Shown: positions 1 through 64,000 of the stretch, in pieces
Numbering within the stretch: the stretch's first letter is position 1
Layout of the letters: the number at the start of each line of letters is the position of its first letter
Notes under the pieces: model-generated
What the model saw: the letters and a program-made list of their open reading frames with translations, nothing else
Databases searched by the model: none
Told to the model about the DNA's origin: nothing
Origin: an uncultured Spirochaetota bacterium
GTDB lineage: Bacteria; Spirochaetota; Brevinematia; Brevinematales; JAOACQ01
Reading direction: 5' to 3'
DNA length: 64,000 nt
Assembly: GCA_963835575.1 (NCBI GenBank)
Contig: CAWIGG010000002.1
Coordinates: 1,760,001-1,824,000, forward strand
Program-made: the position numbers and the translations under genes

Positions 1-127
1 ACATTACCAGGTTGATGTCAACGTTTCTGATGAAGACGGAATAACGGCTTTAATATTTGCGATAAGGGATGAGAATGTTTTTTTGGAATGGCCGTGTCGT
101 CCTACCGTGGAAATGGTCATATTTTGA
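1..127 (+). pseudogene. 3' part of a truncated ankyrin-repeat gene, paralog of 996..1757
   Basis: Frame 2 reads HYQVDVNVSDEDGITALIFAIRD..., matching HYQGDVNVSDEQGLTALMVAIRY near the start of 996..1757. It then diverges and stops at TGA 125-127. Confidence 0.6.
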
Positions 128-186
128 TACTAACTAACTCTTAAAAAAGAAAAATAACAAATTATTATATTATAGAAGGTGCAAAT

Positions 187-924
187 ATGAAAGATGCTTT
201 AAAAAATCTATATAGCGAATTGTTGATTCACATTAAAGAAAATAAAGATAATTTTCCAGAGTCAAACCTCTGTGTCTTCACTCCTGCAAAGGGTGTGGAA
301 TATAATAATGATTTATTATTTATAGGAAGAGCAGTAAATGGTTGGGGCAACTATATTGAAAAGGATAAAAATGAATTCTTTATAAATAAATTTAATGATG
401 TCTGTAAAAGTTATGATGATGAAAACTTGAATTGGATTATAGAAAAGTGGGGAGCTTCAATAGGATACAATACAAAAAAATCAGCTTTTTGGCGATTAAT
501 AAAAACCATCTCTGATGAATTTTATAAAGATGATATTAATTCAGTAAACAAAGTATCATGGAATAATTTATATAAGATTTCTAATGACAAGGGCGGAAAT
601 CCATCTTCATCATTAATGAATATTCAATTTGAACTATGTAGAAAGATTTTAAAGCTTGAAATTGAAACATTTAATCCAAAATTCACGATTTTTTTAACAG
701 GACTTGGCTGGGCTGGAGATTTTATACAACAAGATGATTTTACTGGTTTAGAAACAGATGGCTTAACGTTTGTTGAATTCATTGGTTTGAATAAAAAAGA
801 CAAGAATGTGTTTATAGTAAGTAAACATCCACAAGGAAAACCAGAAAAAAAACATGCGGAAGAAATAATCAAAGTAATGAAGGATGCCGCAGAAAACAGT
901 CAGTCAAAAACAAAAATATTATAA
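187..924 (+). CDS. uracil-DNA glycosylase-like superfamily protein
   Basis: LLFIGRAVNGW, WNNLYK, EIETFNPKFTIFLTG and C-terminal KHPQ motifs are ordered as in the UDG-like fold. Confidence 0.6.
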   Translation: MKDALKNLYSELLIHIKENKDNFPESNLCVFTPAKGVEYNNDLLFIGRAVNGWGNYIEKDKNEFFINKFNDVCKSYDDENLNWIIEKWGASIGYNTKKSAFWRLIKTISDEFYKDDINSVNKVSWNNLYKISNDKGGNPSSSLMNIQFELCRKILKLEIETFNPKFTIFLTGLGWAGDFIQQDDFTGLETDGLTFVEFIGLNKKDKNVFIVSKHPQGKPEKKHAEEIIKVMKDAAENSQSKTKIL

Positions 925-995
925 AATAAAAAACGTCATCTGTGGCTTTTATTAAATATTTATTCGAAAAACAGCAATAAGAAAAGGATGTCAAA

Positions 996-1757
996 ATGAT
1001 TCAAACATTTCTAAGCGCCGTTACAAATAACAATATCGAATTCATAAGGCATTACCAGGGTGATGTCAATGTTTCTGATGAACAAGGATTGACGGCTTTA
1101 ATGGTTGCGATAAGGTATGGTCATTCCGGAATTAAGAAAGTTTTGATTGAGGAAGGCGCTAATGTCAATATGAAGGATAAAGACGGCTGGACAGCCCTGT
1201 TTTATTCAGCCATTAAAGAACATTCTGACGATATAAAGATATTAATTGAGGCCGGGGCAGTAATCAACTCTGTTGATAAATACGGACAGACAGCATTAAT
1301 GCTGGCGGCAAGTGATGGTTATACCGAAACTCTAAAGACTTTGATTGGTTCCGGCGCAGATGTTCATGCGGTTTCAAAACAGGGCTATACAGCTTTATCG
1401 CTGGCGGCATTTTGGGGGAAAACTGAAAACGTTAAAGTCTTGATAGAGGCTGGGGCTAAAAGCGAAGAAGATAAAAGTGGTTTTACGGCATTGATGTTAG
1501 CTTCTGCTATAGGCAATATCGAGTCCATCAAAAGACTGATTGCTGAAAAGGCGGATGTCAATGCGGCAGATTCGCATAATTGGACAGCTTTGAGATATGC
1601 GACAGCTAACTGTCAAACAGAGAGTATTAAGGCATTGATCGAAGCTGGCGCCGATGTTAATGTTAAGGATAAAAACGGCGATTCACTTTTATCTATTGCT
1701 TATAAAACAAAATATGTCGCTATCATCAATATTTTGAAAAAGGCAGGAGCGAAATAG
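996..1757 (+). CDS. ankyrin repeat protein
   Basis: About 7 repeats of G.TALM.A...G......LIEAGA.VN. Confidence 0.95.
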   Translation: MIQTFLSAVTNNNIEFIRHYQGDVNVSDEQGLTALMVAIRYGHSGIKKVLIEEGANVNMKDKDGWTALFYSAIKEHSDDIKILIEAGAVINSVDKYGQTALMLAASDGYTETLKTLIGSGADVHAVSKQGYTALSLAAFWGKTENVKVLIEAGAKSEEDKSGFTALMLASAIGNIESIKRLIAEKADVNAADSHNWTALRYATANCQTESIKALIEAGADVNVKDKNGDSLLSIAYKTKYVAIINILKKAGAK

Positions 1758-1763
1758 TCTTGT

Positions 1764-2261
1764 ATGAATAAAACATTTACAGCCATTGATTTTGAAACAG
1801 CTAATTATGAACGCTCCAGTATTTGTCAGGTCGGTCTTGTCAGGGTAGAGAATGGTATAGTGGTTCATAAGATAAATAAGCTAGTCAGACCTCAGCCAAA
1901 TTATTATCTTGAATGGTTTACAAATGATGTACATGGCATATCAACTGAAGATACTGATGATGCACCTGTTTTTTCAGATATTTGGGAAGAAATTTTTTCG
2001 TATATAGAAGGACAGGATGTCGTTGCTCATAATGGTTTTGCCTTTGATTTTGTTTGCTTATCAAAAACATTAGAATACTATAATATTCCAGTGCCAGAAT
2101 ACAAAAAACATTGTACATATAAAATCTTCGGAGAAAATCTCGAAGTTCTATGTGATAGGTATAATATACAACTTAATCATCATAATGCATTGTCTGATGC
2201 TGAGGCATGCGCCGTTCTGTTTCTAAAACATTTAAAAAATGAATTTAGGAATAAGCAATGA
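1764..2261 (+). CDS. DEDDh 3'-5' exonuclease (DNA Pol III epsilon-like)
   Basis: AIDFETAN, VAHNGFAFD and HHNALSDA motifs. Confidence 0.9.
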   Translation: MNKTFTAIDFETANYERSSICQVGLVRVENGIVVHKINKLVRPQPNYYLEWFTNDVHGISTEDTDDAPVFSDIWEEIFSYIEGQDVVAHNGFAFDFVCLSKTLEYYNIPVPEYKKHCTYKIFGENLEVLCDRYNIQLNHHNALSDAEACAVLFLKHLKNEFRNKQ

Positions 2262-2650
2262 TACAAATTGATTTATGTAAGGACGGTTATTTATACATCA
2301 TTTATGCAAGAAATGCAAAAATCGGAATATTTGACGCTCAAAGTAAAGGATTCAGGATTAGTCGATTTAAGTTCGATAGAAATTACAAATTCGTTGAATA
2401 TCATTGGGATAAAAGCTGGGATTCAGGTTGGGATACAGAGTCGAAAGGGACAGTCAGGCCCTATAAAGAATTGTTTAGACCCAGGAAATTGAATTCCGAA
2501 GTGGAATTCCTGGAATTCATGAATGATTACAATAATAAAAATGAAGAAGAAATATTAAATGTATTAAAGGAATTTATTAAGGATGATAATGGACTGGATA
2601 TCGATAGCCGCATGTTATATCTGGATTGTTTGAAGGAAAGGGGAAAGTGA
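2258..2650 (+). CDS. hypothetical protein
   Basis: 130-aa ORF with ATGA overlap to the exonuclease stop, suggesting translational coupling. Confidence 0.7.
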   Translation: MIQIDLCKDGYLYIIYARNAKIGIFDAQSKGFRISRFKFDRNYKFVEYHWDKSWDSGWDTESKGTVRPYKELFRPRKLNSEVEFLEFMNDYNNKNEEEILNVLKEFIKDDNGLDIDSRMLYLDCLKERGK

Positions 2651-2686
2651 TGCTATATAATATTTCAAGCGACTCTTCAGTAGAAC

Positions 2687-4027
2687 TTGAACTTAATACT
2701 GAATTTCGAAATGGGGAAATTTATGATTTTTGAGAATATAAGTATAGAAAAGCAATTTATCAATGGGTTGCTGCATAATCAGGATATTTTTCCAATTATC
2801 ATAAATCGTCTAAAGGAAAATGATTTTTTTGACAAGGATTGCGGCCTTGCATATAAATTAATGCGGGAAGATTATTGCACAAAACGAAAAATTGACCTGT
2901 CAAAATTATTGTCTGTTATGGAAGCCCCATCTTATTATTGGCTGTTTTATGATTATGCGGTTAATGAACAATACAATTATATCAGCAAAAATGAACTGCT
3001 GGTAATGACCAATCAAATTTTAGAAATGTCGAGTAATAGGCAAATAAGAGAAAATATAAATATATTAAACCGGAAAGATAGCTTTGAAGCAATCTCAAGG
3101 CATGTGTTAATTCAATGGCTGGACAAACAGATGATGATTTTAAATAAAAATTGTCATCTTCCTGAAATTACAAGTATTAACCAGCTATTCAGTCCTAATT
3201 TTAAAGATACAACCAATTACCATACCGGTTACCAAAATTTTGACAACATGTCGGGAGGAATCCATAATGGCGAACTCTGGGTTATATGCGGCGATAGATG
3301 TATTGGTAAAACTGCTTTTATAATCCCCCCTATATTTGAATTCGTAAAAAAAGGTTTCGAGACGCTTTTTATTTCCGCCGGTTTATCAGAATCAGAAATG
3401 GCAATAAGATTATTATCTTTTCTAACAGGAATCAATATTAAATCCTGTTCATCATTATATAAACATCACCCGCTATCTCAGGATATGGAAAAGGTCATAA
3501 AAGAAATGCAAAATATTCCTCTTCATTTTTTCTTTGATAAAGGCTTGACTGTGAACAAAGTCCGTGATTATCTTAAACAGGAACCAGTCAAAATTTTAGC
3601 AATTGATGGAACCGAATATTTAAGGGCAAACAAGTTAAGATGGAAAGGCCGTAGTTATCTGGATGAAATAGAAGATCCTTTAGAAGTTGAGTTGACCGAC
3701 CGTCAGAACATTTTATGGGAAGAAACATTTTTTGCATTAAAAAATATCGCTAAAGATTATAATATTCCTGTAATTGTTACATGCATGATCAATACGGTTA
3801 AACAGGATCATGAATTTGATAAAGAATGCAAATTAATCTCCCGGATGCCCCCTGGATTAATTGAATATTCAGATTTAGCGGCAGTTATTAATCGCTTGGG
3901 TTATTTTTCAAAGGATGATCCGGAATATACTTTATTGGAAGTTATACATAATAAAAATGGCTCCTCTGGTGATATTAATTTGTCTTTCAATAAAGAATCA
4001 TGGATTTATCAGGAATCAATTTATTGA
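2687..4027 (+). CDS. divergent DnaB-like helicase-family protein (true start may be ATG at 2723)
   Basis: DnaB-like N-terminus (IEKQFINGLL, ENDFF), TGYQNFDNMSGG, GEL..I.G...IGKT, ALKNIAKDYNIPVIV, NKNG.SG. Several catalytic residues are altered. Confidence 0.8.
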   Translation: MNLILNFEMGKFMIFENISIEKQFINGLLHNQDIFPIIINRLKENDFFDKDCGLAYKLMREDYCTKRKIDLSKLLSVMEAPSYYWLFYDYAVNEQYNYISKNELLVMTNQILEMSSNRQIRENINILNRKDSFEAISRHVLIQWLDKQMMILNKNCHLPEITSINQLFSPNFKDTTNYHTGYQNFDNMSGGIHNGELWVICGDRCIGKTAFIIPPIFEFVKKGFETLFISAGLSESEMAIRLLSFLTGINIKSCSSLYKHHPLSQDMEKVIKEMQNIPLHFFFDKGLTVNKVRDYLKQEPVKILAIDGTEYLRANKLRWKGRSYLDEIEDPLEVELTDRQNILWEETFFALKNIAKDYNIPVIVTCMINTVKQDHEFDKECKLISRMPPGLIEYSDLAAVINRLGYFSKDDPEYTLLEVIHNKNGSSGDINLSFNKESWIYQESIY

Positions 4028-4041
4028 ATGGCTTTAGTGTT

Positions 4042-4181
4042 GACCCCAATACTTTGACAGGCTCAGTACAAGTTTTACAGGATTACTCAGGATTTATCAT
4101 GATCATTTTTTAGAATCTTCGATTTTATTTTTTGATCCTGTGCATCCTGTGGTATCAAGTAAATCCTGTTGAATTGGGGTC
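4042..4181. repeat. imperfect inverted-repeat element with periodic ACAGGATT/AATCCTGT arms and a 23-nt insert (4051-4073)
   Basis: GACCCCAAT[ACTTTGACAGGCTCAGTACAAGT]TTTACAGGATT ... AATCCTGTTGAATTGGGGTC. Confidence 0.65.
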
Positions 4182-4458
4182 GGAATAATTAAGATATTTC
4201 TAATTTTAACTTTCCGTTCAGACACTATTTAAGCTATTAAAATCGCTCAATTTATATTAACTTGTTATATAGATTTTAATTGCAAAAAAATAAAACCCAA
4301 ACTACAATATCGAATAGTGTGAATAAAGTTCTCCATACTATATAAAATAAATATTTATTATTCTAAATGACAGGCCTGATTATAAAAATTTCATAATACC
4401 GGTCTCGACTATATCGCGGTATTTTTTGATAAAAAATATTTTATAGAAGGAGATAATT

Positions 4459-5640
4459 ATGAGGAAAAAAGAGAAAATCAGCAGGGTCTCTAAACTGATT
4501 GTAATGTTTATTGCTTTTACTTTATTCATTTGTTTTATGCCGGGAACGGCCGGAGCTGCGGGAAATACCGTTAAAATAGGCGCCATCTTTTCTGTAACCG
4601 GGCCGGCTGCCTATTTAGGCGCTCCCGAAGAAAAGACAGCCGTAATGCTGGTGGAAGAAATCAATAAAAACGGCGGGATTAACGGCGCGCAGATTGAGCT
4701 CATCATTAAAGATTCCGGCGGAAGCCCTGAAAAGGCCATTTCCTTCGCGAAACAGCTTATTGAAGAAGACAAAGTTGCCGCCATCATCGGGCCGACAACA
4801 AGCGGCGAATCGATGGCCATAAAAGACCTCTGTGAAAAATCAAAAATGCCCCTTATTTCCTGCGCAGCTGCGGAAACCATAGTCGATCCGATAGCGCATT
4901 ATGTCTTTAAAACCCCCCAGAATGACAGCTATGTCGTGAAATGGATTTACGGAACAATGAAGAAGAAAGGCATAAAAAAGATCGCCGTAGTCTCTTCAAA
5001 CACCGGCTTCGGCGCCGGCGGAAAAGCCCAGCTTGAGAAATACGCCGCCGAATATGGAATTACCATAGTCATCTCGGAAGTTTATGATAAAGCCGCCACA
5101 GATCTTTCCGCTCTTCTGACCAAGGTTAAATCGACCGACGCGCAGGCTTTAGTCAACTGGTCCATTGAACCGGCGCAGTCCATTATCGCTAAAAACATGA
5201 AGCAGATCAATATGACCATACCCCTTTTCCAGAGCCATGGTTTCGGCAACATCAAATATGTTGAAGCGGCAGGCGAAGCCGCCGAAGGTATTATATTCCC
5301 CTGCGGAAGGCTTTTAATCGCCGAAGAACTGCCGGACACCAATCCCCAGAAGAAGCTCCTGATGGCTTATAAAACCGATTATGAAACAAAGTATAAGGAA
5401 CAGACCAGCACTTTCGGCGGCCATGCATATGACGCGATCCTTGTCCTGAAAACAGCTATTGAAATGTCAAAAAGCACAGACAGCGATAAGATCGTCGAAG
5501 CGATTGAGAAGATCACAAATCTACCCGGTACGGCCGGCATATTTAATTTTTCATCCAAAGACCATAACGGTCTAGGTATGGATTCGATTGAAATGCTGAC
5601 AGTAAAGAACGGCAAATTCACTCTGTATAAAGGCAAATAG
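4459..5640 (+). CDS. livK: LivJ/LivK-type ABC transporter substrate-binding protein
   Basis: Signal peptide, VKIGAIFSVTGPAA.LG, EINKNGGING, AIIGPTTS, HAYDA; first gene of a liv operon. Confidence 0.9.
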   Translation: MRKKEKISRVSKLIVMFIAFTLFICFMPGTAGAAGNTVKIGAIFSVTGPAAYLGAPEEKTAVMLVEEINKNGGINGAQIELIIKDSGGSPEKAISFAKQLIEEDKVAAIIGPTTSGESMAIKDLCEKSKMPLISCAAAETIVDPIAHYVFKTPQNDSYVVKWIYGTMKKKGIKKIAVVSSNTGFGAGGKAQLEKYAAEYGITIVISEVYDKAATDLSALLTKVKSTDAQALVNWSIEPAQSIIAKNMKQINMTIPLFQSHGFGNIKYVEAAGEAAEGIIFPCGRLLIAEELPDTNPQKKLLMAYKTDYETKYKEQTSTFGGHAYDAILVLKTAIEMSKSTDSDKIVEAIEKITNLPGTAGIFNFSSKDHNGLGMDSIEMLTVKNGKFTLYKGK

Positions 5641-5701
5641 AGAACGGTTATACTAAGAAACAAATTATGAGATCATAATTAAAATCAGTACAAATATATT
5701 A

Positions 5702-5728
5702 GGGAGGCGGCGTTTTAGCCGCCTCTTT
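5702..5728 (+). terminator. intercistronic hairpin / weak terminator
   Basis: GAGGCGGC-GTTTTA-GCCGCCTC followed by TTT, after the binding-protein gene. Confidence 0.55.
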
Positions 5729-5781
5729 ATATTAAAATACGCCGGGAGTGGTTAAAATAATTTAAAGGCAACGGGATCATC

Positions 5782-6870
5782 ATGAATTTTGAATTATTTA
5801 TGCAGTACCTTTTCTCCGGATTGACCTACGGAAGCATCTACGCGATTGTAGCGATCGGCTTTAATATTATTTATAATTCAACCGGCATCATCAATTTTGC
5901 CCAGGGCGAGTTTGTGATGCTGGGCGGGATGATGGCGTATTCCTTTTCGCAGTTTATGCCTCTCTATCTCGCGATCATTCTGGCGGTGCTCATAACAGCG
6001 GGCATCGGTTCACTCATCGAACTGATCTTCATCCGGAGTCTTTATAAATCCACTATCACGCACCTGAATATCATCTTCGGAGGACTGACATTACTGGCCG
6101 TGTCCATTATATACCGCGGCTCTGAAAGTTCCCCGTTTTCTTATATTATGATCACTTTAATTTCCATCATCATTATTCTGGCGGTACTGAACTGCCTCTG
6201 GTATTTATTCAAGCCCTTTCAAAAAATGTTTCAGAAAATCCGGAAGCCGGCTGTTCTGCAGATGATTGTTATTACCATCGGTCTGTCCATTATTTTAAGG
6301 GAGATCGCCCTGCATATCTGGGGAGAACAGGTTAAAACGGTCCCCTATTTTACAGGCAATGAAATATCATCCATCAGCATCCTGGGGGCCCATTTTTCAC
6401 CGCAGATCCTCTGGGTCATCGGCGTTACAATCCTGATCGTCTCCGGCCTGACGCTCTTTTTTAAATTCACTTTAACAGGACAGGCGATGCGCGGATGCTC
6501 GGCTGACAGGGAAGGCGCCAGCCTCTGCGGGATCAACACACAGCTTATGGTCAATCTTTCTTTCGCACTGAGCGCCGGGATCGGCGCGCTGGCCGGATGC
6601 GTTGTCGCGCCGCTGACGCAGACCCATTACGCCATCGGGGCGGACCTGGCCATAAAAGGCTTTACTGTGGCCATCTTCGGCGGCCTGGGGAACAGCATGG
6701 CGGCGGTTTTCGCCGGCCTTATACTGGGTCTTATCGAGTCATTTATCATAACCATATATCCTGAAGCTTATAAGGATGTTGCCGCGATCGTGATACTTTT
6801 ACTGGTCCTTTTCATCAAGCCGAGCGGACTGTTCGGCTCAAAGGAAGCCGGCGCGCTAAAGGAATTTTAA
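5782..6870 (+). CDS. livH: branched-chain amino acid-type ABC permease
   Basis: GSIYAIVAIGFNIIY, INFAQGEF, GQAMRG, GGLGN. Confidence 0.9.
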   Translation: MNFELFMQYLFSGLTYGSIYAIVAIGFNIIYNSTGIINFAQGEFVMLGGMMAYSFSQFMPLYLAIILAVLITAGIGSLIELIFIRSLYKSTITHLNIIFGGLTLLAVSIIYRGSESSPFSYIMITLISIIIILAVLNCLWYLFKPFQKMFQKIRKPAVLQMIVITIGLSIILREIALHIWGEQVKTVPYFTGNEISSISILGAHFSPQILWVIGVTILIVSGLTLFFKFTLTGQAMRGCSADREGASLCGINTQLMVNLSFALSAGIGALAGCVVAPLTQTHYAIGADLAIKGFTVAIFGGLGNSMAAVFAGLILGLIESFIITIYPEAYKDVAAIVILLLVLFIKPSGLFGSKEAGALKEF

Positions 6871-6871
6871 T

Positions 6872-7957
6872 ATGGATTTAAAACGCTATAAACCGGTCGG
6901 CTTACTGGCTGTTTTTATTATTGTCATTCCATTATTGACATCCCTTCTCGGGGTTAATTTTTATCTGACCCAGCTTACCATGTCGGCTTATTATCTTCTG
7001 GTTGCCCTGGGACTCTGCATGCTGATGGGTTATGCCGGTCAGATTTCACTGGGACAGGCCGCTTTTTTCGCTATCGGCGGTTATACATCGGCTTTTCTGA
7101 CAACCTTAAATTTTATGCCGTTTGCCGGATCACCTTTTATTAAATTCTGCGGCGTCATCGGAATAATACTCCAGGGTCAGAATGTCTACGGTGATAAAAT
7201 ACTTTATTTATCTCCCTGGATCGGATTTGCCGCCGCTGTCATTCTGACAGCGGGTATCGCCTTCCTTATTGGCATACCGGTTTTAAAACTTAAAGGACAT
7301 TACCTGGCCATGGCCACGCTCGGCTTCGGGATCATCATCGAAAAAATTGTCCGGGGAACAAAACTTTTCGGCGGAGCTGACGGTATAACAAACGTGCCGG
7401 CTTTCAGCCTTCTTCCCGGGATCAACGTCAGCGGCGAAGTTCAGGACAGGGTCATGAATTATTTTATCGCCTGGTTCTTGATAATCATCGGACTTGTACT
7501 GCTGATCAACCTTATCAATTCCAGGAACGGCCGGGCGCTCCGCGCGCTCCATGGAAGCGAGGAAGCGGCCGATTCCATGGGGATCAATACAGCCCTTTAT
7601 AAGCTTTATGTTTTTGTCATCGGGGCGGTTTTCGCGTCTGTCGCCGGAATATTCATGACCCATTACAACGGCAGCATCGGGCCGGGAGAAGCCAATATCA
7701 TAAAGTCCATCCGTTATGTCGCCATCGTCGCAGTCGGCGGCATGGCGAATCTCTGGGGCACCCTGATTATGGGCCTCATCCTCAATTTTTTATCCCTGCG
7801 CGGCGTGTTCGGCACCTACGATGACGCCGTCTTCGGAGCTATTCTCATTTTTGTCATGATCTTTTCGCCTGAAGGCTTTATCCGCAGGGATGTCCTGAAA
7901 AGCATATTACAATTTTTTAATAATAGAAAGAGTAAAAACAATGAATCTGGAAATTAA
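6872..7957 (+). CDS. livM: branched-chain amino acid-type ABC permease
   Basis: GYAGQISLGQAAFFAIGGY, LKGHYLAMATLGF, SRNGRALRA. Confidence 0.9.
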   Translation: MDLKRYKPVGLLAVFIIVIPLLTSLLGVNFYLTQLTMSAYYLLVALGLCMLMGYAGQISLGQAAFFAIGGYTSAFLTTLNFMPFAGSPFIKFCGVIGIILQGQNVYGDKILYLSPWIGFAAAVILTAGIAFLIGIPVLKLKGHYLAMATLGFGIIIEKIVRGTKLFGGADGITNVPAFSLLPGINVSGEVQDRVMNYFIAWFLIIIGLVLLINLINSRNGRALRALHGSEEAADSMGINTALYKLYVFVIGAVFASVAGIFMTHYNGSIGPGEANIIKSIRYVAIVAVGGMANLWGTLIMGLILNFLSLRGVFGTYDDAVFGAILIFVMIFSPEGFIRRDVLKSILQFFNNRKSKNNESGN

Positions 7958-8702
7958 AGAGCTGGACAAATTCTTCGGCGGGCTGCATGCTGTCAATCAG
8001 GTCAGCTTCGGCGTAAAAGCCGGTTTAATCAAGGCTGTTATCGGGCCGAACGGCGCCGGTAAAACCACCCTGTTTAACCTCATATCAGGATCAATAAAGC
8101 CCAGTTCGGGGCATGTCAGATTCAGGGGCGAAGACATCACAAACCTCAAGCCCTATCAAATCGCCCGCAAAGGTATCATCAGGACTTTTCAGAACCTGAA
8201 GCTGTTCAGGCATATGACAGTCCTGGAGAATGTCATGATCGGCAGGCACACCCGGAGCAAAGCCGGTTTTATTTCAGCCTTCCTCAATCTGCCATGGACA
8301 TGGAAGGAAGAGAGATCGATAAAAGAAGAGGCCCTGAAGGCTATCGAGCTTACGGGAATTAAGGACGTCTGTCATAAGGAAGCCGGGAGCCTCCCCTTCG
8401 GGAAGCAGAGGGCTGTGGAGCTCGCGCGCGCTCTGGCCTCCGAACCGACCTTATTGCTTCTGGACGAACCGGCGTCCGGCCTTAATATCCACGAAACAAA
8501 AGAGCTGTCGCGGCTCATTCTGGAAATCAGGGACAGAGGTATTACCATTTTAATCGTGGAGCATGATATGTCTCTGGTTATGGATATATCGGATGAAATA
8601 ACCGTCCTGAACTTCGGCCGTAAAATAGCCGAAGGTAAGCCGCATGAAATCCAGAAGAATAAAAAAGTAATTAATATTTATCTGGGTGATGAAAATGCTT
8701 AA
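7941..8702 (+). CDS. livG: ABC ATPase
   Basis: GPNGAGKTT, RTFQN, LPFGKQR, LLLDEP, VEHDM. Confidence 0.95.
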   Translation: MNLEIKELDKFFGGLHAVNQVSFGVKAGLIKAVIGPNGAGKTTLFNLISGSIKPSSGHVRFRGEDITNLKPYQIARKGIIRTFQNLKLFRHMTVLENVMIGRHTRSKAGFISAFLNLPWTWKEERSIKEEALKAIELTGIKDVCHKEAGSLPFGKQRAVELARALASEPTLLLLDEPASGLNIHETKELSRLILEIRDRGITILIVEHDMSLVMDISDEITVLNFGRKIAEGKPHEIQKNKKVINIYLGDENA

Positions 8703-9429
8703 AATAAGAAATCTTGAATCGGGATACGGCGGCCTGAGGGTTTTAAAAGGGATTTCCCTGCATGTTGTACCCGGAGAAATAGTGGCCATTATCGGAGCGA
8801 ACGGGGCGGGAAAATCGACATTATTGAATACCATATCCGGCCTGGTCAGGTCCTGGGCGGGCGATATTAATTTTAAAGAAAAGGAAATAACCAAGCTTCC
8901 TCCGGAGAAAATTGTAGCGCTCGGCTGTTCCATGGTGGCCGAAGGCAGAAAATTATTCGCTCCGATGACAGTCAGGGAAAATTTGATGCTGGGCAGTTAT
9001 ATACTATATAATAGAAGGGAGAAACAAAAAATCAAGGAAGAGCTCGCGTTTATTTATTCCATGTTCCCGGTGCTCAAGGAAAGGGAAAGCCAGCTCTCAG
9101 GTACGCTTTCGGGCGGGGAACAGCAGATGCTGGCGATCGGCAGAGCGCTGATGAGCTGTCCGGACCTGATCATGATGGACGAGCCGTCGATGGGGCTCGC
9201 GCCTCTGATCATTAAGAATATTTTCGGCGTCATCGCCAGGCTCAGGGACGAGGGAAAAACAATCCTGGTCGTGGAACAGAACGCGAAGGCTATTTTAAAA
9301 ATCGCCGATAGGGGCTATGTCATGGAAACGGGAAGCCTGATCCTGGAAGGTTCGAGCGGGGAACTTCTGAATAACCGCGATGTACAGAGAGCGTATCTCG
9401 GCAAGGATTATAAATCCATTGCCGGGTAA
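8695..9429 (+). CDS. livF: ABC ATPase
   Basis: GANGAGKST, LSGGEQQMLA, MDEPSMGLAP, VEQN; start could be 8689 or 8695. Confidence 0.95.
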   Translation: MLKIRNLESGYGGLRVLKGISLHVVPGEIVAIIGANGAGKSTLLNTISGLVRSWAGDINFKEKEITKLPPEKIVALGCSMVAEGRKLFAPMTVRENLMLGSYILYNRREKQKIKEELAFIYSMFPVLKERESQLSGTLSGGEQQMLAIGRALMSCPDLIMMDEPSMGLAPLIIKNIFGVIARLRDEGKTILVVEQNAKAILKIADRGYVMETGSLILEGSSGELLNNRDVQRAYLGKDYKSIAG

Positions 9430-9439
9430 TAATAAAATA

Positions 9440-9600
9440 GCCACGGAATTGCACGGAAAACCACGGAATATTACAGTTGTAATCTCGGAAGTTCGGATAA
9501 TCCGCTAATGCACGCGAATGGACGCTAAAGAAATATCTTTTTAAAATATATTCTCACTTATCATTTCTTCGCGTGACTTTGCGTGGCTTAGCGGAAGACC
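9440..9600. repeat. periodic repeat arms plus imperfect inverted pair
   Basis: GCCACGGAAT TGCACGGAAA ACCACGGAAT; CCGCTAATGCACGCGAATGGACGCTAAAGA ... TCTTCGCGTGACTTTGCGTGGCTTAGCGG. Confidence 0.7.
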
Positions 9601-9642
9601 AGTTGTTTATAGGAATAATCGGCACTGGAAAGGAGGCAATGT

Positions 9643-10935
9643 ATGATCTATGATAAAATTCATGAGTGCATGGCGCGGGAAGATCTGGAGCAGCTTCAGA
9701 TTGAAAGGCTCCAGGCGACATTAAACCGGGTCTATCAGAATGTCTCATTCTACAAAAATTCTTTCGATCAGAATAAGATCAATATTGAAAATATCAAATC
9801 CATAAAGGATTTGACCCGGCTTCCCTTTACCACCAGGGACGACCTCCGCCTGAGCTACCCCTATGATATGTTCGCTGTTCCGCTGCGGGACATCGTGAGG
9901 ATCCATTCCACATCCGGGACAACAGGAAAAGCTATTGTGGTCGGTTATACCAGTAATGACATCAGCATCTGGACTTCCCTCATCGCGCGGGTTTTGACCG
10001 CCGTCGAGATAACAGAGCATGATTTTGTCCAGATCGCCTTCAATTACAGCCTCGCGTCCGCCGGACTCGGGTTCCATTACGGCGCCGAAAAGATCGGCGC
10101 TTCCGTCATCCCTTCATCCAGCGAGAATATCCAGCGGCAGATAACGGTTATGAAGGATTATAAAACAACCGCCCTGATCAGTACTCCCGGCTATGCCCTG
10201 CATATCGGCAAAGTGCTGGAGGAGATGAACATTCATCCGGAAGAACTCAACCTCAAGACAGGCCTTTTTGGAGCGGAGCCCTGGAGCGAGAAACTCCGGA
10301 GCCAGATCGAAAAGAGCCTGCATATTAAAGCCTATGATAATTACGGCCTGACGGAACTGATCGGCCCGGGCATCTCATTTGAATGCCCCTATCGGAAAGG
10401 ACTTCATATCAATGAAGACCATTTTATCGCCGAAGTCATCGATCCGAAAACACTCAAGCGCCTGGATTTCGGACAGGAGGGCGAGCTGGTTTTCACAACA
10501 ATTACAAAACAGGGTTTTCCGCTCATCAGGTACAGGACAGGCGACATATCATCGCTATTAGAAGGCAAATGCGAATGCGGAAGGACGCTGGTAAGGATGA
10601 ACCGGCTGGCCGGAAGAACAGACGATATGATCATCATCGACGGCATCAATATTTTCCCGTCGCAGATTGAAGAGGCAATCCTGCAGATTGAAGGAGTGGA
10701 ACCTCATTATCTCATCATACTGGACAGGAAAGACGGCCTTGAAACAATGGAAATCCAGGTCGAGGCGTCCGCTTTCGATGAAATGAGGGAACTCGAGAAG
10801 CTGAAGACAAAACTTATCAACCATCTGGAGGCGACACTCGGCATCATGCCGAAAATAACCCTTGTCGAGCCTAAAACGATCAAGCGCTCGGAAGGAAAGA
10901 AGCTCAAGAGGATCATCGATAAGAGGGAGAAGTAG
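9643..10935 (+). CDS. paaK: phenylacetate--CoA ligase family protein
   Basis: YPYDMFAVP, RIHSTSGTTG, YGLTE, PLIRYRTGD, GRTDDM, NIFPSQIE. Confidence 0.9.
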   Translation: MIYDKIHECMAREDLEQLQIERLQATLNRVYQNVSFYKNSFDQNKINIENIKSIKDLTRLPFTTRDDLRLSYPYDMFAVPLRDIVRIHSTSGTTGKAIVVGYTSNDISIWTSLIARVLTAVEITEHDFVQIAFNYSLASAGLGFHYGAEKIGASVIPSSSENIQRQITVMKDYKTTALISTPGYALHIGKVLEEMNIHPEELNLKTGLFGAEPWSEKLRSQIEKSLHIKAYDNYGLTELIGPGISFECPYRKGLHINEDHFIAEVIDPKTLKRLDFGQEGELVFTTITKQGFPLIRYRTGDISSLLEGKCECGRTLVRMNRLAGRTDDMIIIDGINIFPSQIEEAILQIEGVEPHYLIILDRKDGLETMEIQVEASAFDEMRELEKLKTKLINHLEATLGIMPKITLVEPKTIKRSEGKKLKRIIDKREK

Positions 10936-10947
10936 GATAACGGGGAT

Positions 10948-11327
10948 GCCTCAGGCACAGAGGGATATTGTTTTAATTTGCCTTTATATATTTTGAACAT
11001 GGCTGGGATTGGTTCAACGCCCGGGTAATTTACCACGAAGACCACGAAGAGGACACTAAGAGCACGAAGATTTGTTGTTGCTTCATACTTCGTTTTTATC
11101 AACCACCCTTTATAGTTTAAAATTCCTTTTTTTTTTACCACAGAGATCACAGAGCTATTAATTGAATAAAAGCATTTGTGTGAGATTCTCTTTATTTGAG
11201 GGCCGCAGAGGGCACTGAGAGATGATGGGTTTAGTTTGCCTTTATATATTTTGAAGGATATCTTGGATTGTGTTAACACCTGTGGGTTAAACACGAAGAC
11301 CACGAAGAGGATACTAAGAACACGAAT
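10948..11327 (+). repeat. two ~120-bp degenerate direct repeats with 9-nt periodic CACGAAGA arrays
   Basis: TTTGCCTTTATATATTTTGAA...CACGAAGACCACGAAGAGGA(C/T)ACTAAGA(G/A)CACGAA occurs at ~10977-11070 and ~11235-11327. Confidence 0.8.
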
Positions 11328-11344
11328 CAAGAATGGGACATGGG

Positions 11345-11427
11345 ATAAGGTAGGGCGAGTGCTGAGTTCTGCAGGCCGTAGCGACTGAATGTAAGACAAG
11401 GAGCGGAGTGCAAACGCCGTGTTGGAC
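11345..11427 (-). mobile_element. truncated attC-like site of the TA cassette
   Basis: Minus strand GTCCAAC (RYYYAAC, 11427-11421) followed by ACGGCGTTTGCACTCCGCTCCT...TCGCCCT, homologous to the first arm of the 12062-12234 site. The second arm is absent. Confidence 0.7.
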
Positions 11428-11473
11428 GATACGCGCGGACCTCTAAATAAAAAAGCGCCACGGATAGCGCTAA

Positions 11474-11743
11474 TTAATAAATTTCATCATGTTTCCCAAT
11501 ATCGACTAGTATTGCTTTTTTATCATCATCAGTAAAATAAAATACTATTCTTAGATCATATTCTACTGTAAAACCCCATAAGTCTTTTAACTTTCCTTGA
11601 AGTTTATGAGTCTTTAATCTATTATCAAAAGGATTATCAATAAAAATTTCAATAATATCCCAAAATTCCTTTTCAATCTGCTTTCTACCAGATATTTGTT
11701 TTTTAAAGGCTCTTTTAAAAGATGAACTGAATGAAATTTCCAT
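11474..11743 (-). CDS. type II toxin, RelE/YafQ-family mRNA interferase
   Basis: SSSFKRAFKK, PFDNRLKTHKLQGKL, YDLRIVF, DIGKHDEIY. Confidence 0.9.
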   Translation of the reverse strand: MEISFSSSFKRAFKKQISGRKQIEKEFWDIIEIFIDNPFDNRLKTHKLQGKLKDLWGFTVEYDLRIVFYFTDDDKKAILVDIGKHDEIY

Positions 11744-11746
11744 AAA

Positions 11747-11956
11747 TTATCCAATTGATTTTTTTAAATCATTAATGTTTTTACTGAATTTTAAGTTTTG
11801 TTCTTTTTCTTCTTGCTTTGTTTTTAAATAATTTTTATAAATTTCCTCTCTTCTTTCTTCAATAATTGATTTTTCAATGATAAATTTAATTTCTTCTCTT
11901 TCATCTGTTGGTAAATCCCGAACAATTTCTACAACTTCTTCAAATGTTTTATTCAT
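11747..11956 (-). CDS. putative antitoxin
   Basis: Small acidic ORF ending 3 nt upstream of the toxin, with a GAGG RBS. Confidence 0.75.
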   Translation of the reverse strand: MNKTFEEVVEIVRDLPTDEREEIKFIIEKSIIEERREEIYKNYLKTKQEEKEQNLKFSKNINDLKKSIG

Positions 11957-11982
11957 AAAAGCCTCTTATTTAATATAGTATT

Positions 11983-12011
11983 ATTTTATATATGATAAAT
12001 AATAAAGTCAA
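11983..12011 (-). promoter_or_regulatory. sigma70-like promoter of the TA cassette
   Basis: TTGACT-17nt-TAAAAT on the minus strand. Confidence 0.6.
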
Positions 12012-12061
12012 TCGTTTTTCGCCACGGATGGTGAATGAAATAGTAAAATTCCGCGCGTTTC

Positions 12062-12234
12062 GCCCAATGTCAGGCGTTTGCGAAGCCGCTGAGAGCCGTA
12101 CCAGCTCCGCTGTAGGCGAAGCGGTTTGGTGAGCCCTGCGTTGCGCTTCTTCCGGCCTACTTACGGCAGGGCGAACCCGAGCACCGGAGCCGCCGTTAGC
12201 GGCGAGGAGCAGAGCGCTAAACGCCGGGTTGTAC
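12062..12234 (-). mobile_element. attC-like recombination site (173 bp)
   Basis: GC-rich island between AT-rich ORFs. Minus strand starts GTACAAC-CCGGCGTTT 12 nt after the stop of 12247..13140 and ends AAACGCC-TGAC-ATTGGGC (a GTTRRRY variant). Confidence 0.8.
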
Positions 12235-12246
12235 GCCGTGTCGTTT

Positions 12247-13140
12247 TCATTTAGGTATTAAAGCTATTAATGCAGGAATCTGTTGATATAAACCATTAGC
12301 AATCATACTAATAGTAACTTTTTCTAATATACTATAAATTACTTTTAGACTTTCTGAAATAAAGCTATTTTTTGGTCTTTTTGTTCCTGCTAAAGCTTTT
12401 ATTGTTTCAATTTCTTGTTTTAGTGAATCAATTTCTTCTTGCTTCAATTCTTTAATTTCATTAATTTTACTTTCGAGTTCATTTATAAATTCAATTATTG
12501 ATTTCAAATCATTGTTATTATAAGAATATGTTTGTGTCGATTGATTACTACCTTGTTGCAATTGTGAATAATTCATTGAACCTATAATATTGATAATAGT
12601 ACTTTTTGAAAAATGTTCTGTATCTTCATTAGGAAATTTATTAGCGTGTTCATATTCTTTTATTCCAGGATGAGTAATACTTACCATACCCCCAAGAGTT
12701 TCTCTCTTAACAAGACCTTCACTTTCAAGATATTGAAAAATTAATAGGCCAACATCTTCAGATATTTTTAAATCTTTTGATATATTTCTGAAATCAACAG
12801 AATAAATTTCATCAGCATTTGAAAGATTGTATAACCTTTCAAGAAACAAAAATCGTAATCTTTGATTTTCTTCAATTGTCATAGAACTAATTTCCCCCTT
12901 TAATTTTTTAGAAGGTTCTAATAAAAATAGTCCTTCTTCAGTAAATATAACACTCGATTTATTAACACTTATTATTCCATATTTTTCTAACGACTTTAAG
13001 GCAATTCCTAAATCTTCATTTCTCATTTTTACAGTATGTATTAAATTTGTTATCAAACATCCATTGCCAGTTTGTTCAGTATATTTTGATAATAATTTAA
13101 TTATGGCAGTTTCATTTTGTGTAAATTTGATAATATCCAT
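12247..13140 (-). CDS. cassette-borne hypothetical protein (two wHTH-like segments plus C-terminal coiled coil)
   Basis: ALKSLEKYGII and FQYLESEGLVK...ITHPG wHTH-like motifs, N/Q-rich linker, helical C-terminus; very AT-rich. Confidence 0.8.
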   Translation of the reverse strand: MDIIKFTQNETAIIKLLSKYTEQTGNGCLITNLIHTVKMRNEDLGIALKSLEKYGIISVNKSSVIFTEEGLFLLEPSKKLKGEISSMTIEENQRLRFLFLERLYNLSNADEIYSVDFRNISKDLKISEDVGLLIFQYLESEGLVKRETLGGMVSITHPGIKEYEHANKFPNEDTEHFSKSTIINIIGSMNYSQLQQGSNQSTQTYSYNNNDLKSIIEFINELESKINEIKELKQEEIDSLKQEIETIKALAGTKRPKNSFISESLKVIYSILEKVTISMIANGLYQQIPALIALIPK

Positions 13141-13165
13141 AAAATCCTTTTAATATCATAAAGCT

Positions 13166-13200
13166 GAAAACGGCATGGCGTCCAACTTATTATATATGAA
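13166..13200 (-). mobile_element. attI-like or solo GTTRRRY recombination core
   Basis: Minus strand TATATAATAA-GTTGGAC-GCCATGCCGTTTT (core 13186-13180). It is complementary to the cassette's own R'' end, and no attC hairpin lies upstream. Confidence 0.65.
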
Positions 13201-13321
13201 AAAAGGCATGCTTCCGCATGCCCCAAAGTTTTCCCTGAATCAATAAGCAGGCACTAAACAGCCCGGCTTTCTTCGCGAAATCCTGAGAACTTAATCCCCA
13301 TCCCTTAACACCAACCGGTTC

Positions 13322-13351
13322 AGTGTAGCACATTAACAGGGCGTTTGTCAA
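13322..13351 (-). promoter_or_regulatory. Pc-like cassette promoter
   Basis: TTGACA (13351-13346), 18 nt, then TACACT (13327-13322) with an extended -10 TG, pointing into the cassettes. Confidence 0.6.
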
Positions 13352-13545
13352 ATCAAAGAATCTCCGTGTTCTCCGCCCCCCGACGCCTGTCCCGAGCATA
13401 GCCGAGAGATGCCCCTTGTGTTAAAACCCCCGAAACGCACTATTAAAAGCCAGGCATTGATTAGTTTTAGAAGGCAACATAAAGTGTACTAAATCCTCAA
13501 AAATCCACCTAATCCGTGAAAATCTGTATGAAAAATCGGATATAA

Positions 13546-13581
13546 TAAAAAAGGGCAGTCTGACAGACTGCCCTTCTCTTT
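13546..13581 (-). terminator. intrinsic terminator of the GH12 gene
   Basis: AAGGGCAGTCTG/CAGACTGCCCTT stem with an A-tract on the left (U-tract on minus). Confidence 0.8.
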
Positions 13582-13600
13582 AAATTAGCTTATATCAAAC

Positions 13601-15337
13601 TTAGTTCGCTGTCATTGAAAAATTGTTGCAGGTAAATGTCAAAGGAACGCCGCCTGTTCCGCTGATTTCAAATCCGAATTGCATTGCGCCGCATGTGCCG
13701 CCGGCGCTGACCCAGCCCTGGGCCACAATCCAGTTAAGAACGGCTTTGATATCCACGGTGCCCTTGGTTATCTTCATCGGGGCCCAGGATCCGTCGGTCG
13801 AACTGACTGCAACAAGAGAAACCACGTTGTTGCCACCATGGTATACGTTCCAGGTGTATCCTCCGACATTGACGTTGGTCGCGCTCGGTATGGGATTTCC
13901 TGTGGAATCCCAACCGGCGGCTATGGGGCTGACATTACCGTTCTGATACATCCAGATCATGACTTCCGTCGGAACCCATAAATCGTAAGCGACTTCCCAA
14001 TTGCCGGTGGAAGGCACAGTGACATCAAAAGTGCTGGTAAAAGAACTGAGCGAGCTTATTGCCTTACCCACGTTGCTCAGGCCTGAGTTCGGATAGGACT
14101 TGACTCCGCTGGTGTCAGGCTGGGTGGAAACAACGTACCAGTTGCTGTAGGAGTAGGCTGTTAAAGTCTGGGAATTGGTGGCGCTTGTTCCCCAGACATC
14201 ATTATAGATAATGTATGCACCCAAAACGTATTTATCGTAGTTTCCGCTTCCGATAAAAGGCCCTTCGCCCATCGGGCCATTGGGAACGGTTCCGACTAAA
14301 AGCCAGGCCATGTATTGTCCGTTATTCAGTTCGGGATTAAGGTCATAAGCATAGCCCTGATCTTCATACATTTTTTGATTGTACTGGACCAGCATGCCGG
14401 GTGTGTTATAAACAATCTGGGAATTCCATATAGGATAATTAGTACCATAAACAGCAAGCGAACTGCCGGAACTGCTGCTGGCAGCTGTACTGGAAGCAAC
14501 GCTTGAACTGACAGCCACGCTGCTGGCGACCGAGCTCCTGCTGGAACTGGCGGCTATACTGCTGGCTACCGAGCTCCTGCTGGAACTGGCGGCTATACTG
14601 CTGGCTACCGAGCTCCTGCTGGAACTGGCGGCTATACTGCTGGCTACCGAACTTCTGCTGGAACTGGCGGCTATGCTGCTGGCGATCGAACTGATGCTGG
14701 AGACGGCTATCGATGAAACAACAGACGCAGCCGAACTGGTCGTGACGGTCCCGGGTTCAATACCCCAGGAAAGAGTCCCGCTGATGTAAAGAGTCACTTT
14801 GTTCCAATCAACATAAGTTGTTGAAGGATTATAGGAATAGTTCTTCGTATTGTCTATCGTCGACCAATCGCTCTTCCAGATCCTTCCCTGGATTTCCACC
14901 GATGCGCCCGCGGCCAGATTGCCCGCGCCGCTGGTGAATGAGATTTCCTGATACGCTTCTGCGCCCGCATTAGTTGGGCTCATGGCAGTGAAGACGTTCT
15001 GAACGTTGCCGTTTCCTACAGGGATATAATCGCATGCAAAGTTGTAGGAAGTACTACCCTGGTACGCTATATAATAGCGTATTTTTACGGTAGAAAGGGC
15101 TACCGCAGAGGTTCCCGTATTCACAATCGTAATTCTTTCATATATCTGGTTCTGTAGGGTCGCACCGCTCTGGAAGGTCTGAATTTTGACAGGCCCTGTA
15201 GCTTGTGCTTTAGAGACGCCGTTATCCGTGCTTTTCTGGCTATCAACAGCGGTCCGGTCCAGACTGCAGGCCACAAATACGAATAAAGAAACAATCAGAA
15301 ACAGAAAACAAAACCTCATACTTACTAAAATCTTCAT
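13601..15337 (-). CDS. lipoprotein endoglucanase: CBM3, Ser-rich linker, small CBM5/12-like module, GH12
   Basis: Lipobox FVAC; CBM3 motifs (VKIRYY, FACDY, SDWS, WNKVTLY, WGIEP); GH12 motifs (YNDVWG, VKSYPN, AYDLW, EVMIW, FGFEI). Confidence 0.85.
   Translation of the reverse strand: MKILVSMRFCFLFLIVSLFVFVACSLDRTAVDSQKSTDNGVSKAQATGPVKIQTFQSGATLQNQIYERITIVNTGTSAVALSTVKIRYYIAYQGSTSYNFACDYIPVGNGNVQNVFTAMSPTNAGAEAYQEISFTSGAGNLAAGASVEIQGRIWKSDWSTIDNTKNYSYNPSTTYVDWNKVTLYISGTLSWGIEPGTVTTSSAASVVSSIAVSSISSIASSIAASSSRSSVASSIAASSSRSSVASSIAASSSRSSVASSIAASSSRSSVASSVAVSSSVASSTAASSSSGSSLAVYGTNYPIWNSQIVYNTPGMLVQYNQKMYEDQGYAYDLNPELNNGQYMAWLLVGTVPNGPMGEGPFIGSGNYDKYVLGAYIIYNDVWGTSATNSQTLTAYSYSNWYVVSTQPDTSGVKSYPNSGLSNVGKAISSLSSFTSTFDVTVPSTGNWEVAYDLWVPTEVMIWMYQNGNVSPIAAGWDSTGNPIPSATNVNVGGYTWNVYHGGNNVVSLVAVSSTDGSWAPMKITKGTVDIKAVLNWIVAQGWVSAGGTCGAMQFGFEISGTGGVPLTFTCNNFSMTAN
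14521..14685 (-). repeat. 39-bp tandem repeat x4 encoding SSRSSVASSIAAS
   Basis: Unit TGCTGGC(G/T)ACCGAGCTCCTGCTGGAACTGGCGGCTATAC repeated nearly identically. Confidence 0.95.
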
Positions 15338-15556
15338 TTTTTCCTCCTTTTTATTATTAATATTTAGAAAATAACAGCCGTAAACCTTCTAACGGGTATT
15401 CCAAGACAGCCGGATAAAATCTATTAATTGTACAATGAAATCCAGGATTTGATATAGTACCCAAGGTATGGATTTATACGTACTTATAGTATGGTATTTT
15501 AACAGTAATTCTTATCAAACCGTATTTCTATTGTTTTCATATTTCGGCTGGTGTAG

Positions 15557-15775
15557 ATGAAGCGGGCGGACCTTAGAGCTTCGCTCCCTTCGACAAGCTT
15601 GGTTGGAGAGCTTTTCAAACCACGCCACAAGTTCGCGTGGATTCGCGGGTTACTCAGTTTTCCCCTGTTTGTGCTCTTCGAGCCCCTTCGCGTTGCTTCG
15701 TGCATCGCCCCAATTTCTGTGCCTTCTGTGCCTCCGTGACAAACCCTGTTTGTGTTCTTCGTGCTCTTCGAGGTA
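15557..15775. repeat. cluster of 9-nt periodic repeat arms and a CCTTCGACAAGCT motif
   Basis: TTTGTGCTCTTCGAG, TTTCTGTGCCTTCTGTGCCTCCGTG, TTTGTGTTCTTCGTGCTCTTCGAGG; reverse-complement relatives of the 11032-11070 array. Confidence 0.7.
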
Positions 15776-15785
15776 ATTCCCAGCC

Positions 15786-16634
15786 TTATTTATTATATTT
15801 ATTAAGCAGCGTGTCCGCTTTGATCCAGTCCGGCTGAAAATTGTTGGTTTCCAGATACTGGTAGTATTCGCTGACAAGCTGGTAATATTGTGAATCCTTA
15901 TTTTCCTTCAGAAAATTCTCATAACTTTTTTTTAAAAGGTCTTTTTTGATACCTTCCTCTCCGCCGGTAATATAAGTCATCACTTGGTCCTTGAGAATAT
16001 CTTTCGCTTCTTCCGTCACGGAACTGCCGGGATAATCTTTAAGATAATTCTCCCATTCAACTATTTTATTACGTACCGCTTCCCAGTCCGGCGGAGTGTC
16101 CGATTGTTCATAATCAGCGGTAATTTCCTCATTCTCCATTTCAAGATATTTTTCCATTGCCTGGCTAAGATAACCAAAAAAGTTTTTCCGGATATAATCA
16201 AAACTCATATAAAACCCGATCCCGTCCTCGCCCGCGCTGACAAAAATTCCTTTTTTTTCCAGAAACAGCAGATATTCCTTAGTTTTCTTTTTCATTCCCG
16301 TCTCTGGTTTTATATGATACATATCTTTGCCGGCATTATCCAGAATATCTTCATCAACTCCGTTTCCGCTGATCCTGCCTCCCTCGCTGTTCAAAGCGTC
16401 ATCAACCAATAGCTGCCATTCTTTAAAAGCCGTATCGGCGGACGCAAAATCAGTTTTAGCCGAGAATATTTCTTTGAATATTTTTACCGCTTCATTAATG
16501 GAGTCCAGATTGTCTTCATCCAGATCCCCGACAGCATCTTTGTATTGTAACAGAAGGGTTTCAGAATAGTTCTGCGCATATAAACCAAAGAGAATAATAA
16601 ATTCAATAATAAAAATTTTTATAAGGTCTTTCAT
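15786..16634 (-). CDS. secreted acidic hypothetical protein
   Basis: Signal-peptide-like N-terminus, 282-aa helical acidic ORF. Confidence 0.8.
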   Translation of the reverse strand: MKDLIKIFIIEFIILFGLYAQNYSETLLLQYKDAVGDLDEDNLDSINEAVKIFKEIFSAKTDFASADTAFKEWQLLVDDALNSEGGRISGNGVDEDILDNAGKDMYHIKPETGMKKKTKEYLLFLEKKGIFVSAGEDGIGFYMSFDYIRKNFFGYLSQAMEKYLEMENEEITADYEQSDTPPDWEAVRNKIVEWENYLKDYPGSSVTEEAKDILKDQVMTYITGGEEGIKKDLLKKSYENFLKENKDSQYYQLVSEYYQYLETNNFQPDWIKADTLLNKYNK

Positions 16635-16674
16635 AGAATCCAGCCATTATTTTAATTATTTAAAAAAATCAGTA

Positions 16675-19000
16675 TTATTTTTTCTTTCTTTGTTTTTCTT
16701 CATAGAGTTTTTTATCCGCTATTCCGATCAATTCATTAAAGCTGTATTTATCATCGCTTTTGACAGATATATAACCGATACTTATGGATACCGGATACGC
16801 TTTTTTTGAAAGCGCATTATAATCGTTCAAAACAGTCTGCATCTATTTCTTGAGCAGTTCGGCATCACCTTCGGCCGTATCGACGGCCAGCACGGTAAAT
16901 TCATCTCCTCCGATGCGCGCGATGATATCAACGGACCGGAAACTATTTTTAAGCAGCTGGGCGGCTTTTTTCAGCGCAAAATCGCCCTCCTTATGTCCGT
17001 ACGAATCATTGATTTTTTTCAAACCATCCATATCACAGTAAAAAAGCATCAAGTTTTTATGGTTTCTATTAGCATAGAAAAGCTGCTGTTCACCGAGCGT
17101 CAGGAAACCCCTTCTGTTGTAAAAACCGGTCAATTCATCCTTCAGGGAAAGGTCATGGAGAATCTCATTATATCTCTCCAATTTATCCCATAGCCTGGCT
17201 TAATTTCTTTTCAGCGCTTTTTCTTTCTTTTATTTCATCTTTCAGATACTGCGCCTGCTGAGATATTTTTTCAATCAGCAGGATCAGTCTGATGGTGGAG
17301 CTGAGCTCAAGGCAGATTTTATCATAAGTATCGATATTCTTCAGATATTCATTCAAGTCCAGAATAATAAAACCCTGGCGTTCGTTTCTTTGATAGAGTG
17401 ATTGGACAACAAAGAAAAACCGTGAATTTTGCGGATAGAATTTATCGGGAATGAGATCGCAGGTTTTAAAAATGACCGCTTCTTCATTTAAATCCGCTCT
17501 GCCCTTTTCATTAAAACCGAGAATAAGGCGGGAAATATCCAGAGGTTTTTCCGGATTTTGATAGAGTGAAAGATGGCATGTATTTACTCCCAATTCTGTT
17601 AAAACATCATAAATTCTTATGACCAGATCATCAAGACCGTCCACATCCGTCAGTCTCCCGCTCATGGCTGTCAGTTTGCTGAATTGAAGGGCGGCGTTCA
17701 TTTCACGCCGGACTGTCTCTTTATGAATTCTTTCCTCGACAATAATCCTCATCTGGTGAAAGATATCCTCCAGAAAAAGACTGTTTTGCGGATCCATGCG
17801 GCAGCATAATGCGTTTCTTCTCAAGCATGATACAAATTTATAAAGAAGGGAAATGTCCAGATTTTTCGAAACCGCCCATAAAATCATTTTATTCCAGTAA
17901 TACAGGTATTTTTCCAGATTATGCCGCTTATACGATTCCACAAGAGCCGCGCAGAGCAGCTTGATCCAGTTTAACATTTCGGATTTAATACCGGAATATT
18001 TCTTCGCAGACAGGCAGTATTCCATGTCTTCAAGGATTCTGCCCCGGTTTTGAGTAAACATTTCCTCAAAAGATAACGGCTGAATCTCTTTTCCCCAGAC
18101 TGAAGCCTCGAGAACCCCCGGCAGCTGGCATCCGCATGATTCCCTGATGACAATTTCCGTCGGCAGATAAACATCTTTCGGGGGACTTTTATCAGTCAGA
18201 ACATCCAGAAGAATTTCCACGGCTTTTCTGCCCTGTTCATAAATGGGCTGACGGACTGTTGTCAATGAAGACAGCCGGCTGTTTTCTATATCATCAAAAC
18301 CGACAACAAAAGTGTCCCGGGGAACCTGTATGCCGCGCCTGGATAATTCCTCGATGGCGCCCATTGCCATATCATCATTGGACGCGACAATGCAGTCAAA
18401 CTCGACTTTCCGGTTATCCAGGAGCTCCTTAATGGCATTCCTTCCGGATAGACTCATAAAATTCCCTTCAATAATCAGCTTTTTATCCAGCGGAATATTC
18501 CGGGATTTCAAGAATTTATAATAAGTGTTCAGTCTGCAATTTGACGCGGCATTTTCTTTCGGGCCTGTAATAAAAGCGATCTTTTTATAATGATGGTTTG
18601 TTACAAGATGATCCAGAAGATCGGTTAATCCTTTTTCGCCACTTATCAAAATGCTGTAATAATCATCAAATTGAGCCGAGACGCTGACTATCTTCAGGCT
18701 TTCATACCGTTTGAGAAAAAGAGCGAATCCTTTATTGCCGATAAAACTCTGAAGAGAATCGGATAAGACGATCAGGCCGTCAATCCTGTTCTTGAATATA
18801 AAATCAAAGAGCAAATTTTTCTTTTCTTCCCACGGGTCCGGCGAATTGAGGCGGCCCGTGATAAAACAGACAAGATTTATCTGAGAGCTTTCGGCAAAAT
18901 CCATGATGCCGGCCAGAACGTTTTGATGATAACCGGAATAAGCCCAGTCGATCAAAATACCAAAAGTAAACTGAGTTTTGATTTCTTTTAAATTTTTCAT
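16675..19000 (-). pseudogene. LacI-type sugar-sensing domain fused to a GGDEF diguanylate cyclase, with two lesions
   Basis: Removing one G at 17187-17189 joins LSQAM-DKLERYNEILHD. An in-frame TAG at 16843-16845 is followed by the rest of the GGDEF domain (SISIG...ADKKLYEEK) to TAA at 16675. Confidence 0.85.
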
Positions 19001-19225
19001 ACCGTCTGCAACTTAATATTTTATTAACAATATTTTGACTTCCTGCGCTAAAAATGGCAATAAAAGAGAGTTGTTTTTTAATTTTGAATAAAATCATTTC
19101 AAAAACGATTTTATAAATTGTCTTTTTTTTAAGGAATAATTACTGTTTTTCTTTTATTATTGTTTTTTTTTCCTGGCAGTATTATAATTCACAGGGTATT
19201 ATGGTTATTGTATTTCAATCAAACA

Positions 19226-21619
19226 ATGAAATTTGATATTTTAATTTCTATTCTTGCAGCAATCTGGTTCAGCATGACAGCTCTTTATATAGTCTTTGCG
19301 CGCTCCCGTCTGCCGGCATGGAAAAGCAGTGTTGTACTGCTTCTCGCATGCGCCGAATTGACGCTGTCAAGGGCCATGCTGGGCATCAGCACGGATTATA
19401 CGGCCAGGCTCTTCTGGTATAAAATAAGCTGCGCCGGTTTAACGATCGCGCCGGCGGCCTTTTTGAGCCAGGCTTTTTTTTACAGCGGTATTTCCCGCAG
19501 GCTGCCTTTATTCATATTATTAGGCCTGTGCCTCTTCCCGGCCGCGACCATCGGGATTGTCTTTACCAATGAATTTCACGGCTGGGTCTGGAATCCGGCC
19601 AGTACGGCGCAAATCATTAACTCAATGAATTTGCCTCACCTTACGGATGTGGGATTCTGGTATTGGGTCCTGACTGCATATAACTTCCTGATGATAAGCG
19701 CCGGCTGCTTTATTTTAATCCGTTTAATGGCCCGTTCGCCGGGACTATACTTCCGGCAGGCCGGCAGTATGGTCGCTTCAGCCGTATTTGTCACATTCGG
19801 GATCAGCATGGATATTACCGGAATAAGCCCGCTGCCTCCTTTTACCGCCGCTATTACAGGACTGGCCGTCGGCGGTATAACTTCCGTCTTCGCATTAATT
19901 CCCCTCCGCCGGCAATACATACTTCCCGATGCCCAATACGCCGTTTTCAACAGCATCAGCGACGGCATAATTGTTCTCGACGGCGGCAACCGCATCGTGG
20001 AAATGAACCCGGCCGCCGAAAAACTGCTGGATCAATCGGCGCCGCACTATATATCCAAACCGGCGGAACATCTTCTGCCGGAAATAAAAAATTTCCTCAA
20101 TAGCAGTAAAGTTGAAGACCGGATGATGATTATCGAGCATGAAAGTACGCGGCGGACATTCAACCTGAGATTGACCGCGATCCAGGACTGGAAAAAATCC
20201 ATCGCCAATCAGGTTATAATCATGACCGATATCACCGACAGCAAGCGTGTGGAAGCGGAGCTGAAAGCAGAACGGGAAGCCGAAAAGAATTTTTCCGAAA
20301 AGCTGACCATCCTGGCCGCAGTAACCAACAAACTTTCCAAGACCCATACACTGGATGAATTCTGCCGGCGCGCGGTAGAAGCCGGCCGGGATGAACTGGG
20401 TTTTGACCGCCTGTCCATGTGGTTTGTCAGCGAAGACCGTTCCGACATGATCGGGACATACGGTACAGGCGCAGACGGCCGGACAACCGATGAAAGAAAT
20501 TCCCATTATACAATAGTCCAGACATCGCGATTATGGCCGATCATTCAGGGTAAGGCCGCTCTTCACCGCTTTGAAGAAGCGCCTTTATATCAGGACGGCC
20601 TGCAGATAGGATCCGGTATGCGCGTGGCGGCGGGACTCTGGGACGGCGAAACCGTCATCGGTTTTCTCAGCGTCGATAACCTGATCAACAAACGGCCTTT
20701 TACCGGCCATGACTGCGAGCTGCTGCGCCTTTACGCGCTGGCCTTGGGCCATCTCTGCACTCTCAAGCGCGCGCAGGAGAAGCTGACCAATCTGACCGAA
20801 GCGCTGGAACTGCGTGTGGAAGGGCGCACAGCCGAGCTGCAGCTTGCTAATGAGGACCTGGCGAGGGTCCTCCGCGCGAAAGATGAGTTTCTGGCCTGCA
20901 TTAGCCATGAATTGCGGACTCCCCTCACCAGCATACTCGGTTTGACAGAGATGCTGGCCGATCAAATTTACGGCCCTCTGAACGAAAGCCAGATACAGGC
21001 CCTCCTGACTGTGAACGACAGCAGTCAGCTTCTAATGACGCTTATCAATGATGTCCTCGACATAGCCAAAGCGGAGGCGGGAAAACTCGAGTTGAAAATA
21101 GAGCCGGTTTTCGTACCGGAGGTCTGCATGGCCGGCCAGCGGCTTATTTCCGTACAGGCCGGCATGAAAAAAATCAACCCTGCCCTGAAACTCGACCCGG
21201 CTGTCACAATTCTCTATGCGGATGAACGCCGCCTGAAACAGATACTGGTCAACCTCCTCAGTAACGCCGTCAAATTCACATCCGAAGGCGGCCAGATCGG
21301 CCTGGAAGTTACCGGCGACACTGATAAAAATGAAGTCTATTTTACAGTATGGGATACAGGCGTCGGCATCTCCGCCGATAATCAGACTCGCTTGTTCCAG
21401 CCGTTTGTTCAGGTGGATAACTCAATAGCGCCAACAGCCGGAAGTTCCGGACTGGGACTTTCGATTGTAAAGAGCATGACCGAACTGCATGGAGGCAGGG
21501 TTTCAGTGGAAAGCAAAGGCATTCCCGGACGCGGCAGCCGTTTTATCATTACCCTGCCCTGGAAAACCCGTCCGCAGGAGGAAATCGATCAAGGGCATTT
21601 CCATCCCTCACCAGTTTGA
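19226..21619 (+). CDS. sensor histidine kinase (7TM, PAS, GAF, HisKA, HATPase)
   Basis: FTNEFHGWVW 7TM motif, MNPAA PAS, SHELRTPL, NLLSNAVKFT, DTGVGI, GLGL; ATG 19226 is the likely start. Confidence 0.9.
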   Translation: MKFDILISILAAIWFSMTALYIVFARSRLPAWKSSVVLLLACAELTLSRAMLGISTDYTARLFWYKISCAGLTIAPAAFLSQAFFYSGISRRLPLFILLGLCLFPAATIGIVFTNEFHGWVWNPASTAQIINSMNLPHLTDVGFWYWVLTAYNFLMISAGCFILIRLMARSPGLYFRQAGSMVASAVFVTFGISMDITGISPLPPFTAAITGLAVGGITSVFALIPLRRQYILPDAQYAVFNSISDGIIVLDGGNRIVEMNPAAEKLLDQSAPHYISKPAEHLLPEIKNFLNSSKVEDRMMIIEHESTRRTFNLRLTAIQDWKKSIANQVIIMTDITDSKRVEAELKAEREAEKNFSEKLTILAAVTNKLSKTHTLDEFCRRAVEAGRDELGFDRLSMWFVSEDRSDMIGTYGTGADGRTTDERNSHYTIVQTSRLWPIIQGKAALHRFEEAPLYQDGLQIGSGMRVAAGLWDGETVIGFLSVDNLINKRPFTGHDCELLRLYALALGHLCTLKRAQEKLTNLTEALELRVEGRTAELQLANEDLARVLRAKDEFLACISHELRTPLTSILGLTEMLADQIYGPLNESQIQALLTVNDSSQLLMTLINDVLDIAKAEAGKLELKIEPVFVPEVCMAGQRLISVQAGMKKINPALKLDPAVTILYADERRLKQILVNLLSNAVKFTSEGGQIGLEVTGDTDKNEVYFTVWDTGVGISADNQTRLFQPFVQVDNSIAPTAGSSGLGLSIVKSMTELHGGRVSVESKGIPGRGSRFIITLPWKTRPQEEIDQGHFHPSPV

Positions 21620-21666
21620 TTGCTCCTCAAGTTCAGCCTGACAAACTGGTGAGGGATGGAAATGCC
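21594..21666. repeat. 25-bp perfect inverted repeat (REP-like palindrome)
   Basis: GGCATTTCCATCCCTCACCAGTTTG / CAAACTGGTGAGGGATGGAAATGCC; the core recurs at 62100-62151. Confidence 0.9.
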
Positions 21667-21750
21667 TAAAATCTTATACCTGAAGAATAAGATGTTCTAA
21701 ATTCCTTAATGTTTTGTTGGTTTTTAGAACTGCCCTCAATATAGAGTCGA

Positions 21751-22158
21751 GTGAGCAGACAAATGATTAATATCTATCAATTCCTGAATATTTTCTTCCT
21801 TATTTTTCATACGGGCCTTGTCCTGTTTAATATCTTCGGCTGGATCCCCCGGAAAACCAGGCTTTATAATCTGATCACCCAGTCGCTGACCGCTTTTTCA
21901 TGGTTCATACTGGGCATATGGTACGGATGGGGGTACTGCTTCTGCACGGACTGGCACTGGCAGGTACGGGAAGCGCTGGGTTATAAAGATATCTCGAATT
22001 CATACATCCATTTTCTGCTTCTTCAATATACCGGAATAAATTTTCCGGAGAATCTCGTCATGGCCGCGACACTGGCCGTTTTTCTTTTAAGTTTCTCTAT
22101 GAGTATCATTTTAAATATCAGAAATTTTTTTAAAAGAAAAAATAAACAAAGCCAATAA
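21751..22158 (+). CDS. DUF2784-like membrane protein
   Basis: FHTGLVLFN..GW and YGWGYCFCTDWHW motifs. Confidence 0.75.
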   Translation: MSRQMINIYQFLNIFFLIFHTGLVLFNIFGWIPRKTRLYNLITQSLTAFSWFILGIWYGWGYCFCTDWHWQVREALGYKDISNSYIHFLLLQYTGINFPENLVMAATLAVFLLSFSMSIILNIRNFFKRKNKQSQ

Positions 22159-22214
22159 CACTATTAATGTATTAACCTTTATTGAGCCGGTTTCATTTAT
22201 TAAATAAATTTTAA

Positions 22215-22283
22215 TCTTCGCGTTCATTCGCGTGCATTAGCGGACTATCCGGTCTTCCGCTAAGCCACGCGAAGACACGCTAA
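22215..22283. repeat. back-to-back copies of the two arms of the 9494-9600 element
   Basis: TCTTCGCGTTCATTCGCGTGCATTAGCGGACTATCC|GGTCTTCCGCTAAGCCACGCGAAGACACGCTAA. Confidence 0.8.
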
Positions 22284-22436
22284 TATAAATTTTGAATTTC
22301 ACAATTCCGGCGGAAGCTTGCTCATGAATATTTGTTAGATCATTAACCAGTTTAATTTTTTCATGAATATTCATATAGATTTATAATTTTTACAAAAGAG
22401 TTGATTTTGCAGATATGAAATTCAATACTTCTATTA

Positions 22437-23396
22437 TCAATCGCCTTTCTCCACAAGAAAGGTCAATATCCCCGCCGGGAAACCGCCGTACTCTGCCTTA
22501 TAATAATTCATATGATTTTTAGAGTCGCGCTCTAACCTGAACTCAAGATTGCTGAGAAAATGCGGCAGATACCACATGTCAAATATAAGAAACTTATCAT
22601 GAAAATCCATTGTTTGAATTTTAATGTCCAGAATAAAATCAGGGGATAAATTCCATGTCAGAGCCGGATAAAACAAATAATCAAAACCGACCACGGCCTT
22701 ATTCATATCAATACCTCCGTACCGTGTCGATCTTTCATTGACAAACAGTCCCTGCCGATACCGGATGGAAAGGCTGTTCGTCCCTGGCTGTATATTAAGA
22801 TTAAAAGCCAGTGTTTTAAAACGGCTCTGAGCCGGATCGTTTGAATAATCGAAACGGGAAACAAATTTCTGGAGCCGGTAATCGCCGGGGTCCAGATTTT
22901 TTAAACTTTCAAGCCAGACATCGTTTTCAGGAAGAATATTACCTTGCAAGAAGATATTTTTCGCCGAATTGATAAACCAGTCGTACTCCTTTCCCTTCCA
23001 GGCAATTCGGTGTTCCGATAGTTTTATCAGAAATTCCTTTCCGGCCGCGTTATCCGTTTTATATTGCGCGGACAGGGCTGTTCCATTCAAATAAACATCC
23101 GCCTTTTCCACATTCACTCCCAGGAAAGCCGCCGGCATGTCGATTACCATTTTTGAACCGTTCAGAATAATATATTCAATATCGAAAGTCACTTTACCGT
23201 TTAAAGCGGATGCGCCGTTCATATCAAATTCAGGAAAAAGAGCCTTAATTTCTTCATGAATCAGATATATATTTGAAAGGCTGGGATTGACTTTGGCGAC
23301 GCCGCTGAAATATTGATCAATGTAATAGGGAGCCCGGACATTCGCGAATCCATAAAGAGAAAAAAAGACAAATAAAATACTAAAAATTCTACGCAT
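22437..23396 (-). CDS. secreted hypothetical protein
   Basis: Signal peptide ending GFA-N; 319-aa ORF with RBS. Confidence 0.75.
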   Translation of the reverse strand: MRRIFSILFVFFSLYGFANVRAPYYIDQYFSGVAKVNPSLSNIYLIHEEIKALFPEFDMNGASALNGKVTFDIEYIILNGSKMVIDMPAAFLGVNVEKADVYLNGTALSAQYKTDNAAGKEFLIKLSEHRIAWKGKEYDWFINSAKNIFLQGNILPENDVWLESLKNLDPGDYRLQKFVSRFDYSNDPAQSRFKTLAFNLNIQPGTNSLSIRYRQGLFVNERSTRYGGIDMNKAVVGFDYLFYPALTWNLSPDFILDIKIQTMDFHDKFLIFDMWYLPHFLSNLEFRLERDSKNHMNYYKAEYGGFPAGILTFLVEKGD

Positions 23397-23445
23397 ATAC
23401 TTCTTTCCTTTATACTTTTTTATAAAGCGCGTAGCCTTGAGAAGT

Positions 23446-23694
23446 TTATCCTTTTACAGAGTGCCAGGCCGGAAGTCTGCTCATCATAGTCCTGGCCGCT
23501 TCCCTGGCCGCTTTTCTATCAAAGCCCTGGGTTTTAATAATAAATCCGGTCATACCTTCAAGTTTCTCATCGTAAGATTGCATACTTCCGTCCGGCCGGG
23601 CGCAATGGATGCAATAATCTTTCGAACCATCACCCATTGCAAAATCTTCCGTTTTAACCATCGGCATTCCGCATGCGATACAGATTTTCATCAT
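23446..23694 (-). CDS. zinc-ribbon domain protein
   Basis: CIACGMPM...DYCIHC motif, C-terminal LPAW. Confidence 0.85.
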   Translation of the reverse strand: MMKICIACGMPMVKTEDFAMGDGSKDYCIHCARPDGSMQSYDEKLEGMTGFIIKTQGFDRKAAREAARTMMSRLPAWHSVKG

Positions 23695-23715
23695 TCCCTC
23701 TCCTTTGATTTTTAT

Positions 23716-24084
23716 TTATTTGCTGGTAAAAGAATAATCCGTAATTCCCATTCTGTTGCCGAAAGGGTCTTCAAACTCAACAGCCATGCCGGTCCTTATC
23801 CGGAAAGGTTCCGATATAAATTTTACTCCTTTCTTCTTCATATTGAGATATTCCTGCACAACATTAAGAACGACAAACCAGATTGCCGGCTTGATATCTT
23901 GAAATTTGTTCCGGTCTTTCAATATAATCGCCGGTTCCTGTTCTCCCACCTTGAAAGCTATCATTCCCTGCGGCGAAAAATCGAACTTGACGGGCATTCC
24001 GAGGATATTTTTATAATATTCCTTTGCAACATTCAAATCATTAACCGGTAGGAAAAAGTTATCATAATTTTGCATGAAATTCAC
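23716..24084 (-). CDS. VOC/glyoxalase family protein
   Basis: V.DLNVAKEYY..ILG and FEDPFGNRM motifs. Confidence 0.9.
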   Translation of the reverse strand: MNFMQNYDNFFLPVNDLNVAKEYYKNILGMPVKFDFSPQGMIAFKVGEQEPAIILKDRNKFQDIKPAIWFVVLNVVQEYLNMKKKGVKFISEPFRIRTGMAVEFEDPFGNRMGITDYSFTSK

Positions 24085-24103
24085 CTCCTTTATTTTATTA
24101 TTT

Positions 24104-24826
24104 TTAATGATTTACAAAGTCCGCGAGCATCTTATCAACCCATTTTTTATCCATTACCTGTAAGCGATTCTTTTTTAAGTTTTCTTTGACTATCCATTTA
24201 ATATGTTTATTTTTATTTTCAGCTATTTCTTCAAAAGCAGCCTTTCCTTCTTCCGGCAGCGAAGTAATCGCCACACTCCAGCCATAACCCAGGGTTTTTC
24301 GTAAAGAATTCAGATCGCCGGAAATTTTTGCTTCATCTTTCCCGAACTCTAGTGTCAACCGGGTAAGAATTTTTAAAACTCTGACAATAACGGATTTCTC
24401 TTTTAATAATTTTGGTTCGCATAAGGCTGCAGCCACTGCGCGCTTTTCCAGATCATTTCCGTCCAACCATTTTTCAAGATTATCAATAATATTATCCATA
24501 TTTTTGTCCGCAATCTCCTGTATCCCGATCGCAACGGCTTCTCTTATTCTCCAGCTTTTATGAGAAGCATAACCCCTGATTTTTTTAATAGCAACTTCCA
24601 GGTTATTCCGTTTCAGGATACAATACCCGACTATTCCGCATACAGCCGCAAACTCTTCCGGAGAGTTTTCAAGATTGTCATTATAAAATGACAAGCATTC
24701 ATTTACTTCATTTTCGGCGGCGCTATGGGCAAATGAATACAGAAGCGTCAGATTCCCTCTTGGCCCGGGTAGTCCTGAGTTTTTTAAAAGATTTTCAATT
24801 GTTTTCGTCATCCGCCGGTACCTCAC
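24104..24826 (-). CDS. HEAT-repeat protein
   Basis: SGLPGPRGNL, WRIREAVA, LRKTLGYGWSVA, WIVKENLKKNRL. Confidence 0.75.
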   Translation of the reverse strand: MRYRRMTKTIENLLKNSGLPGPRGNLTLLYSFAHSAAENEVNECLSFYNDNLENSPEEFAAVCGIVGYCILKRNNLEVAIKKIRGYASHKSWRIREAVAIGIQEIADKNMDNIIDNLEKWLDGNDLEKRAVAAALCEPKLLKEKSVIVRVLKILTRLTLEFGKDEAKISGDLNSLRKTLGYGWSVAITSLPEEGKAAFEEIAENKNKHIKWIVKENLKKNRLQVMDKKWVDKMLADFVNH

Positions 24827-24832
24827 ATTTAA

Positions 24833-25420
24833 TTATAGGCTTATCAGGCTAATATAATGATTGAGCAATTCTTCTCTATACTTTATCAGGACAGAACCTC
24901 CACCTGAAAACATCTCTCCATTTTCCAGATAGTAATGGATCAGACCAATCCAGGTATTAAAAAGCAAGTACAGGGGAATTCGGCGGATTTTTCCGGCCGC
25001 TATTTCCCGTTCAGCGGCCTGGCTTAAATGGAATGAAATGGCCGATTGGATCATTACTAGAGCATTCCGGGCTTCCGCCGGAAGTAAAGGTCCTTCAATT
25101 ACCAGTTTCGTATAAAAGGATTCATATTCAATCAAACCATTTAAATGTGCATCCAGAACTTCCCGGATTGTACTGCCCTTGGCGGCTAATTCATGAATAC
25201 GCCCGGTAATTCTTTGGCCGAACTCCTGGATGACCATGTTCAACAAAGCTTCCCTTGTCGGAAAATGGGCAAAAAGAGTCCCATGGGCAACCCCTGCTGC
25301 ATCTGCGATGTCATAAGTTTTGACAGTTGATATTCCATCCCGTGCGAATAGATCAAACGCTGTCTCAACAAGGCGTCTTTTGGTTTGTTCTTTTTGCTTC
25401 CGGCGTTTCGATTTAGCCAT
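24833..25420 (-). CDS. TetR/AcrR family regulator
   Basis: IADAAGVAHGTLFAHFPTREAL HTH; ATG 25420 with GGAG RBS. Confidence 0.95.
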   Translation of the reverse strand: MAKSKRRKQKEQTKRRLVETAFDLFARDGISTVKTYDIADAAGVAHGTLFAHFPTREALLNMVIQEFGQRITGRIHELAAKGSTIREVLDAHLNGLIEYESFYTKLVIEGPLLPAEARNALVMIQSAISFHLSQAAEREIAAGKIRRIPLYLLFNTWIGLIHYYLENGEMFSGGGSVLIKYREELLNHYISLISL

Positions 25421-25426
25421 TTTAAT

Positions 25427-25483
25427 TGACTCCATACTCATTGAGTTATTACTCATTATAATGAAAAACGCTTTTTCTGTCAA
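25427..25483 (-). promoter_or_regulatory. consensus sigma70 promoter with tandem TetR-type operators
   Basis: TTGACA (25483-25478), 17 nt, TATAAT (25460-25455). Palindromes TGAGT-TATT-ACTCA and TGACT-CCAT-ACTCA overlap the -10/+1 region. Confidence 0.8.
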
Positions 25484-25524
25484 CCATTTTTTATATTTTT
25501 TTTGTCCGTCTGTTTATCTCTGTC

Positions 25525-25553
25525 TTGACAAAAATAAGGCCGGTGTATAGAAT
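25525..25553 (+). promoter_or_regulatory. divergent sigma70 promoter
   Basis: TTGACA-17-TAGAAT. Confidence 0.65.
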
Positions 25554-25581
25554 ATGCCTTAATATTATCAGGGGTTAAAAA

Positions 25582-25899
25582 TTGCTGATTTTAAAAATAG
25601 TCCGGCCCTTAATCATATCAGCCGGTTTTTTTATTCTTGTTTACTGCTTTTTGAGGCTTTTCTATTTTCCCGTCACATCAGCCATAGTCGCTTTTGTTCT
25701 TTTTATTCTTTCCTTTATTATTATTTTATTTTTCAATTCGAGAAAATCCGTCAAGGTCATGGTTGACAGACCGGTCCCCTGCCCCTACTGCGGTCATGAG
25801 ATCGAAGCCGCTTTTATTAACGGCAAGCTGGCCATGAGCCTGAAATGCCCAGGCTGCGGCAGGCAGATCAATGAAAACCGGATCAAGCCTGTTGTATAA
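25582..25899 (+). CDS. small membrane protein with C-terminal zinc ribbon
   Basis: Two TM segments, CPYC...CPGC. Confidence 0.7.
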   Translation: MLILKIVRPLIISAGFFILVYCFLRLFYFPVTSAIVAFVLFILSFIIILFFNSRKSVKVMVDRPVPCPYCGHEIEAAFINGKLAMSLKCPGCGRQINENRIKPVV

Positions 25900-26076
25900 A
25901 ATCTATAATTTATACTTTTTTAAAGTTAATAAAATTCATCTTTTATTTTTAAAATTATGCCTTCGTATTTATTTGTTCAAAAAAAAACCTTTCTTTATAA
26001 TTAAGAAAACCAAATCTTATATTTAATATTTTTCTTAGATCATTCTTAATTTCCCAGAGACTGTGAGGTATTTTTT

Positions 26077-28503
26077 ATGTATATACCCGGCTGTTCATGG
26101 CAGATACCTGTGCATTATAAAAGGAAAAAGATCCCAAAGCCTATCCGTCTGCCCCTGAATCTTTTATTGAGTATTTCCGGATTGATCGTCAAATTCATCC
26201 GTTTTTCCATGCGTCAGCGTAAAAATCATGAAGGCGGAAGCTTTATCTTTTCCGCCGGCGGCGATAGTGCTGAACAGGGCGTTTCCATCGGCGGGCTCGG
26301 CGCCGGAACGATCGGCAGGACATACCGCGGGAATTTCGGCAGGTGGCAGCTTTATCCCGGAAAAAGGAATAACAAAACCGTTTTTGCCGATCAGTTTCAT
26401 ATCAGGATAAAAGCGCCCGGCCGAAAATATTGCGCCGTACTCAGTCCCGACAAACCGGAAAAAGGTCTGGAAAGCTGGAACTGGGGAATGAAAGATATCA
26501 AGGCCGTTTATTACGCGCTCTATCCCAGGGCCTGGACGGTTTATAAAATTCCGGGATTTGAATTAGATATTAACTGCGCCCAGATAACACCCTTTATCCC
26601 GGATAATTATAAAGAAAGTTCTTACCCATGCGGAGTCTTTCTCTGGGAATTGACCAGTCATGAAAAAGAAGATATAGAATTAAGCCTGATGCTGACCTGG
26701 GAAAACAACGACGGCGCCGGCGTGGAAAAATCGGGCGGGCATGAAAACCTGGCCTCTTCCATTTCGAAAAAAGGCCGCAAAGTCCGCGGTGTGACTCTGA
26801 AACAAAATACCGCCGGTACTGCTAAGGGACCTGCTGCATTCTTTATAGGCGCTGAGGAAAACAGGAGTGTTTCCATCAGCCTCCTGGACCGCTTTGATAC
26901 CGGCTCTGATGGAAATTCCGTCCTTAAAGATTTTAATAAAAACGGAAGGCTGACGGATTCTCATAAAGCCCGTCCTTCACTTAAAGGAGAAACCATCGGC
27001 GCCGCTGTCTGCGCTTCATTCAGAATACCGGCCGGAAAAACCGTCTCCGTGCCGTTCGTCATAGCCTGGGACATTCCGCTTACCGCGTTCGGGAGCGGCC
27101 GGCAATGGTACAGGCGGTACACAAAATTCTTCGGTAAAGACGGGAAGAATATTCTTAAAATCGCCCTCGAGGCCTTTGAAAAATACAGGGAATGGGAAAA
27201 GGCCATAGACGGATTCCAGAAACCAGTCATTGAAAATAAAATTATCCCGGCCTGGCTTAAAACAGCGCTTTTGAACGAGCTGTACTATCTCGCTGACGGC
27301 GGCACATTCTGGGACAACGGCGAAGTAAATCCGGATAAAACTTCCCTCGTGAAATATGAACTGGGCGATATCCGTCATTTCGGCTATCTGGAATGTTTCG
27401 ATTATGATATGGTCAATACGTTCGATGTTCATTTTTATTCCAGTTTCGCCCTGGCGCAGACTTTTCCAATGCTTCAGAAATCGCTCATCCGTGATTTCGC
27501 GAAAAGCGTCCTGGCGGAAGACGCGGAAATGCGTCCGACAGTGCTCGATAAAAAACCGGTCATGCGGAAGCCTGCCGGAGTTTGCCCGCATGATCTCGGG
27601 TCGCCGAGGTTCGACCCCTATTTCAAGATCAATCATTATGATTTTCATGACTCCAGCTACTGGAAGGATCTGAACACTAAATTTGTCATTCAGGTCTATT
27701 ATGAAATACTGCGTGAACCAAAAGATGCCGCCTTCCTGAAAACTTGCTGGCCTGCCGTAGAAGCTTCCCTCAGGCACATGGAGCAGTTTGACTTCGACAG
27801 CGACGGCATTCCTGAAAACACGGGCTATCCCGACCAGACATACGACAGCTGGACAATGAAAGGACTTTCTTCCTACTGCGGCGGGCTCTGGGTCACAGCC
27901 AACGCAGCGGCCGCCCGTATGGCCGGAATGATAAAAGATAAAACAAAAGCCCGCTTCTACAGCGAAAGAACTGAAAAAGCGAAAGAAGCATTTGAAAAAA
28001 AGCTTTTTAACGGCAAATATTATCTGTTCGATTCCGTTCCGTCAAACAGAAATATTATCTTTGCCGACCAGCTCTGCGGCGAATTCTGGGCAAGGGTCCT
28101 GGGGCTCTCCGAAGCCAGGCTCAACCCCGGCCATGTCAAGAGCTCCCTAAAAACCATCTACGAATATAACGTGAAGAAATTCGGAAAAGGAAAGCTCGGT
28201 GCCGTGAACGGTATGCTGATAAGCGGTAAAATCGATAACCGGAATATGCAGTCCAGGGAAGCCTGGACGGGGACTTCTTACGCCCTTGCCGCTCTGATGA
28301 TGACAGAGGGCATGTATGGGGAAGCATATCAGACAGCACAGGGCGTTTATGACACGACCTATAACTACGGCTACGCTTTCCGAACGCCCGAAGCCTGGGA
28401 CAGGCACAGGAATTACCGGGCCACGCAGTATATGCGCCCGCTTGCGGTATGGGCCATATGGGATGTTCTTTTTAATAAACGGTTGAAAAATAAAATAAGG
28501 TAA
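26077..28503 (+). CDS. GH116 (GBA2-like) beta-glucosidase / glucosylceramidase
   Basis: GGLGAGTIGR, DNYKESSYP, NELYYL, YLECFDY, PHDLG, WKDLN, PDQTYD, FRTPEA, YMRPLA. Confidence 0.92.
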   Translation: MYIPGCSWQIPVHYKRKKIPKPIRLPLNLLLSISGLIVKFIRFSMRQRKNHEGGSFIFSAGGDSAEQGVSIGGLGAGTIGRTYRGNFGRWQLYPGKRNNKTVFADQFHIRIKAPGRKYCAVLSPDKPEKGLESWNWGMKDIKAVYYALYPRAWTVYKIPGFELDINCAQITPFIPDNYKESSYPCGVFLWELTSHEKEDIELSLMLTWENNDGAGVEKSGGHENLASSISKKGRKVRGVTLKQNTAGTAKGPAAFFIGAEENRSVSISLLDRFDTGSDGNSVLKDFNKNGRLTDSHKARPSLKGETIGAAVCASFRIPAGKTVSVPFVIAWDIPLTAFGSGRQWYRRYTKFFGKDGKNILKIALEAFEKYREWEKAIDGFQKPVIENKIIPAWLKTALLNELYYLADGGTFWDNGEVNPDKTSLVKYELGDIRHFGYLECFDYDMVNTFDVHFYSSFALAQTFPMLQKSLIRDFAKSVLAEDAEMRPTVLDKKPVMRKPAGVCPHDLGSPRFDPYFKINHYDFHDSSYWKDLNTKFVIQVYYEILREPKDAAFLKTCWPAVEASLRHMEQFDFDSDGIPENTGYPDQTYDSWTMKGLSSYCGGLWVTANAAAARMAGMIKDKTKARFYSERTEKAKEAFEKKLFNGKYYLFDSVPSNRNIIFADQLCGEFWARVLGLSEARLNPGHVKSSLKTIYEYNVKKFGKGKLGAVNGMLISGKIDNRNMQSREAWTGTSYALAALMMTEGMYGEAYQTAQGVYDTTYNYGYAFRTPEAWDRHRNYRATQYMRPLAVWAIWDVLFNKRLKNKIR

Positions 28504-28523
28504 TTAACCCGGGATTGGAATTT

Positions 28524-28778
28524 CACCATAGAAGCACGGAGAACACGAAGTGGTATCTTTTTATTTATTGCCTTAGGTGAGTGAATATAAAACTAAAATT
28601 ATGCGGCCTGGTTATTCTGATCCGATTCTGCACATGGATGACGCGGATTTGACGGATTAACGCGGATATTTCAAGAAAGGTTAAACGGGAAAAGAAACGG
28701 AGAACGGAATAAAAACCATTATAAAAAGAATCCATGAAAATCTGAGTCATCCGTGTTATCCGCATGATGAATCGGGTA
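28524..28778. repeat. 9-nt periodic repeat arms forming an imperfect inverted pair
   Basis: ATGGATGACGCGGATTTGACGGATTAACGCGGAT ... AATCCATGAAAATCTGAGTCATCCGTGTTATCCGC, bounded by CCGATT/AATCGG. Confidence 0.7.
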
Positions 28779-28904
28779 TTATAAAAAGGGATGTTTAATG
28801 ATATGTTATAATCTGAATATTAATAATTACTTTTTATTATTTAGAACCAAAAGTTTTCAATGAGGAATATTTTACATAACCAGTGATAATTTCAGGAGGA
28901 TATT

Positions 28905-31900
28905 ATGGAAAAGAAAATGTTCAAAGCCCCTTTTCAGCTTCTTCTCATCATTGCCGTTCTGCTCGCTTTTTTTGACGCAGTCATGATGGGGCTGTCGCGT
29001 TTTAATTTTCTGTTTATATTATATGCCATGCTGTTCATACCGGTTACAGGATTATTTCTTGGTCTTTTCGCGATGGTCCTCAACCGTCTGATCACAACCC
29101 GCTGGGGACGTTTTTTTGACGGATGGGTATTTTTAGGCATCACCGCCGGTATTCTCTTTCTGCCTTTTTCCGAAAGCCGGGACATCCTGCGGGCAATTGT
29201 CTTTACCCTGTCTTACGCGGCCGGCGTTTTTCTATTCATCATGCTCGGTAAATTCTGGGAAATTCAAAGGGGCCCCTGGAAATTCAGCGAAGCTGCCGGC
29301 GCGCTTTTAAAAGGAATAACCTCGCTACTCACCGGCCTTTTAAAAATAACAGGAAACGGAATTTTATTTTTAACCAATATTCCCGCTTTATTTTTTAAAA
29401 ACCTTTTTTCCGATGCCCGCCGGCGGACCGCGATTATTACTATTTCAACAGTGATAATAGCGGCGGCGGTGCTTTGTTTTATCCTTACAAATCTGTATCT
29501 GGTCACGGTCAAATATTATACCCCCATCGGCGAAGCGCCTCTTAAAAGCTCGATCTCCATAAAATTCTCCGAGCCTGTCGCGCTTCAGAAAGAAGATGTG
29601 GAAGAACTTCTAACCGAAGGGCAGACGGATTATACAAATGTCTCCTCAGTTCCAAACCTTATCCTGGTCAAGCCCGGCGTGGAATATTTTAAAATTTCCC
29701 CTCCTCTCAGCGGCTCCTACCGCCTGATGAATAATGAAACGCTTACTTTCCTTCCTTCCGGGCCGTTAAGCCCTTCGACGCGTTATACAGTCAATGTCAT
29801 CACCGGGAGGATAAAAAAGACGGGCAAGATAGTCCTGGGCAGGACTTTTATATTTAATACGCCGCAATTTAAAACGGCCGGCGTCAATATGTTTTACAAT
29901 TATGAACTCCTCAATAAAACTGAGAAAGAAGCTGTCGGGGAGATCGAATTTAACGCGCCGGTCGATATCAATGAATTAAGGAAATACACGGCGATGGAAA
30001 TTGACGGGAAAAACATGAACATCACCATCGAGCCTGCCAATGTCCCGACGCGCTTTTATGTCAAATCCGGCAAAGTGGAAAGGCAGGACAGAGCCTCCAC
30101 GATCAGGCTCATAATTAAAAAAGGCCTGAACTGCATCGGCGGTCAGGTCCCTCTTTCCGATGATTTTTCCAGCACAATTTTTCTGCCGGAAAAGCTTAAA
30201 CTGCAGGTTGTCAAAGCGGAAACATGGCCGGTCCGCGGCAACACTTATATAGCCGTATTATTCAACATGCCAATTACCGAAAGCGGCATCAGGGATTATG
30301 TCCGCATAGAAAAAGGCGGCAGTAAAGATAAAACCCTGCCCTTTTCCATAGAAACGGAATACTGCTACGCCGTATTGAAAGCGGATTTCAAGCCGAACCA
30401 GGATTACCGGGTTGTCGTGACGCCGGGACTGCCGGCAAAAAGCGGCGAACAGCTGCAGAAGCAGTTTGATTATCATGTCCGGATAAATGACCTTCCTTCC
30501 ATGGCAAGCTTTACATCGAAGGGGTCCATCCTGCCTTCGGCTGGAAATCTCGACATCGAGCTCTACACGGTCAATCTGGACGAGTTTGAGGTCAAGATCG
30601 ATAAGATATTCAGAAACAACCTTGTTTATTACCTGCGGCATAATTATAATCCTTCCTATTCAAAAACACTTCTTTATAAAAAGGTGGATGTCGGCGAAGG
30701 AGAGCTGAACAAGAAGATCCCGCAGTTTATCAATCTGAAAAAATTCCATTCCATGGAATATAAGGGTCTATACAATATTTCCCTCTATGATTCAAAGGGA
30801 AACGGGGGTAATTATAATAATGATAATGAAGGCGAGGAGGATGTTTCTTCAGACACCTCCTATGACAGTTATTCCGGCGAAAGGATCAATAATAAAATCG
30901 TCCTCTGTACCGATCTGGGAATTATGGCCAAAGAATCCGGCGGCGACCTTCTGGTCAGGGTCAACTCGATCATGAATCTATCGCCCCTGGCCGGGGTCCG
31001 CGTCAGCTTGGTCAGCTACGAGAACCAGGTTATCACGGAGGAAACAACAGGACCGGACGGAGAATGCGTTTTTAAAAACTGGAAGATCAATGATTATAAA
31101 TTCATGCCCTTTATCGTGATCGCCGAACAGGGCGAGGATTTTTCCTACCTTGAATTCAACCGGAACCGTCTGGACGAAGGCCGCTTCAGCATCGGCGGCA
31201 GAATGTACTCGCCCGACAAGCTGAACGCTTTTCTGACGCCGGAAATGGGCGTATACAGGCCGGGTGAAAAGGCTTATCTCACAGCCGTTGTCCGGAACGG
31301 GGACTTGAGCCTGCCTCCTGAAATCCCTGTTCTGCTTAAAGTATATGATCCAACCGGCCAGGCTTTCCTGACCTTGAAATCGAAAGTTCCCGCGAACGGG
31401 CTTCTCTCTTTTGAAGTGCCGTTCTCCGCCTACGCTAAAACAGGACAGTATGAAGCCTCTCTCAGCATCAATGACGATACGGTCATAGGCCGCTCGCCGC
31501 TGAAGGTCGAGGAATTCATTCCCCATAAAATCCAGGTCCAGATTCAAAGCCTTCAAGACAAAATACCGAGCGGGCAGGCGCTCTCATTTAAAGTAAAAGG
31601 TCTCCAGCTTTACGGCCCGCCGGCCGCTGACGCGAAGCTGATCTCCCAGGTTAAACTGACATCCCGGATTTTTTCCCATCCGGACTTTGCCGATTATACC
31701 TTCAGCGACAGCGAAAGAACATACAACGAGGAAATCGTCAACCTCGGGGAATCACAACTGGACGATAACGGCGAAAAACTCTATTCGGTGGACATTCCGC
31801 GCACCATTTTGCCTCCTTCCGCTTTGAACGCCGTCGTTTACACAGAAGTCTATGATTCAGGCGGCAGGCCCGTCAGCGATATGAAAGTCATACCTGTTGA

Positions 31901-34900
31901 TTTTTACAACATCTATTTAGGCCTGAAGGCTGAAAAAAGGGACGCTTATTTTAAGGGGGTTCCCATCCAGATTTCCTACGTCGCCATCGATCCCGACGGG
32001 AATTTCCAGAAGGCCCAAAAAGTGCCTCTCTTCATTAAACACCGTATTTATTACAGCATCCTGAAGAAATACAGCCAGCAGTACCGCTATGAAAGCGAAT
32101 CCTATGAAGAAGGCGTTCTCGCTCAGGAACTCAATATCGATAAAAAGGGGAATTTGTCCTTTACCCCGAAAGAGCCCGGCTATTACACTATATATCTCGG
32201 GAATGAACGGGATATGCGCTCAAGCATTGAGATTTACGTGCGCGGAACAGAGGAAGAAAGCGTGAGCCTGAAAGAGCCGGAAAACCTTTCGATTACCTAT
32301 AATAAAGAAAAATATAATATCGGCGATACGGCCCTGGTTACCGTTCATTTGCCCATACCCGGCAGGCTCTATTTCTCAATCGAAAGGGACAAAGTCATCT
32401 ACTCAAAAGTCATGGACCTTGAAAATAAAAAGGCTACAATCTCTATTCCTGTTTTGACGGATTATCTGCCCAATGTCTATGTGTCGGCCTATGTGGTCCG
32501 CAAGCCCGACGAAAGCCTGAAAGATCTGCCGATGAGCTCGATGGGAATCCGTAATCTCGAAGTTCTGCCTGGGACGCGAAAAATTAATATGGCCCTGGAA
32601 TGCGAAAAGACGGCCAGGTCGCAGAACGGAATTGACGTAAAAGTCAGGGTGCCCGAAGCCGGGAAGGATTGCGGGGTCGTGCTCGCGGCCGTTGATGAGG
32701 GCATTCTTCAGGTCACGCAGTTTGAAACGCCCGATCCTTATGAATTTTTCTACCAGAAAATATCCCTGCAGACAAAAAGCTATTCCCTATTTGACGCAGT
32801 CCTGCCGGACATTAAAGCCTTCAAGGCGGCAATCGGCGGAGGCGACGAGGAAGCTTATGATATTTCCAGAAGGCATGTCAATCCCGTGTCCGCGAAAAGG
32901 GTCCAATCGATCGCACTTTATTCCGGCATCCTCAAGCCCGACGCACAGGGAAATATTTCCTATCATTTTAATATTCCGCAGTTTAACGGCAGGCTCCGCG
33001 TCATGGCCCTGGCCGCCGATAAAAACCGTTTCGGTTCAGCCTCGAAAAATGTCACGGTGGCCGACCCGATCGTCGTCAGCCCCTATCTACCGAGAATGGC
33101 GGCCCCGGGCGACGAATTCGAGATCCCCGTCCGGATTTATAACAAAACCGGTAAGACCGCAGAGATACAGGTGAGCCTGGCCGTTAAAGGGCCTGTTGCT
33201 GTCATAGGCAAAAAAGTCATGTCTTTCCAGCTCCAGAATAATATGGAGAAGGAATTCACCTATTTTGCGAAAGCGCAGAACAACGCCGGGAAAGTCGTTT
33301 TTGAGTTTACCGCCGAAGGAGCCGGGGAAAGCTCAAAATCGGTTGTGGAAATGCCGGTCCGCCCGGCCCAGAACCTGAAAACGGTCAACAGCGCCGGTAT
33401 GATCAAGCCGCTCGATTCCGCGACGATCAAAGTGCCCGGCGGCTTTATGCCCTTCGGCCAGCGCGTAAGGTTCTCAATTTCACCCCGCTATCTCACAAAA
33501 TTCCTGGGTTCGATGGAATACCTTGTCCACTATCCCTACGGATGCGCCGAGCAGGTAACATCGACTCTTTTCCCGCTCCTGTACTATAAGGACCTGGCCC
33601 GCCTTACCGGCCTGTTCCCGGACGAAGCCAATGCCATCGACAACTATATCAATGAGGGTATAAAAAAACTTGAAAGTCAGCAGATGCCCGACGGGCGTTT
33701 TTCATACTGGCCCGGGGAAAATGACACATCCCCGTACCTGACGCTTTATGTTTCCCACTTCCTGCTGGAAGCGGAGCGCCTGGGTTATGAAGTCTCGCCG
33801 AAAGTCATCTCGCTCATCCATTCGTCGCTTGGCCTGGACAGCGCGGTCAAAAAACCGAAGCTTGACAGGAGAAGCGAATTCACGCTTGAAGAACTGGACA
33901 TTTACACGCTTTATATAAAAGCCCTGGCCGGAAGCCCCGACCGTGAAAAAATGGATTATCTGAGAGAAAACGAGCTCAAAAACATGGATTACGCCGACCG
34001 CTGCCGTCTGGCGTCAACGTACAGCCTCACCGGCGATAAAAAGACCGCGCTGGCCTTACTGCCCAATGAATTTGTGCTCAAATATTTCCCGCGCGCCCTG
34101 GGCGGCGATTATGATTCCATAGTGAAGCGCCTTTCGATTTATCTTTTCAGCCTCTGTGAAATAAACCCGGATGATCAGCGGAAGGAAAACCTTATTAAAG
34201 AAATCGAAAAACAGGTCCTTGACGGCCGTTTCGGGAACACGCAGGAAAATGCCCTGGCTCTTATGGCCATCGGAAAAGCTTTTGAAAAAGCGGAAGAGAA
34301 GGAAATAGCGGCTGAGCTTTATGTCAATGGGAAGCTTTATAAAGATATTAAAGGAGCGAACGCCGTTTTCCAGGACAGCGGACTTTCGGGAAAAACGCTG
34401 ACACTGGTCAACAAGGGCGGTTCTTCCTTCTATTATAATCTGCTGGCGGAAGGCGTACCGCTCACAAACACAGCATCAACTGTTAATAAAGGCATTGAGG
34501 TCAAACGAGAGTATTTTGATAAAAACGGTAAAAAACTCAACCTGACAAGCGTGCCGAAGGGAGAACTGGTCCTCGCGACAATCACACTGAAGACTCTCAC
34601 GAAAGGTATTGACAATATCGTTGTCGTCGATCTTCTGCCGGCCGGCTTCGAGATAGAAAACCCGCGCCTCAACTCAAGGGGCCAGCTTGATTTTACGCCC
34701 CCGTATAACTGGAAAGGCGCCTACGAAGACCTCAGGGACGACCGCCTCATCCTTTTTACAGGGGATGTTGACGGCACATTCCAGTATTCCTACGCCCTGA
34801 GGGCCGTGACGGCGGGCGAATTCGTCATTCCCCAGATCTACGCCGAAGCCATGTACGATCCGGACACCTATTCCATAGGAAGGGAGGAAGATAAAGTCCA

Positions 34901-34919
34901 TGTGGTCAAAACGGAATAA
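28905..34919 (+). CDS. bacterial alpha-2-macroglobulin (YfhM-like) with polytopic N-terminus
   Basis: YRPGE, VEEF.P, LAAVDEGIL, FNGRLRVMA, thioester YPYGCAEQ (33543-33554), DLLPAGFEIEN, EAMYDP; overlaps pbpC. Confidence 0.95.
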   Translation: MEKKMFKAPFQLLLIIAVLLAFFDAVMMGLSRFNFLFILYAMLFIPVTGLFLGLFAMVLNRLITTRWGRFFDGWVFLGITAGILFLPFSESRDILRAIVFTLSYAAGVFLFIMLGKFWEIQRGPWKFSEAAGALLKGITSLLTGLLKITGNGILFLTNIPALFFKNLFSDARRRTAIITISTVIIAAAVLCFILTNLYLVTVKYYTPIGEAPLKSSISIKFSEPVALQKEDVEELLTEGQTDYTNVSSVPNLILVKPGVEYFKISPPLSGSYRLMNNETLTFLPSGPLSPSTRYTVNVITGRIKKTGKIVLGRTFIFNTPQFKTAGVNMFYNYELLNKTEKEAVGEIEFNAPVDINELRKYTAMEIDGKNMNITIEPANVPTRFYVKSGKVERQDRASTIRLIIKKGLNCIGGQVPLSDDFSSTIFLPEKLKLQVVKAETWPVRGNTYIAVLFNMPITESGIRDYVRIEKGGSKDKTLPFSIETEYCYAVLKADFKPNQDYRVVVTPGLPAKSGEQLQKQFDYHVRINDLPSMASFTSKGSILPSAGNLDIELYTVNLDEFEVKIDKIFRNNLVYYLRHNYNPSYSKTLLYKKVDVGEGELNKKIPQFINLKKFHSMEYKGLYNISLYDSKGNGGNYNNDNEGEEDVSSDTSYDSYSGERINNKIVLCTDLGIMAKESGGDLLVRVNSIMNLSPLAGVRVSLVSYENQVITEETTGPDGECVFKNWKINDYKFMPFIVIAEQGEDFSYLEFNRNRLDEGRFSIGGRMYSPDKLNAFLTPEMGVYRPGEKAYLTAVVRNGDLSLPPEIPVLLKVYDPTGQAFLTLKSKVPANGLLSFEVPFSAYAKTGQYEASLSINDDTVIGRSPLKVEEFIPHKIQVQIQSLQDKIPSGQALSFKVKGLQLYGPPAADAKLISQVKLTSRIFSHPDFADYTFSDSERTYNEEIVNLGESQLDDNGEKLYSVDIPRTILPPSALNAVVYTEVYDSGGRPVSDMKVIPVDFYNIYLGLKAEKRDAYFKGVPIQISYVAIDPDGNFQKAQKVPLFIKHRIYYSILKKYSQQYRYESESYEEGVLAQELNIDKKGNLSFTPKEPGYYTIYLGNERDMRSSIEIYVRGTEEESVSLKEPENLSITYNKEKYNIGDTALVTVHLPIPGRLYFSIERDKVIYSKVMDLENKKATISIPVLTDYLPNVYVSAYVVRKPDESLKDLPMSSMGIRNLEVLPGTRKINMALECEKTARSQNGIDVKVRVPEAGKDCGVVLAAVDEGILQVTQFETPDPYEFFYQKISLQTKSYSLFDAVLPDIKAFKAAIGGGDEEAYDISRRHVNPVSAKRVQSIALYSGILKPDAQGNISYHFNIPQFNGRLRVMALAADKNRFGSASKNVTVADPIVVSPYLPRMAAPGDEFEIPVRIYNKTGKTAEIQVSLAVKGPVAVIGKKVMSFQLQNNMEKEFTYFAKAQNNAGKVVFEFTAEGAGESSKSVVEMPVRPAQNLKTVNSAGMIKPLDSATIKVPGGFMPFGQRVRFSISPRYLTKFLGSMEYLVHYPYGCAEQVTSTLFPLLYYKDLARLTGLFPDEANAIDNYINEGIKKLESQQMPDGRFSYWPGENDTSPYLTLYVSHFLLEAERLGYEVSPKVISLIHSSLGLDSAVKKPKLDRRSEFTLEELDIYTLYIKALAGSPDREKMDYLRENELKNMDYADRCRLASTYSLTGDKKTALALLPNEFVLKYFPRALGGDYDSIVKRLSIYLFSLCEINPDDQRKENLIKEIEKQVLDGRFGNTQENALALMAIGKAFEKAEEKEIAAELYVNGKLYKDIKGANAVFQDSGLSGKTLTLVNKGGSSFYYNLLAEGVPLTNTASTVNKGIEVKREYFDKNGKKLNLTSVPKGELVLATITLKTLTKGIDNIVVVDLLPAGFEIENPRLNSRGQLDFTPPYNWKGAYEDLRDDRLILFTGDVDGTFQYSYALRAVTAGEFVIPQIYAEAMYDPDTYSIGREEDKVHVVKTE

Positions 34920-37269
34920 ACTGTATTTTCTCAGAATTCCTTTTTTTCTGCAGAGACTGAAGCGTCTCTTTTTCTTATTCCTGTCAATTCTCAGCTTGTT
35001 CCTGATTCTGGACGCACTCTGTCCCCTGCCCCGGGAGAGGATTGATAAAGATTTTTCGACGGTCTATCTGGACAGAAACGGCGAGCTTCTGCGCATCACC
35101 CTCTCTCCGTCGGAAAAATACCGGGTCAGGCTGCCCCTTGAGCAGATATCGCCCTATCTCCGGAAGGGTTTTATATTATATGAAGACCGCTACTTTTTCC
35201 TGCATCCCGGGGTGAATCCGGTATCGGTCAGCCGCGCCGTCATACAGAACCTCGGCGGCGGAAGGATTGTTTCCGGAGCGTCCACTCTTTCCATGCAGAT
35301 CGCCCGGATGCTTTATAACAGGCCGCGGACGGTTTTTTCCAAAATCCTCGAGATGTTCAACGCCATTCAGCTTGAGTTTTATTATTCAAAAAATGAACTC
35401 CTCGAAATATATCTCAACATGATACCGATGGGCGGCAATATCGAAGGGGTCGGCGCGGCCGCTTATTTTTACTTCGGGAAAAACGCGCTTGACCTGAGCC
35501 TATCGGAAACGGCGCTCCTGATCGGCATACCGAATTCGCCCAATCAGAACAGGCCCGACCTCTATCCCGAAAACGCCCGGAAAATGGAACTGGCCGTCCT
35601 TTCCCGGATCTATAAAGAAATGGGCATTTCCCTCGGCGAAGCTGAAAAAGCCGCTGGTAATATCCTCAGGATTCAAAGGCATGAAAATCCCTTCCTCTGC
35701 CCGCACCTGATTGAGGCCGGTAAAAAAGGCGATCCCGGTTTTATCCGGAAGACTGCCATCGATCTCAATATTCAATACTACTGTGAAAGCGTATTGAGTA
35801 AATACAGCGCGGACCATAAAAAGAAAGAGATATACAACGGGGCGATAATAGTCGCTGATAATGAGACAGGCGAGGTGCTGGCCTATGCCGGCTCGCCGGA
35901 CTATTACGACCGGGAACATAACGGCCAGGTGAACGGCTGCGCCGTCCGGCGCTCGCCGGGTTCCGCTTTAAAACCTTTCATTTACGCGCGTGCGCTGGAA
36001 GAAGGAATGCTGACGCCTCAGGGGCTTGTTTACGACATCCCGAAGACTTTTGAGGACTCTTTCACGCCGGAGAATTTCAGCAAATCCTGCCATGGGATCG
36101 TGACGGCGGAATACGCCCTCATCAATTCGCTCAATATTCCAGCAGTCAGGCTTGAGGAAAGCCTGAACGGGAAAGGCCTTTCCTATGTTTTGAAAAAAAT
36201 ATTCCCTGAAGACCGGGATATACTTATAGACCGGGCCGGCCTTTCGCTCCCGCTGGGAAGCTTTGCCGTTTCACTTGAGGAAGCCGTCTCGCTCTATCGG
36301 ATGCTGGCCCGCGGCGGCATATACAGCCCTTTGAAGTTCTATTTAAATGAAAATCCGGCCGCGGCCTATTCCCGCCGCGTTCTTGACCCCAGGTCCTGCT
36401 TTATCATTTCAGAAATGCTTTCCGATTATTACCGGCCGGACATGCCCTATTCATGGGAGTTCGCGCCGCACCTCGCGAAAGCGGCGCTTAAGACCGGCAC
36501 CTCTTTCGGACTGAAAGACGCCTGGTGCATCGGCTACAACCCGAAATACACCATCGGGATCTGGATAGGCAATGCCGATTCGCGCGGCTCGCCCTTTCTT
36601 GTCGGTGCCCAGATTGCCTCGCCGATCTTTGTCGAGATATTCGATTTTCTGACAAAAAATAACGACCGCTGGTTTACAAAGCCCGATGGCGTGGAGAAAA
36701 GAATGATCTGCGCAGTATCGGGCGAAAAACCCGGCCCTTACTGCAGAAATCTTAAAGAGGATTATTACATCCCCGGCGTTTCATCGGAAAAGACCTGTTC
36801 GGTCCATAAAAAGATATTTATCCGGAAAAAAGATAATGTAGAAGTCTGCCCGCTCTGTATGAAAGGCCCGGCTTCACTGTACCGCGAAGAGATAATAGAA
36901 GAATGGCCGGCCGAAACCGCTTCCTTTCTGCGCGAAACGGGACGGTCGCTCGCGATCATCCCGCCCCATAATCCCGACTGCCCTAACTATTTCACGAAAA
37001 ACGGGCCGAAAATCATTTCCCCCCGCGACCAGTCTGTCTATTACATCGATCCGAAAGTCCCGCCCGAAAAACAGAAAATCCGGCTCAAGGCCTTTACGGC
37101 CCAGGATTCCGGCAAGATCTTCTGGTTTTCCGAAAGCCGGCTGATCGACAGCGGCCCGCCCGAGAAACCCTGTTTCTTCACACCGAAGCCGGGAAGCTAT
37201 CTGATCTCGATCCTTGATTCGAAAGGGAGGAGTGACACGGCTTTAATCAGGATTTATCCATCGCGATGA
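34900..37269 (+). CDS. pbpC: penicillin-binding protein 1C
   Basis: EDRYF..HPGVNP, SGASTLSMQ, SALK, SLN, KTGTS; coupled to the A2M gene. Confidence 0.93.
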   Translation: MWSKRNKLYFLRIPFFLQRLKRLFFLFLSILSLFLILDALCPLPRERIDKDFSTVYLDRNGELLRITLSPSEKYRVRLPLEQISPYLRKGFILYEDRYFFLHPGVNPVSVSRAVIQNLGGGRIVSGASTLSMQIARMLYNRPRTVFSKILEMFNAIQLEFYYSKNELLEIYLNMIPMGGNIEGVGAAAYFYFGKNALDLSLSETALLIGIPNSPNQNRPDLYPENARKMELAVLSRIYKEMGISLGEAEKAAGNILRIQRHENPFLCPHLIEAGKKGDPGFIRKTAIDLNIQYYCESVLSKYSADHKKKEIYNGAIIVADNETGEVLAYAGSPDYYDREHNGQVNGCAVRRSPGSALKPFIYARALEEGMLTPQGLVYDIPKTFEDSFTPENFSKSCHGIVTAEYALINSLNIPAVRLEESLNGKGLSYVLKKIFPEDRDILIDRAGLSLPLGSFAVSLEEAVSLYRMLARGGIYSPLKFYLNENPAAAYSRRVLDPRSCFIISEMLSDYYRPDMPYSWEFAPHLAKAALKTGTSFGLKDAWCIGYNPKYTIGIWIGNADSRGSPFLVGAQIASPIFVEIFDFLTKNNDRWFTKPDGVEKRMICAVSGEKPGPYCRNLKEDYYIPGVSSEKTCSVHKKIFIRKKDNVEVCPLCMKGPASLYREEIIEEWPAETASFLRETGRSLAIIPPHNPDCPNYFTKNGPKIISPRDQSVYYIDPKVPPEKQKIRLKAFTAQDSGKIFWFSESRLIDSGPPEKPCFFTPKPGSYLISILDSKGRSDTALIRIYPSR

Positions 37270-37391
37270 CAATATATCGATATATAATCAGAAAAATATT
37301 TATTATATTTTCTCCATTTTCTCTCATTTTTAACACCTTTTAACAATTTTTCGGTATTAAGGCTTATGTGGATATTTCCACAGGGGCCAAA

Positions 37392-37585
37392 ATGCCGGAC
37401 TATATTCCGAAGACAAGAAACACTGTTCAGGAAATACTGGAAGATCATTTTCCAGACTTTCAGTCCTCATATGACGCTGATTATTCAGGAATTTACGGGA
37501 AATTTAATGGTTCGACGGGCTCACCACAAGCCTGGAGAGGATCTCTGAATCCGTCGGCCGATTCCTGGAATGCGGCGATTATTCA
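37392..37585 (+). mobile_element. IS91-family transposase 5' fragment
   Basis: MPDYIPK...ILEDHF..F...YD..Y...YGKF; after removing the 23-nt insert at 37507-37529 it reads SLERISESVGRFLECGDYS. Confidence 0.75.
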
Positions 37586-37784
37586 GTTGTTGGTATTACA
37601 ACTTATCTTCTGAGAAAATCGACAATATTTTGCGTTTTATATACCTTTTCTTTACATTATCCTTGGTTGGAATTATAAAAATTCCTATCAGTTTTTGTTT
37701 ATAAATTATAGGATTAATGAGCTCAAACCCGAGATTTTGGAACAACCATATTACTTCTGAGGTTTTTATATAAGGGGTGTTTTT

Positions 37785-39119
37785 ATGAAATCCATAAGTC
37801 TTTTTTTTGTTATACTCTTTCTCGGGAGTATAATGCTTGTATCTTGTGCTGAACAGACAGAAGTGAAAAGCGCATTGATAAAAGAAAATCAGGAAATGGG
37901 TAATCAGACAAATGCTACTTATCTTGAGAAAGAAACGGAGTCTTCGACAATTGCTAAGCATAAGATTCTGATTACTCCTTTTGAATATTCTTCAACAAAC
38001 TCAAAATATCCTAATCCTGAGATATACAAAACAATATTCTTCTCTTCATTCTATAATTTGTTTTCAGTTCTTCCAACAATTGATCTTCCCGATAAAAGTG
38101 TTCTATTATCTATGAATCTTTCTGAAGATACTATTTCAAACCTGGCTGATCAATACAAATCTGATTACATTGTCTTTGGGGATTATGGCCTTAAGGGGGA
38201 CAAATCAAAACCTGAAGCTATTGTGAACCTTAAGATATGGAATAAACTGTCAGGTTCTATTTCAACAAATAGCATTATTACGCCGACCGATGCGGATTTA
38301 TTCGACAACATTGATTTGATGTCTTCAAAAATGGTCAAGACAATGCTGAATGAGGAAATGAAGATAGCATATATTAATTTTAATAATCTCGACACAGGAA
38401 AAGAGAAACTCGGGATTTTCATTAATCACAGGCTTGTGGCTGAGCCAATATCAAATGATTTCAAACTCAATATGAAAATATTATCTGGCAAAGACTACAA
38501 TGTCAGCATTAGAAGGTTTTCAGATGGCAAACTTCTTAAAGATGATGTCGCTAATTTAAAACCAGGTGAAACAAAGAGTTACAGTGCCACAAATATTAGA
38601 GTGAATCTTATAAAGAATGCTACTTTTGATAAATCAAATGAATTAAAATACTTGGAATTTAAATCTAATGATGATTATTATAATAAACTATTATCTATTG
38701 AACATGCAGGTAAATGGCATTTTACGGTTAGAGATATGGCTAAGGCGACAGTAAATATTGAGGAAAATGTATGTCATATTAAAATAAATAAAACTGGAGA
38801 TTATTGGTATTCGGTAACTCTTCGCCCGTCACCAATTAAATTGAAATATGGAAAAAAATATCGTTTATCTTTTGATGCGAGAGCTGCAAATATTTTTAAA
38901 CTTTATTATAAAATTCAAAAATTATGGACTTGGGAAAATTATGTTTCTTTGGGATATAACCTTGATTCTAGTTTATTAAAAATAAATAATGAAATGAAAA
39001 ATTATTCATTTATATTCAAAATGAATTATTCGAGTGATGAAAAATCAATATTGATTTTTGGGTTTGGTGATGTTGATGATGTCTGGATAAGCAATGTATG
39101 GTTGGAAGAAATAGATTAA
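37785..39119 (+). CDS. lipoprotein with C-terminal CBM4/9-like domain
   Basis: Lipobox LVSC; NLIKNATFD, YRLSFDARA and VWISNV.LEE resemble CBM4/9; AT-rich cargo. Confidence 0.7.
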   Translation: MKSISLFFVILFLGSIMLVSCAEQTEVKSALIKENQEMGNQTNATYLEKETESSTIAKHKILITPFEYSSTNSKYPNPEIYKTIFFSSFYNLFSVLPTIDLPDKSVLLSMNLSEDTISNLADQYKSDYIVFGDYGLKGDKSKPEAIVNLKIWNKLSGSISTNSIITPTDADLFDNIDLMSSKMVKTMLNEEMKIAYINFNNLDTGKEKLGIFINHRLVAEPISNDFKLNMKILSGKDYNVSIRRFSDGKLLKDDVANLKPGETKSYSATNIRVNLIKNATFDKSNELKYLEFKSNDDYYNKLLSIEHAGKWHFTVRDMAKATVNIEENVCHIKINKTGDYWYSVTLRPSPIKLKYGKKYRLSFDARAANIFKLYYKIQKLWTWENYVSLGYNLDSSLLKINNEMKNYSFIFKMNYSSDEKSILIFGFGDVDDVWISNVWLEEID

Positions 39120-39128
39120 ATGAATTCT

Positions 39129-39158
39129 AAGGGCTGCCTTATGACAGCCCCTTTTTTA
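39129..39158 (+). terminator. intrinsic terminator
   Basis: GGGCTG...CAGCCC followed by TTTTTTT. Confidence 0.75.
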
Positions 39159-39166
39159 TAGCCTTT

Positions 39167-39476
39167 CTTTCAGTCCTCATATGACGCTGATTATTCAGGA
39201 ATTTACGGGAAATTTAATGGTTCGACGGGCTCACCACAAGCCTGGAGAGGATCTCTGAATCCGTCGGCCGATTCCTGGAATGCGGCGATTATTCAAAGGG
39301 CATCGCCCGAATTCAGTGTACAGACCCGGATTGCGGTCACGAATATTTCCGACCATTCTCCTGTAAGCAGTGGTACTTGTGCCCTTCATGCCATTGGTTC
39401 GGCAGGCTCACCACAGGCGCCAACGGCTTCTTTTATTTTCAGAACATCTTTGTAATGAAACTCTTCTAAAGCTTCA
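39167..39476 (+). mobile_element. IS91-family transposase zinc-binding-domain remnant
   Basis: FLECGDYSKGIARIQCTDPDCGHEYFRPFSCKQWYLCPSC...RLLLFSEHL; the first 129 bp duplicate 37457-37585. Confidence 0.85.
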
Positions 39477-39900
39477 ACAGAACAGTTGGGAATATTCGGC
39501 AGAAAATTACTGGAATGTGTATTTGAATAATTGCGTTGATTCGCTAAACGATTCAATAAATCGCCTTGATACGTATTATGTTTCGGCTTATTATTAAAGA
39601 TTTTACCGAACTGAGCCTGCCCAATGTGTGTATCGGTAAGATATAAATCATCGCTGTCATTACGGAATTTCATAGTTTATAAGTAAATTAGAGTTTTCGT
39701 TAAAAAATAATCAAAACTTTTTTGGTTTTGCGTCATTTTATCGAGTTTTTATACTTCTTAGATGATAACTTTTCTTATTCAGTCAACAACATGCGATGGA
39801 TTTCCCGGTTCATTTATAGAGTTTTATTTTAAACCGGGAATATCCCAAAAAAGTGAATTGAAAAACATGCCTCTTGAGATATTCCCATTATTCTTATTTA

Positions 39901-41097
39901 TCAACTCTCCGCAAACTCATCATAGTCTTCATAAGATTTGATCTTTTTGCCGGTGAGCCGGATGATATAGCCGCCGATTAAACCGCCGGCATAAGCTAAA
40001 ACCACTGTGAATACAATACCTGTCAATTGCGCTTTTGCTATTCCCGGCACAAAAAATATGGCGGCCAAACCGCCCAGTAACCCCGGCATTCCATGCAGAT
40101 TATGAACGCCGCATGTATCTTCAATCTTCAGGAATTTTTGAAGCGCGGGCTGTATGAAGACATAGCCTACAACACATAAAGTCCCCGCCGCGATCCCGAT
40201 TACGAAAGCCCAGGGCGCGCTGACCACGCTGCATGCGGCCCCGATCGCGACACCGCCGGCAAGGGCCGCATTGGCGATATCCGAAATGAGCGGTTTGCCT
40301 TTCCGAAGCAGAACGCTGAAAACATAGGTGCTGAGGGTCGCGCCGCATAAGGCAAGTATTGTGTTGACCGCGGTCTGCTGAAATTGTTCATGCGGAACAA
40401 CAGCGCAGCAGAAACTGGGCCAGAAAATCCATAATACCATGGAACCGATCATTGAAAACCTGTCCGATGTAGGGTCGCTCTCAATCTTTTGAACTCTCGG
40501 TTTTTTAGTTATCAATGCCATCGCAAGCCCGAGGCCGAAATACGCTCCGAAAGCATGGATAATGATTGAGCCGGCGGAATCGATAAAACCTTTCGTTATT
40601 CCCAGGCCGCCGTTCAGGACCATCCACTCATTGAACATGTAAATAGGAACTATGATTACAGCCAGCAGGGCATACTGGTAAATGCGCAGGCGGCCCAGAA
40701 CAGCGCCCATGGCGATGAGAGCGGATGCCGCCGCGAACTCTGCAAATAAGAGCGCTTTTATGGTACCGGCTGAAACAGGCTCTCCGGATACAATGCCGAA
40801 ATTTCTCAGCAATAAATAAAGGGGCAATCCCACGGCTACTACCATCAAAGTTCCAGTTGTCGCGCTGTACCCGTATTTTTTAACAAAGACCATCAGAAAA
40901 CCAAATCCGACCAGAAGCATCGCCAGAATATTAATTGAAAAATTATACTGCTGCACCTGCCTTAAATTTTCAACGATATTTGCGCCGTTTCCGGCCTCAG
41001 CCAGCAGCTGCGACGGAACTATCAGCGCCAGGACAAGAAAGCATACGAGAGCTGAAATTTTTTTTCGCATAGACAAAACTCCTTTTATATATTTCAT
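39901..41097 (-). CDS. Rh-type (Rhesus) ammonium transporter
   Basis: GFGFLMVF, MGAVLGR, DSAGSIIIHAFGAYFGL, WIFWPSF, DTCGVHNLHGMPG. Confidence 0.88.
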   Translation of the reverse strand: MKYIKGVLSMRKKISALVCFLVLALIVPSQLLAEAGNGANIVENLRQVQQYNFSINILAMLLVGFGFLMVFVKKYGYSATTGTLMVVAVGLPLYLLLRNFGIVSGEPVSAGTIKALLFAEFAAASALIAMGAVLGRLRIYQYALLAVIIVPIYMFNEWMVLNGGLGITKGFIDSAGSIIIHAFGAYFGLGLAMALITKKPRVQKIESDPTSDRFSMIGSMVLWIFWPSFCCAVVPHEQFQQTAVNTILALCGATLSTYVFSVLLRKGKPLISDIANAALAGGVAIGAACSVVSAPWAFVIGIAAGTLCVVGYVFIQPALQKFLKIEDTCGVHNLHGMPGLLGGLAAIFFVPGIAKAQLTGIVFTVVLAYAGGLIGGYIIRLTGKKIKSYEDYDEFAES

Positions 41098-41316
41098 TCT
41101 TTAAAAACAGGATTATTTAAAATCCAAAAAATACTCTAGAATACGATAGGGATAGATGGACAGGAATCTATTTTTTTTAATAGTCAGTATTTTAACAGAA
41201 CGTTTTAATTATCGCAATTTAGAAATATTTTTAAACATATTTAAAATCCCTTCCTCTGCGCGAAACCGGGCGGCCGCTCGCGGTCATCCCGGCGCATTTT
41301 CCGCTTTCAGCCTCTT

Positions 41317-42927
41317 TTAATGGAAGCGCATTTTTCTGTTCGCGGCCGGGTCTGCCGGAGGGTTATAACGGATATTTTTTATCGCAACCGTATAATATTT
41401 ATAGGGGATTAACTGAAAGAGCCTGGGATCATACGTGTTGCTTCTTTCCGCATTGATCACGGCGACCCGTCCCGGGAAGTTTGTCCCGAAATCACCTAAA
41501 ACATAGCGGTCAAAAGACTTTACTGACTGAAAAGTGTCGCCCGGATTATAATACTGGTGGTTTGTTATAAAAAGGATAGGATCAATTTTATTGTAATAGA
41601 GCACTAATGCGTATATTATACCCACTCCTTCTATGTTGACTGTTATTGTTTCTTTCGGCGCGGCAATCTGCTGCGTTTTCCGCACGGCATCGCCGAAAGA
41701 CTCATAAAAAGAACCGCCTATCCAGCCCGGATAGGTCTGAAAGTAAAACTGGCAGAAAGACAGGAAAAAACAGCAATACGCCCCGATCAGTATTTTTTTA
41801 ATCCAGGCCGGTTCTATGGCATCCAGGCCGGCGGCCGTCATAAAGATGATCGGCAGGATAATAATATTATACCGGTTGATATTCGGTTCCATATTAAAGC
41901 TCAGAATTAAGGGAATGAAAAACCAGACCCCCCAGAATATGTTCATGGACCGGATCTTTATTTTTTTGAAATAGGCGAACAGCCCTACCGCCACAAAGGG
42001 AATGGACAGGGAATAAAGAATTTTATAATCCGGCAGTGAATTATGGATTAAAGGGTCATGGCCCTTTATAAAGAGTATGTCAAAAGTCCTTGCAACAAAG
42101 TCAACAGCGTCGCTCCAAAAACGGCCGCTCAAAACGCTTGACTCTGTTGAGAAACGGGTCGGGCCAGGCAGGCGCGGTATGGTCATCCAGAGGTATTTGA
42201 TTGTGTTTAAATGAAAGGTGTTGATAATGACATAGAGAAACATGGGAAGCGCGGAAATAATAGTGACTATGCCGCTGATCATCAGGATTTTCCAGTCAAT
42301 TTTCTTTATAAAATAGAGATAGAGAGTCAGAATTATAAGCCAGAGGGGGATGAGAAGGTATGAAGTGCCGTAAGTGTATAAGCACAGGCAGAAAAATGCA
42401 TAAGCGACGGGTATCAATACTTTTCTTTCAAAACCATACAATAGAATTGTAAATGCCAGCATAAAAACCGGAGGGAACGCGTTGCATTCCAGTCCCCAGC
42501 GGCTCATCATAATATTCCATGGGGATATTGCGACAAAAAAAGCGGCTATGAGCGCCAGATTATTATTATATGTCTTCCTCACCACCAGAAACATGAGAAA
42601 TATTGTCATAATGCCCATCAAGGCGCTGGCAAGGCGTGTCGCGAAAGGATTGAGTCCGAATACTGCGATAAAGGGGATGGAAAGATAACTATAGAAGGAA
42701 CTCTGTCCGCTGCCGAAGGACACAAGATGAACCGGAAAATAATTCCCATTGTGGTCCATCCCGGTTTTTAAAATAGAGTAAGCGTCATATCCCGCCACAG
42801 CCTCATCCTGATTCAGACCGGGAGGATTAACCCCGAGTAAAAAAAGACGTATAAAAGCGCCGATGATTAAAATTAAAAACAGCCATTTATATTTTATTAT
42901 AAAATTTAAGATTTTGCTTTTGAACAT
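41317..42927 (-). CDS. GT-C fold glycosyltransferase (ArnT/PMT-like)
   Basis: PPGLNQDEA..GYDAYS, RLASA, ISPWNIMMSR; polytopic. Confidence 0.85.
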   Translation of the reverse strand: MFKSKILNFIIKYKWLFLILIIGAFIRLFLLGVNPPGLNQDEAVAGYDAYSILKTGMDHNGNYFPVHLVSFGSGQSSFYSYLSIPFIAVFGLNPFATRLASALMGIMTIFLMFLVVRKTYNNNLALIAAFFVAISPWNIMMSRWGLECNAFPPVFMLAFTILLYGFERKVLIPVAYAFFCLCLYTYGTSYLLIPLWLIILTLYLYFIKKIDWKILMISGIVTIISALPMFLYVIINTFHLNTIKYLWMTIPRLPGPTRFSTESSVLSGRFWSDAVDFVARTFDILFIKGHDPLIHNSLPDYKILYSLSIPFVAVGLFAYFKKIKIRSMNIFWGVWFFIPLILSFNMEPNINRYNIIILPIIFMTAAGLDAIEPAWIKKILIGAYCCFFLSFCQFYFQTYPGWIGGSFYESFGDAVRKTQQIAAPKETITVNIEGVGIIYALVLYYNKIDPILFITNHQYYNPGDTFQSVKSFDRYVLGDFGTNFPGRVAVINAERSNTYDPRLFQLIPYKYYTVAIKNIRYNPPADPAANRKMRFH

Positions 42928-43163
42928 AAGCAGGCTCCTCAGGCATTTCCCTTTTTCAATCTATAATATAAATCTTAAGATCGTTTTGAATGACTTATCT
43001 TTGAAACAGGAAATCAATGCTTCTATAATACCATAATTGAATTGGATTGTACAGAAAATATAAAGTCCTATTGGTAGAAGAGTAAAACCGGCGATTTTTT
43101 GTTTTCCCGATTTTTTAATATCATTTTTACAAGATGCTGAATATAATTTTTCCTGAGACCATG

Positions 43164-45093
43164 TCATTTCTTGACAAAAATATATATATTCCCGAAATTA
43201 TGGGTTAATTTGTAATTGTTGTTTATCAGAAGGCTCAGAAGATGGGGGTCGGGCTCGAAGTGCAAATGAGGAAGTGAAACGATGACATCAGGATCAAATG
43301 CCGGGAATTGACCCGCCTTTATTTGCGAGATGTTGTCGACAAAAACATGCTCTATGCGCTTGAAAGGAGAACCGCAATCATGCAGAAATACCCACAAAGG
43401 GTATTCACAGCCTGACTCGCCGGTTGACAGCCCGATATTCCGATATTTCTGCAGAGAAAGAAATTGGGCGGCTTCCAGGTAATCATTATACGGAGGCACC
43501 CTTCTATAATAAAAAAAGAAATCTGAGCGGGACATCGTGAAAATATTTACTTTATATCTGTCAAAAACCAGGGGTTTGTAAGGGAAAAAAAGCACGAAAG
43601 GCAATGAGCAAAGAAAAAGGGCCGAAACCGCAGTATAGACAACATATTTTTTATTCAGCGCTGATAATGACAATGCGATAACAGGCGCGAAGAGGATAAA
43701 AACCGGCAGATGCAGTCTCGTATGCCATGGCTGCCATTTGAGCAATAAACAGAAAAGAATTAAAATAATAAATAATTGCATTATGTACGGGAAAAGGGTC
43801 CCGGCCAGAGGACGGTTCCTTTTTGCCGATAGAATCAGAAGAGCGGCTATGATCAGCAAAACATGCAGAGGATTGGGGGATCTATCCTCACTGATCACCA
43901 GCCTGCTGACATGAAAATGCTGATCGCTCCATGGCACCACCCAGGTTGTCCGGGGGTCATCGGTGCTTAATCCAAGCCGGCGGTGAAACTCTCTGATGGA
44001 TTGCTCCAGCCCGTCATTTATCCTGTCAAAAGGCGTGGTAATCTGCAGAGCAAGGTTTCTTACAGCATTTGAAATGAACACGGGAAAAGACATCACTTCG
44101 TTGATATATGTATTACCAAGATCGCGGTTCGGCCCGAGAGGCGAACCATAGAGATCATAGTTCCTCAGACTATGGCCGAAGTTCAAAAGAACAACACAAA
44201 ACGCAATGACTGCCGCCCCGGCCCAGGCCTTCCGTCCGGGCGCTTTTATCAGGGTATAGAGATAGTAAATCAGGAACGGGAATGCATATATAAGCGCTGT
44301 CGACTTTGTGAAGAGAGCAAGCCCCAGGCTGAAACCTGCGGCAAGACAGACGCGCCATGAAGGATCTTCTTTCATAACCATTAAAAAATAAACAAAAGAG
44401 ACGATCCAGAAGGTGATTACGAGATCTGTCTGCGTATCCGAGGCTTCCAGAATTGCGATAGGCAGTACGGCTTACGATCACAGCGGCCAGGATTTGCGTT
44501 GAGCGGCCCGCCCCGAATTTTTACGCTATGAGCGTGATCCCTGTAATACTGCCGATCCATGATATCCACTGTAATAGATTGGCGAACCTGTCGCTGCCGC
44601 TTAATAATTGAAGATGGAGCAGCGCATATTCAGCCCAGGGATTCAAATGCAGCTGTCTCGGAATAAGGGTCGGATAAAATTTAAGAGACCTGTTTTGTAT
44701 CCAGTGCATTATTCGGCTCATGTGATATGACACAGAACCCCATTGGCTTGTCGGCGCGATAAAGGCAATAAACCCGACAGTCCCAATAATCAAGCTCATG
44801 CCAATCATAATGGCAATGTCGCTTTTTGATAATGGTATTATGCGCACTGGAAAAAGAGTCCCTTTTTTCATGATCAGAATCGCGGCGGAAGCAGCCAGGA
44901 CAGCGATCCACAACCCGCATATCCATGGGAAAGTGATGAGCGAGAACAGGCTTAGAAACTCAGTGCTTAAGGCTATGATTACGCCAAGTATGATAGAGGA
45001 TATCAGGAATGCTTCCCGCCAGCCGCGGACAGACCCCTTCTTGAGCGCAAGGATAAGGACGCATAGACAAACGAACGGCAATATACCGGGCAT
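43164..45093 (-). pseudogene. second GT-C glycosyltransferase, broken
   Basis: In-frame TAA at 44521-44523 (TLIA*KFGAG) and one extra A near 44472. Correcting both gives VAVLPIAILEASDTQTDLVITFW continuing into 43164..44381. Confidence 0.8.
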
Positions 45094-45398
45094 GAAAATC
45101 AACTCCAAAAGCGTGCTGTATATGCCCCTGTAAGGATGAGAACAGGAGCATGAAATACGTATTCTTTGTCACCAGGCGGATCAGAAAGCGGGATTGCTTT
45201 CCAGTCCTATTATAAATAAAAACTCAACTGGTTTTTCGAACAAGTCACTTCGTTTTTAAGAAAGAAAATGGGCCGGAGAACGTGTCCTCTTTCACATATT
45301 TCCCTGATTTAAAGAAGTATAATTTATTATACAGGCTATGTCAAATAATTCAAAATGCCTGCGGCGCATGGCTGATATAAGAAAAATAGCTCCTAGAT

Positions 45399-45474
45399 TT
45401 TAGCGTTTAGCCATAAGTTTCCAGCCGTTTCCTGCTAATCGCTAATAGCCAACAGCTAACGGCTAATTGCTATT
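45399..45474. repeat. 7-nt periodic repeat arms
   Basis: TTAGCGTTTAGC ... GCTAATC GCTAATA GCCAACA GCTAACG GCTAATT GCTATT. Confidence 0.7.
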
Positions 45475-45552
45475 CCTATTTTTACCCAGATATTCCCGAA
45501 CGTATCAATTTTGAATTCACCGGCCAGAATTAATCATTATTCACCATATTAA

Positions 45553-45837
45553 TTATTTAAGAGCTTCCCATAACGCTTTTTTGAATTCATTATAGGTAAA
45601 AGGTTTCTGCAGGAAGGTCTTGAAACCGTAACGCTCGTATTCAGCCATGACCGGTACATCGGAGTACCCGCTGTAAACAATCCCCCTGACGCCGGGGTCG
45701 ATTTTTTGGATCCTTTTCATCACCTCTTCCCCGCCCATTCCGCCGGGTATCGTCAGATCAGTGATGACAATGTCAAACGGCTCGCCGCGGCTTCCGGCTT
45801 CCTGATAGACGCGGACTGTTTCCGACCCTTCGGAGGT
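45553..45837 (-). pseudogene. 5'-truncated receiver (REC) domain of a hybrid kinase
   Basis: ...PFDIVITDLTIPGGMGG...IVYSGYS...FLQKPF; N-terminal part missing; abuts the GH5 RBS. Confidence 0.8.
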
Positions 45838-45841
45838 TTAT

Positions 45842-47605
45842 ATGAAAAGGGAAAAAATTCCCCCAAGAACAGCCTTCCTACCCGTAATGGCCGCTGTAAG
45901 CTGGCTTTTTGCGCTGTTAGTGAGCTGTTCTCTTGTACCTGGTTCTATCAATGAAAAACTTATACCCGATGCTTCAGTACCGATAGGGGTGAAAGCTTAT
46001 CCTGCCAATTCTGTCGTGGCAGTCAATGGAAAATTGAAAGTTGTCAACCGCCAGTTGTGCAGTTCCAGCGGCCAGCCCATCCAGCTCAAAGGGATGAGCA
46101 CTCACGGCCTTCAATGGTACGGCAACTTTGTAACGAGCGGCGCAGTCAGCACTCTAGCCAGCGACTGGAAAGCTTCAGTCGTACGCGCCGCCATGTATGT
46201 CGACGAAGGCGGTTATGAGAGCGACAAGTCCATAACAAACACAGTCATCGCTCTTGCGAATTATGCAGAACAGAACGGTATTTACTGCATAATTGACTGG
46301 CATATGCTTAACCCGGGCGATCCCGCGGCACATACAGCGGACGCGGTAGCGTTCTTTCAATCGATGGCGAAGATGTTTGCCTCAAAGAACCACATCCTTT
46401 TCGAAATCTGCAATGAACCTAACGGCGTGACCTGGGCATCCAGCATCAAAGCCTATGCCAATACTGTAGTGAACGCCATCCGCGCCATTGATTCCAGCGT
46501 GGTCATCATAGTCGGAACCGGCACCTGGAGCCAGGATGTCAATGAGCCCGCGGCGGATCCTCTGACCCAGACCAACATCATGTATACTCTGCATTTCTAT
46601 ACCGGAACGCATACCCAGTCTCTGAGGGATAAAGCTTCCGCGGCTCTTTCCAATATCGCCATATTTGTGACGGAATGGGGAACCGGCGATTCCAGCGGAA
46701 ACGGCGGCCCTTACTTAAGCGAAGCCACCAACTGGATGAACTGGTGTGACGCCAATAAAATCACCTGGTGCAACTGGTCCCTCTGCGACAAGTCTGAAAC
46801 ATCCGCGGCTTTAGTTTCCGGCGCAAGCACAAATGGAAGCTGGCCTGATTCACAGATTTCCGCATCCGGTTTATGAGTAAGGGATTGGATGAGAAAAGGC
46901 GCTTCCAGCGCCAGTTCGGTTGCCGCCAGTTCCAGCCGGTCCAGCGTTGCAAGCAGTACTGCATCATCTGCTGCAGTGAGCTCCAGCCGGTCCAGCGTTG
47001 CGTCTTCAGTCGCTGTAAGTTCGAGCAGGTCCGGCACGGCGTCTTCGGCTGCAGTGAGCTCCAGTAAATCAAGCGCCGCTTCATCCGTAGTAAGTTCCAG
47101 CAAATCAAGCACGGCAAGCAGTCAGGCGTCCAGCGCCGCGTCTTCCGTAAGCGGCGCTGTCAAAGTCCAGTTCTTTAACGGGAGCCTCGGGTCATCGGTT
47201 AATACGATCAATCCCCACTTCAAGCTTTTCAACACCGGAACCGCGGCAATCAGTCTGACTAACGTGAAGATGAGATATTACTACACAATAGACGGAGAAA
47301 AGACCCAGAGCTTCGCTTGCGATTACTCGACCGCGGGCACGGCAAATGTAACGGGAACATTTGTAAAAATGTCTACCGCTAAAACAAATGCCGACTATTA
47401 CTTTGAATGCGGGTTTACCAGCGCTGCGGGCAGCGTCTCGGCGGGCGGCTCAGTTGAAGTGCAGATCAGGTTTTACAAGAGCGACTGGTCGAACTACTCG
47501 CAAACCAATGATTATTCGTTTAACTCCACAGCCAGCGCATACGCCGATTGGACTAAAACAACCGGTTATGTTTCCGGAGTTCTCAACTGGGGCGTAGAAC
47601 CGTAA
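45842..47605 (+). pseudogene. lipoprotein GH5 endoglucanase, Ser linker, CBM3, with in-frame TGA at 46874-46876
   Basis: LKGMSTHG, VRAAMY, IIDWH, CNEP, HFY, VTEWG; SGL*VRDWMRK continues in frame into the linker and CBM3 (MRYYYT, SDWSNYSQTNDYSF, WGVEP). Confidence 0.88.
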
Positions 47606-47635
47606 AGATAAAAGCATCTCTGTTGATTTCCATAG

Positions 47636-47675
47636 GAGGCTGCTGCGCCGTAAAAAGCACAGCAGCCTTTTTTTT
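47636..47675 (+). terminator. intrinsic terminator
   Basis: AGGCTGCTG...CAGCAGCCT followed by a long T-tract. Confidence 0.85.
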
Positions 47676-47848
47676 AAATCCACCGGGCAAAGATATCAAT
47701 CATTACAGCATGCCGGCTGACGCCATAACATTTTTTAATCCGGTATTTTTGATTTAAGAGCCGGCTTTGTTCAGAATAATACTAGTAACAAAGCATATTC
47801 TATTTTTGGCCAATTGAAAATACAGCAACAGATTGTAATTAAATATAA

Positions 47849-48052
47849 GGGCAGTTCCAAAAACTCAAAGTCAATCAGATATTTCCAACATAGGTTTTGG
47901 AACTGCCCCGGTTATAGAATCTCTTGTAAATTTAATTGACGCTACCGTATAGAGTTCGCTGGTTGATGATCTTTTCAGATAGCGAACTCGGGCGGTAGCA
48001 TGAACTCATATAATAGCGGCAGTTCTAAATATTTGAGTTTTTAGAACTGCCC
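47849..48052. repeat. two GGCAGTTC(C/T)AAA...TTT(A/G)GAACTGCC inverted-repeat elements plus an intervening hairpin
   Basis: Copies at 47849-47908 and 48018-48052, a partial third at 21694-21735; hairpin GCTACCG..GAGTTCGCT / AGCGAACTC..CGGTAGC at 47941-47999. Confidence 0.75.
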
Positions 48053-48150
48053 ATAATAAATTTACAGATTTAAAAAAATGAACAAAGAATAACGACCTAT
48101 TCTCACGCTTTGAGAGGGGAATCTAATACGTCCTTCATAACAGCGGCTCC

Positions 48151-48672
48151 AAAATCATTCACCCCCCGCGGAAGCGGGGAATGAATAAGAGATACCGGTA
48201 TTTCCGGAAAAATCCTTGTTAAGACCCTAATTTGTATTTCGCCTTAACCTTTTTTTCCGCGTTCAGCCAATCGGTCATTTCATTACCGATAGACCCTTTT
48301 TTGTCTCTTTCAAGATAAAAATCATAAGCCTTCTTTTTAATCTCACCCAGAAACTCCTTCAATTCCGGTCTTGCCGATTCCTTTGCCGCTTCCGGCTTAA
48401 CAACTGTCTTTTTCATTTCCATGACATTCCTCCTTGTTTATTTTATTAACTTAATAATTAAATGCATTATATAATGAACAGGCGTAAAAAAAGCTCTTTA
48501 AAATTATCAGGTCTTAATGGTAAGGATTTGCACACTTGCGGATTCTCTGCAATGCGGGAAGAGAAAACGGGATTTAACTGAACATAAAACAAAAACCGTT
48601 TGTATTGTAGAGAGGTTTTTATATACTTCTAATGTTATTATACTTACTATTAAGTTAAAAGTCAATAGCGGC
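48151..48672 (+). repeat. ~520-bp direct repeat, copy 1 (DUF2934 gene plus flanks)
   Basis: Aligns along its length with 57090-57611. Confidence 0.9.
48219..48422 (-). CDS. DUF2934-like small protein, copy 1
   Basis: I.KKAY..Y.ER...G......DWL.AE; GGAGG RBS. Confidence 0.85.
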   Translation of the reverse strand: MEMKKTVVKPEAAKESARPELKEFLGEIKKKAYDFYLERDKKGSIGNEMTDWLNAEKKVKAKYKLGS

Positions 48673-48813
48673 CTGAAATCCAGCAGTTCAGTAGGATTAA
48701 AAAACCCAATCATCACCAGAAACACAGCATTTTGTTCAATGATCGCTTTTAGAGGCATATTTGAAAGGAAGTAAAAAAGATATGAAAGGGAATAAAAATA
48801 GGCCGAATGAAAT

Positions 48814-49827
48814 TTAAAATTTGTAGGCTATTATCAAACCGCCCACAACCTTGATTGTTTCAATAATCTCGCCGACATGGCCAAGGCTTCCTGCCTCGCC
48901 TTCACTTGTAGGCTGGTACCTGATCTGTTCCTGGTCTCCGGAACCCGTAATATAATCAAATGTGCAATCAGCCGTAATTGTCAAATTAGGTATAATTTCA
49001 TAAACAATATTGGCAAAGCCTCTGCCCCCGAACAGAATACCAAAGCTCGTGGATCTCTTTGACCGGAGTATGTGATCATCCACATCCGAAAAAAAACCGG
49101 GAAGCGTCCCGCCCCCAAATCTGAACTGAAATGGTCCGGCATTTATTGTGAAATTATTCAGGATTGGAAAAATAAATTCTACAAAACTGCGGCGGATTGC
49201 GACAATATTGGTTTTAATATTTTGAGCATAAATTGGGGACAAAAAATTTGAATACTGTCCATAGGAAGGATAGGTCTGGAATAAGTTTTCTGTTTCAAAA
49301 TAGAAATATTGAACTTCTAATCCGAATAGAAATTGAAAGACAATAGGTCCCCAGGTCCAGCAATGTATAATGGGATGAATATAAGCCAGCCAGATGTCAT
49401 CTCTGGAATCACTCTGGGAATAAATATCCAGTGTATGTTTATCGGCCCAGGTGTTGCCGTTCAAATACCAGTATCCCCAATCGGAATCAAACATTTTCCC
49501 GGTAATTAAAGGAATATTTTTTTGCAGGCTGATCTTGATATCCCAATCAGGAATAAAATTATAAAATTCAAATGTGAAATATAGAATTGGGTCGGACATC
49601 GTAAATTTCAACTGGCTTAATTGAAAGGGTATGTCAACGGCGCCATTCTTGTAATTCCAATAATCGCCGATCTGGTACAGGGTTTGACCGTATAAATAAC
49701 CGCTGCCTATCCCGACCTGAAGGGAATTAGTGCTGGTATTTCCCCCCCGGCAGATGGATGTTAATAAAATGAAAATAGTGAATGGAACGATCATTTTAAA
49801 AACAATACATTGAGATTTTTTAACCAT
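48814..49827 (-). CDS. omptin-family outer-membrane protease-like protein
   Basis: LSQL, MFDSDW, DDHILR and C-terminal YKF. Confidence 0.65.
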   Translation of the reverse strand: MVKKSQCIVFKMIVPFTIFILLTSICRGGNTSTNSLQVGIGSGYLYGQTLYQIGDYWNYKNGAVDIPFQLSQLKFTMSDPILYFTFEFYNFIPDWDIKISLQKNIPLITGKMFDSDWGYWYLNGNTWADKHTLDIYSQSDSRDDIWLAYIHPIIHCWTWGPIVFQFLFGLEVQYFYFETENLFQTYPSYGQYSNFLSPIYAQNIKTNIVAIRRSFVEFIFPILNNFTINAGPFQFRFGGGTLPGFFSDVDDHILRSKRSTSFGILFGGRGFANIVYEIIPNLTITADCTFDYITGSGDQEQIRYQPTSEGEAGSLGHVGEIIETIKVVGGLIIAYKF

Positions 49828-49846
49828 AACAAATCCTTAATTTAAA

Positions 49847-50578
49847 TTAAAATTCAATGCCGATTGAAACAGGCAGCAAAAAATTAAAGAACATATATTT
49901 TTTCTCATTATTAACATAGGTCATCTGGCTCATGCAAAGCTCCAAAGCGACGCCGGCAATAAACCTGTCTCCAAGGAACATCCCGAATTCAAGTCCTGCC
50001 TGTCCTCCAATACCTCCGGCTGTATCCCGGTATTCATTAAAGTCTGGATAATAACCGGAAAATAAATTGATAACATCCTGAGACAAATTAAATAAAGAAT
50101 AATTCACGCCATAGTAAGGTTTCAAATAATATTTAGAACCAGGGGCCAAAAAAAAACGATTATACCAATTTAATTGAAAAACCGTCATAAATCCCACATT
50201 CAATGAAGAAGGGCCGACGGCTGATATATTATTGAAAATGGTCTTGAATTCAAATCCGGCGTCTGGAAAAACTTGAATTCCGGCTTTAACGCCAAGACCA
50301 AAGTCAAGAAATATATCGGGAGGAGGGTTAAGACCTCTTGATAGAAAAAAAGCAAGGCGACTGTAAAAATACCCGGTATTACAGGAAACAGAAATATCAA
50401 ATAGATGACTGACACGCTCATTATCATTTGAATTTTCCCCATATGCAAAGACTGCCCCAGAAATAATTAAAGCAAATATCAAGTTATAGTAAAAAAGTGT
50501 TCTCTTTAACATCCCGAACCCCAAACCACAAAATATTTTAACTATAATTCCATTTGAAGTAATTGTCAACACCGGCAA
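49847..50578 (-). CDS. outer-membrane beta-barrel protein (start probably internal ATG)
   Basis: Signal peptide, alternating beta strands, YLKPYYGV, terminal F. Confidence 0.65.
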   Translation of the reverse strand: MPVLTITSNGIIVKIFCGLGFGMLKRTLFYYNLIFALIISGAVFAYGENSNDNERVSHLFDISVSCNTGYFYSRLAFFLSRGLNPPPDIFLDFGLGVKAGIQVFPDAGFEFKTIFNNISAVGPSSLNVGFMTVFQLNWYNRFFLAPGSKYYLKPYYGVNYSLFNLSQDVINLFSGYYPDFNEYRDTAGGIGGQAGLEFGMFLGDRFIAGVALELCMSQMTYVNNEKKYMFFNFLLPVSIGIEF

Positions 50579-50787
50579 TGTAAATTTCCCTTTTCACAGA
50601 AATAAATTTCCGCTTGAGATGTTAAAAAAAGGCGGCCGGTCAATTATCATAATCCCCGGGTGTGGTTTCTAAAATTTTCAAATAAGCTTTTTTATTGCTA
50701 TCGCGTTAGACTCCGCCGTTATATGAAACCGCCCGACTTTTTAGAAAGAGCCGCACGCGGTAAATAGAATAGATTATTTTATCATAA

Positions 50788-52221
50788 TTATTCTTTTTGA
50801 ATTTTTACCGGGAACGCTATAATAAATTCAGTTCCATCCCCTGAATTTAACCGGACAGTCCCTCTTAATTGTGAAGATAATAAATTCACCATTAATAGAC
50901 CAAACGACTTTATATTTTTACTAAAATCAAATCCGGGCGGCAGCCCTTTCCCATCATCATGAACAATTAAATTACAAAGCCGGGTATTTTTATCAACAAA
51001 TAATTTTACCAGAATTGTGCCCTTTTCTCCTTCCGGGAACGCATGTTTGATACTATTTGACACCAGTTCATTGAGAATAAGACCGCAGGGGACCGCGTCA
51101 TCAATGCCGAGATGAATATTTTCCGCCTCGATTTTTATTCTTATCTCCTGCCGTTTGTACATTGAGCGCAGGTTCTCAATCAGTTTTGGAATAAACTCCC
51201 CGAAGTCAATATCATTTTCCGCAGTGTATCCATATAACTCATTGTGTATTAGAGCCATAGCATTTATGCGGCTTATACTATCAATAAACAGATCAACAGC
51301 TTCAGGATCCTTGACATACTGCAATTGAATGTTGAACATATTATTAATAAGCTGCATGTTGTTTCTGATCCGGTGATGTATTTCCTTTATTATAATTTCT
51401 TTTTCTTTGATTGAAGCCTTGATCTTTTCTTCGGCATTTTTTATTTCCGTCATATCCCTGAATGATTCTACAGCCCCGATGATATTCCCCTGTATATCAT
51501 ATAGAATTGAAGATGTCGCCCAAATATGATTGTTTTTTTCTTTTGTTGAAGTTAGAAACCGGCCTGCAATAAGTATATCTTCGGTTCTTTGAAAAAAGTC
51601 GTATTCTTTTTCAATTTCCGTATCAGGTTTTAACATCAGATCAATAAATAAGGGCCCTTTATAACCATAAAACGGCACGGCATTTTCATATTCCCCTTTG
51701 CCGATGATATCCTGCGAATTTATACCGGATATTTTTTCCAGAGCTTTATTCCATAAATAAACTTTACCATTAACATCGATAACAAACGTCGGATCTGGAA
51801 GATTGTTTATTATAGTAAATAATAAATTTTCGGAATTTCTTACCGTTAACTCGTTCAGTTTTTTATCAGTTATATTTTTAACGCAGACGAGCCTGGCCGG
51901 CCTGCCTTCCCACGCCGTTGATATTGAAATGATCTTTACAAAAACAAGACGGCCCTTTTTGCTGATAATACGGAAGATCAAATCATCCGGCAAACCCTCA
52001 TTTTTGGCTTTTTTAATCTGAAACTCAGTGACTTTTTCTCTGTCGTCAATATGAATAAAATCAAAAATGTTTTTATCGCTTACTTCATTTATTGAATACC
52101 CTAAATCCGAAAGAGGCTTTTGATTTACAAATTCTATTTTATTATCCTGAATAACTATTATAAGATCGCTTGCGTTTTCTAATAACAACTTGTATCGGAT
52201 ATTATTGTTGTTCCCTTCCAT
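50788..52221 (-). CDS. PAS-PAS HisKA_2-type histidine kinase
   Basis: EIHHRIRNNMQ, NELVSNSIKHAF, DDGKG. Confidence 0.92.
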   Translation of the reverse strand: MEGNNNNIRYKLLLENASDLIIVIQDNKIEFVNQKPLSDLGYSINEVSDKNIFDFIHIDDREKVTEFQIKKAKNEGLPDDLIFRIISKKGRLVFVKIISISTAWEGRPARLVCVKNITDKKLNELTVRNSENLLFTIINNLPDPTFVIDVNGKVYLWNKALEKISGINSQDIIGKGEYENAVPFYGYKGPLFIDLMLKPDTEIEKEYDFFQRTEDILIAGRFLTSTKEKNNHIWATSSILYDIQGNIIGAVESFRDMTEIKNAEEKIKASIKEKEIIIKEIHHRIRNNMQLINNMFNIQLQYVKDPEAVDLFIDSISRINAMALIHNELYGYTAENDIDFGEFIPKLIENLRSMYKRQEIRIKIEAENIHLGIDDAVPCGLILNELVSNSIKHAFPEGEKGTILVKLFVDKNTRLCNLIVHDDGKGLPPGFDFSKNIKSFGLLMVNLLSSQLRGTVRLNSGDGTEFIIAFPVKIQKE

Positions 52222-52367
52222 ATATTACTCCTGTGAAAAACCTACTCTCGGCGCAAATTTTTCTCTCAGGTGTTTCCTGCGAGAGAGGTTTCCGATATCC
52301 AGAGGGGTTTCTGAATGTATGCCTGATCGGAAGCGGCTGCTGATTATGCAGGACCCGCCGGACTTTT

Positions 52368-52520
52368 CTATCTGCGGCCGAAAAGTAACCAAATAATAAT
52401 CAAAATAATCGCAATAACCAGTAAAACATGGATGCCGCCGCCCAGAGTATAAGACGTAATCAAACCTAACAGCCACAACACAAAAAGAATCAGACCGGCA
52501 GCCAACAGTAAATTAGCCAT
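52368..52520 (-). CDS. lmo0937-like 50-aa membrane protein (not in ORF track)
   Basis: MANLLLAAGLILFVLWLLGLITSYTLGGGIHVLLVIAIILIIIWLLFGRR; GGAGG RBS. Confidence 0.85.
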   Translation of the reverse strand: MANLLLAAGLILFVLWLLGLITSYTLGGGIHVLLVIAIILIIIWLLFGRR

Positions 52521-52880
52521 TTTTTCCTCCTATTATTGATTTTAAAAACAGGCATGCATTCCAGTGCCCGTAAGCGGCTTTTATTTTTTCATGCATATAA
52601 AGTTAGGACAAAGGTCTATAATTTCAAATCCGTTGCCGGAATTCCGCAAGAATAAAAATCCATGAATTTCATATACTTTTTTTCGGCCCTATGGGACTAT
52701 CCGTCGATTCGGACTGCTTGTTAAACTTAAACTGAACAATTTATTTTAAATTTATCTAAAGCGTATATATTTTCAAACTTCCACCCCGGCCGGAGCCTGT
52801 CCTGAGAACAACGAAGGACGCGGGGTGGAAATTTGACTATTATTAAGCTTATGCTAAAAAATCGCTCAATTTAAGTTAAA

Positions 52881-55673
52881 TTACTTTACTGTCATATTAA
52901 AAACCCAATCCCAATCCGTGGGGGGCGGATTCTTCTTAAAGATGACGCAGCGGATATAAAACACTCCGCTTGGCCCATCTTTGAATTTCTCAACATTTTC
53001 ATTAAATATGGCCCGCGCTTCATCCCATTTTTTTTCACGGTAGAGTTTAAGGCCTTTTTCAAAGTTCTCTTTTATCGCGATGGCTTTCTTATTTATCTTG
53101 CTCTTTTCCCCGAGAATTTCATATATTTTAATCGGTTCTTTTTTCCCCTTTACCGTCATTAAATCAATTTCCCTGCATAGATATATATTGTGTGCCTGAT
53201 TATAGACGCTTTCCGTTATTAAAGATTTTGTTTTGTACTCTTTATTTGCCCCTTCCAGTCTTGCCGCAATATTAACAGTATCTCCAATGCAGGTAAAGTC
53301 CATCCTTTCCCTCGCGCCCATACTTCCGAATATAGCCTGGCCGGAGTTAATGCCGATCCCTATGTCAATAAACGGCGCATTGTTCGCGATGTTTTTTTCC
53401 TTTTCCGCCTGCATGGCTTTCTGGATTTCGAGGCTCGCCTTGCAGGCATTCAATTCTTTGTCTGGACCGTCAAAAACAGCCATCACTTCATCGCCCACAA
53501 ATTTATCAATATCGCCTTTATTTTCTAGTATGATTTGTGTCTGCAAATCCAGATAATAATTTAAAATTGATACAACTTCGTTTGGACTTTTACCCTCGCT
53601 CAAGGTTGTAAACCCCCGTATGTCCGTAAAAACGAATGCCAGGTCCTTTATTGTGGATGTTTTTCCCTTTTTTTCAGAATACTGGAGCGTTGAAGCGGAA
53701 ATATAGGGAATAATGCCCTTGATCACCGTCACCATTTTGTTTATCTCAATGGAAAGTGTTTTGATTTCATCTCGAGTATGAATCATATCTTCATACTGCA
53801 GATTGGATGCCTTGATTTCTTCACTGCCTTTAATCATATTAGATAAGGTAGAGCTGATTTTTCTGGTATTCATCTGCAGGAATAAAATTGGAAAAACAAT
53901 ATTAGTACCAATAATGTACACTAAAATGACAGCCAGATAAATGATCATTATTGCGAATATTAAAATCCGGAACTGGGTTTGGCGATAAGTTTTAAATATC
54001 TCATCCTGCTTATATTGAACAATGGAATATCCCAATTTCTTTTGTCCCATTAAAATCGGGGCAATGATATCGTAATTCTTCGTCTGGCTGTTATACTGAT
54101 TAGTGACTTCATCAATTGTGTAGTAATCCCTTTTCAATTCTTTACCCGCAAGCTTGTTATCCGTTGACATATAGACAAAAGATCTATCATATGACTTAAC
54201 ATTTCTATACCAGGAGATGGAATCAAAAGCCAGGGTTGCCCCCTTGTTTTTTGCCGCCTGTCTTTTAAAATAGGTGTCGACCTCAATGTTGAGCATTTTT
54301 CTTTCTCTTGCGCTGTCTTTCAGATTTCCCAGTATAAAACCGGCGCTTTGTTCGGCAAGAACTGTTCCCGTCGCAATTACTGAATCTACAATGGTCTTTT
54401 TGAATTGACTCAAGAGCAGCGAACTAAGTGATAATATTATGACCAGATTGGTGATAATAAATACCAATAACAGCTTTTGTAAAATTCCAAGCCGCCCCAG
54501 CTTTTGCTGCAGTTTTATTTGCTGCATTGCACCGCTGGATTTTGACAGCGCGACATAACTTTTGTAGGATGAACTGAGATATCGATAATTATTGATGATA
54601 TTGATCAGCTGTATAATACTATACACGATAGATGATATAATAATTATCACGGTAAAAAGATCTAATGAAAATAAATCACTTATTTCAGTACTTCTTTTTA
54701 AAATAATTAATATTAAGAAAAGAAGCGTCAGCCCGGAAAAGATGAAATTGATAATAAAAGACAGATAAAGATTTGGACTGAAAACTCCGGGATATTTCTC
54801 TTTTAAAAATACAGAGACGATTTTAAATAATAATACGGCGGGGGTTAAATAGAGTAAAAATGAAAGCAGGAAAAGCCAGAAATAGGGCACACCCACACTA
54901 TTCTTAAAGCTGTCAAAATTCGCGGTAATCTTTATTAATTCAATTTTGAAACCCGTGCTGACAATAAATAAGGGCGCCATCAGCCAGTAAAGGACCGCCG
55001 TGAAGAATACAATATCAATAATTATAAATATTCTATTCCATTTTATTTCCTTATTAGTGATAATAAAAACCGATAACAGCTTTTCTAAAATTCCAGGCCG
55101 CCCCGGCTTTTGCTTCGGGTTTATTTGCTGCATTGCATCGCCGGATTTTGACTGCGCGGCATGACTTTGTTTTGAAGGAATGAGATATCGAATATTATTG
55201 ATGATATTGATTAGCTGGATAATACTATACACGATAGATGATATAATAATTATCACGGTAAAAAGATCTAATGAAAATAAATCACTTATTTCAGTACTTC
55301 TTTTTAAAATAATCAATATTATGAAAAGAAGCGTCAGCCCGGAAAAGATGAAATTGATAATAAAAGACAGATAAAGATTTGGACTGAAAACTCCGGGATA
55401 TTTCCCTTTCAAAAATAGAGAGGCGATTTTAAATAATAATACGGCGGGAGTTAAATAGAGTAAAAATGAAAGCAGGAAAAGCCAGAAATAGGGCACACCC
55501 ACACTATTCTTAAAGCTGTCAAAATTCGCGGTAATTTTTATTAATTCAATTTTGAAACCCGTGCCGGCAATAAATAAGGGCGCCATCAGCCAGTAAAGGA
55601 CCGCCGTGAAGAATACAATATCAATAATTAGAAATAACCAGTTCCATTTTTTTTCATTCATATCCTGCTCCAA
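52881..55673 (-). CDS. class III adenylate cyclase with duplicated N-terminal membrane domain
   Basis: FTDIRGFT, DKFVGDE, GIGIN.G, DFT.IGDTVN.AARLE, VKGK. Confidence 0.93.
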   Translation of the reverse strand: MEQDMNEKKWNWLFLIIDIVFFTAVLYWLMAPLFIAGTGFKIELIKITANFDSFKNSVGVPYFWLFLLSFLLYLTPAVLLFKIASLFLKGKYPGVFSPNLYLSFIINFIFSGLTLLFIILIILKRSTEISDLFSLDLFTVIIIISSIVYSIIQLINIINNIRYLIPSKQSHAAQSKSGDAMQQINPKQKPGRPGILEKLLSVFIITNKEIKWNRIFIIIDIVFFTAVLYWLMAPLFIVSTGFKIELIKITANFDSFKNSVGVPYFWLFLLSFLLYLTPAVLLFKIVSVFLKEKYPGVFSPNLYLSFIINFIFSGLTLLFLILIILKRSTEISDLFSLDLFTVIIIISSIVYSIIQLINIINNYRYLSSSYKSYVALSKSSGAMQQIKLQQKLGRLGILQKLLLVFIITNLVIILSLSSLLLSQFKKTIVDSVIATGTVLAEQSAGFILGNLKDSARERKMLNIEVDTYFKRQAAKNKGATLAFDSISWYRNVKSYDRSFVYMSTDNKLAGKELKRDYYTIDEVTNQYNSQTKNYDIIAPILMGQKKLGYSIVQYKQDEIFKTYRQTQFRILIFAIMIIYLAVILVYIIGTNIVFPILFLQMNTRKISSTLSNMIKGSEEIKASNLQYEDMIHTRDEIKTLSIEINKMVTVIKGIIPYISASTLQYSEKKGKTSTIKDLAFVFTDIRGFTTLSEGKSPNEVVSILNYYLDLQTQIILENKGDIDKFVGDEVMAVFDGPDKELNACKASLEIQKAMQAEKEKNIANNAPFIDIGIGINSGQAIFGSMGARERMDFTCIGDTVNIAARLEGANKEYKTKSLITESVYNQAHNIYLCREIDLMTVKGKKEPIKIYEILGEKSKINKKAIAIKENFEKGLKLYREKKWDEARAIFNENVEKFKDGPSGVFYIRCVIFKKNPPPTDWDWVFNMTVK
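54451..55650 (-). repeat. 606-bp-period in-frame tandem duplication
   Basis: 54451-55044 is nearly identical to 55057-55650. Confidence 0.95.
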
Positions 55674-56942
55674 TTAATATAATTCCAATATTTTCAACTC
55701 GGATTTTGCTTTTTTCAGGTAATTCCCGGCATCTTTGTAATTGGGAGATACTGTCAATGTATTTTGAAATTCCTTAACGGCGTACGAATAATTTCCGCTG
55801 ACAAAATCAGTTACGCCGTCATTATAAACAATATCTAAGAGCGCTATCACTTTGGCTTTTCTATTATCCAACTCTTTGATGTTGTCTTTAACTTTGGTCA
55901 ATGTTTTTATGAAATTGATTTTTTGATAAGCTAATGCGATTTCCTTCTGATCTATCAAGTCATCAATTTCAGAAATCCAGCTGCTGAAAGAACCCGCGAC
56001 ATCAACCTTATTTTTTCTATTCTGAATTTTAGCCTGCAAAACCTGGGCTTCATTGGTTTTTTTAAATGTTAACGCCAGATCAATTTTTTCATATGCCAGG
56101 TCGAATCGATTTGAATCATACAATTTTTTAGACCAGTCAAAATAGAAATTGAACTGAAGGTCTTTTAAAACAGCGTCATATTTACGGTTCACACAGAGAT
56201 TATATTTATTTAATATTTTAAACCTGATTTCCGCATCATGGTTTTTATTTTTTTCTATTAGATTTTTGGTTTCTGAAATAATGAAATCCATATCGCCGGA
56301 TAGAATATTCGCAAAATCGGACCTTTTTGCCGTGAGATTGTTTTCCTGAGATGAGCCCAATAAAAGCGCTTTATTAAATTTTTCTATAATGGGAACAACA
56401 GCGTTTCCCTGAATAATTTTGTTTGCAAGCTTTTCTATCAATTTGAGCTCTGCATCGCCGTAAGAAAGCATTTTTCCGGCCAGTTCTTCCCTGATATCTT
56501 TTGTTTTAACTCGGAGGGTGATGACTTCATTATTGGTAGGATCGATTTGATATACTTTCTGCAATGTTATGCAGAGGTTATAATTATCATCATCCGTCCT
56601 TCTCTTTTTTTTAGCCAGGTTATTTTTCACGATTTTAATGTTCTTTGCAATAGCGTTACTGACATAATTTGCCGTTTTTTGTAAATAAATACCGGCGTCT
56701 TGATTTTTCGGGTCTAATTTTAATGATTCCTGCAGAATATTTTTTATATTCGGAACAAATGTTATATCGTCCTTTTCAATCATGATATTGTATAAGAGGA
56801 TCCCTTTATCACTGAGTAATACAGATTTTTCCTTATCGCTAAAGTTATTTATTATTAGGTTTTCTCCTTTTGTGTTGCCTGCCGCGCAGCCGTTAAAAAA
56901 ATACAAACCAATAACAATAAAAAACACTATAAAATTATTCAT
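55674..56942 (-). CDS. TPR-like helical lipoprotein
   Basis: Likely start MNNFIVFF...FNGC; TPR-like C-terminus (GNYSYAVKEF...SPNYKDA); abuts the cyclase. Confidence 0.75.
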   Translation of the reverse strand: MNNFIVFFIVIGLYFFNGCAAGNTKGENLIINNFSDKEKSVLLSDKGILLYNIMIEKDDITFVPNIKNILQESLKLDPKNQDAGIYLQKTANYVSNAIAKNIKIVKNNLAKKKRRTDDDNYNLCITLQKVYQIDPTNNEVITLRVKTKDIREELAGKMLSYGDAELKLIEKLANKIIQGNAVVPIIEKFNKALLLGSSQENNLTAKRSDFANILSGDMDFIISETKNLIEKNKNHDAEIRFKILNKYNLCVNRKYDAVLKDLQFNFYFDWSKKLYDSNRFDLAYEKIDLALTFKKTNEAQVLQAKIQNRKNKVDVAGSFSSWISEIDDLIDQKEIALAYQKINFIKTLTKVKDNIKELDNRKAKVIALLDIVYNDGVTDFVSGNYSYAVKEFQNTLTVSPNYKDAGNYLKKAKSELKILELY

Positions 56943-57089
56943 TTTACCACCTTCAATATATGAACTTTCAAAATAACTACTATTATATAGTTTAGTTAAT
57001 TTTCGAAGCTTTGACAAATTAAAATAACTTTTTTTTCCGATTCTTGATGAGGACCTTAGATAGTAATCAAAGCTGTGCCATTGACTCAA

Positions 57090-57611
57090 AAAATCATTCA
57101 CTCCCCGCGGATGCGGGGAATGAATAGGAAATACCGCTACTACCGGAGAAACCGCATTAAGAACCTAATTTGTATTTCGCCTTAACCTTTTTTTCCGCGT
57201 TCAGCCAATCGGTCATTTCATTACCGGGAGACCCTTTTTTGTTTCTTTCAAGATAAAAATCGTAGGCCTTCTTTTCAATCTCGCCCAGAAATTCCTTCAA
57301 TTCCGGTCTTGCCGATTTTTTTGCCGCTTCCGGCTTACCCGCTGTCTTTTTCATTTCCATGTCATTCCTCCTAATTTATTTTTATTAAATTTATAATTAT
57401 ATACTTTATATAATGGACAGTTGTAAAAAAGGTTCTTTAAAATTATCCGGTCTTAATGGAAATAGACTATGCACTTGCGGATTCTCTGCAATGCGTAAAG
57501 AGAAAACGGAATTTAATTGAACTAAAAACAAAAACCGTTTGTATTGTAGAGAGGTTAACATAAACTTACAAATTAAGTATACTTATTATAATGTTAGAAG
57601 TCAATAGCAGC
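57090..57611 (+). repeat. ~520-bp direct repeat, copy 2
   Basis: Aligns with 48151-48672. Confidence 0.9.
57157..57360 (-). CDS. DUF2934-like small protein, copy 2
   Basis: Near-identical to 48219..48422. Confidence 0.85.
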   Translation of the reverse strand: MEMKKTAGKPEAAKKSARPELKEFLGEIEKKAYDFYLERNKKGSPGNEMTDWLNAEKKVKAKYKLGS

Positions 57612-57768
57612 TTAAAATAGCCATTATCAGGTTAAACAGACATTATTTTTGACCGGATACAACAGATCCCGGCTTATATTTTTGCAAAGATTATGAATAA
57701 AGCTTAAAATTACCCTGAATATTTTTTTGGATACAACTATTTAGAAGGATCGATACTGGAGTTGAAAA

Positions 57769-58242
57769 ATGAAACCGGAAAACTCGATGCAGATACTCCT
57801 GGATGCCGACGCTGCGCCGGCCGCCGTCAAGGAGATCCTTTTCAAGGCGGCTCAGCGGATTCGGGTGCCTCTGATCCTGTTCGCGAATATGCCCCTGAAA
57901 ATACCCGCTTCCGGATTGATATCCATGGTCACTGTTCCTGAGGGTCCTGATGAAGCGGACCATGAAATAGCGCGGACAGTGGAAAAAGGCGACCTGGTCA
58001 TTACGAATGACATTCCTCTCGCCGACCGGGTCATCAGCAAAGGCGCTCAAGCGATCAACTTCCGCGGGGAACTCTACACAGCTGACAACATTAAGCAGTA
58101 CCTTGTCATGCGGGATCTCATGGAAAACCTGCGGAACATTGATATACGGACTGGCGGGCCGGCGCCGTTCAGCCAGAAAGACCGCCGGAACTTCGCCAAC
58201 CAGCTTGACGGCTATCTGACAAAGTACCTTAAAAAAGAATAG
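57769..58242 (+). CDS. yaiI: YaiI/YqxD (UPF0178) family protein
   Basis: LDADA.P, DEAD..I, GDLVIT.DIPLA, GGPAPF...DR..FANQLD. Confidence 0.9.
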   Translation: MKPENSMQILLDADAAPAAVKEILFKAAQRIRVPLILFANMPLKIPASGLISMVTVPEGPDEADHEIARTVEKGDLVITNDIPLADRVISKGAQAINFRGELYTADNIKQYLVMRDLMENLRNIDIRTGGPAPFSQKDRRNFANQLDGYLTKYLKKE

Positions 58243-58343
58243 AAGTGAGTTCCCTGGATTTTACAAAAGGAAAATGTTTAATTAGTTCACATCTTTCCGG
58301 AAATGCTGTATAATAATAATCATTTATTTTTGTGGAGGCCTTT

Positions 58344-58445
58344 ATGGGCGAAAAGAACAAAGGATCGAAAGAAACAAAGAAGAAACCCCTGAAAACCCTG
58401 AAGGAAAAAAGAAAAGAAAAACAGGCGAAAAAAGCAGAGAGATAA
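58344..58445 (+). CDS. 33-aa Lys-rich small protein (not in ORF track)
   Basis: MGEKNKGSKETKKKPLKTLKEKRKEKQAKKAER with GGAGG RBS at 58334. Confidence 0.65.
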   Translation: MGEKNKGSKETKKKPLKTLKEKRKEKQAKKAER

Positions 58446-58499
58446 ATCCGGTTTCACAGTAATACTGGAAATTTAATCAGCGCTTTTTATTTCTAACTT

Positions 58500-58620
58500 T
58501 TATTTCGCGCCCTTTTCAATGAGCAGCTTTGTTATCTCAGTTTGATTTTTCTCCGTAGTAACCATCAAAGCAGTTTTGCCGTTCTTATCCTTCACGTTAA
58601 GTTACACACCCTTTTTCATG
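58500..58620 (-). pseudogene. ankyrin-repeat gene remnant
   Basis: KKGV*LNVKDKNGKTALMV...EITKLLIEKGAK*. Confidence 0.7.
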
Positions 58621-58649
58621 TGCCGGCTTTTTTTCATACTTCCAAAAAT

Positions 58650-58779
58650 AGCCGCAGAATTTCACGCAATAACACTGAGTATTTATATGTTATTGAGTAA
58701 GAAAATGTTTTTTAAGGTTTAAAAATTTTAATACTTTATTTCTGTGAACTTCTGTGCAATTCTGTGCAATTCTGTGGCA
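58650..58779. repeat. 10-nt periodic inverted arms
   Basis: GCCGCAGAAT TTCACGCAAT AACACTGAG ... TTCTGTGAAC TTCTGTGCAA TTCTGTGCAA TTCTGTGGC. Confidence 0.75.
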
Positions 58780-58789
58780 AATTATCCTT

Positions 58790-59854
58790 TCACGCGTCCA
58801 GCGATTTGAGCATTTCTTCCTGCTCGTTCATGATGCACGCGTTGATCAACTCATTGCAGTCGCCGTTCATGATCATATCGAGCTTGTAGAGAGTGAGATT
58901 GATGCGGTGGTCCGTCAGCCGGTTCTGAGGAAAATTATAGGTGCGGATCTTTTCCGAACGGTCGCCGGTGCGGATTGAATTCCGCCGTAGCGCCGTGTCA
59001 TTATCAACTTTCTTCTGAAGCTCCAGGTCGAGCAGCTTCGAGCGGAGGATCCTCATGGCACTGGCCCTGTTCTGGATCTGGGACCTCTCTTCCTGACATG
59101 CTACGACAACACCCGAAGGCATATGCGTGATGCGAATGGCGGATTCCGTTTTGTTGACATACTGCCCGCCGGCGCCGCCCGCGCGGTAAGTGTCTATCTT
59201 CAAATCCGCCGGGTCTATCTTGACATCCACCTCGTCCGCTTCCGGCAGGACCACAACCGAGGCCGTGGATGTATGGATGCGGCCGCCGGCTTCAGTTTCC
59301 GGTATGCGCTGGACGCGGTGCACGCCGCTTTCGAACTTCATATGCCCGTAAACGTCCTTGCCTTTTATTGAAAACACGATTTCCTTATACCCGCCGAGGC
59401 CTGTGTCGTTAAAATCCAGGACCTCGTATTTCCACCGCTTGAGCTCCGAATAACGGGTGTACATCCGGAAGAGGTCGCCGGCGAAAAGCGCGGCCTCGTC
59501 GCCGCCGGTCCCGGCGCGTATTTCAACGATGATGTTCTTCGATTCCATCTCGTCCTTCGGCAGGAGCATGGCAAGGATTTCCTTTTCCAGGACCGTTTTT
59601 CTCTGGGCGAGCTTTTCATTATCTTCCTTCGCCATTTTTTTTATCTCGTCGTCCTCATTGGAATTAAGCATTTCATGGTTATTCGCGATTTCCTTTTCGA
59701 TTTTTTCTATCTCATTGTATTTCTCGACAAAAGGGGCAAGCTCGGCCCGGTCCTTGGCCAGCTTGATGAATTCAGGGCCCGTCGGCTGCATGGATGAAAG
59801 TTTTACACCCATATCATCATACTTTTTGACAAGGGCCACCGCTTTTGGATGCAT
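58790..59854 (-). CDS. prfA: peptide chain release factor 1
   Basis: GTGGDEA, PET recognition loop, GGQ, YNFPQNR. Confidence 0.97.
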   Translation of the reverse strand: MHPKAVALVKKYDDMGVKLSSMQPTGPEFIKLAKDRAELAPFVEKYNEIEKIEKEIANNHEMLNSNEDDEIKKMAKEDNEKLAQRKTVLEKEILAMLLPKDEMESKNIIVEIRAGTGGDEAALFAGDLFRMYTRYSELKRWKYEVLDFNDTGLGGYKEIVFSIKGKDVYGHMKFESGVHRVQRIPETEAGGRIHTSTASVVVLPEADEVDVKIDPADLKIDTYRAGGAGGQYVNKTESAIRITHMPSGVVVACQEERSQIQNRASAMRILRSKLLDLELQKKVDNDTALRRNSIRTGDRSEKIRTYNFPQNRLTDHRINLTLYKLDMIMNGDCNELINACIMNEQEEMLKSLDA

Positions 59855-60099
59855 GGATCGCTCCTCTCATTAATCGTCGATGAATATTATATCAAATATT
59901 TAAAAAAATGGAAAGGGAATGAATCTTCGGAATGCTCGGCAGGGCCCGACCCGGTCTTGAATATTCCTGACGCTGAGACGGCTGCCGTAATTATTTCCCT
60001 GTCAGTTTTTGATATTTTTCCGGCGGCGGGGTAGAATTAACACCGGCAGTCCGGAACAGAAAACCGGCTGATTCAATATGAAATTTCAAGGAAAATACC

Positions 60100-60444
60100 A
60101 TGTCCGTCATTCAGATTTTCGGCTCGAAAAAGTGCCGCGACACACAGAAAGCCGAACGTTTCTTCAAGGAACGCGGAATAAAATACCAGTTCATCGACCT
60201 GGCGGAAAAAGGGATGTCTCCCGGAGAACTGGATTCCGTCCGTTCCGTTATTCCCCTGGAAAAACTCATCAACCTGGAATCAAAGGAATTCTCCAGGCTG
60301 AACCTGGCTTTTATGAAGTTTGACATCCTCGAAAAACTGCTGGAATACCCGCTTTTGCTGAATACACCCGTTGTCCGCCGCGGTAAATCCGCGGCATGCG
60401 GATTTGATCCGGCAGGATGGGAAAAAATTGCGGAACTCGATTGA
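60100..60444 (+). CDS. ArsC/Spx-like family protein
   Basis: QIFG.KKC.DT.KAERFFKER, PLLL.TPVVR. Confidence 0.88.
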   Translation: MSVIQIFGSKKCRDTQKAERFFKERGIKYQFIDLAEKGMSPGELDSVRSVIPLEKLINLESKEFSRLNLAFMKFDILEKLLEYPLLLNTPVVRRGKSAACGFDPAGWEKIAELD

Positions 60445-60469
60445 AAAGAAAATAACTATTCCAAATCTC

Positions 60470-60542
60470 TGGAGATGAGGGGATTTGAACCCCCGGCCCC
60501 TGCATTGCGAACGCAGTGCTCTCCCAGCTGAGCTACATCCCC
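60470..60542 (-). tRNA. tRNA-Ala(CGC), CCA not encoded
   Basis: GGGGATGTAGCTCAGCTGGGAGAGCACTGCGTTCGCAATGCAGGGGCCGGGGGTTCAAATCCCCTCATCTCCA; anticodon loop TTCGCAA; G3-U70 pair. Confidence 0.95.
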
Positions 60543-60639
60543 GGGTCAGTCAACAGTTGAAAGTTAATAGTCGGAAACCGACAGCAGGAATATGATAAGT
60601 ATTTTCTCATCATTTGTCGACTTTTTTAAGGTATTACTT

Positions 60640-61302
60640 TCAGGTTTTTCTCCAGAAATAGATCACGACTACCGCGAACGGGATCAAAAAAACCAGATCG
60701 CCCAGAAGATATTGATGCGACACAACAGCCATAAAGGTCAGCCAGACAAGGATGTTTGTAATGACCAGCAATTCGCAGACATGGATATTTTCGCGGAATT
60801 CATATTGGAACAGCTTCTGTTCTGCCGTTTTATTATTTTGAATAATATCAAATTCCTTTTTATCAATACCTCTAATGGAACGCGGTATATAATGAAATAT
60901 CGTCCTGTACCATGGACTTCTTTTTCTATACAGCATAGCTTTTTCATCCATCGTATTGATTACCGTGTTTCTTTTATATCCCATCTGTTTTTCCAGTTCA
61001 TCCATCCTTTCAAACTGGAGGCTCTGCACGCTCCTCCAGCGTTTGACAAACCGGAGCCAGACCATGGAGATGATGATGGAAAAAAAAGCGGCCAGTACCG
61101 CCGCAAGCGAATAATTGGAGGAGGCCAGGTCGCTTCTCGCGGCCACCGCGATAAAACCGACGGCTGAACCGATGCCGAAAATGCCTGCCGTCGTCCAGAT
61201 ATTCGTTTCCAGTTTATTGGCATGATCGAAGCAGATCCGGTATTCGCTGTGGAGCTGATCGAATTTCTGTTTATTCATAATTTCCCCTTTTATATACATC
61301 AA
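60640..61302 (-). CDS. hypothetical 4-TM membrane protein
   Basis: Two pairs of hydrophobic segments; likely start MNKQKF with GGGGA RBS. Confidence 0.7.
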   Translation of the reverse strand: MMYIKGEIMNKQKFDQLHSEYRICFDHANKLETNIWTTAGIFGIGSAVGFIAVAARSDLASSNYSLAAVLAAFFSIIISMVWLRFVKRWRSVQSLQFERMDELEKQMGYKRNTVINTMDEKAMLYRKRSPWYRTIFHYIPRSIRGIDKKEFDIIQNNKTAEQKLFQYEFRENIHVCELLVITNILVWLTFMAVVSHQYLLGDLVFLIPFAVVVIYFWRKT

Positions 61303-61335
61303 TTAATAATATATTATCGTTATAAAGTTACCGGA

Positions 61336-62213
61336 ATTGAGTAGGAGGCGGGTTTACACCCGCCGACCTCTCACACCACCGTACGTACGGTTCCGTATAC
61401 GGCGGTTCCAAAATATAATTTCTGATAAATACAAATCTTGTTCAGCATCGATACGAGTCCCATACTGTCGAATAATTTCTTAGGAAAGGCGATGTTCATA
61501 TGTTTGTTGATGAAGCCTTTTAGCTGTTTTACAGTGACTCCGTCAACTCCCGCCGCCCCCTTATTGCTTACCACCCTGTGATAAGCTTCCAGCATGTTCT
61601 CGCGTTTGACCAGACGCTCTATTAAATTTGTTTCATCCGGTGTACTCCTTCTTTGACTCTCTGCACGGATACACGCGCTTTGGCTATTCTTCGGAATTCC
61701 GTCCCTATCCTTTGTCAAAGCCGGAAAGTTTCCTTCCGCTTCTGCGTAAGTTACCGTGTCAGGATTCATAGCGGTACTCCTATAGTTTGGTTCTGCCCTT
61801 CGCCTCCGGTCAAGAGGTTACTATGGCTTCTGCTGACTTCTGAAAACCCCTCTTATCACCTTTCGATGACAATAGCCAATATGTGGCAGGCTGTCAGACC
61901 TCCCCGGGTAATGCGCTCGTTCCTTCACACTTATGTCTGCCGCATCTACGTCATTGCTTTCTGTGTAAGTATCGGGCTTTAACGATAATTGCCGTCTCAC
62001 CCAGCAGTGCCGCCTCTATGCGGTTTCTGTTCGTCAGACCAGTGCTTTGCCTGCAGCTTCCTTCAGATTCCGCCTCACGGCGGACACCCTTGCCGTCTGT
62101 CCCTCACCAGTTTGTCCGGCTGCCCGGAGAAGTTCACAAACTGGTGAGGGATTCCCCTTACCGGGTGCATACGGGACTTTCACCCGCAAGAACGTGCGCC
62201 CTGCCGGGCGCAC
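61336..62213 (-). mobile_element. group IIC intron with internally deleted RT/maturase ORF
   Basis: 5' GTGCGCCCGGC at 62213 directly after a terminator; DV GAACCGCCGTATACGGAACCGTACGTACGGTGGTGTGAGAGG; DVI ending CCTACTCAAT; ORF 61371..61769 is RT0 (NKGAAGVDG) fused to a domain-X-like tail. Confidence 0.92.
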
Positions 62214-62216
62214 AAT

Positions 62217-62248
62217 AAAAAAGGCCCCCTTCTTGAAGGAAGCCTTTA
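62217..62248 (-). terminator. intrinsic terminator of the VWA gene (intron target)
   Basis: Minus strand AAGGCTTCCTTCAAGAAGGGGGCCTTTTTTATT. Confidence 0.75.
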
Positions 62249-62262
62249 TCTTATAATACCAT

Positions 62263-64000
62263 TTATTTATTCTTATTAAGCTCTTCTGAAAGCTTCACAA
62301 GCTGAATAAACTCGCGGCGGTAGCCTTCCGTATCCTGCCCGGTCGATTGGGACGCCAGTTCGATGACGTTATCGAAGCTCGATTTCTCTTTGTATTTTGA
62401 ATTCCGGAGGATCTGCCCCCACTCCGCCACGGAAGCGGCAAACCGGTAGTCGCCGGTTGTTTTATTGAGTTCAAGCGGCACATTTTTTACCGGATAAACG
62501 AGAAGCCGGCTTGTGTCCTCTTTCGGCTTTTTATAGCGGAATTTGATTGTCATCAATTCATCCTTCGCGGCGGCGCTTTCGTTGATCACGGTTGTCTGGT
62601 ATCTCAGGCCGTTCGTTCCGGTTTCCTTTTCAGCGGGAATGATCTCATAAAGCACTGTCACGCTGTGGCCGGCGCCGAGCTCCCCGGCGTCTTTTTTATC
62701 ATCGTCAAAATCCCGCGCGTTCAGGACGCGTTTTTCATAGCCGATCATACGGTACTGCCCGACAACGGCCGGGTTGAACTCGATCTGGATTTTCACATCC
62801 TTGGCTATTGTCAGAAGGGTCCCGCCCATCTGATTCACAAGCACCTTTTTAGCCTCGGAAAGTGTGTCGATATAAGCATAATTGCCGTTACCCTTGTCGG
62901 CGAGCTTGACCATCTTGGAGTCTTTATAATTACCCATGCCGAAGCCGAGTACCGTCAGGAATATGCCTTCATCCCGCTTCTCTTCGATCATGCGCACAAG
63001 CTCACCGTCGCTCGAAGGACCGACGTTAAAATCGCCGTCCGTTGCTAAAATCACGCGGTTGTTGCCGTTCGCATTGTAATACTTCTTTGCCGTTTCGTAG
63101 GCCAGCAGTATCCCTTCGCCTCCGGCCGTCGAACCGCCGGCCTCAAGCCCGTCGATGGCCGCCAGAATTTTCTTTTTGTCCCCGCCGGATGTCGGGGTAA
63201 GGACAAGCCCTGCGTTCCCGGCGTAAACAACAATGGCGATCCTGTCAATAGAGCGCATCTGCTGAACAAGCATCTTCAATGAAGCCTTGACCAGAGGAAG
63301 CTTATTCTCGTCTTCCATGGAGCCGGAGACATCTATCAGAAATACAAGGTTATTCGGAGGCAGATTTTTAACATCCACTTTTCTGGCCTGTAGCCCGACC
63401 CTCAGAAGCATATGCTTTTTATTCCATGGGCAGACGGAATATTCCGTATTGAAAGCCATGGGATCGTCATTCTTCGGCTCGGCGTAATCATAGGAGAAAT
63501 AATTGACCAGTTCCTCTATCCGTACAGCGTCAGGGTATGGAAGCTGTCCCTCGTTCAGGAACCGGCGCACATTGGCGTAGGAAGCCGTGTCGACATCGAT
63601 GGACAATGTGGAGAGCGGCTCTTTTACCGCTTCCTGGAAATCGTTTTCAACTATATTGTCATACGCTTCCGTATTGAAGTCCTGTTTCATCCGCAGTTGA
63701 TTATAAGCTTTCAGAGCCGGTATTTCTTTTTTCTTTTCCACTCCGGCCGGGGTTTCTCTTTCAGAACTCACAGGCGCGAAGCTCAACTCCGTGTCTTTCA
63801 TCGGGCCTTTCGAATCATCAACACTTCTTTTTCCCGCGACTACGCTTTTATCCATTGTCACAGGTTCCGCCGGAATATTTTTATTTTGAGAAGGTTTGTA
63901 TTCCGCACGGTTTTCCGGCTGTTTTGTTTCATCGACCTTATTATTCCCGTAATAGACGGCCGGATGATTTTGAGTCTGATGAGTTGACTCTTTTGTCAGA
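62263..64000 (-). CDS. YfbK-like VWA domain protein; 5' end lies outside the window
   Basis: [43 protein letters not shown]; frame is open to the window edge. Confidence 0.92.

Follow-up and report, generated by a model that had tools for sequence, protein, structure and literature searches.

How do two gene cassettes come to stand in line behind a promoter with no recombinase beside them, and is the site that received them still at work? A locus in a 64-kb stretch of DNA (hereafter the window; C2:1760001-1824000 of a 4.39-Mb, 94%-complete assembly of an uncultured Spirochaetota bacterium) raises this question. A preliminary description had read it as a satellite attI with a cassette promoter (Pc), serviced in trans by a distant IntI. 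[quoted passage not shown] The absence of a nearby recombinase is also borne out: PF00589 is missing from the window, the nearest match on the contig lies ~0.5 Mb off, and no recombinase remnant was detected within 6 kb of the locus at E values up to 10. The label GH12 for the upstream gene was not confirmed, as Pfam gives CBM_3 only and NCBIfam a sub-cut-off match to PRK06215. Neither an empty allele nor alternative cassette content was found for this locus among the congener and family genomes compared. The acyl-CoA ligase gene downstream has close homologues in G002, G004 and G006, with other neighbours and no attC match. A 30-bp, 70% inverted repeat around the island was treated as chance.

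The reading of these units as cassettes had been staked on further attC copies elsewhere in the genome, and an iterated profile recovered 43 attC-like stretches. Thirty-seven are complete sites (33 distinct), 138-223 bp in length with a median of 170 bp. RYYYAAC ... GTTRRRY cores with cognate R''/R' pairing occur family-wide, at least 10 bottom-strand arm pairs form in 29 of the 33 distinct sites, and bulges are visible in the arm folds. The inner stems co-vary: over 27 sites the score is 9.3, whereas permutations average 5.4 and reach 6.8 at most. attC1 (12062-12234, minus strand; outer arm to 12249) measures 173 bp, longer than the range of 57-141 bp given in the accessible text of PMC12901181. 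Folding the bottom strand of this interval had been suggested as a check; the family folds well, 22 of 27 sites giving a hairpin of paired arms around an unpaired central spacer with 11-18.6 expected arm pairs, whereas attC1 in place folds poorly (2.3 arm pairs; z -0.9 and -0.4). Its R'' box reads GTACAAC, and its R' box is degenerate, with ATT in place of GTT. attC2 (~11352-11427, minus strand; outer arm to 11439) is a remnant, R'' plus left arm, that retains the left 45% of the site; the right arm and R' are lost, and word-repeat arrays with a 258-bp direct-repeat spacing (10967-11326) stand where the right half was. The window's own attC sites are damaged, attC1 being among the worst folders and carrying the ATT crossover, attC2 being a half site. 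By contrast with attC1 in place, the modelled junction of the cassette 1 circle forms one long hairpin (~25 arm pairs, z -2.5 over 100 shuffles), as expected if the circular form is the substrate.

Complementarity between the two ends of each cassette, noted in the preliminary description, was confirmed: cassette 1 matches at 17 of 20 positions and cassette 2 at 16 of 20. To look across the genome, we defined 19 cassettes by position alone, making no use of complementarity, and dropped five that had an IS-like end in place of a cassette end; the 14 kept include cassette 2 of the window. Positions 1-9 of the ends pair and positions 10-11 are mostly unpaired. At positions 12-19, the frequency of matches is 0.71-0.93 for cognate ends versus 0.22-0.35 for non-cognate ends, and the outer-arm score is 7.8, whereas 5000 permutations average 2.9 and never exceed 5.6. 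Because this pairing is cognate-specific over 14 cassettes, the outer extension is a trait of the family. The suggested family of long attC sites is real, and its complementarity beyond the 7-bp core is cassette-specific.

The first cassette carries an ORF of 297 aa (12247-13140, minus strand). Its model comprises two winged-helix units and a helical C-terminal domain (mean pLDDT 89.8), and the best folds found with Foldseek are winged-helix proteins, none at E values up to 0.001. At that same E value it has 1381 relatives in sequence; it shows no Pfam family above cut-off, and its Atlas neighbours are unnamed. The C-terminal part matches PADLOC AbiTi (E 1e-10) and PDC-M14B, and these matches extend to 61 and up to 78, respectively, of 82 aligned relatives (82 of the best 150 of the 1381). 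We take this as a lead, and no further, towards a defence-related protein. In the second cassette, a small upstream ORF is followed by a toxin domain, the arrangement of a type II RelE/YafQ pair. The toxin (89 aa; 11474-11743, minus strand) belongs to the YafQ/RelE family, scoring 42.2 bits on PF15738 (cut-off 30) and above cut-off on TIGR02385. The putative antitoxin (69 aa; 11747-11956, minus strand) has no Pfam family and is named for its position and its homologues in G004, G003 and G008. A promoter-like site (TTGACT-17-TAAAAT; 11983-12011, minus strand) precedes the pair, and a sequence scan places a terminator-like hairpin at 11454-11471 on the same strand. The cassette recurs in the congener G004 (83% over 596 bp, including the promoter region), with a matching start and behind another attC arm; G003 and G008 hold the TA genes without attC matches. 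Type II TA cassettes have a stabilising role.

Which enzyme would act on these sites? No canonical IntI was found in the genome, TIGR02249 being below cut-off in 37 of 37 matches, and the proposed servicing by a distant IntI is not sustained. Arrays begin directly behind a co-oriented 351-aa recombinase on C6, C7 and C1 (carrying a stop on C1), and another is headed by its paralogue at C2:47 kb, which is 47% identical. On TIGR02249 this recombinase reaches 212 bits of the 265 required. Among solved structures IntI4 is its best relative, yet it is ~42 residues shorter than IntI4 in the insertion region, and 90 residues separate the catalytic motifs in six of seven family proteins (one was not parsed). 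Of 35 genomes in the order, 8 contain relatives, and the four congeners have none at E values up to 1e-40. C6 and C7 are 99.7% identical over the 5.8 kb that lead to G/TT and differ in the first cassette beyond it, while C1 ends on the crossover G. The three copies may be variants of one locus; cassette order varies either way. The C1 copy adjoins a TrwC relaxase gene. Since no canonical IntI was found, the probable enzyme is the insertion-less relative. On gene position, this protein, and not a canonical IntI missing from the 94%-complete assembly, would handle the sites. These data identify the two units in the window as true cassettes of a genome-wide integron-like system.

The junction at 13186 had been called attI-like. 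It resembles the core of recombinase-adjacent attI sites (13180-13201, minus strand; C at -12, TAT at -8 to -6, A at -1) and lacks their upstream accessory repeats, so that the window junction amounts to a 15-bp attI-like core. C-12, T-8, A-7, T-6 and A-1 are invariant in all ten aligned 5' junctions, which comprise two recombinase-adjacent types and eight orphans. The same core follows related recombinases at four of eight loci in the order, two of the misses ending at a contig edge, and at two of three loci from other phyla. A strict junction motif gave nine matches versus 1.1 expected. As that motif was derived from six of its nine matches, we relied instead on an independent matrix, built only from six recombinase-adjacent attI cores, with which all 120 722 GTT sites were ranked. 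The ten cassette-bearing orphan heads took ranks 3, 6, 16, 21, 36, 41, 82, 392 (the window), 1247 and 5778, nine of them within the top 1.1%. Target choice is therefore much closer to attI than to the GWT that defines attG sites. The window core is a moderate match: 391 GTT sites score better, and most of these are unoccupied. The window site was matched neither by either recombinase-adjacent attI nor by the satellite profile, built from the genome's integrase-less promoter+attI heads, and it is absent from the 17 matches to that profile at E values up to 10. It may be a look-alike that arose by chance at the tail of a terminator, or what is left of a former promoter+attI copy, and we hold the two origins to be about equally probable.

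What lies upstream bears on whether the cassettes are expressed from here. The element first called Pc is a sigma-70-like promoter (TTGACA-18-(TG)TACACT, 10/12; 13322-13351, minus strand). Between it and G/TT sits a strong intrinsic terminator overlooked in the preliminary description (13224-13199; 9-bp stem plus T6, -14.7 kcal/mol), which ends 12 bp before the crossover. Promoter and terminator would bound a putative RNA or leader of ~120 nt (13199-13316, minus strand). This promoter-RNA-terminator unit has two paralogues, C2:1415594 (85%) and C2:248196 (70%); both keep the promoter, lack cassettes, G/TT and attC, and diverge from the window exactly at the T-run. The hairpin is kept in all three copies. 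As the promoter heads a terminated unit whose other two copies lack G/TT and attC, it is, by sequence, not a plain cassette promoter. At C2:1415594, a ribosome-binding site and ATG lie 20 nt past the T-run, so read-through may be used there; this suggests that read-through past the terminator can matter and that the promoter may still serve cassette 1. The ~120-nt RNA belongs to no Rfam family (three weak sub-gathering matches, none on the unit) and has a fold z of -0.8. By eye, we saw no conserved small ORF in it and no conserved anti-terminator in the three-way alignment. The unit was not found in 11 family genomes by BLAST or in 150 genomes of the phylum with a three-sequence model, and an exact-pattern scan of metagenome and viral contigs for the terminator motif returned no stretches.

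Integrase-less promoter+attI copies do exist elsewhere in this genome. A profile built from four integrase-less heads gave 11 matches at E values up to 0.002: the four seeds, a further six copies without an integrase, and the promoter+attI belonging to the C2:47k recombinase. The last is in register with the satellites from the -35 box to G/TT (E 2e-4). Used as a single-sequence query it found no satellite, and the homology is therefore moderate. C6:171585 is the sole promoter+attI copy with a cognate cassette end, and the copy at C4:596847 has a decayed attC downstream. C2:2028353 is a repeat-bearing attI without a recombinase, its first cassette being common to C2:47k, and in the congener G004 an attI head with no integrase carries a cognate cassette. 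No family recombinase was found within 6 kb of any of 19 sites checked, one of which has a XerC/D-like gene 5.4 kb away. In six of the ten orphan heads (one of the six doubtful), a promoter-like site lies no more than 120 bp away and there is no terminator. A terminator stands just before G/TT in two, the window and C3:170856, the latter behind a different unit with four copies; this second terminated head is less well explained by chance alone. The satellite promoter motif gave no stretches in an exact-pattern scan of metagenomes. A 60-70-bp word-repeat element, present in 70 full genome copies and found upstream of many orphan cassette heads, precedes the window locus (13488-13554, minus strand). 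Such elements lie within 450 bp upstream of seven of ten heads, compared to 36 of 1681 comparable gene starts; as two of the seven were found via the repeat, the fair count is five of eight. The idea of a satellite platform fits these other loci better than it fits the window.

For the window, we consider it probable that an orphan array of two cassettes is decaying here, part of a non-canonical integron-like system whose insertion-less recombinase loaded it in trans. At 13186, this enzyme would have recombined the short double-stranded core with folded bottom-strand attC sites of cassette circles; the TA cassette would have entered first and the winged-helix/AbiTi-like cassette second. In the circle, cassette-specific outer arms would add ~8-12 bp of stem beyond the R box, and integration would separate them. 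The upstream promoter would mainly make its own short RNA, with cassette 1 receiving read-through at most. The TA cassette has a promoter of its own and probably acts to stabilise the island. The array was probably frozen once the attC1 crossover had changed from G to A and half of attC2 had gone. Of the original proposal of a satellite attI+Pc serviced in trans, the real cassettes and the absence of a near recombinase survive; the open Pc, the full attI and the IntI do not. Nothing indicates current servicing, given the weak fold of attC1 and the truncation of attC2.

We think it unlikely that the locus is a satellite platform still at work, its terminated unit serving as a leaky or regulated leader (an attenuated Pc) and its core as a minimal attI that goes on capturing cassettes in trans. 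Two cassettes share one entry point and one orientation, the promoter-RNA-terminator-core layout recurs in two of ten orphan heads with different RNA units, one paralogue has its gene start just after the T-run, and real integrase-less promoter+attI copies occur in this genome and, once, in G004. Yet the hairpin is strong and conserved in three copies with no conserved anti-terminator seen, the paralogues are free of cassettes, and the locus itself has no accessory attI repeats and two damaged attC sites. Less probable still is that IS activity or deletion displaced or stranded part of a larger array as a block, with the recombinase gene and most of attI lost here. The heavily IS-interrupted arrays of this genome, the cut through the middle of attC2 and, in the part of PMC4889954 available, such an origin for CALINs speak for it. 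It is difficult to reconcile with a left junction exactly at G/TT behind a core-like sequence and with the lack of any recombinase remnant in the 6 kb searched; moreover, inspection of the ORF list for 5000-20000 gave no evident transposase. That the units are not cassettes, and are foreign genes between REP-like or word repeats that mimic attC, is already largely refuted and very improbable. Word repeats do flank the island, and attC1 on its own folds no better than shuffles and exceeds the length range in the accessible text of PMC12901181. Against mimicry stand the family-wide AAC/GTT geometry, the covariation, the arrays directly behind a recombinase, the reshuffling of cassette order, and the recurrence of one cassette in an array of another species.

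The decaying orphan array may also be one site of something larger. In this broader reading, to which we give slightly less than an even chance, an insertion-less recombinase runs the system, its circular cassettes are recognised through a stem that cassette-specific outer arms lengthen, and the docking network is dispersed and integrase-less, the window being one site silenced or attenuated by a small-RNA terminator. The network would consist of about ten promoter+attI copies and further core sites, many of them spread with the word repeat. If folded attC sites are indeed recombined by an insertion-less enzyme, a candidate substitute for the missing domain is the longer cognate stem, and scattered docking sites, if real, would revise the view that each integron has a single attI. 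Integron integrases are defined by means of the additional domain, according to the available portion of PMC8352920, and tools built on that domain and on shorter attC sites would thus probably miss the system and its cargo, in this case the TA pair and the candidate defence protein. One caveat here is that the locus in the window is weak and decayed as an example, and C6:171585, C2:2028353, C2:1250440 and C5:159045 would serve better for tests. In the main text of the mostly open papers searched, neither an insertion-less enzyme associated with arrays of this kind nor a dispersal of attI heads was found described.

How does the locus compare with known systems? In a canonical integron, intI adjoins attI. 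The window differs in its enzyme, in attC length and, by sequence, in lacking a full attI and an open Pc, and it has no recombinase gene of its own. The TA cassette resembles the type II (RelE/YafQ) cassettes of chromosomal arrays in its antitoxin-toxin order, own promoter and cassette-borne state, but no Pfam family covers its antitoxin. In the chromosomal integrons of Treponema (PMC3607928), too, the recombinase is transcribed towards attI and cassettes, and some attC sites are long (115-132 bp). In the text available for that source, their enzymes are treated as IntI and one attI per integron is assumed; here the enzyme is insertion-less, the median attC is 170 bp and attI-like heads are scattered. 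The class 1 attI1+Pc and delta-attI sites in the accessible part of PMC12901181 share an R box G/TT and an upstream L-like box, and a truncated attI can recombine, whereas the window lacks direct repeats and has a terminator in place of an open Pc. The delta-attI sites described there sit inside mobile-integron arrays.

The closest parallels are found among integrase-less arrays. Judging from the portions available, trans-mobilisable CALINs and secondary-site insertion beside resident promoters are in print (10.1101/2022.09.11.507474; PMC4889954; 10.1101/2025.06.18.660453), and such insertion is a described origin of CALINs (PMC4889954; 10.1101/2025.06.18.660453). A CALIN has at least two attC sites and no integrase; the window has one complete site, one half site and no integrase. 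CALINs, which are attC clusters, and SALINs, which are single attC sites, likewise carry attC cassettes without a near integrase that are potentially mobilised in trans (PMC4889954; 10.1101/2022.09.11.507474, as far as the accessible text goes). Set against these, the window has a 173-bp attC with cassette-specific outer arms, an insertion-less enzyme and an attI-core-like 5' junction. The attG sites of Loot et al. (10.1101/2022.09.11.507474, available text) also receive cassettes at G/TT off the platform, with expression from a resident promoter, but their target is the three-base GWT, unlike attI, whereas the orphan junctions here share a 12-15-base consensus with the cognate attI core. In this respect the orphan junctions come closer to lambda-type off-target sites, which the same source contrasts with attG. 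By analogy, then, the locus would work like a CALIN made by secondary-site insertion.

Integrase-less copies of a promoter joined to an attI occur in the source genome (contig handles C1-C7) at C6:171672-171584, C4:596761-596848, C4:599116-599173, C4:629894-629807 and C2:1055510-1055597, and further members of this family lie at C4:914102, C4:517703, C4:914878, C4:893330 and C4:592548. Several copies are joined to the word-repeat element, and the promoter and attI of the recombinase platform at 47k on C2 are weakly homologous to the family. A second group of heads without a family recombinase nearby (C2:1250440, C5:159045, C4:971075, C4:370813 and C4:210196) shares the order word element, promoter 58-69 bp upstream, attI core and cassette start; in three of these heads a CAGGAT array comes between the word element and the promoter. 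attI heads are also found within arrays, 3' of an attC arm, at C2:2027988-2028353 and at 3283-2676 (minus strand) of another locus, L046. Excision between attC and attI at these in-array heads could move the promoter–attI unit to other places.

Two families of promoter-to-terminator units, each unit ∼85-125 nt, are present in the genome. The first has three copies (window 13351-13199, C2:1415594 and C2:248196) and matched no Rfam family; the second has four (C3:170990, C3:176267, C4:515788 and C4:594809). The variable genes that they head encode AlbA_2, HXXEE, Eco57I-type RM and FRG. At the window island, a 30-bp inverted repeat of 70% identity (11007-11036 and 13325-13354) brackets the array, probably by chance. 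The minus-strand gene at 13601-15337 encodes a 578-aa protein. Its N-terminus is signal-like, it contains CBM3 and a long linker of Ser/Ala repeats, and its C-terminal domain resembles PRK06215.

IS-like ends sit at the AAC of cassette ends, with insertions at C6:170627 (behind C6:171585), in the C4:970214+1722 region (behind C4:971075), and at C2:2043945 and C3:390. A 428-bp cassette lacking a long ORF recurs several times in the arrays, with copies at C6:425622-425195, C7:4636-4209 and C2:2031347-2031774.

On C1, the recombinase and attI belong to a backbone at 3794-11157 of stretch L105, and the contig stops at the crossover G of the attI. The backbone also encodes a relaxase/helicase (TrwC), a repressor of the HTH type and a ParA-like ATPase and carries fragments of N6-methylase, a gene content that suggests a mobilisable element.
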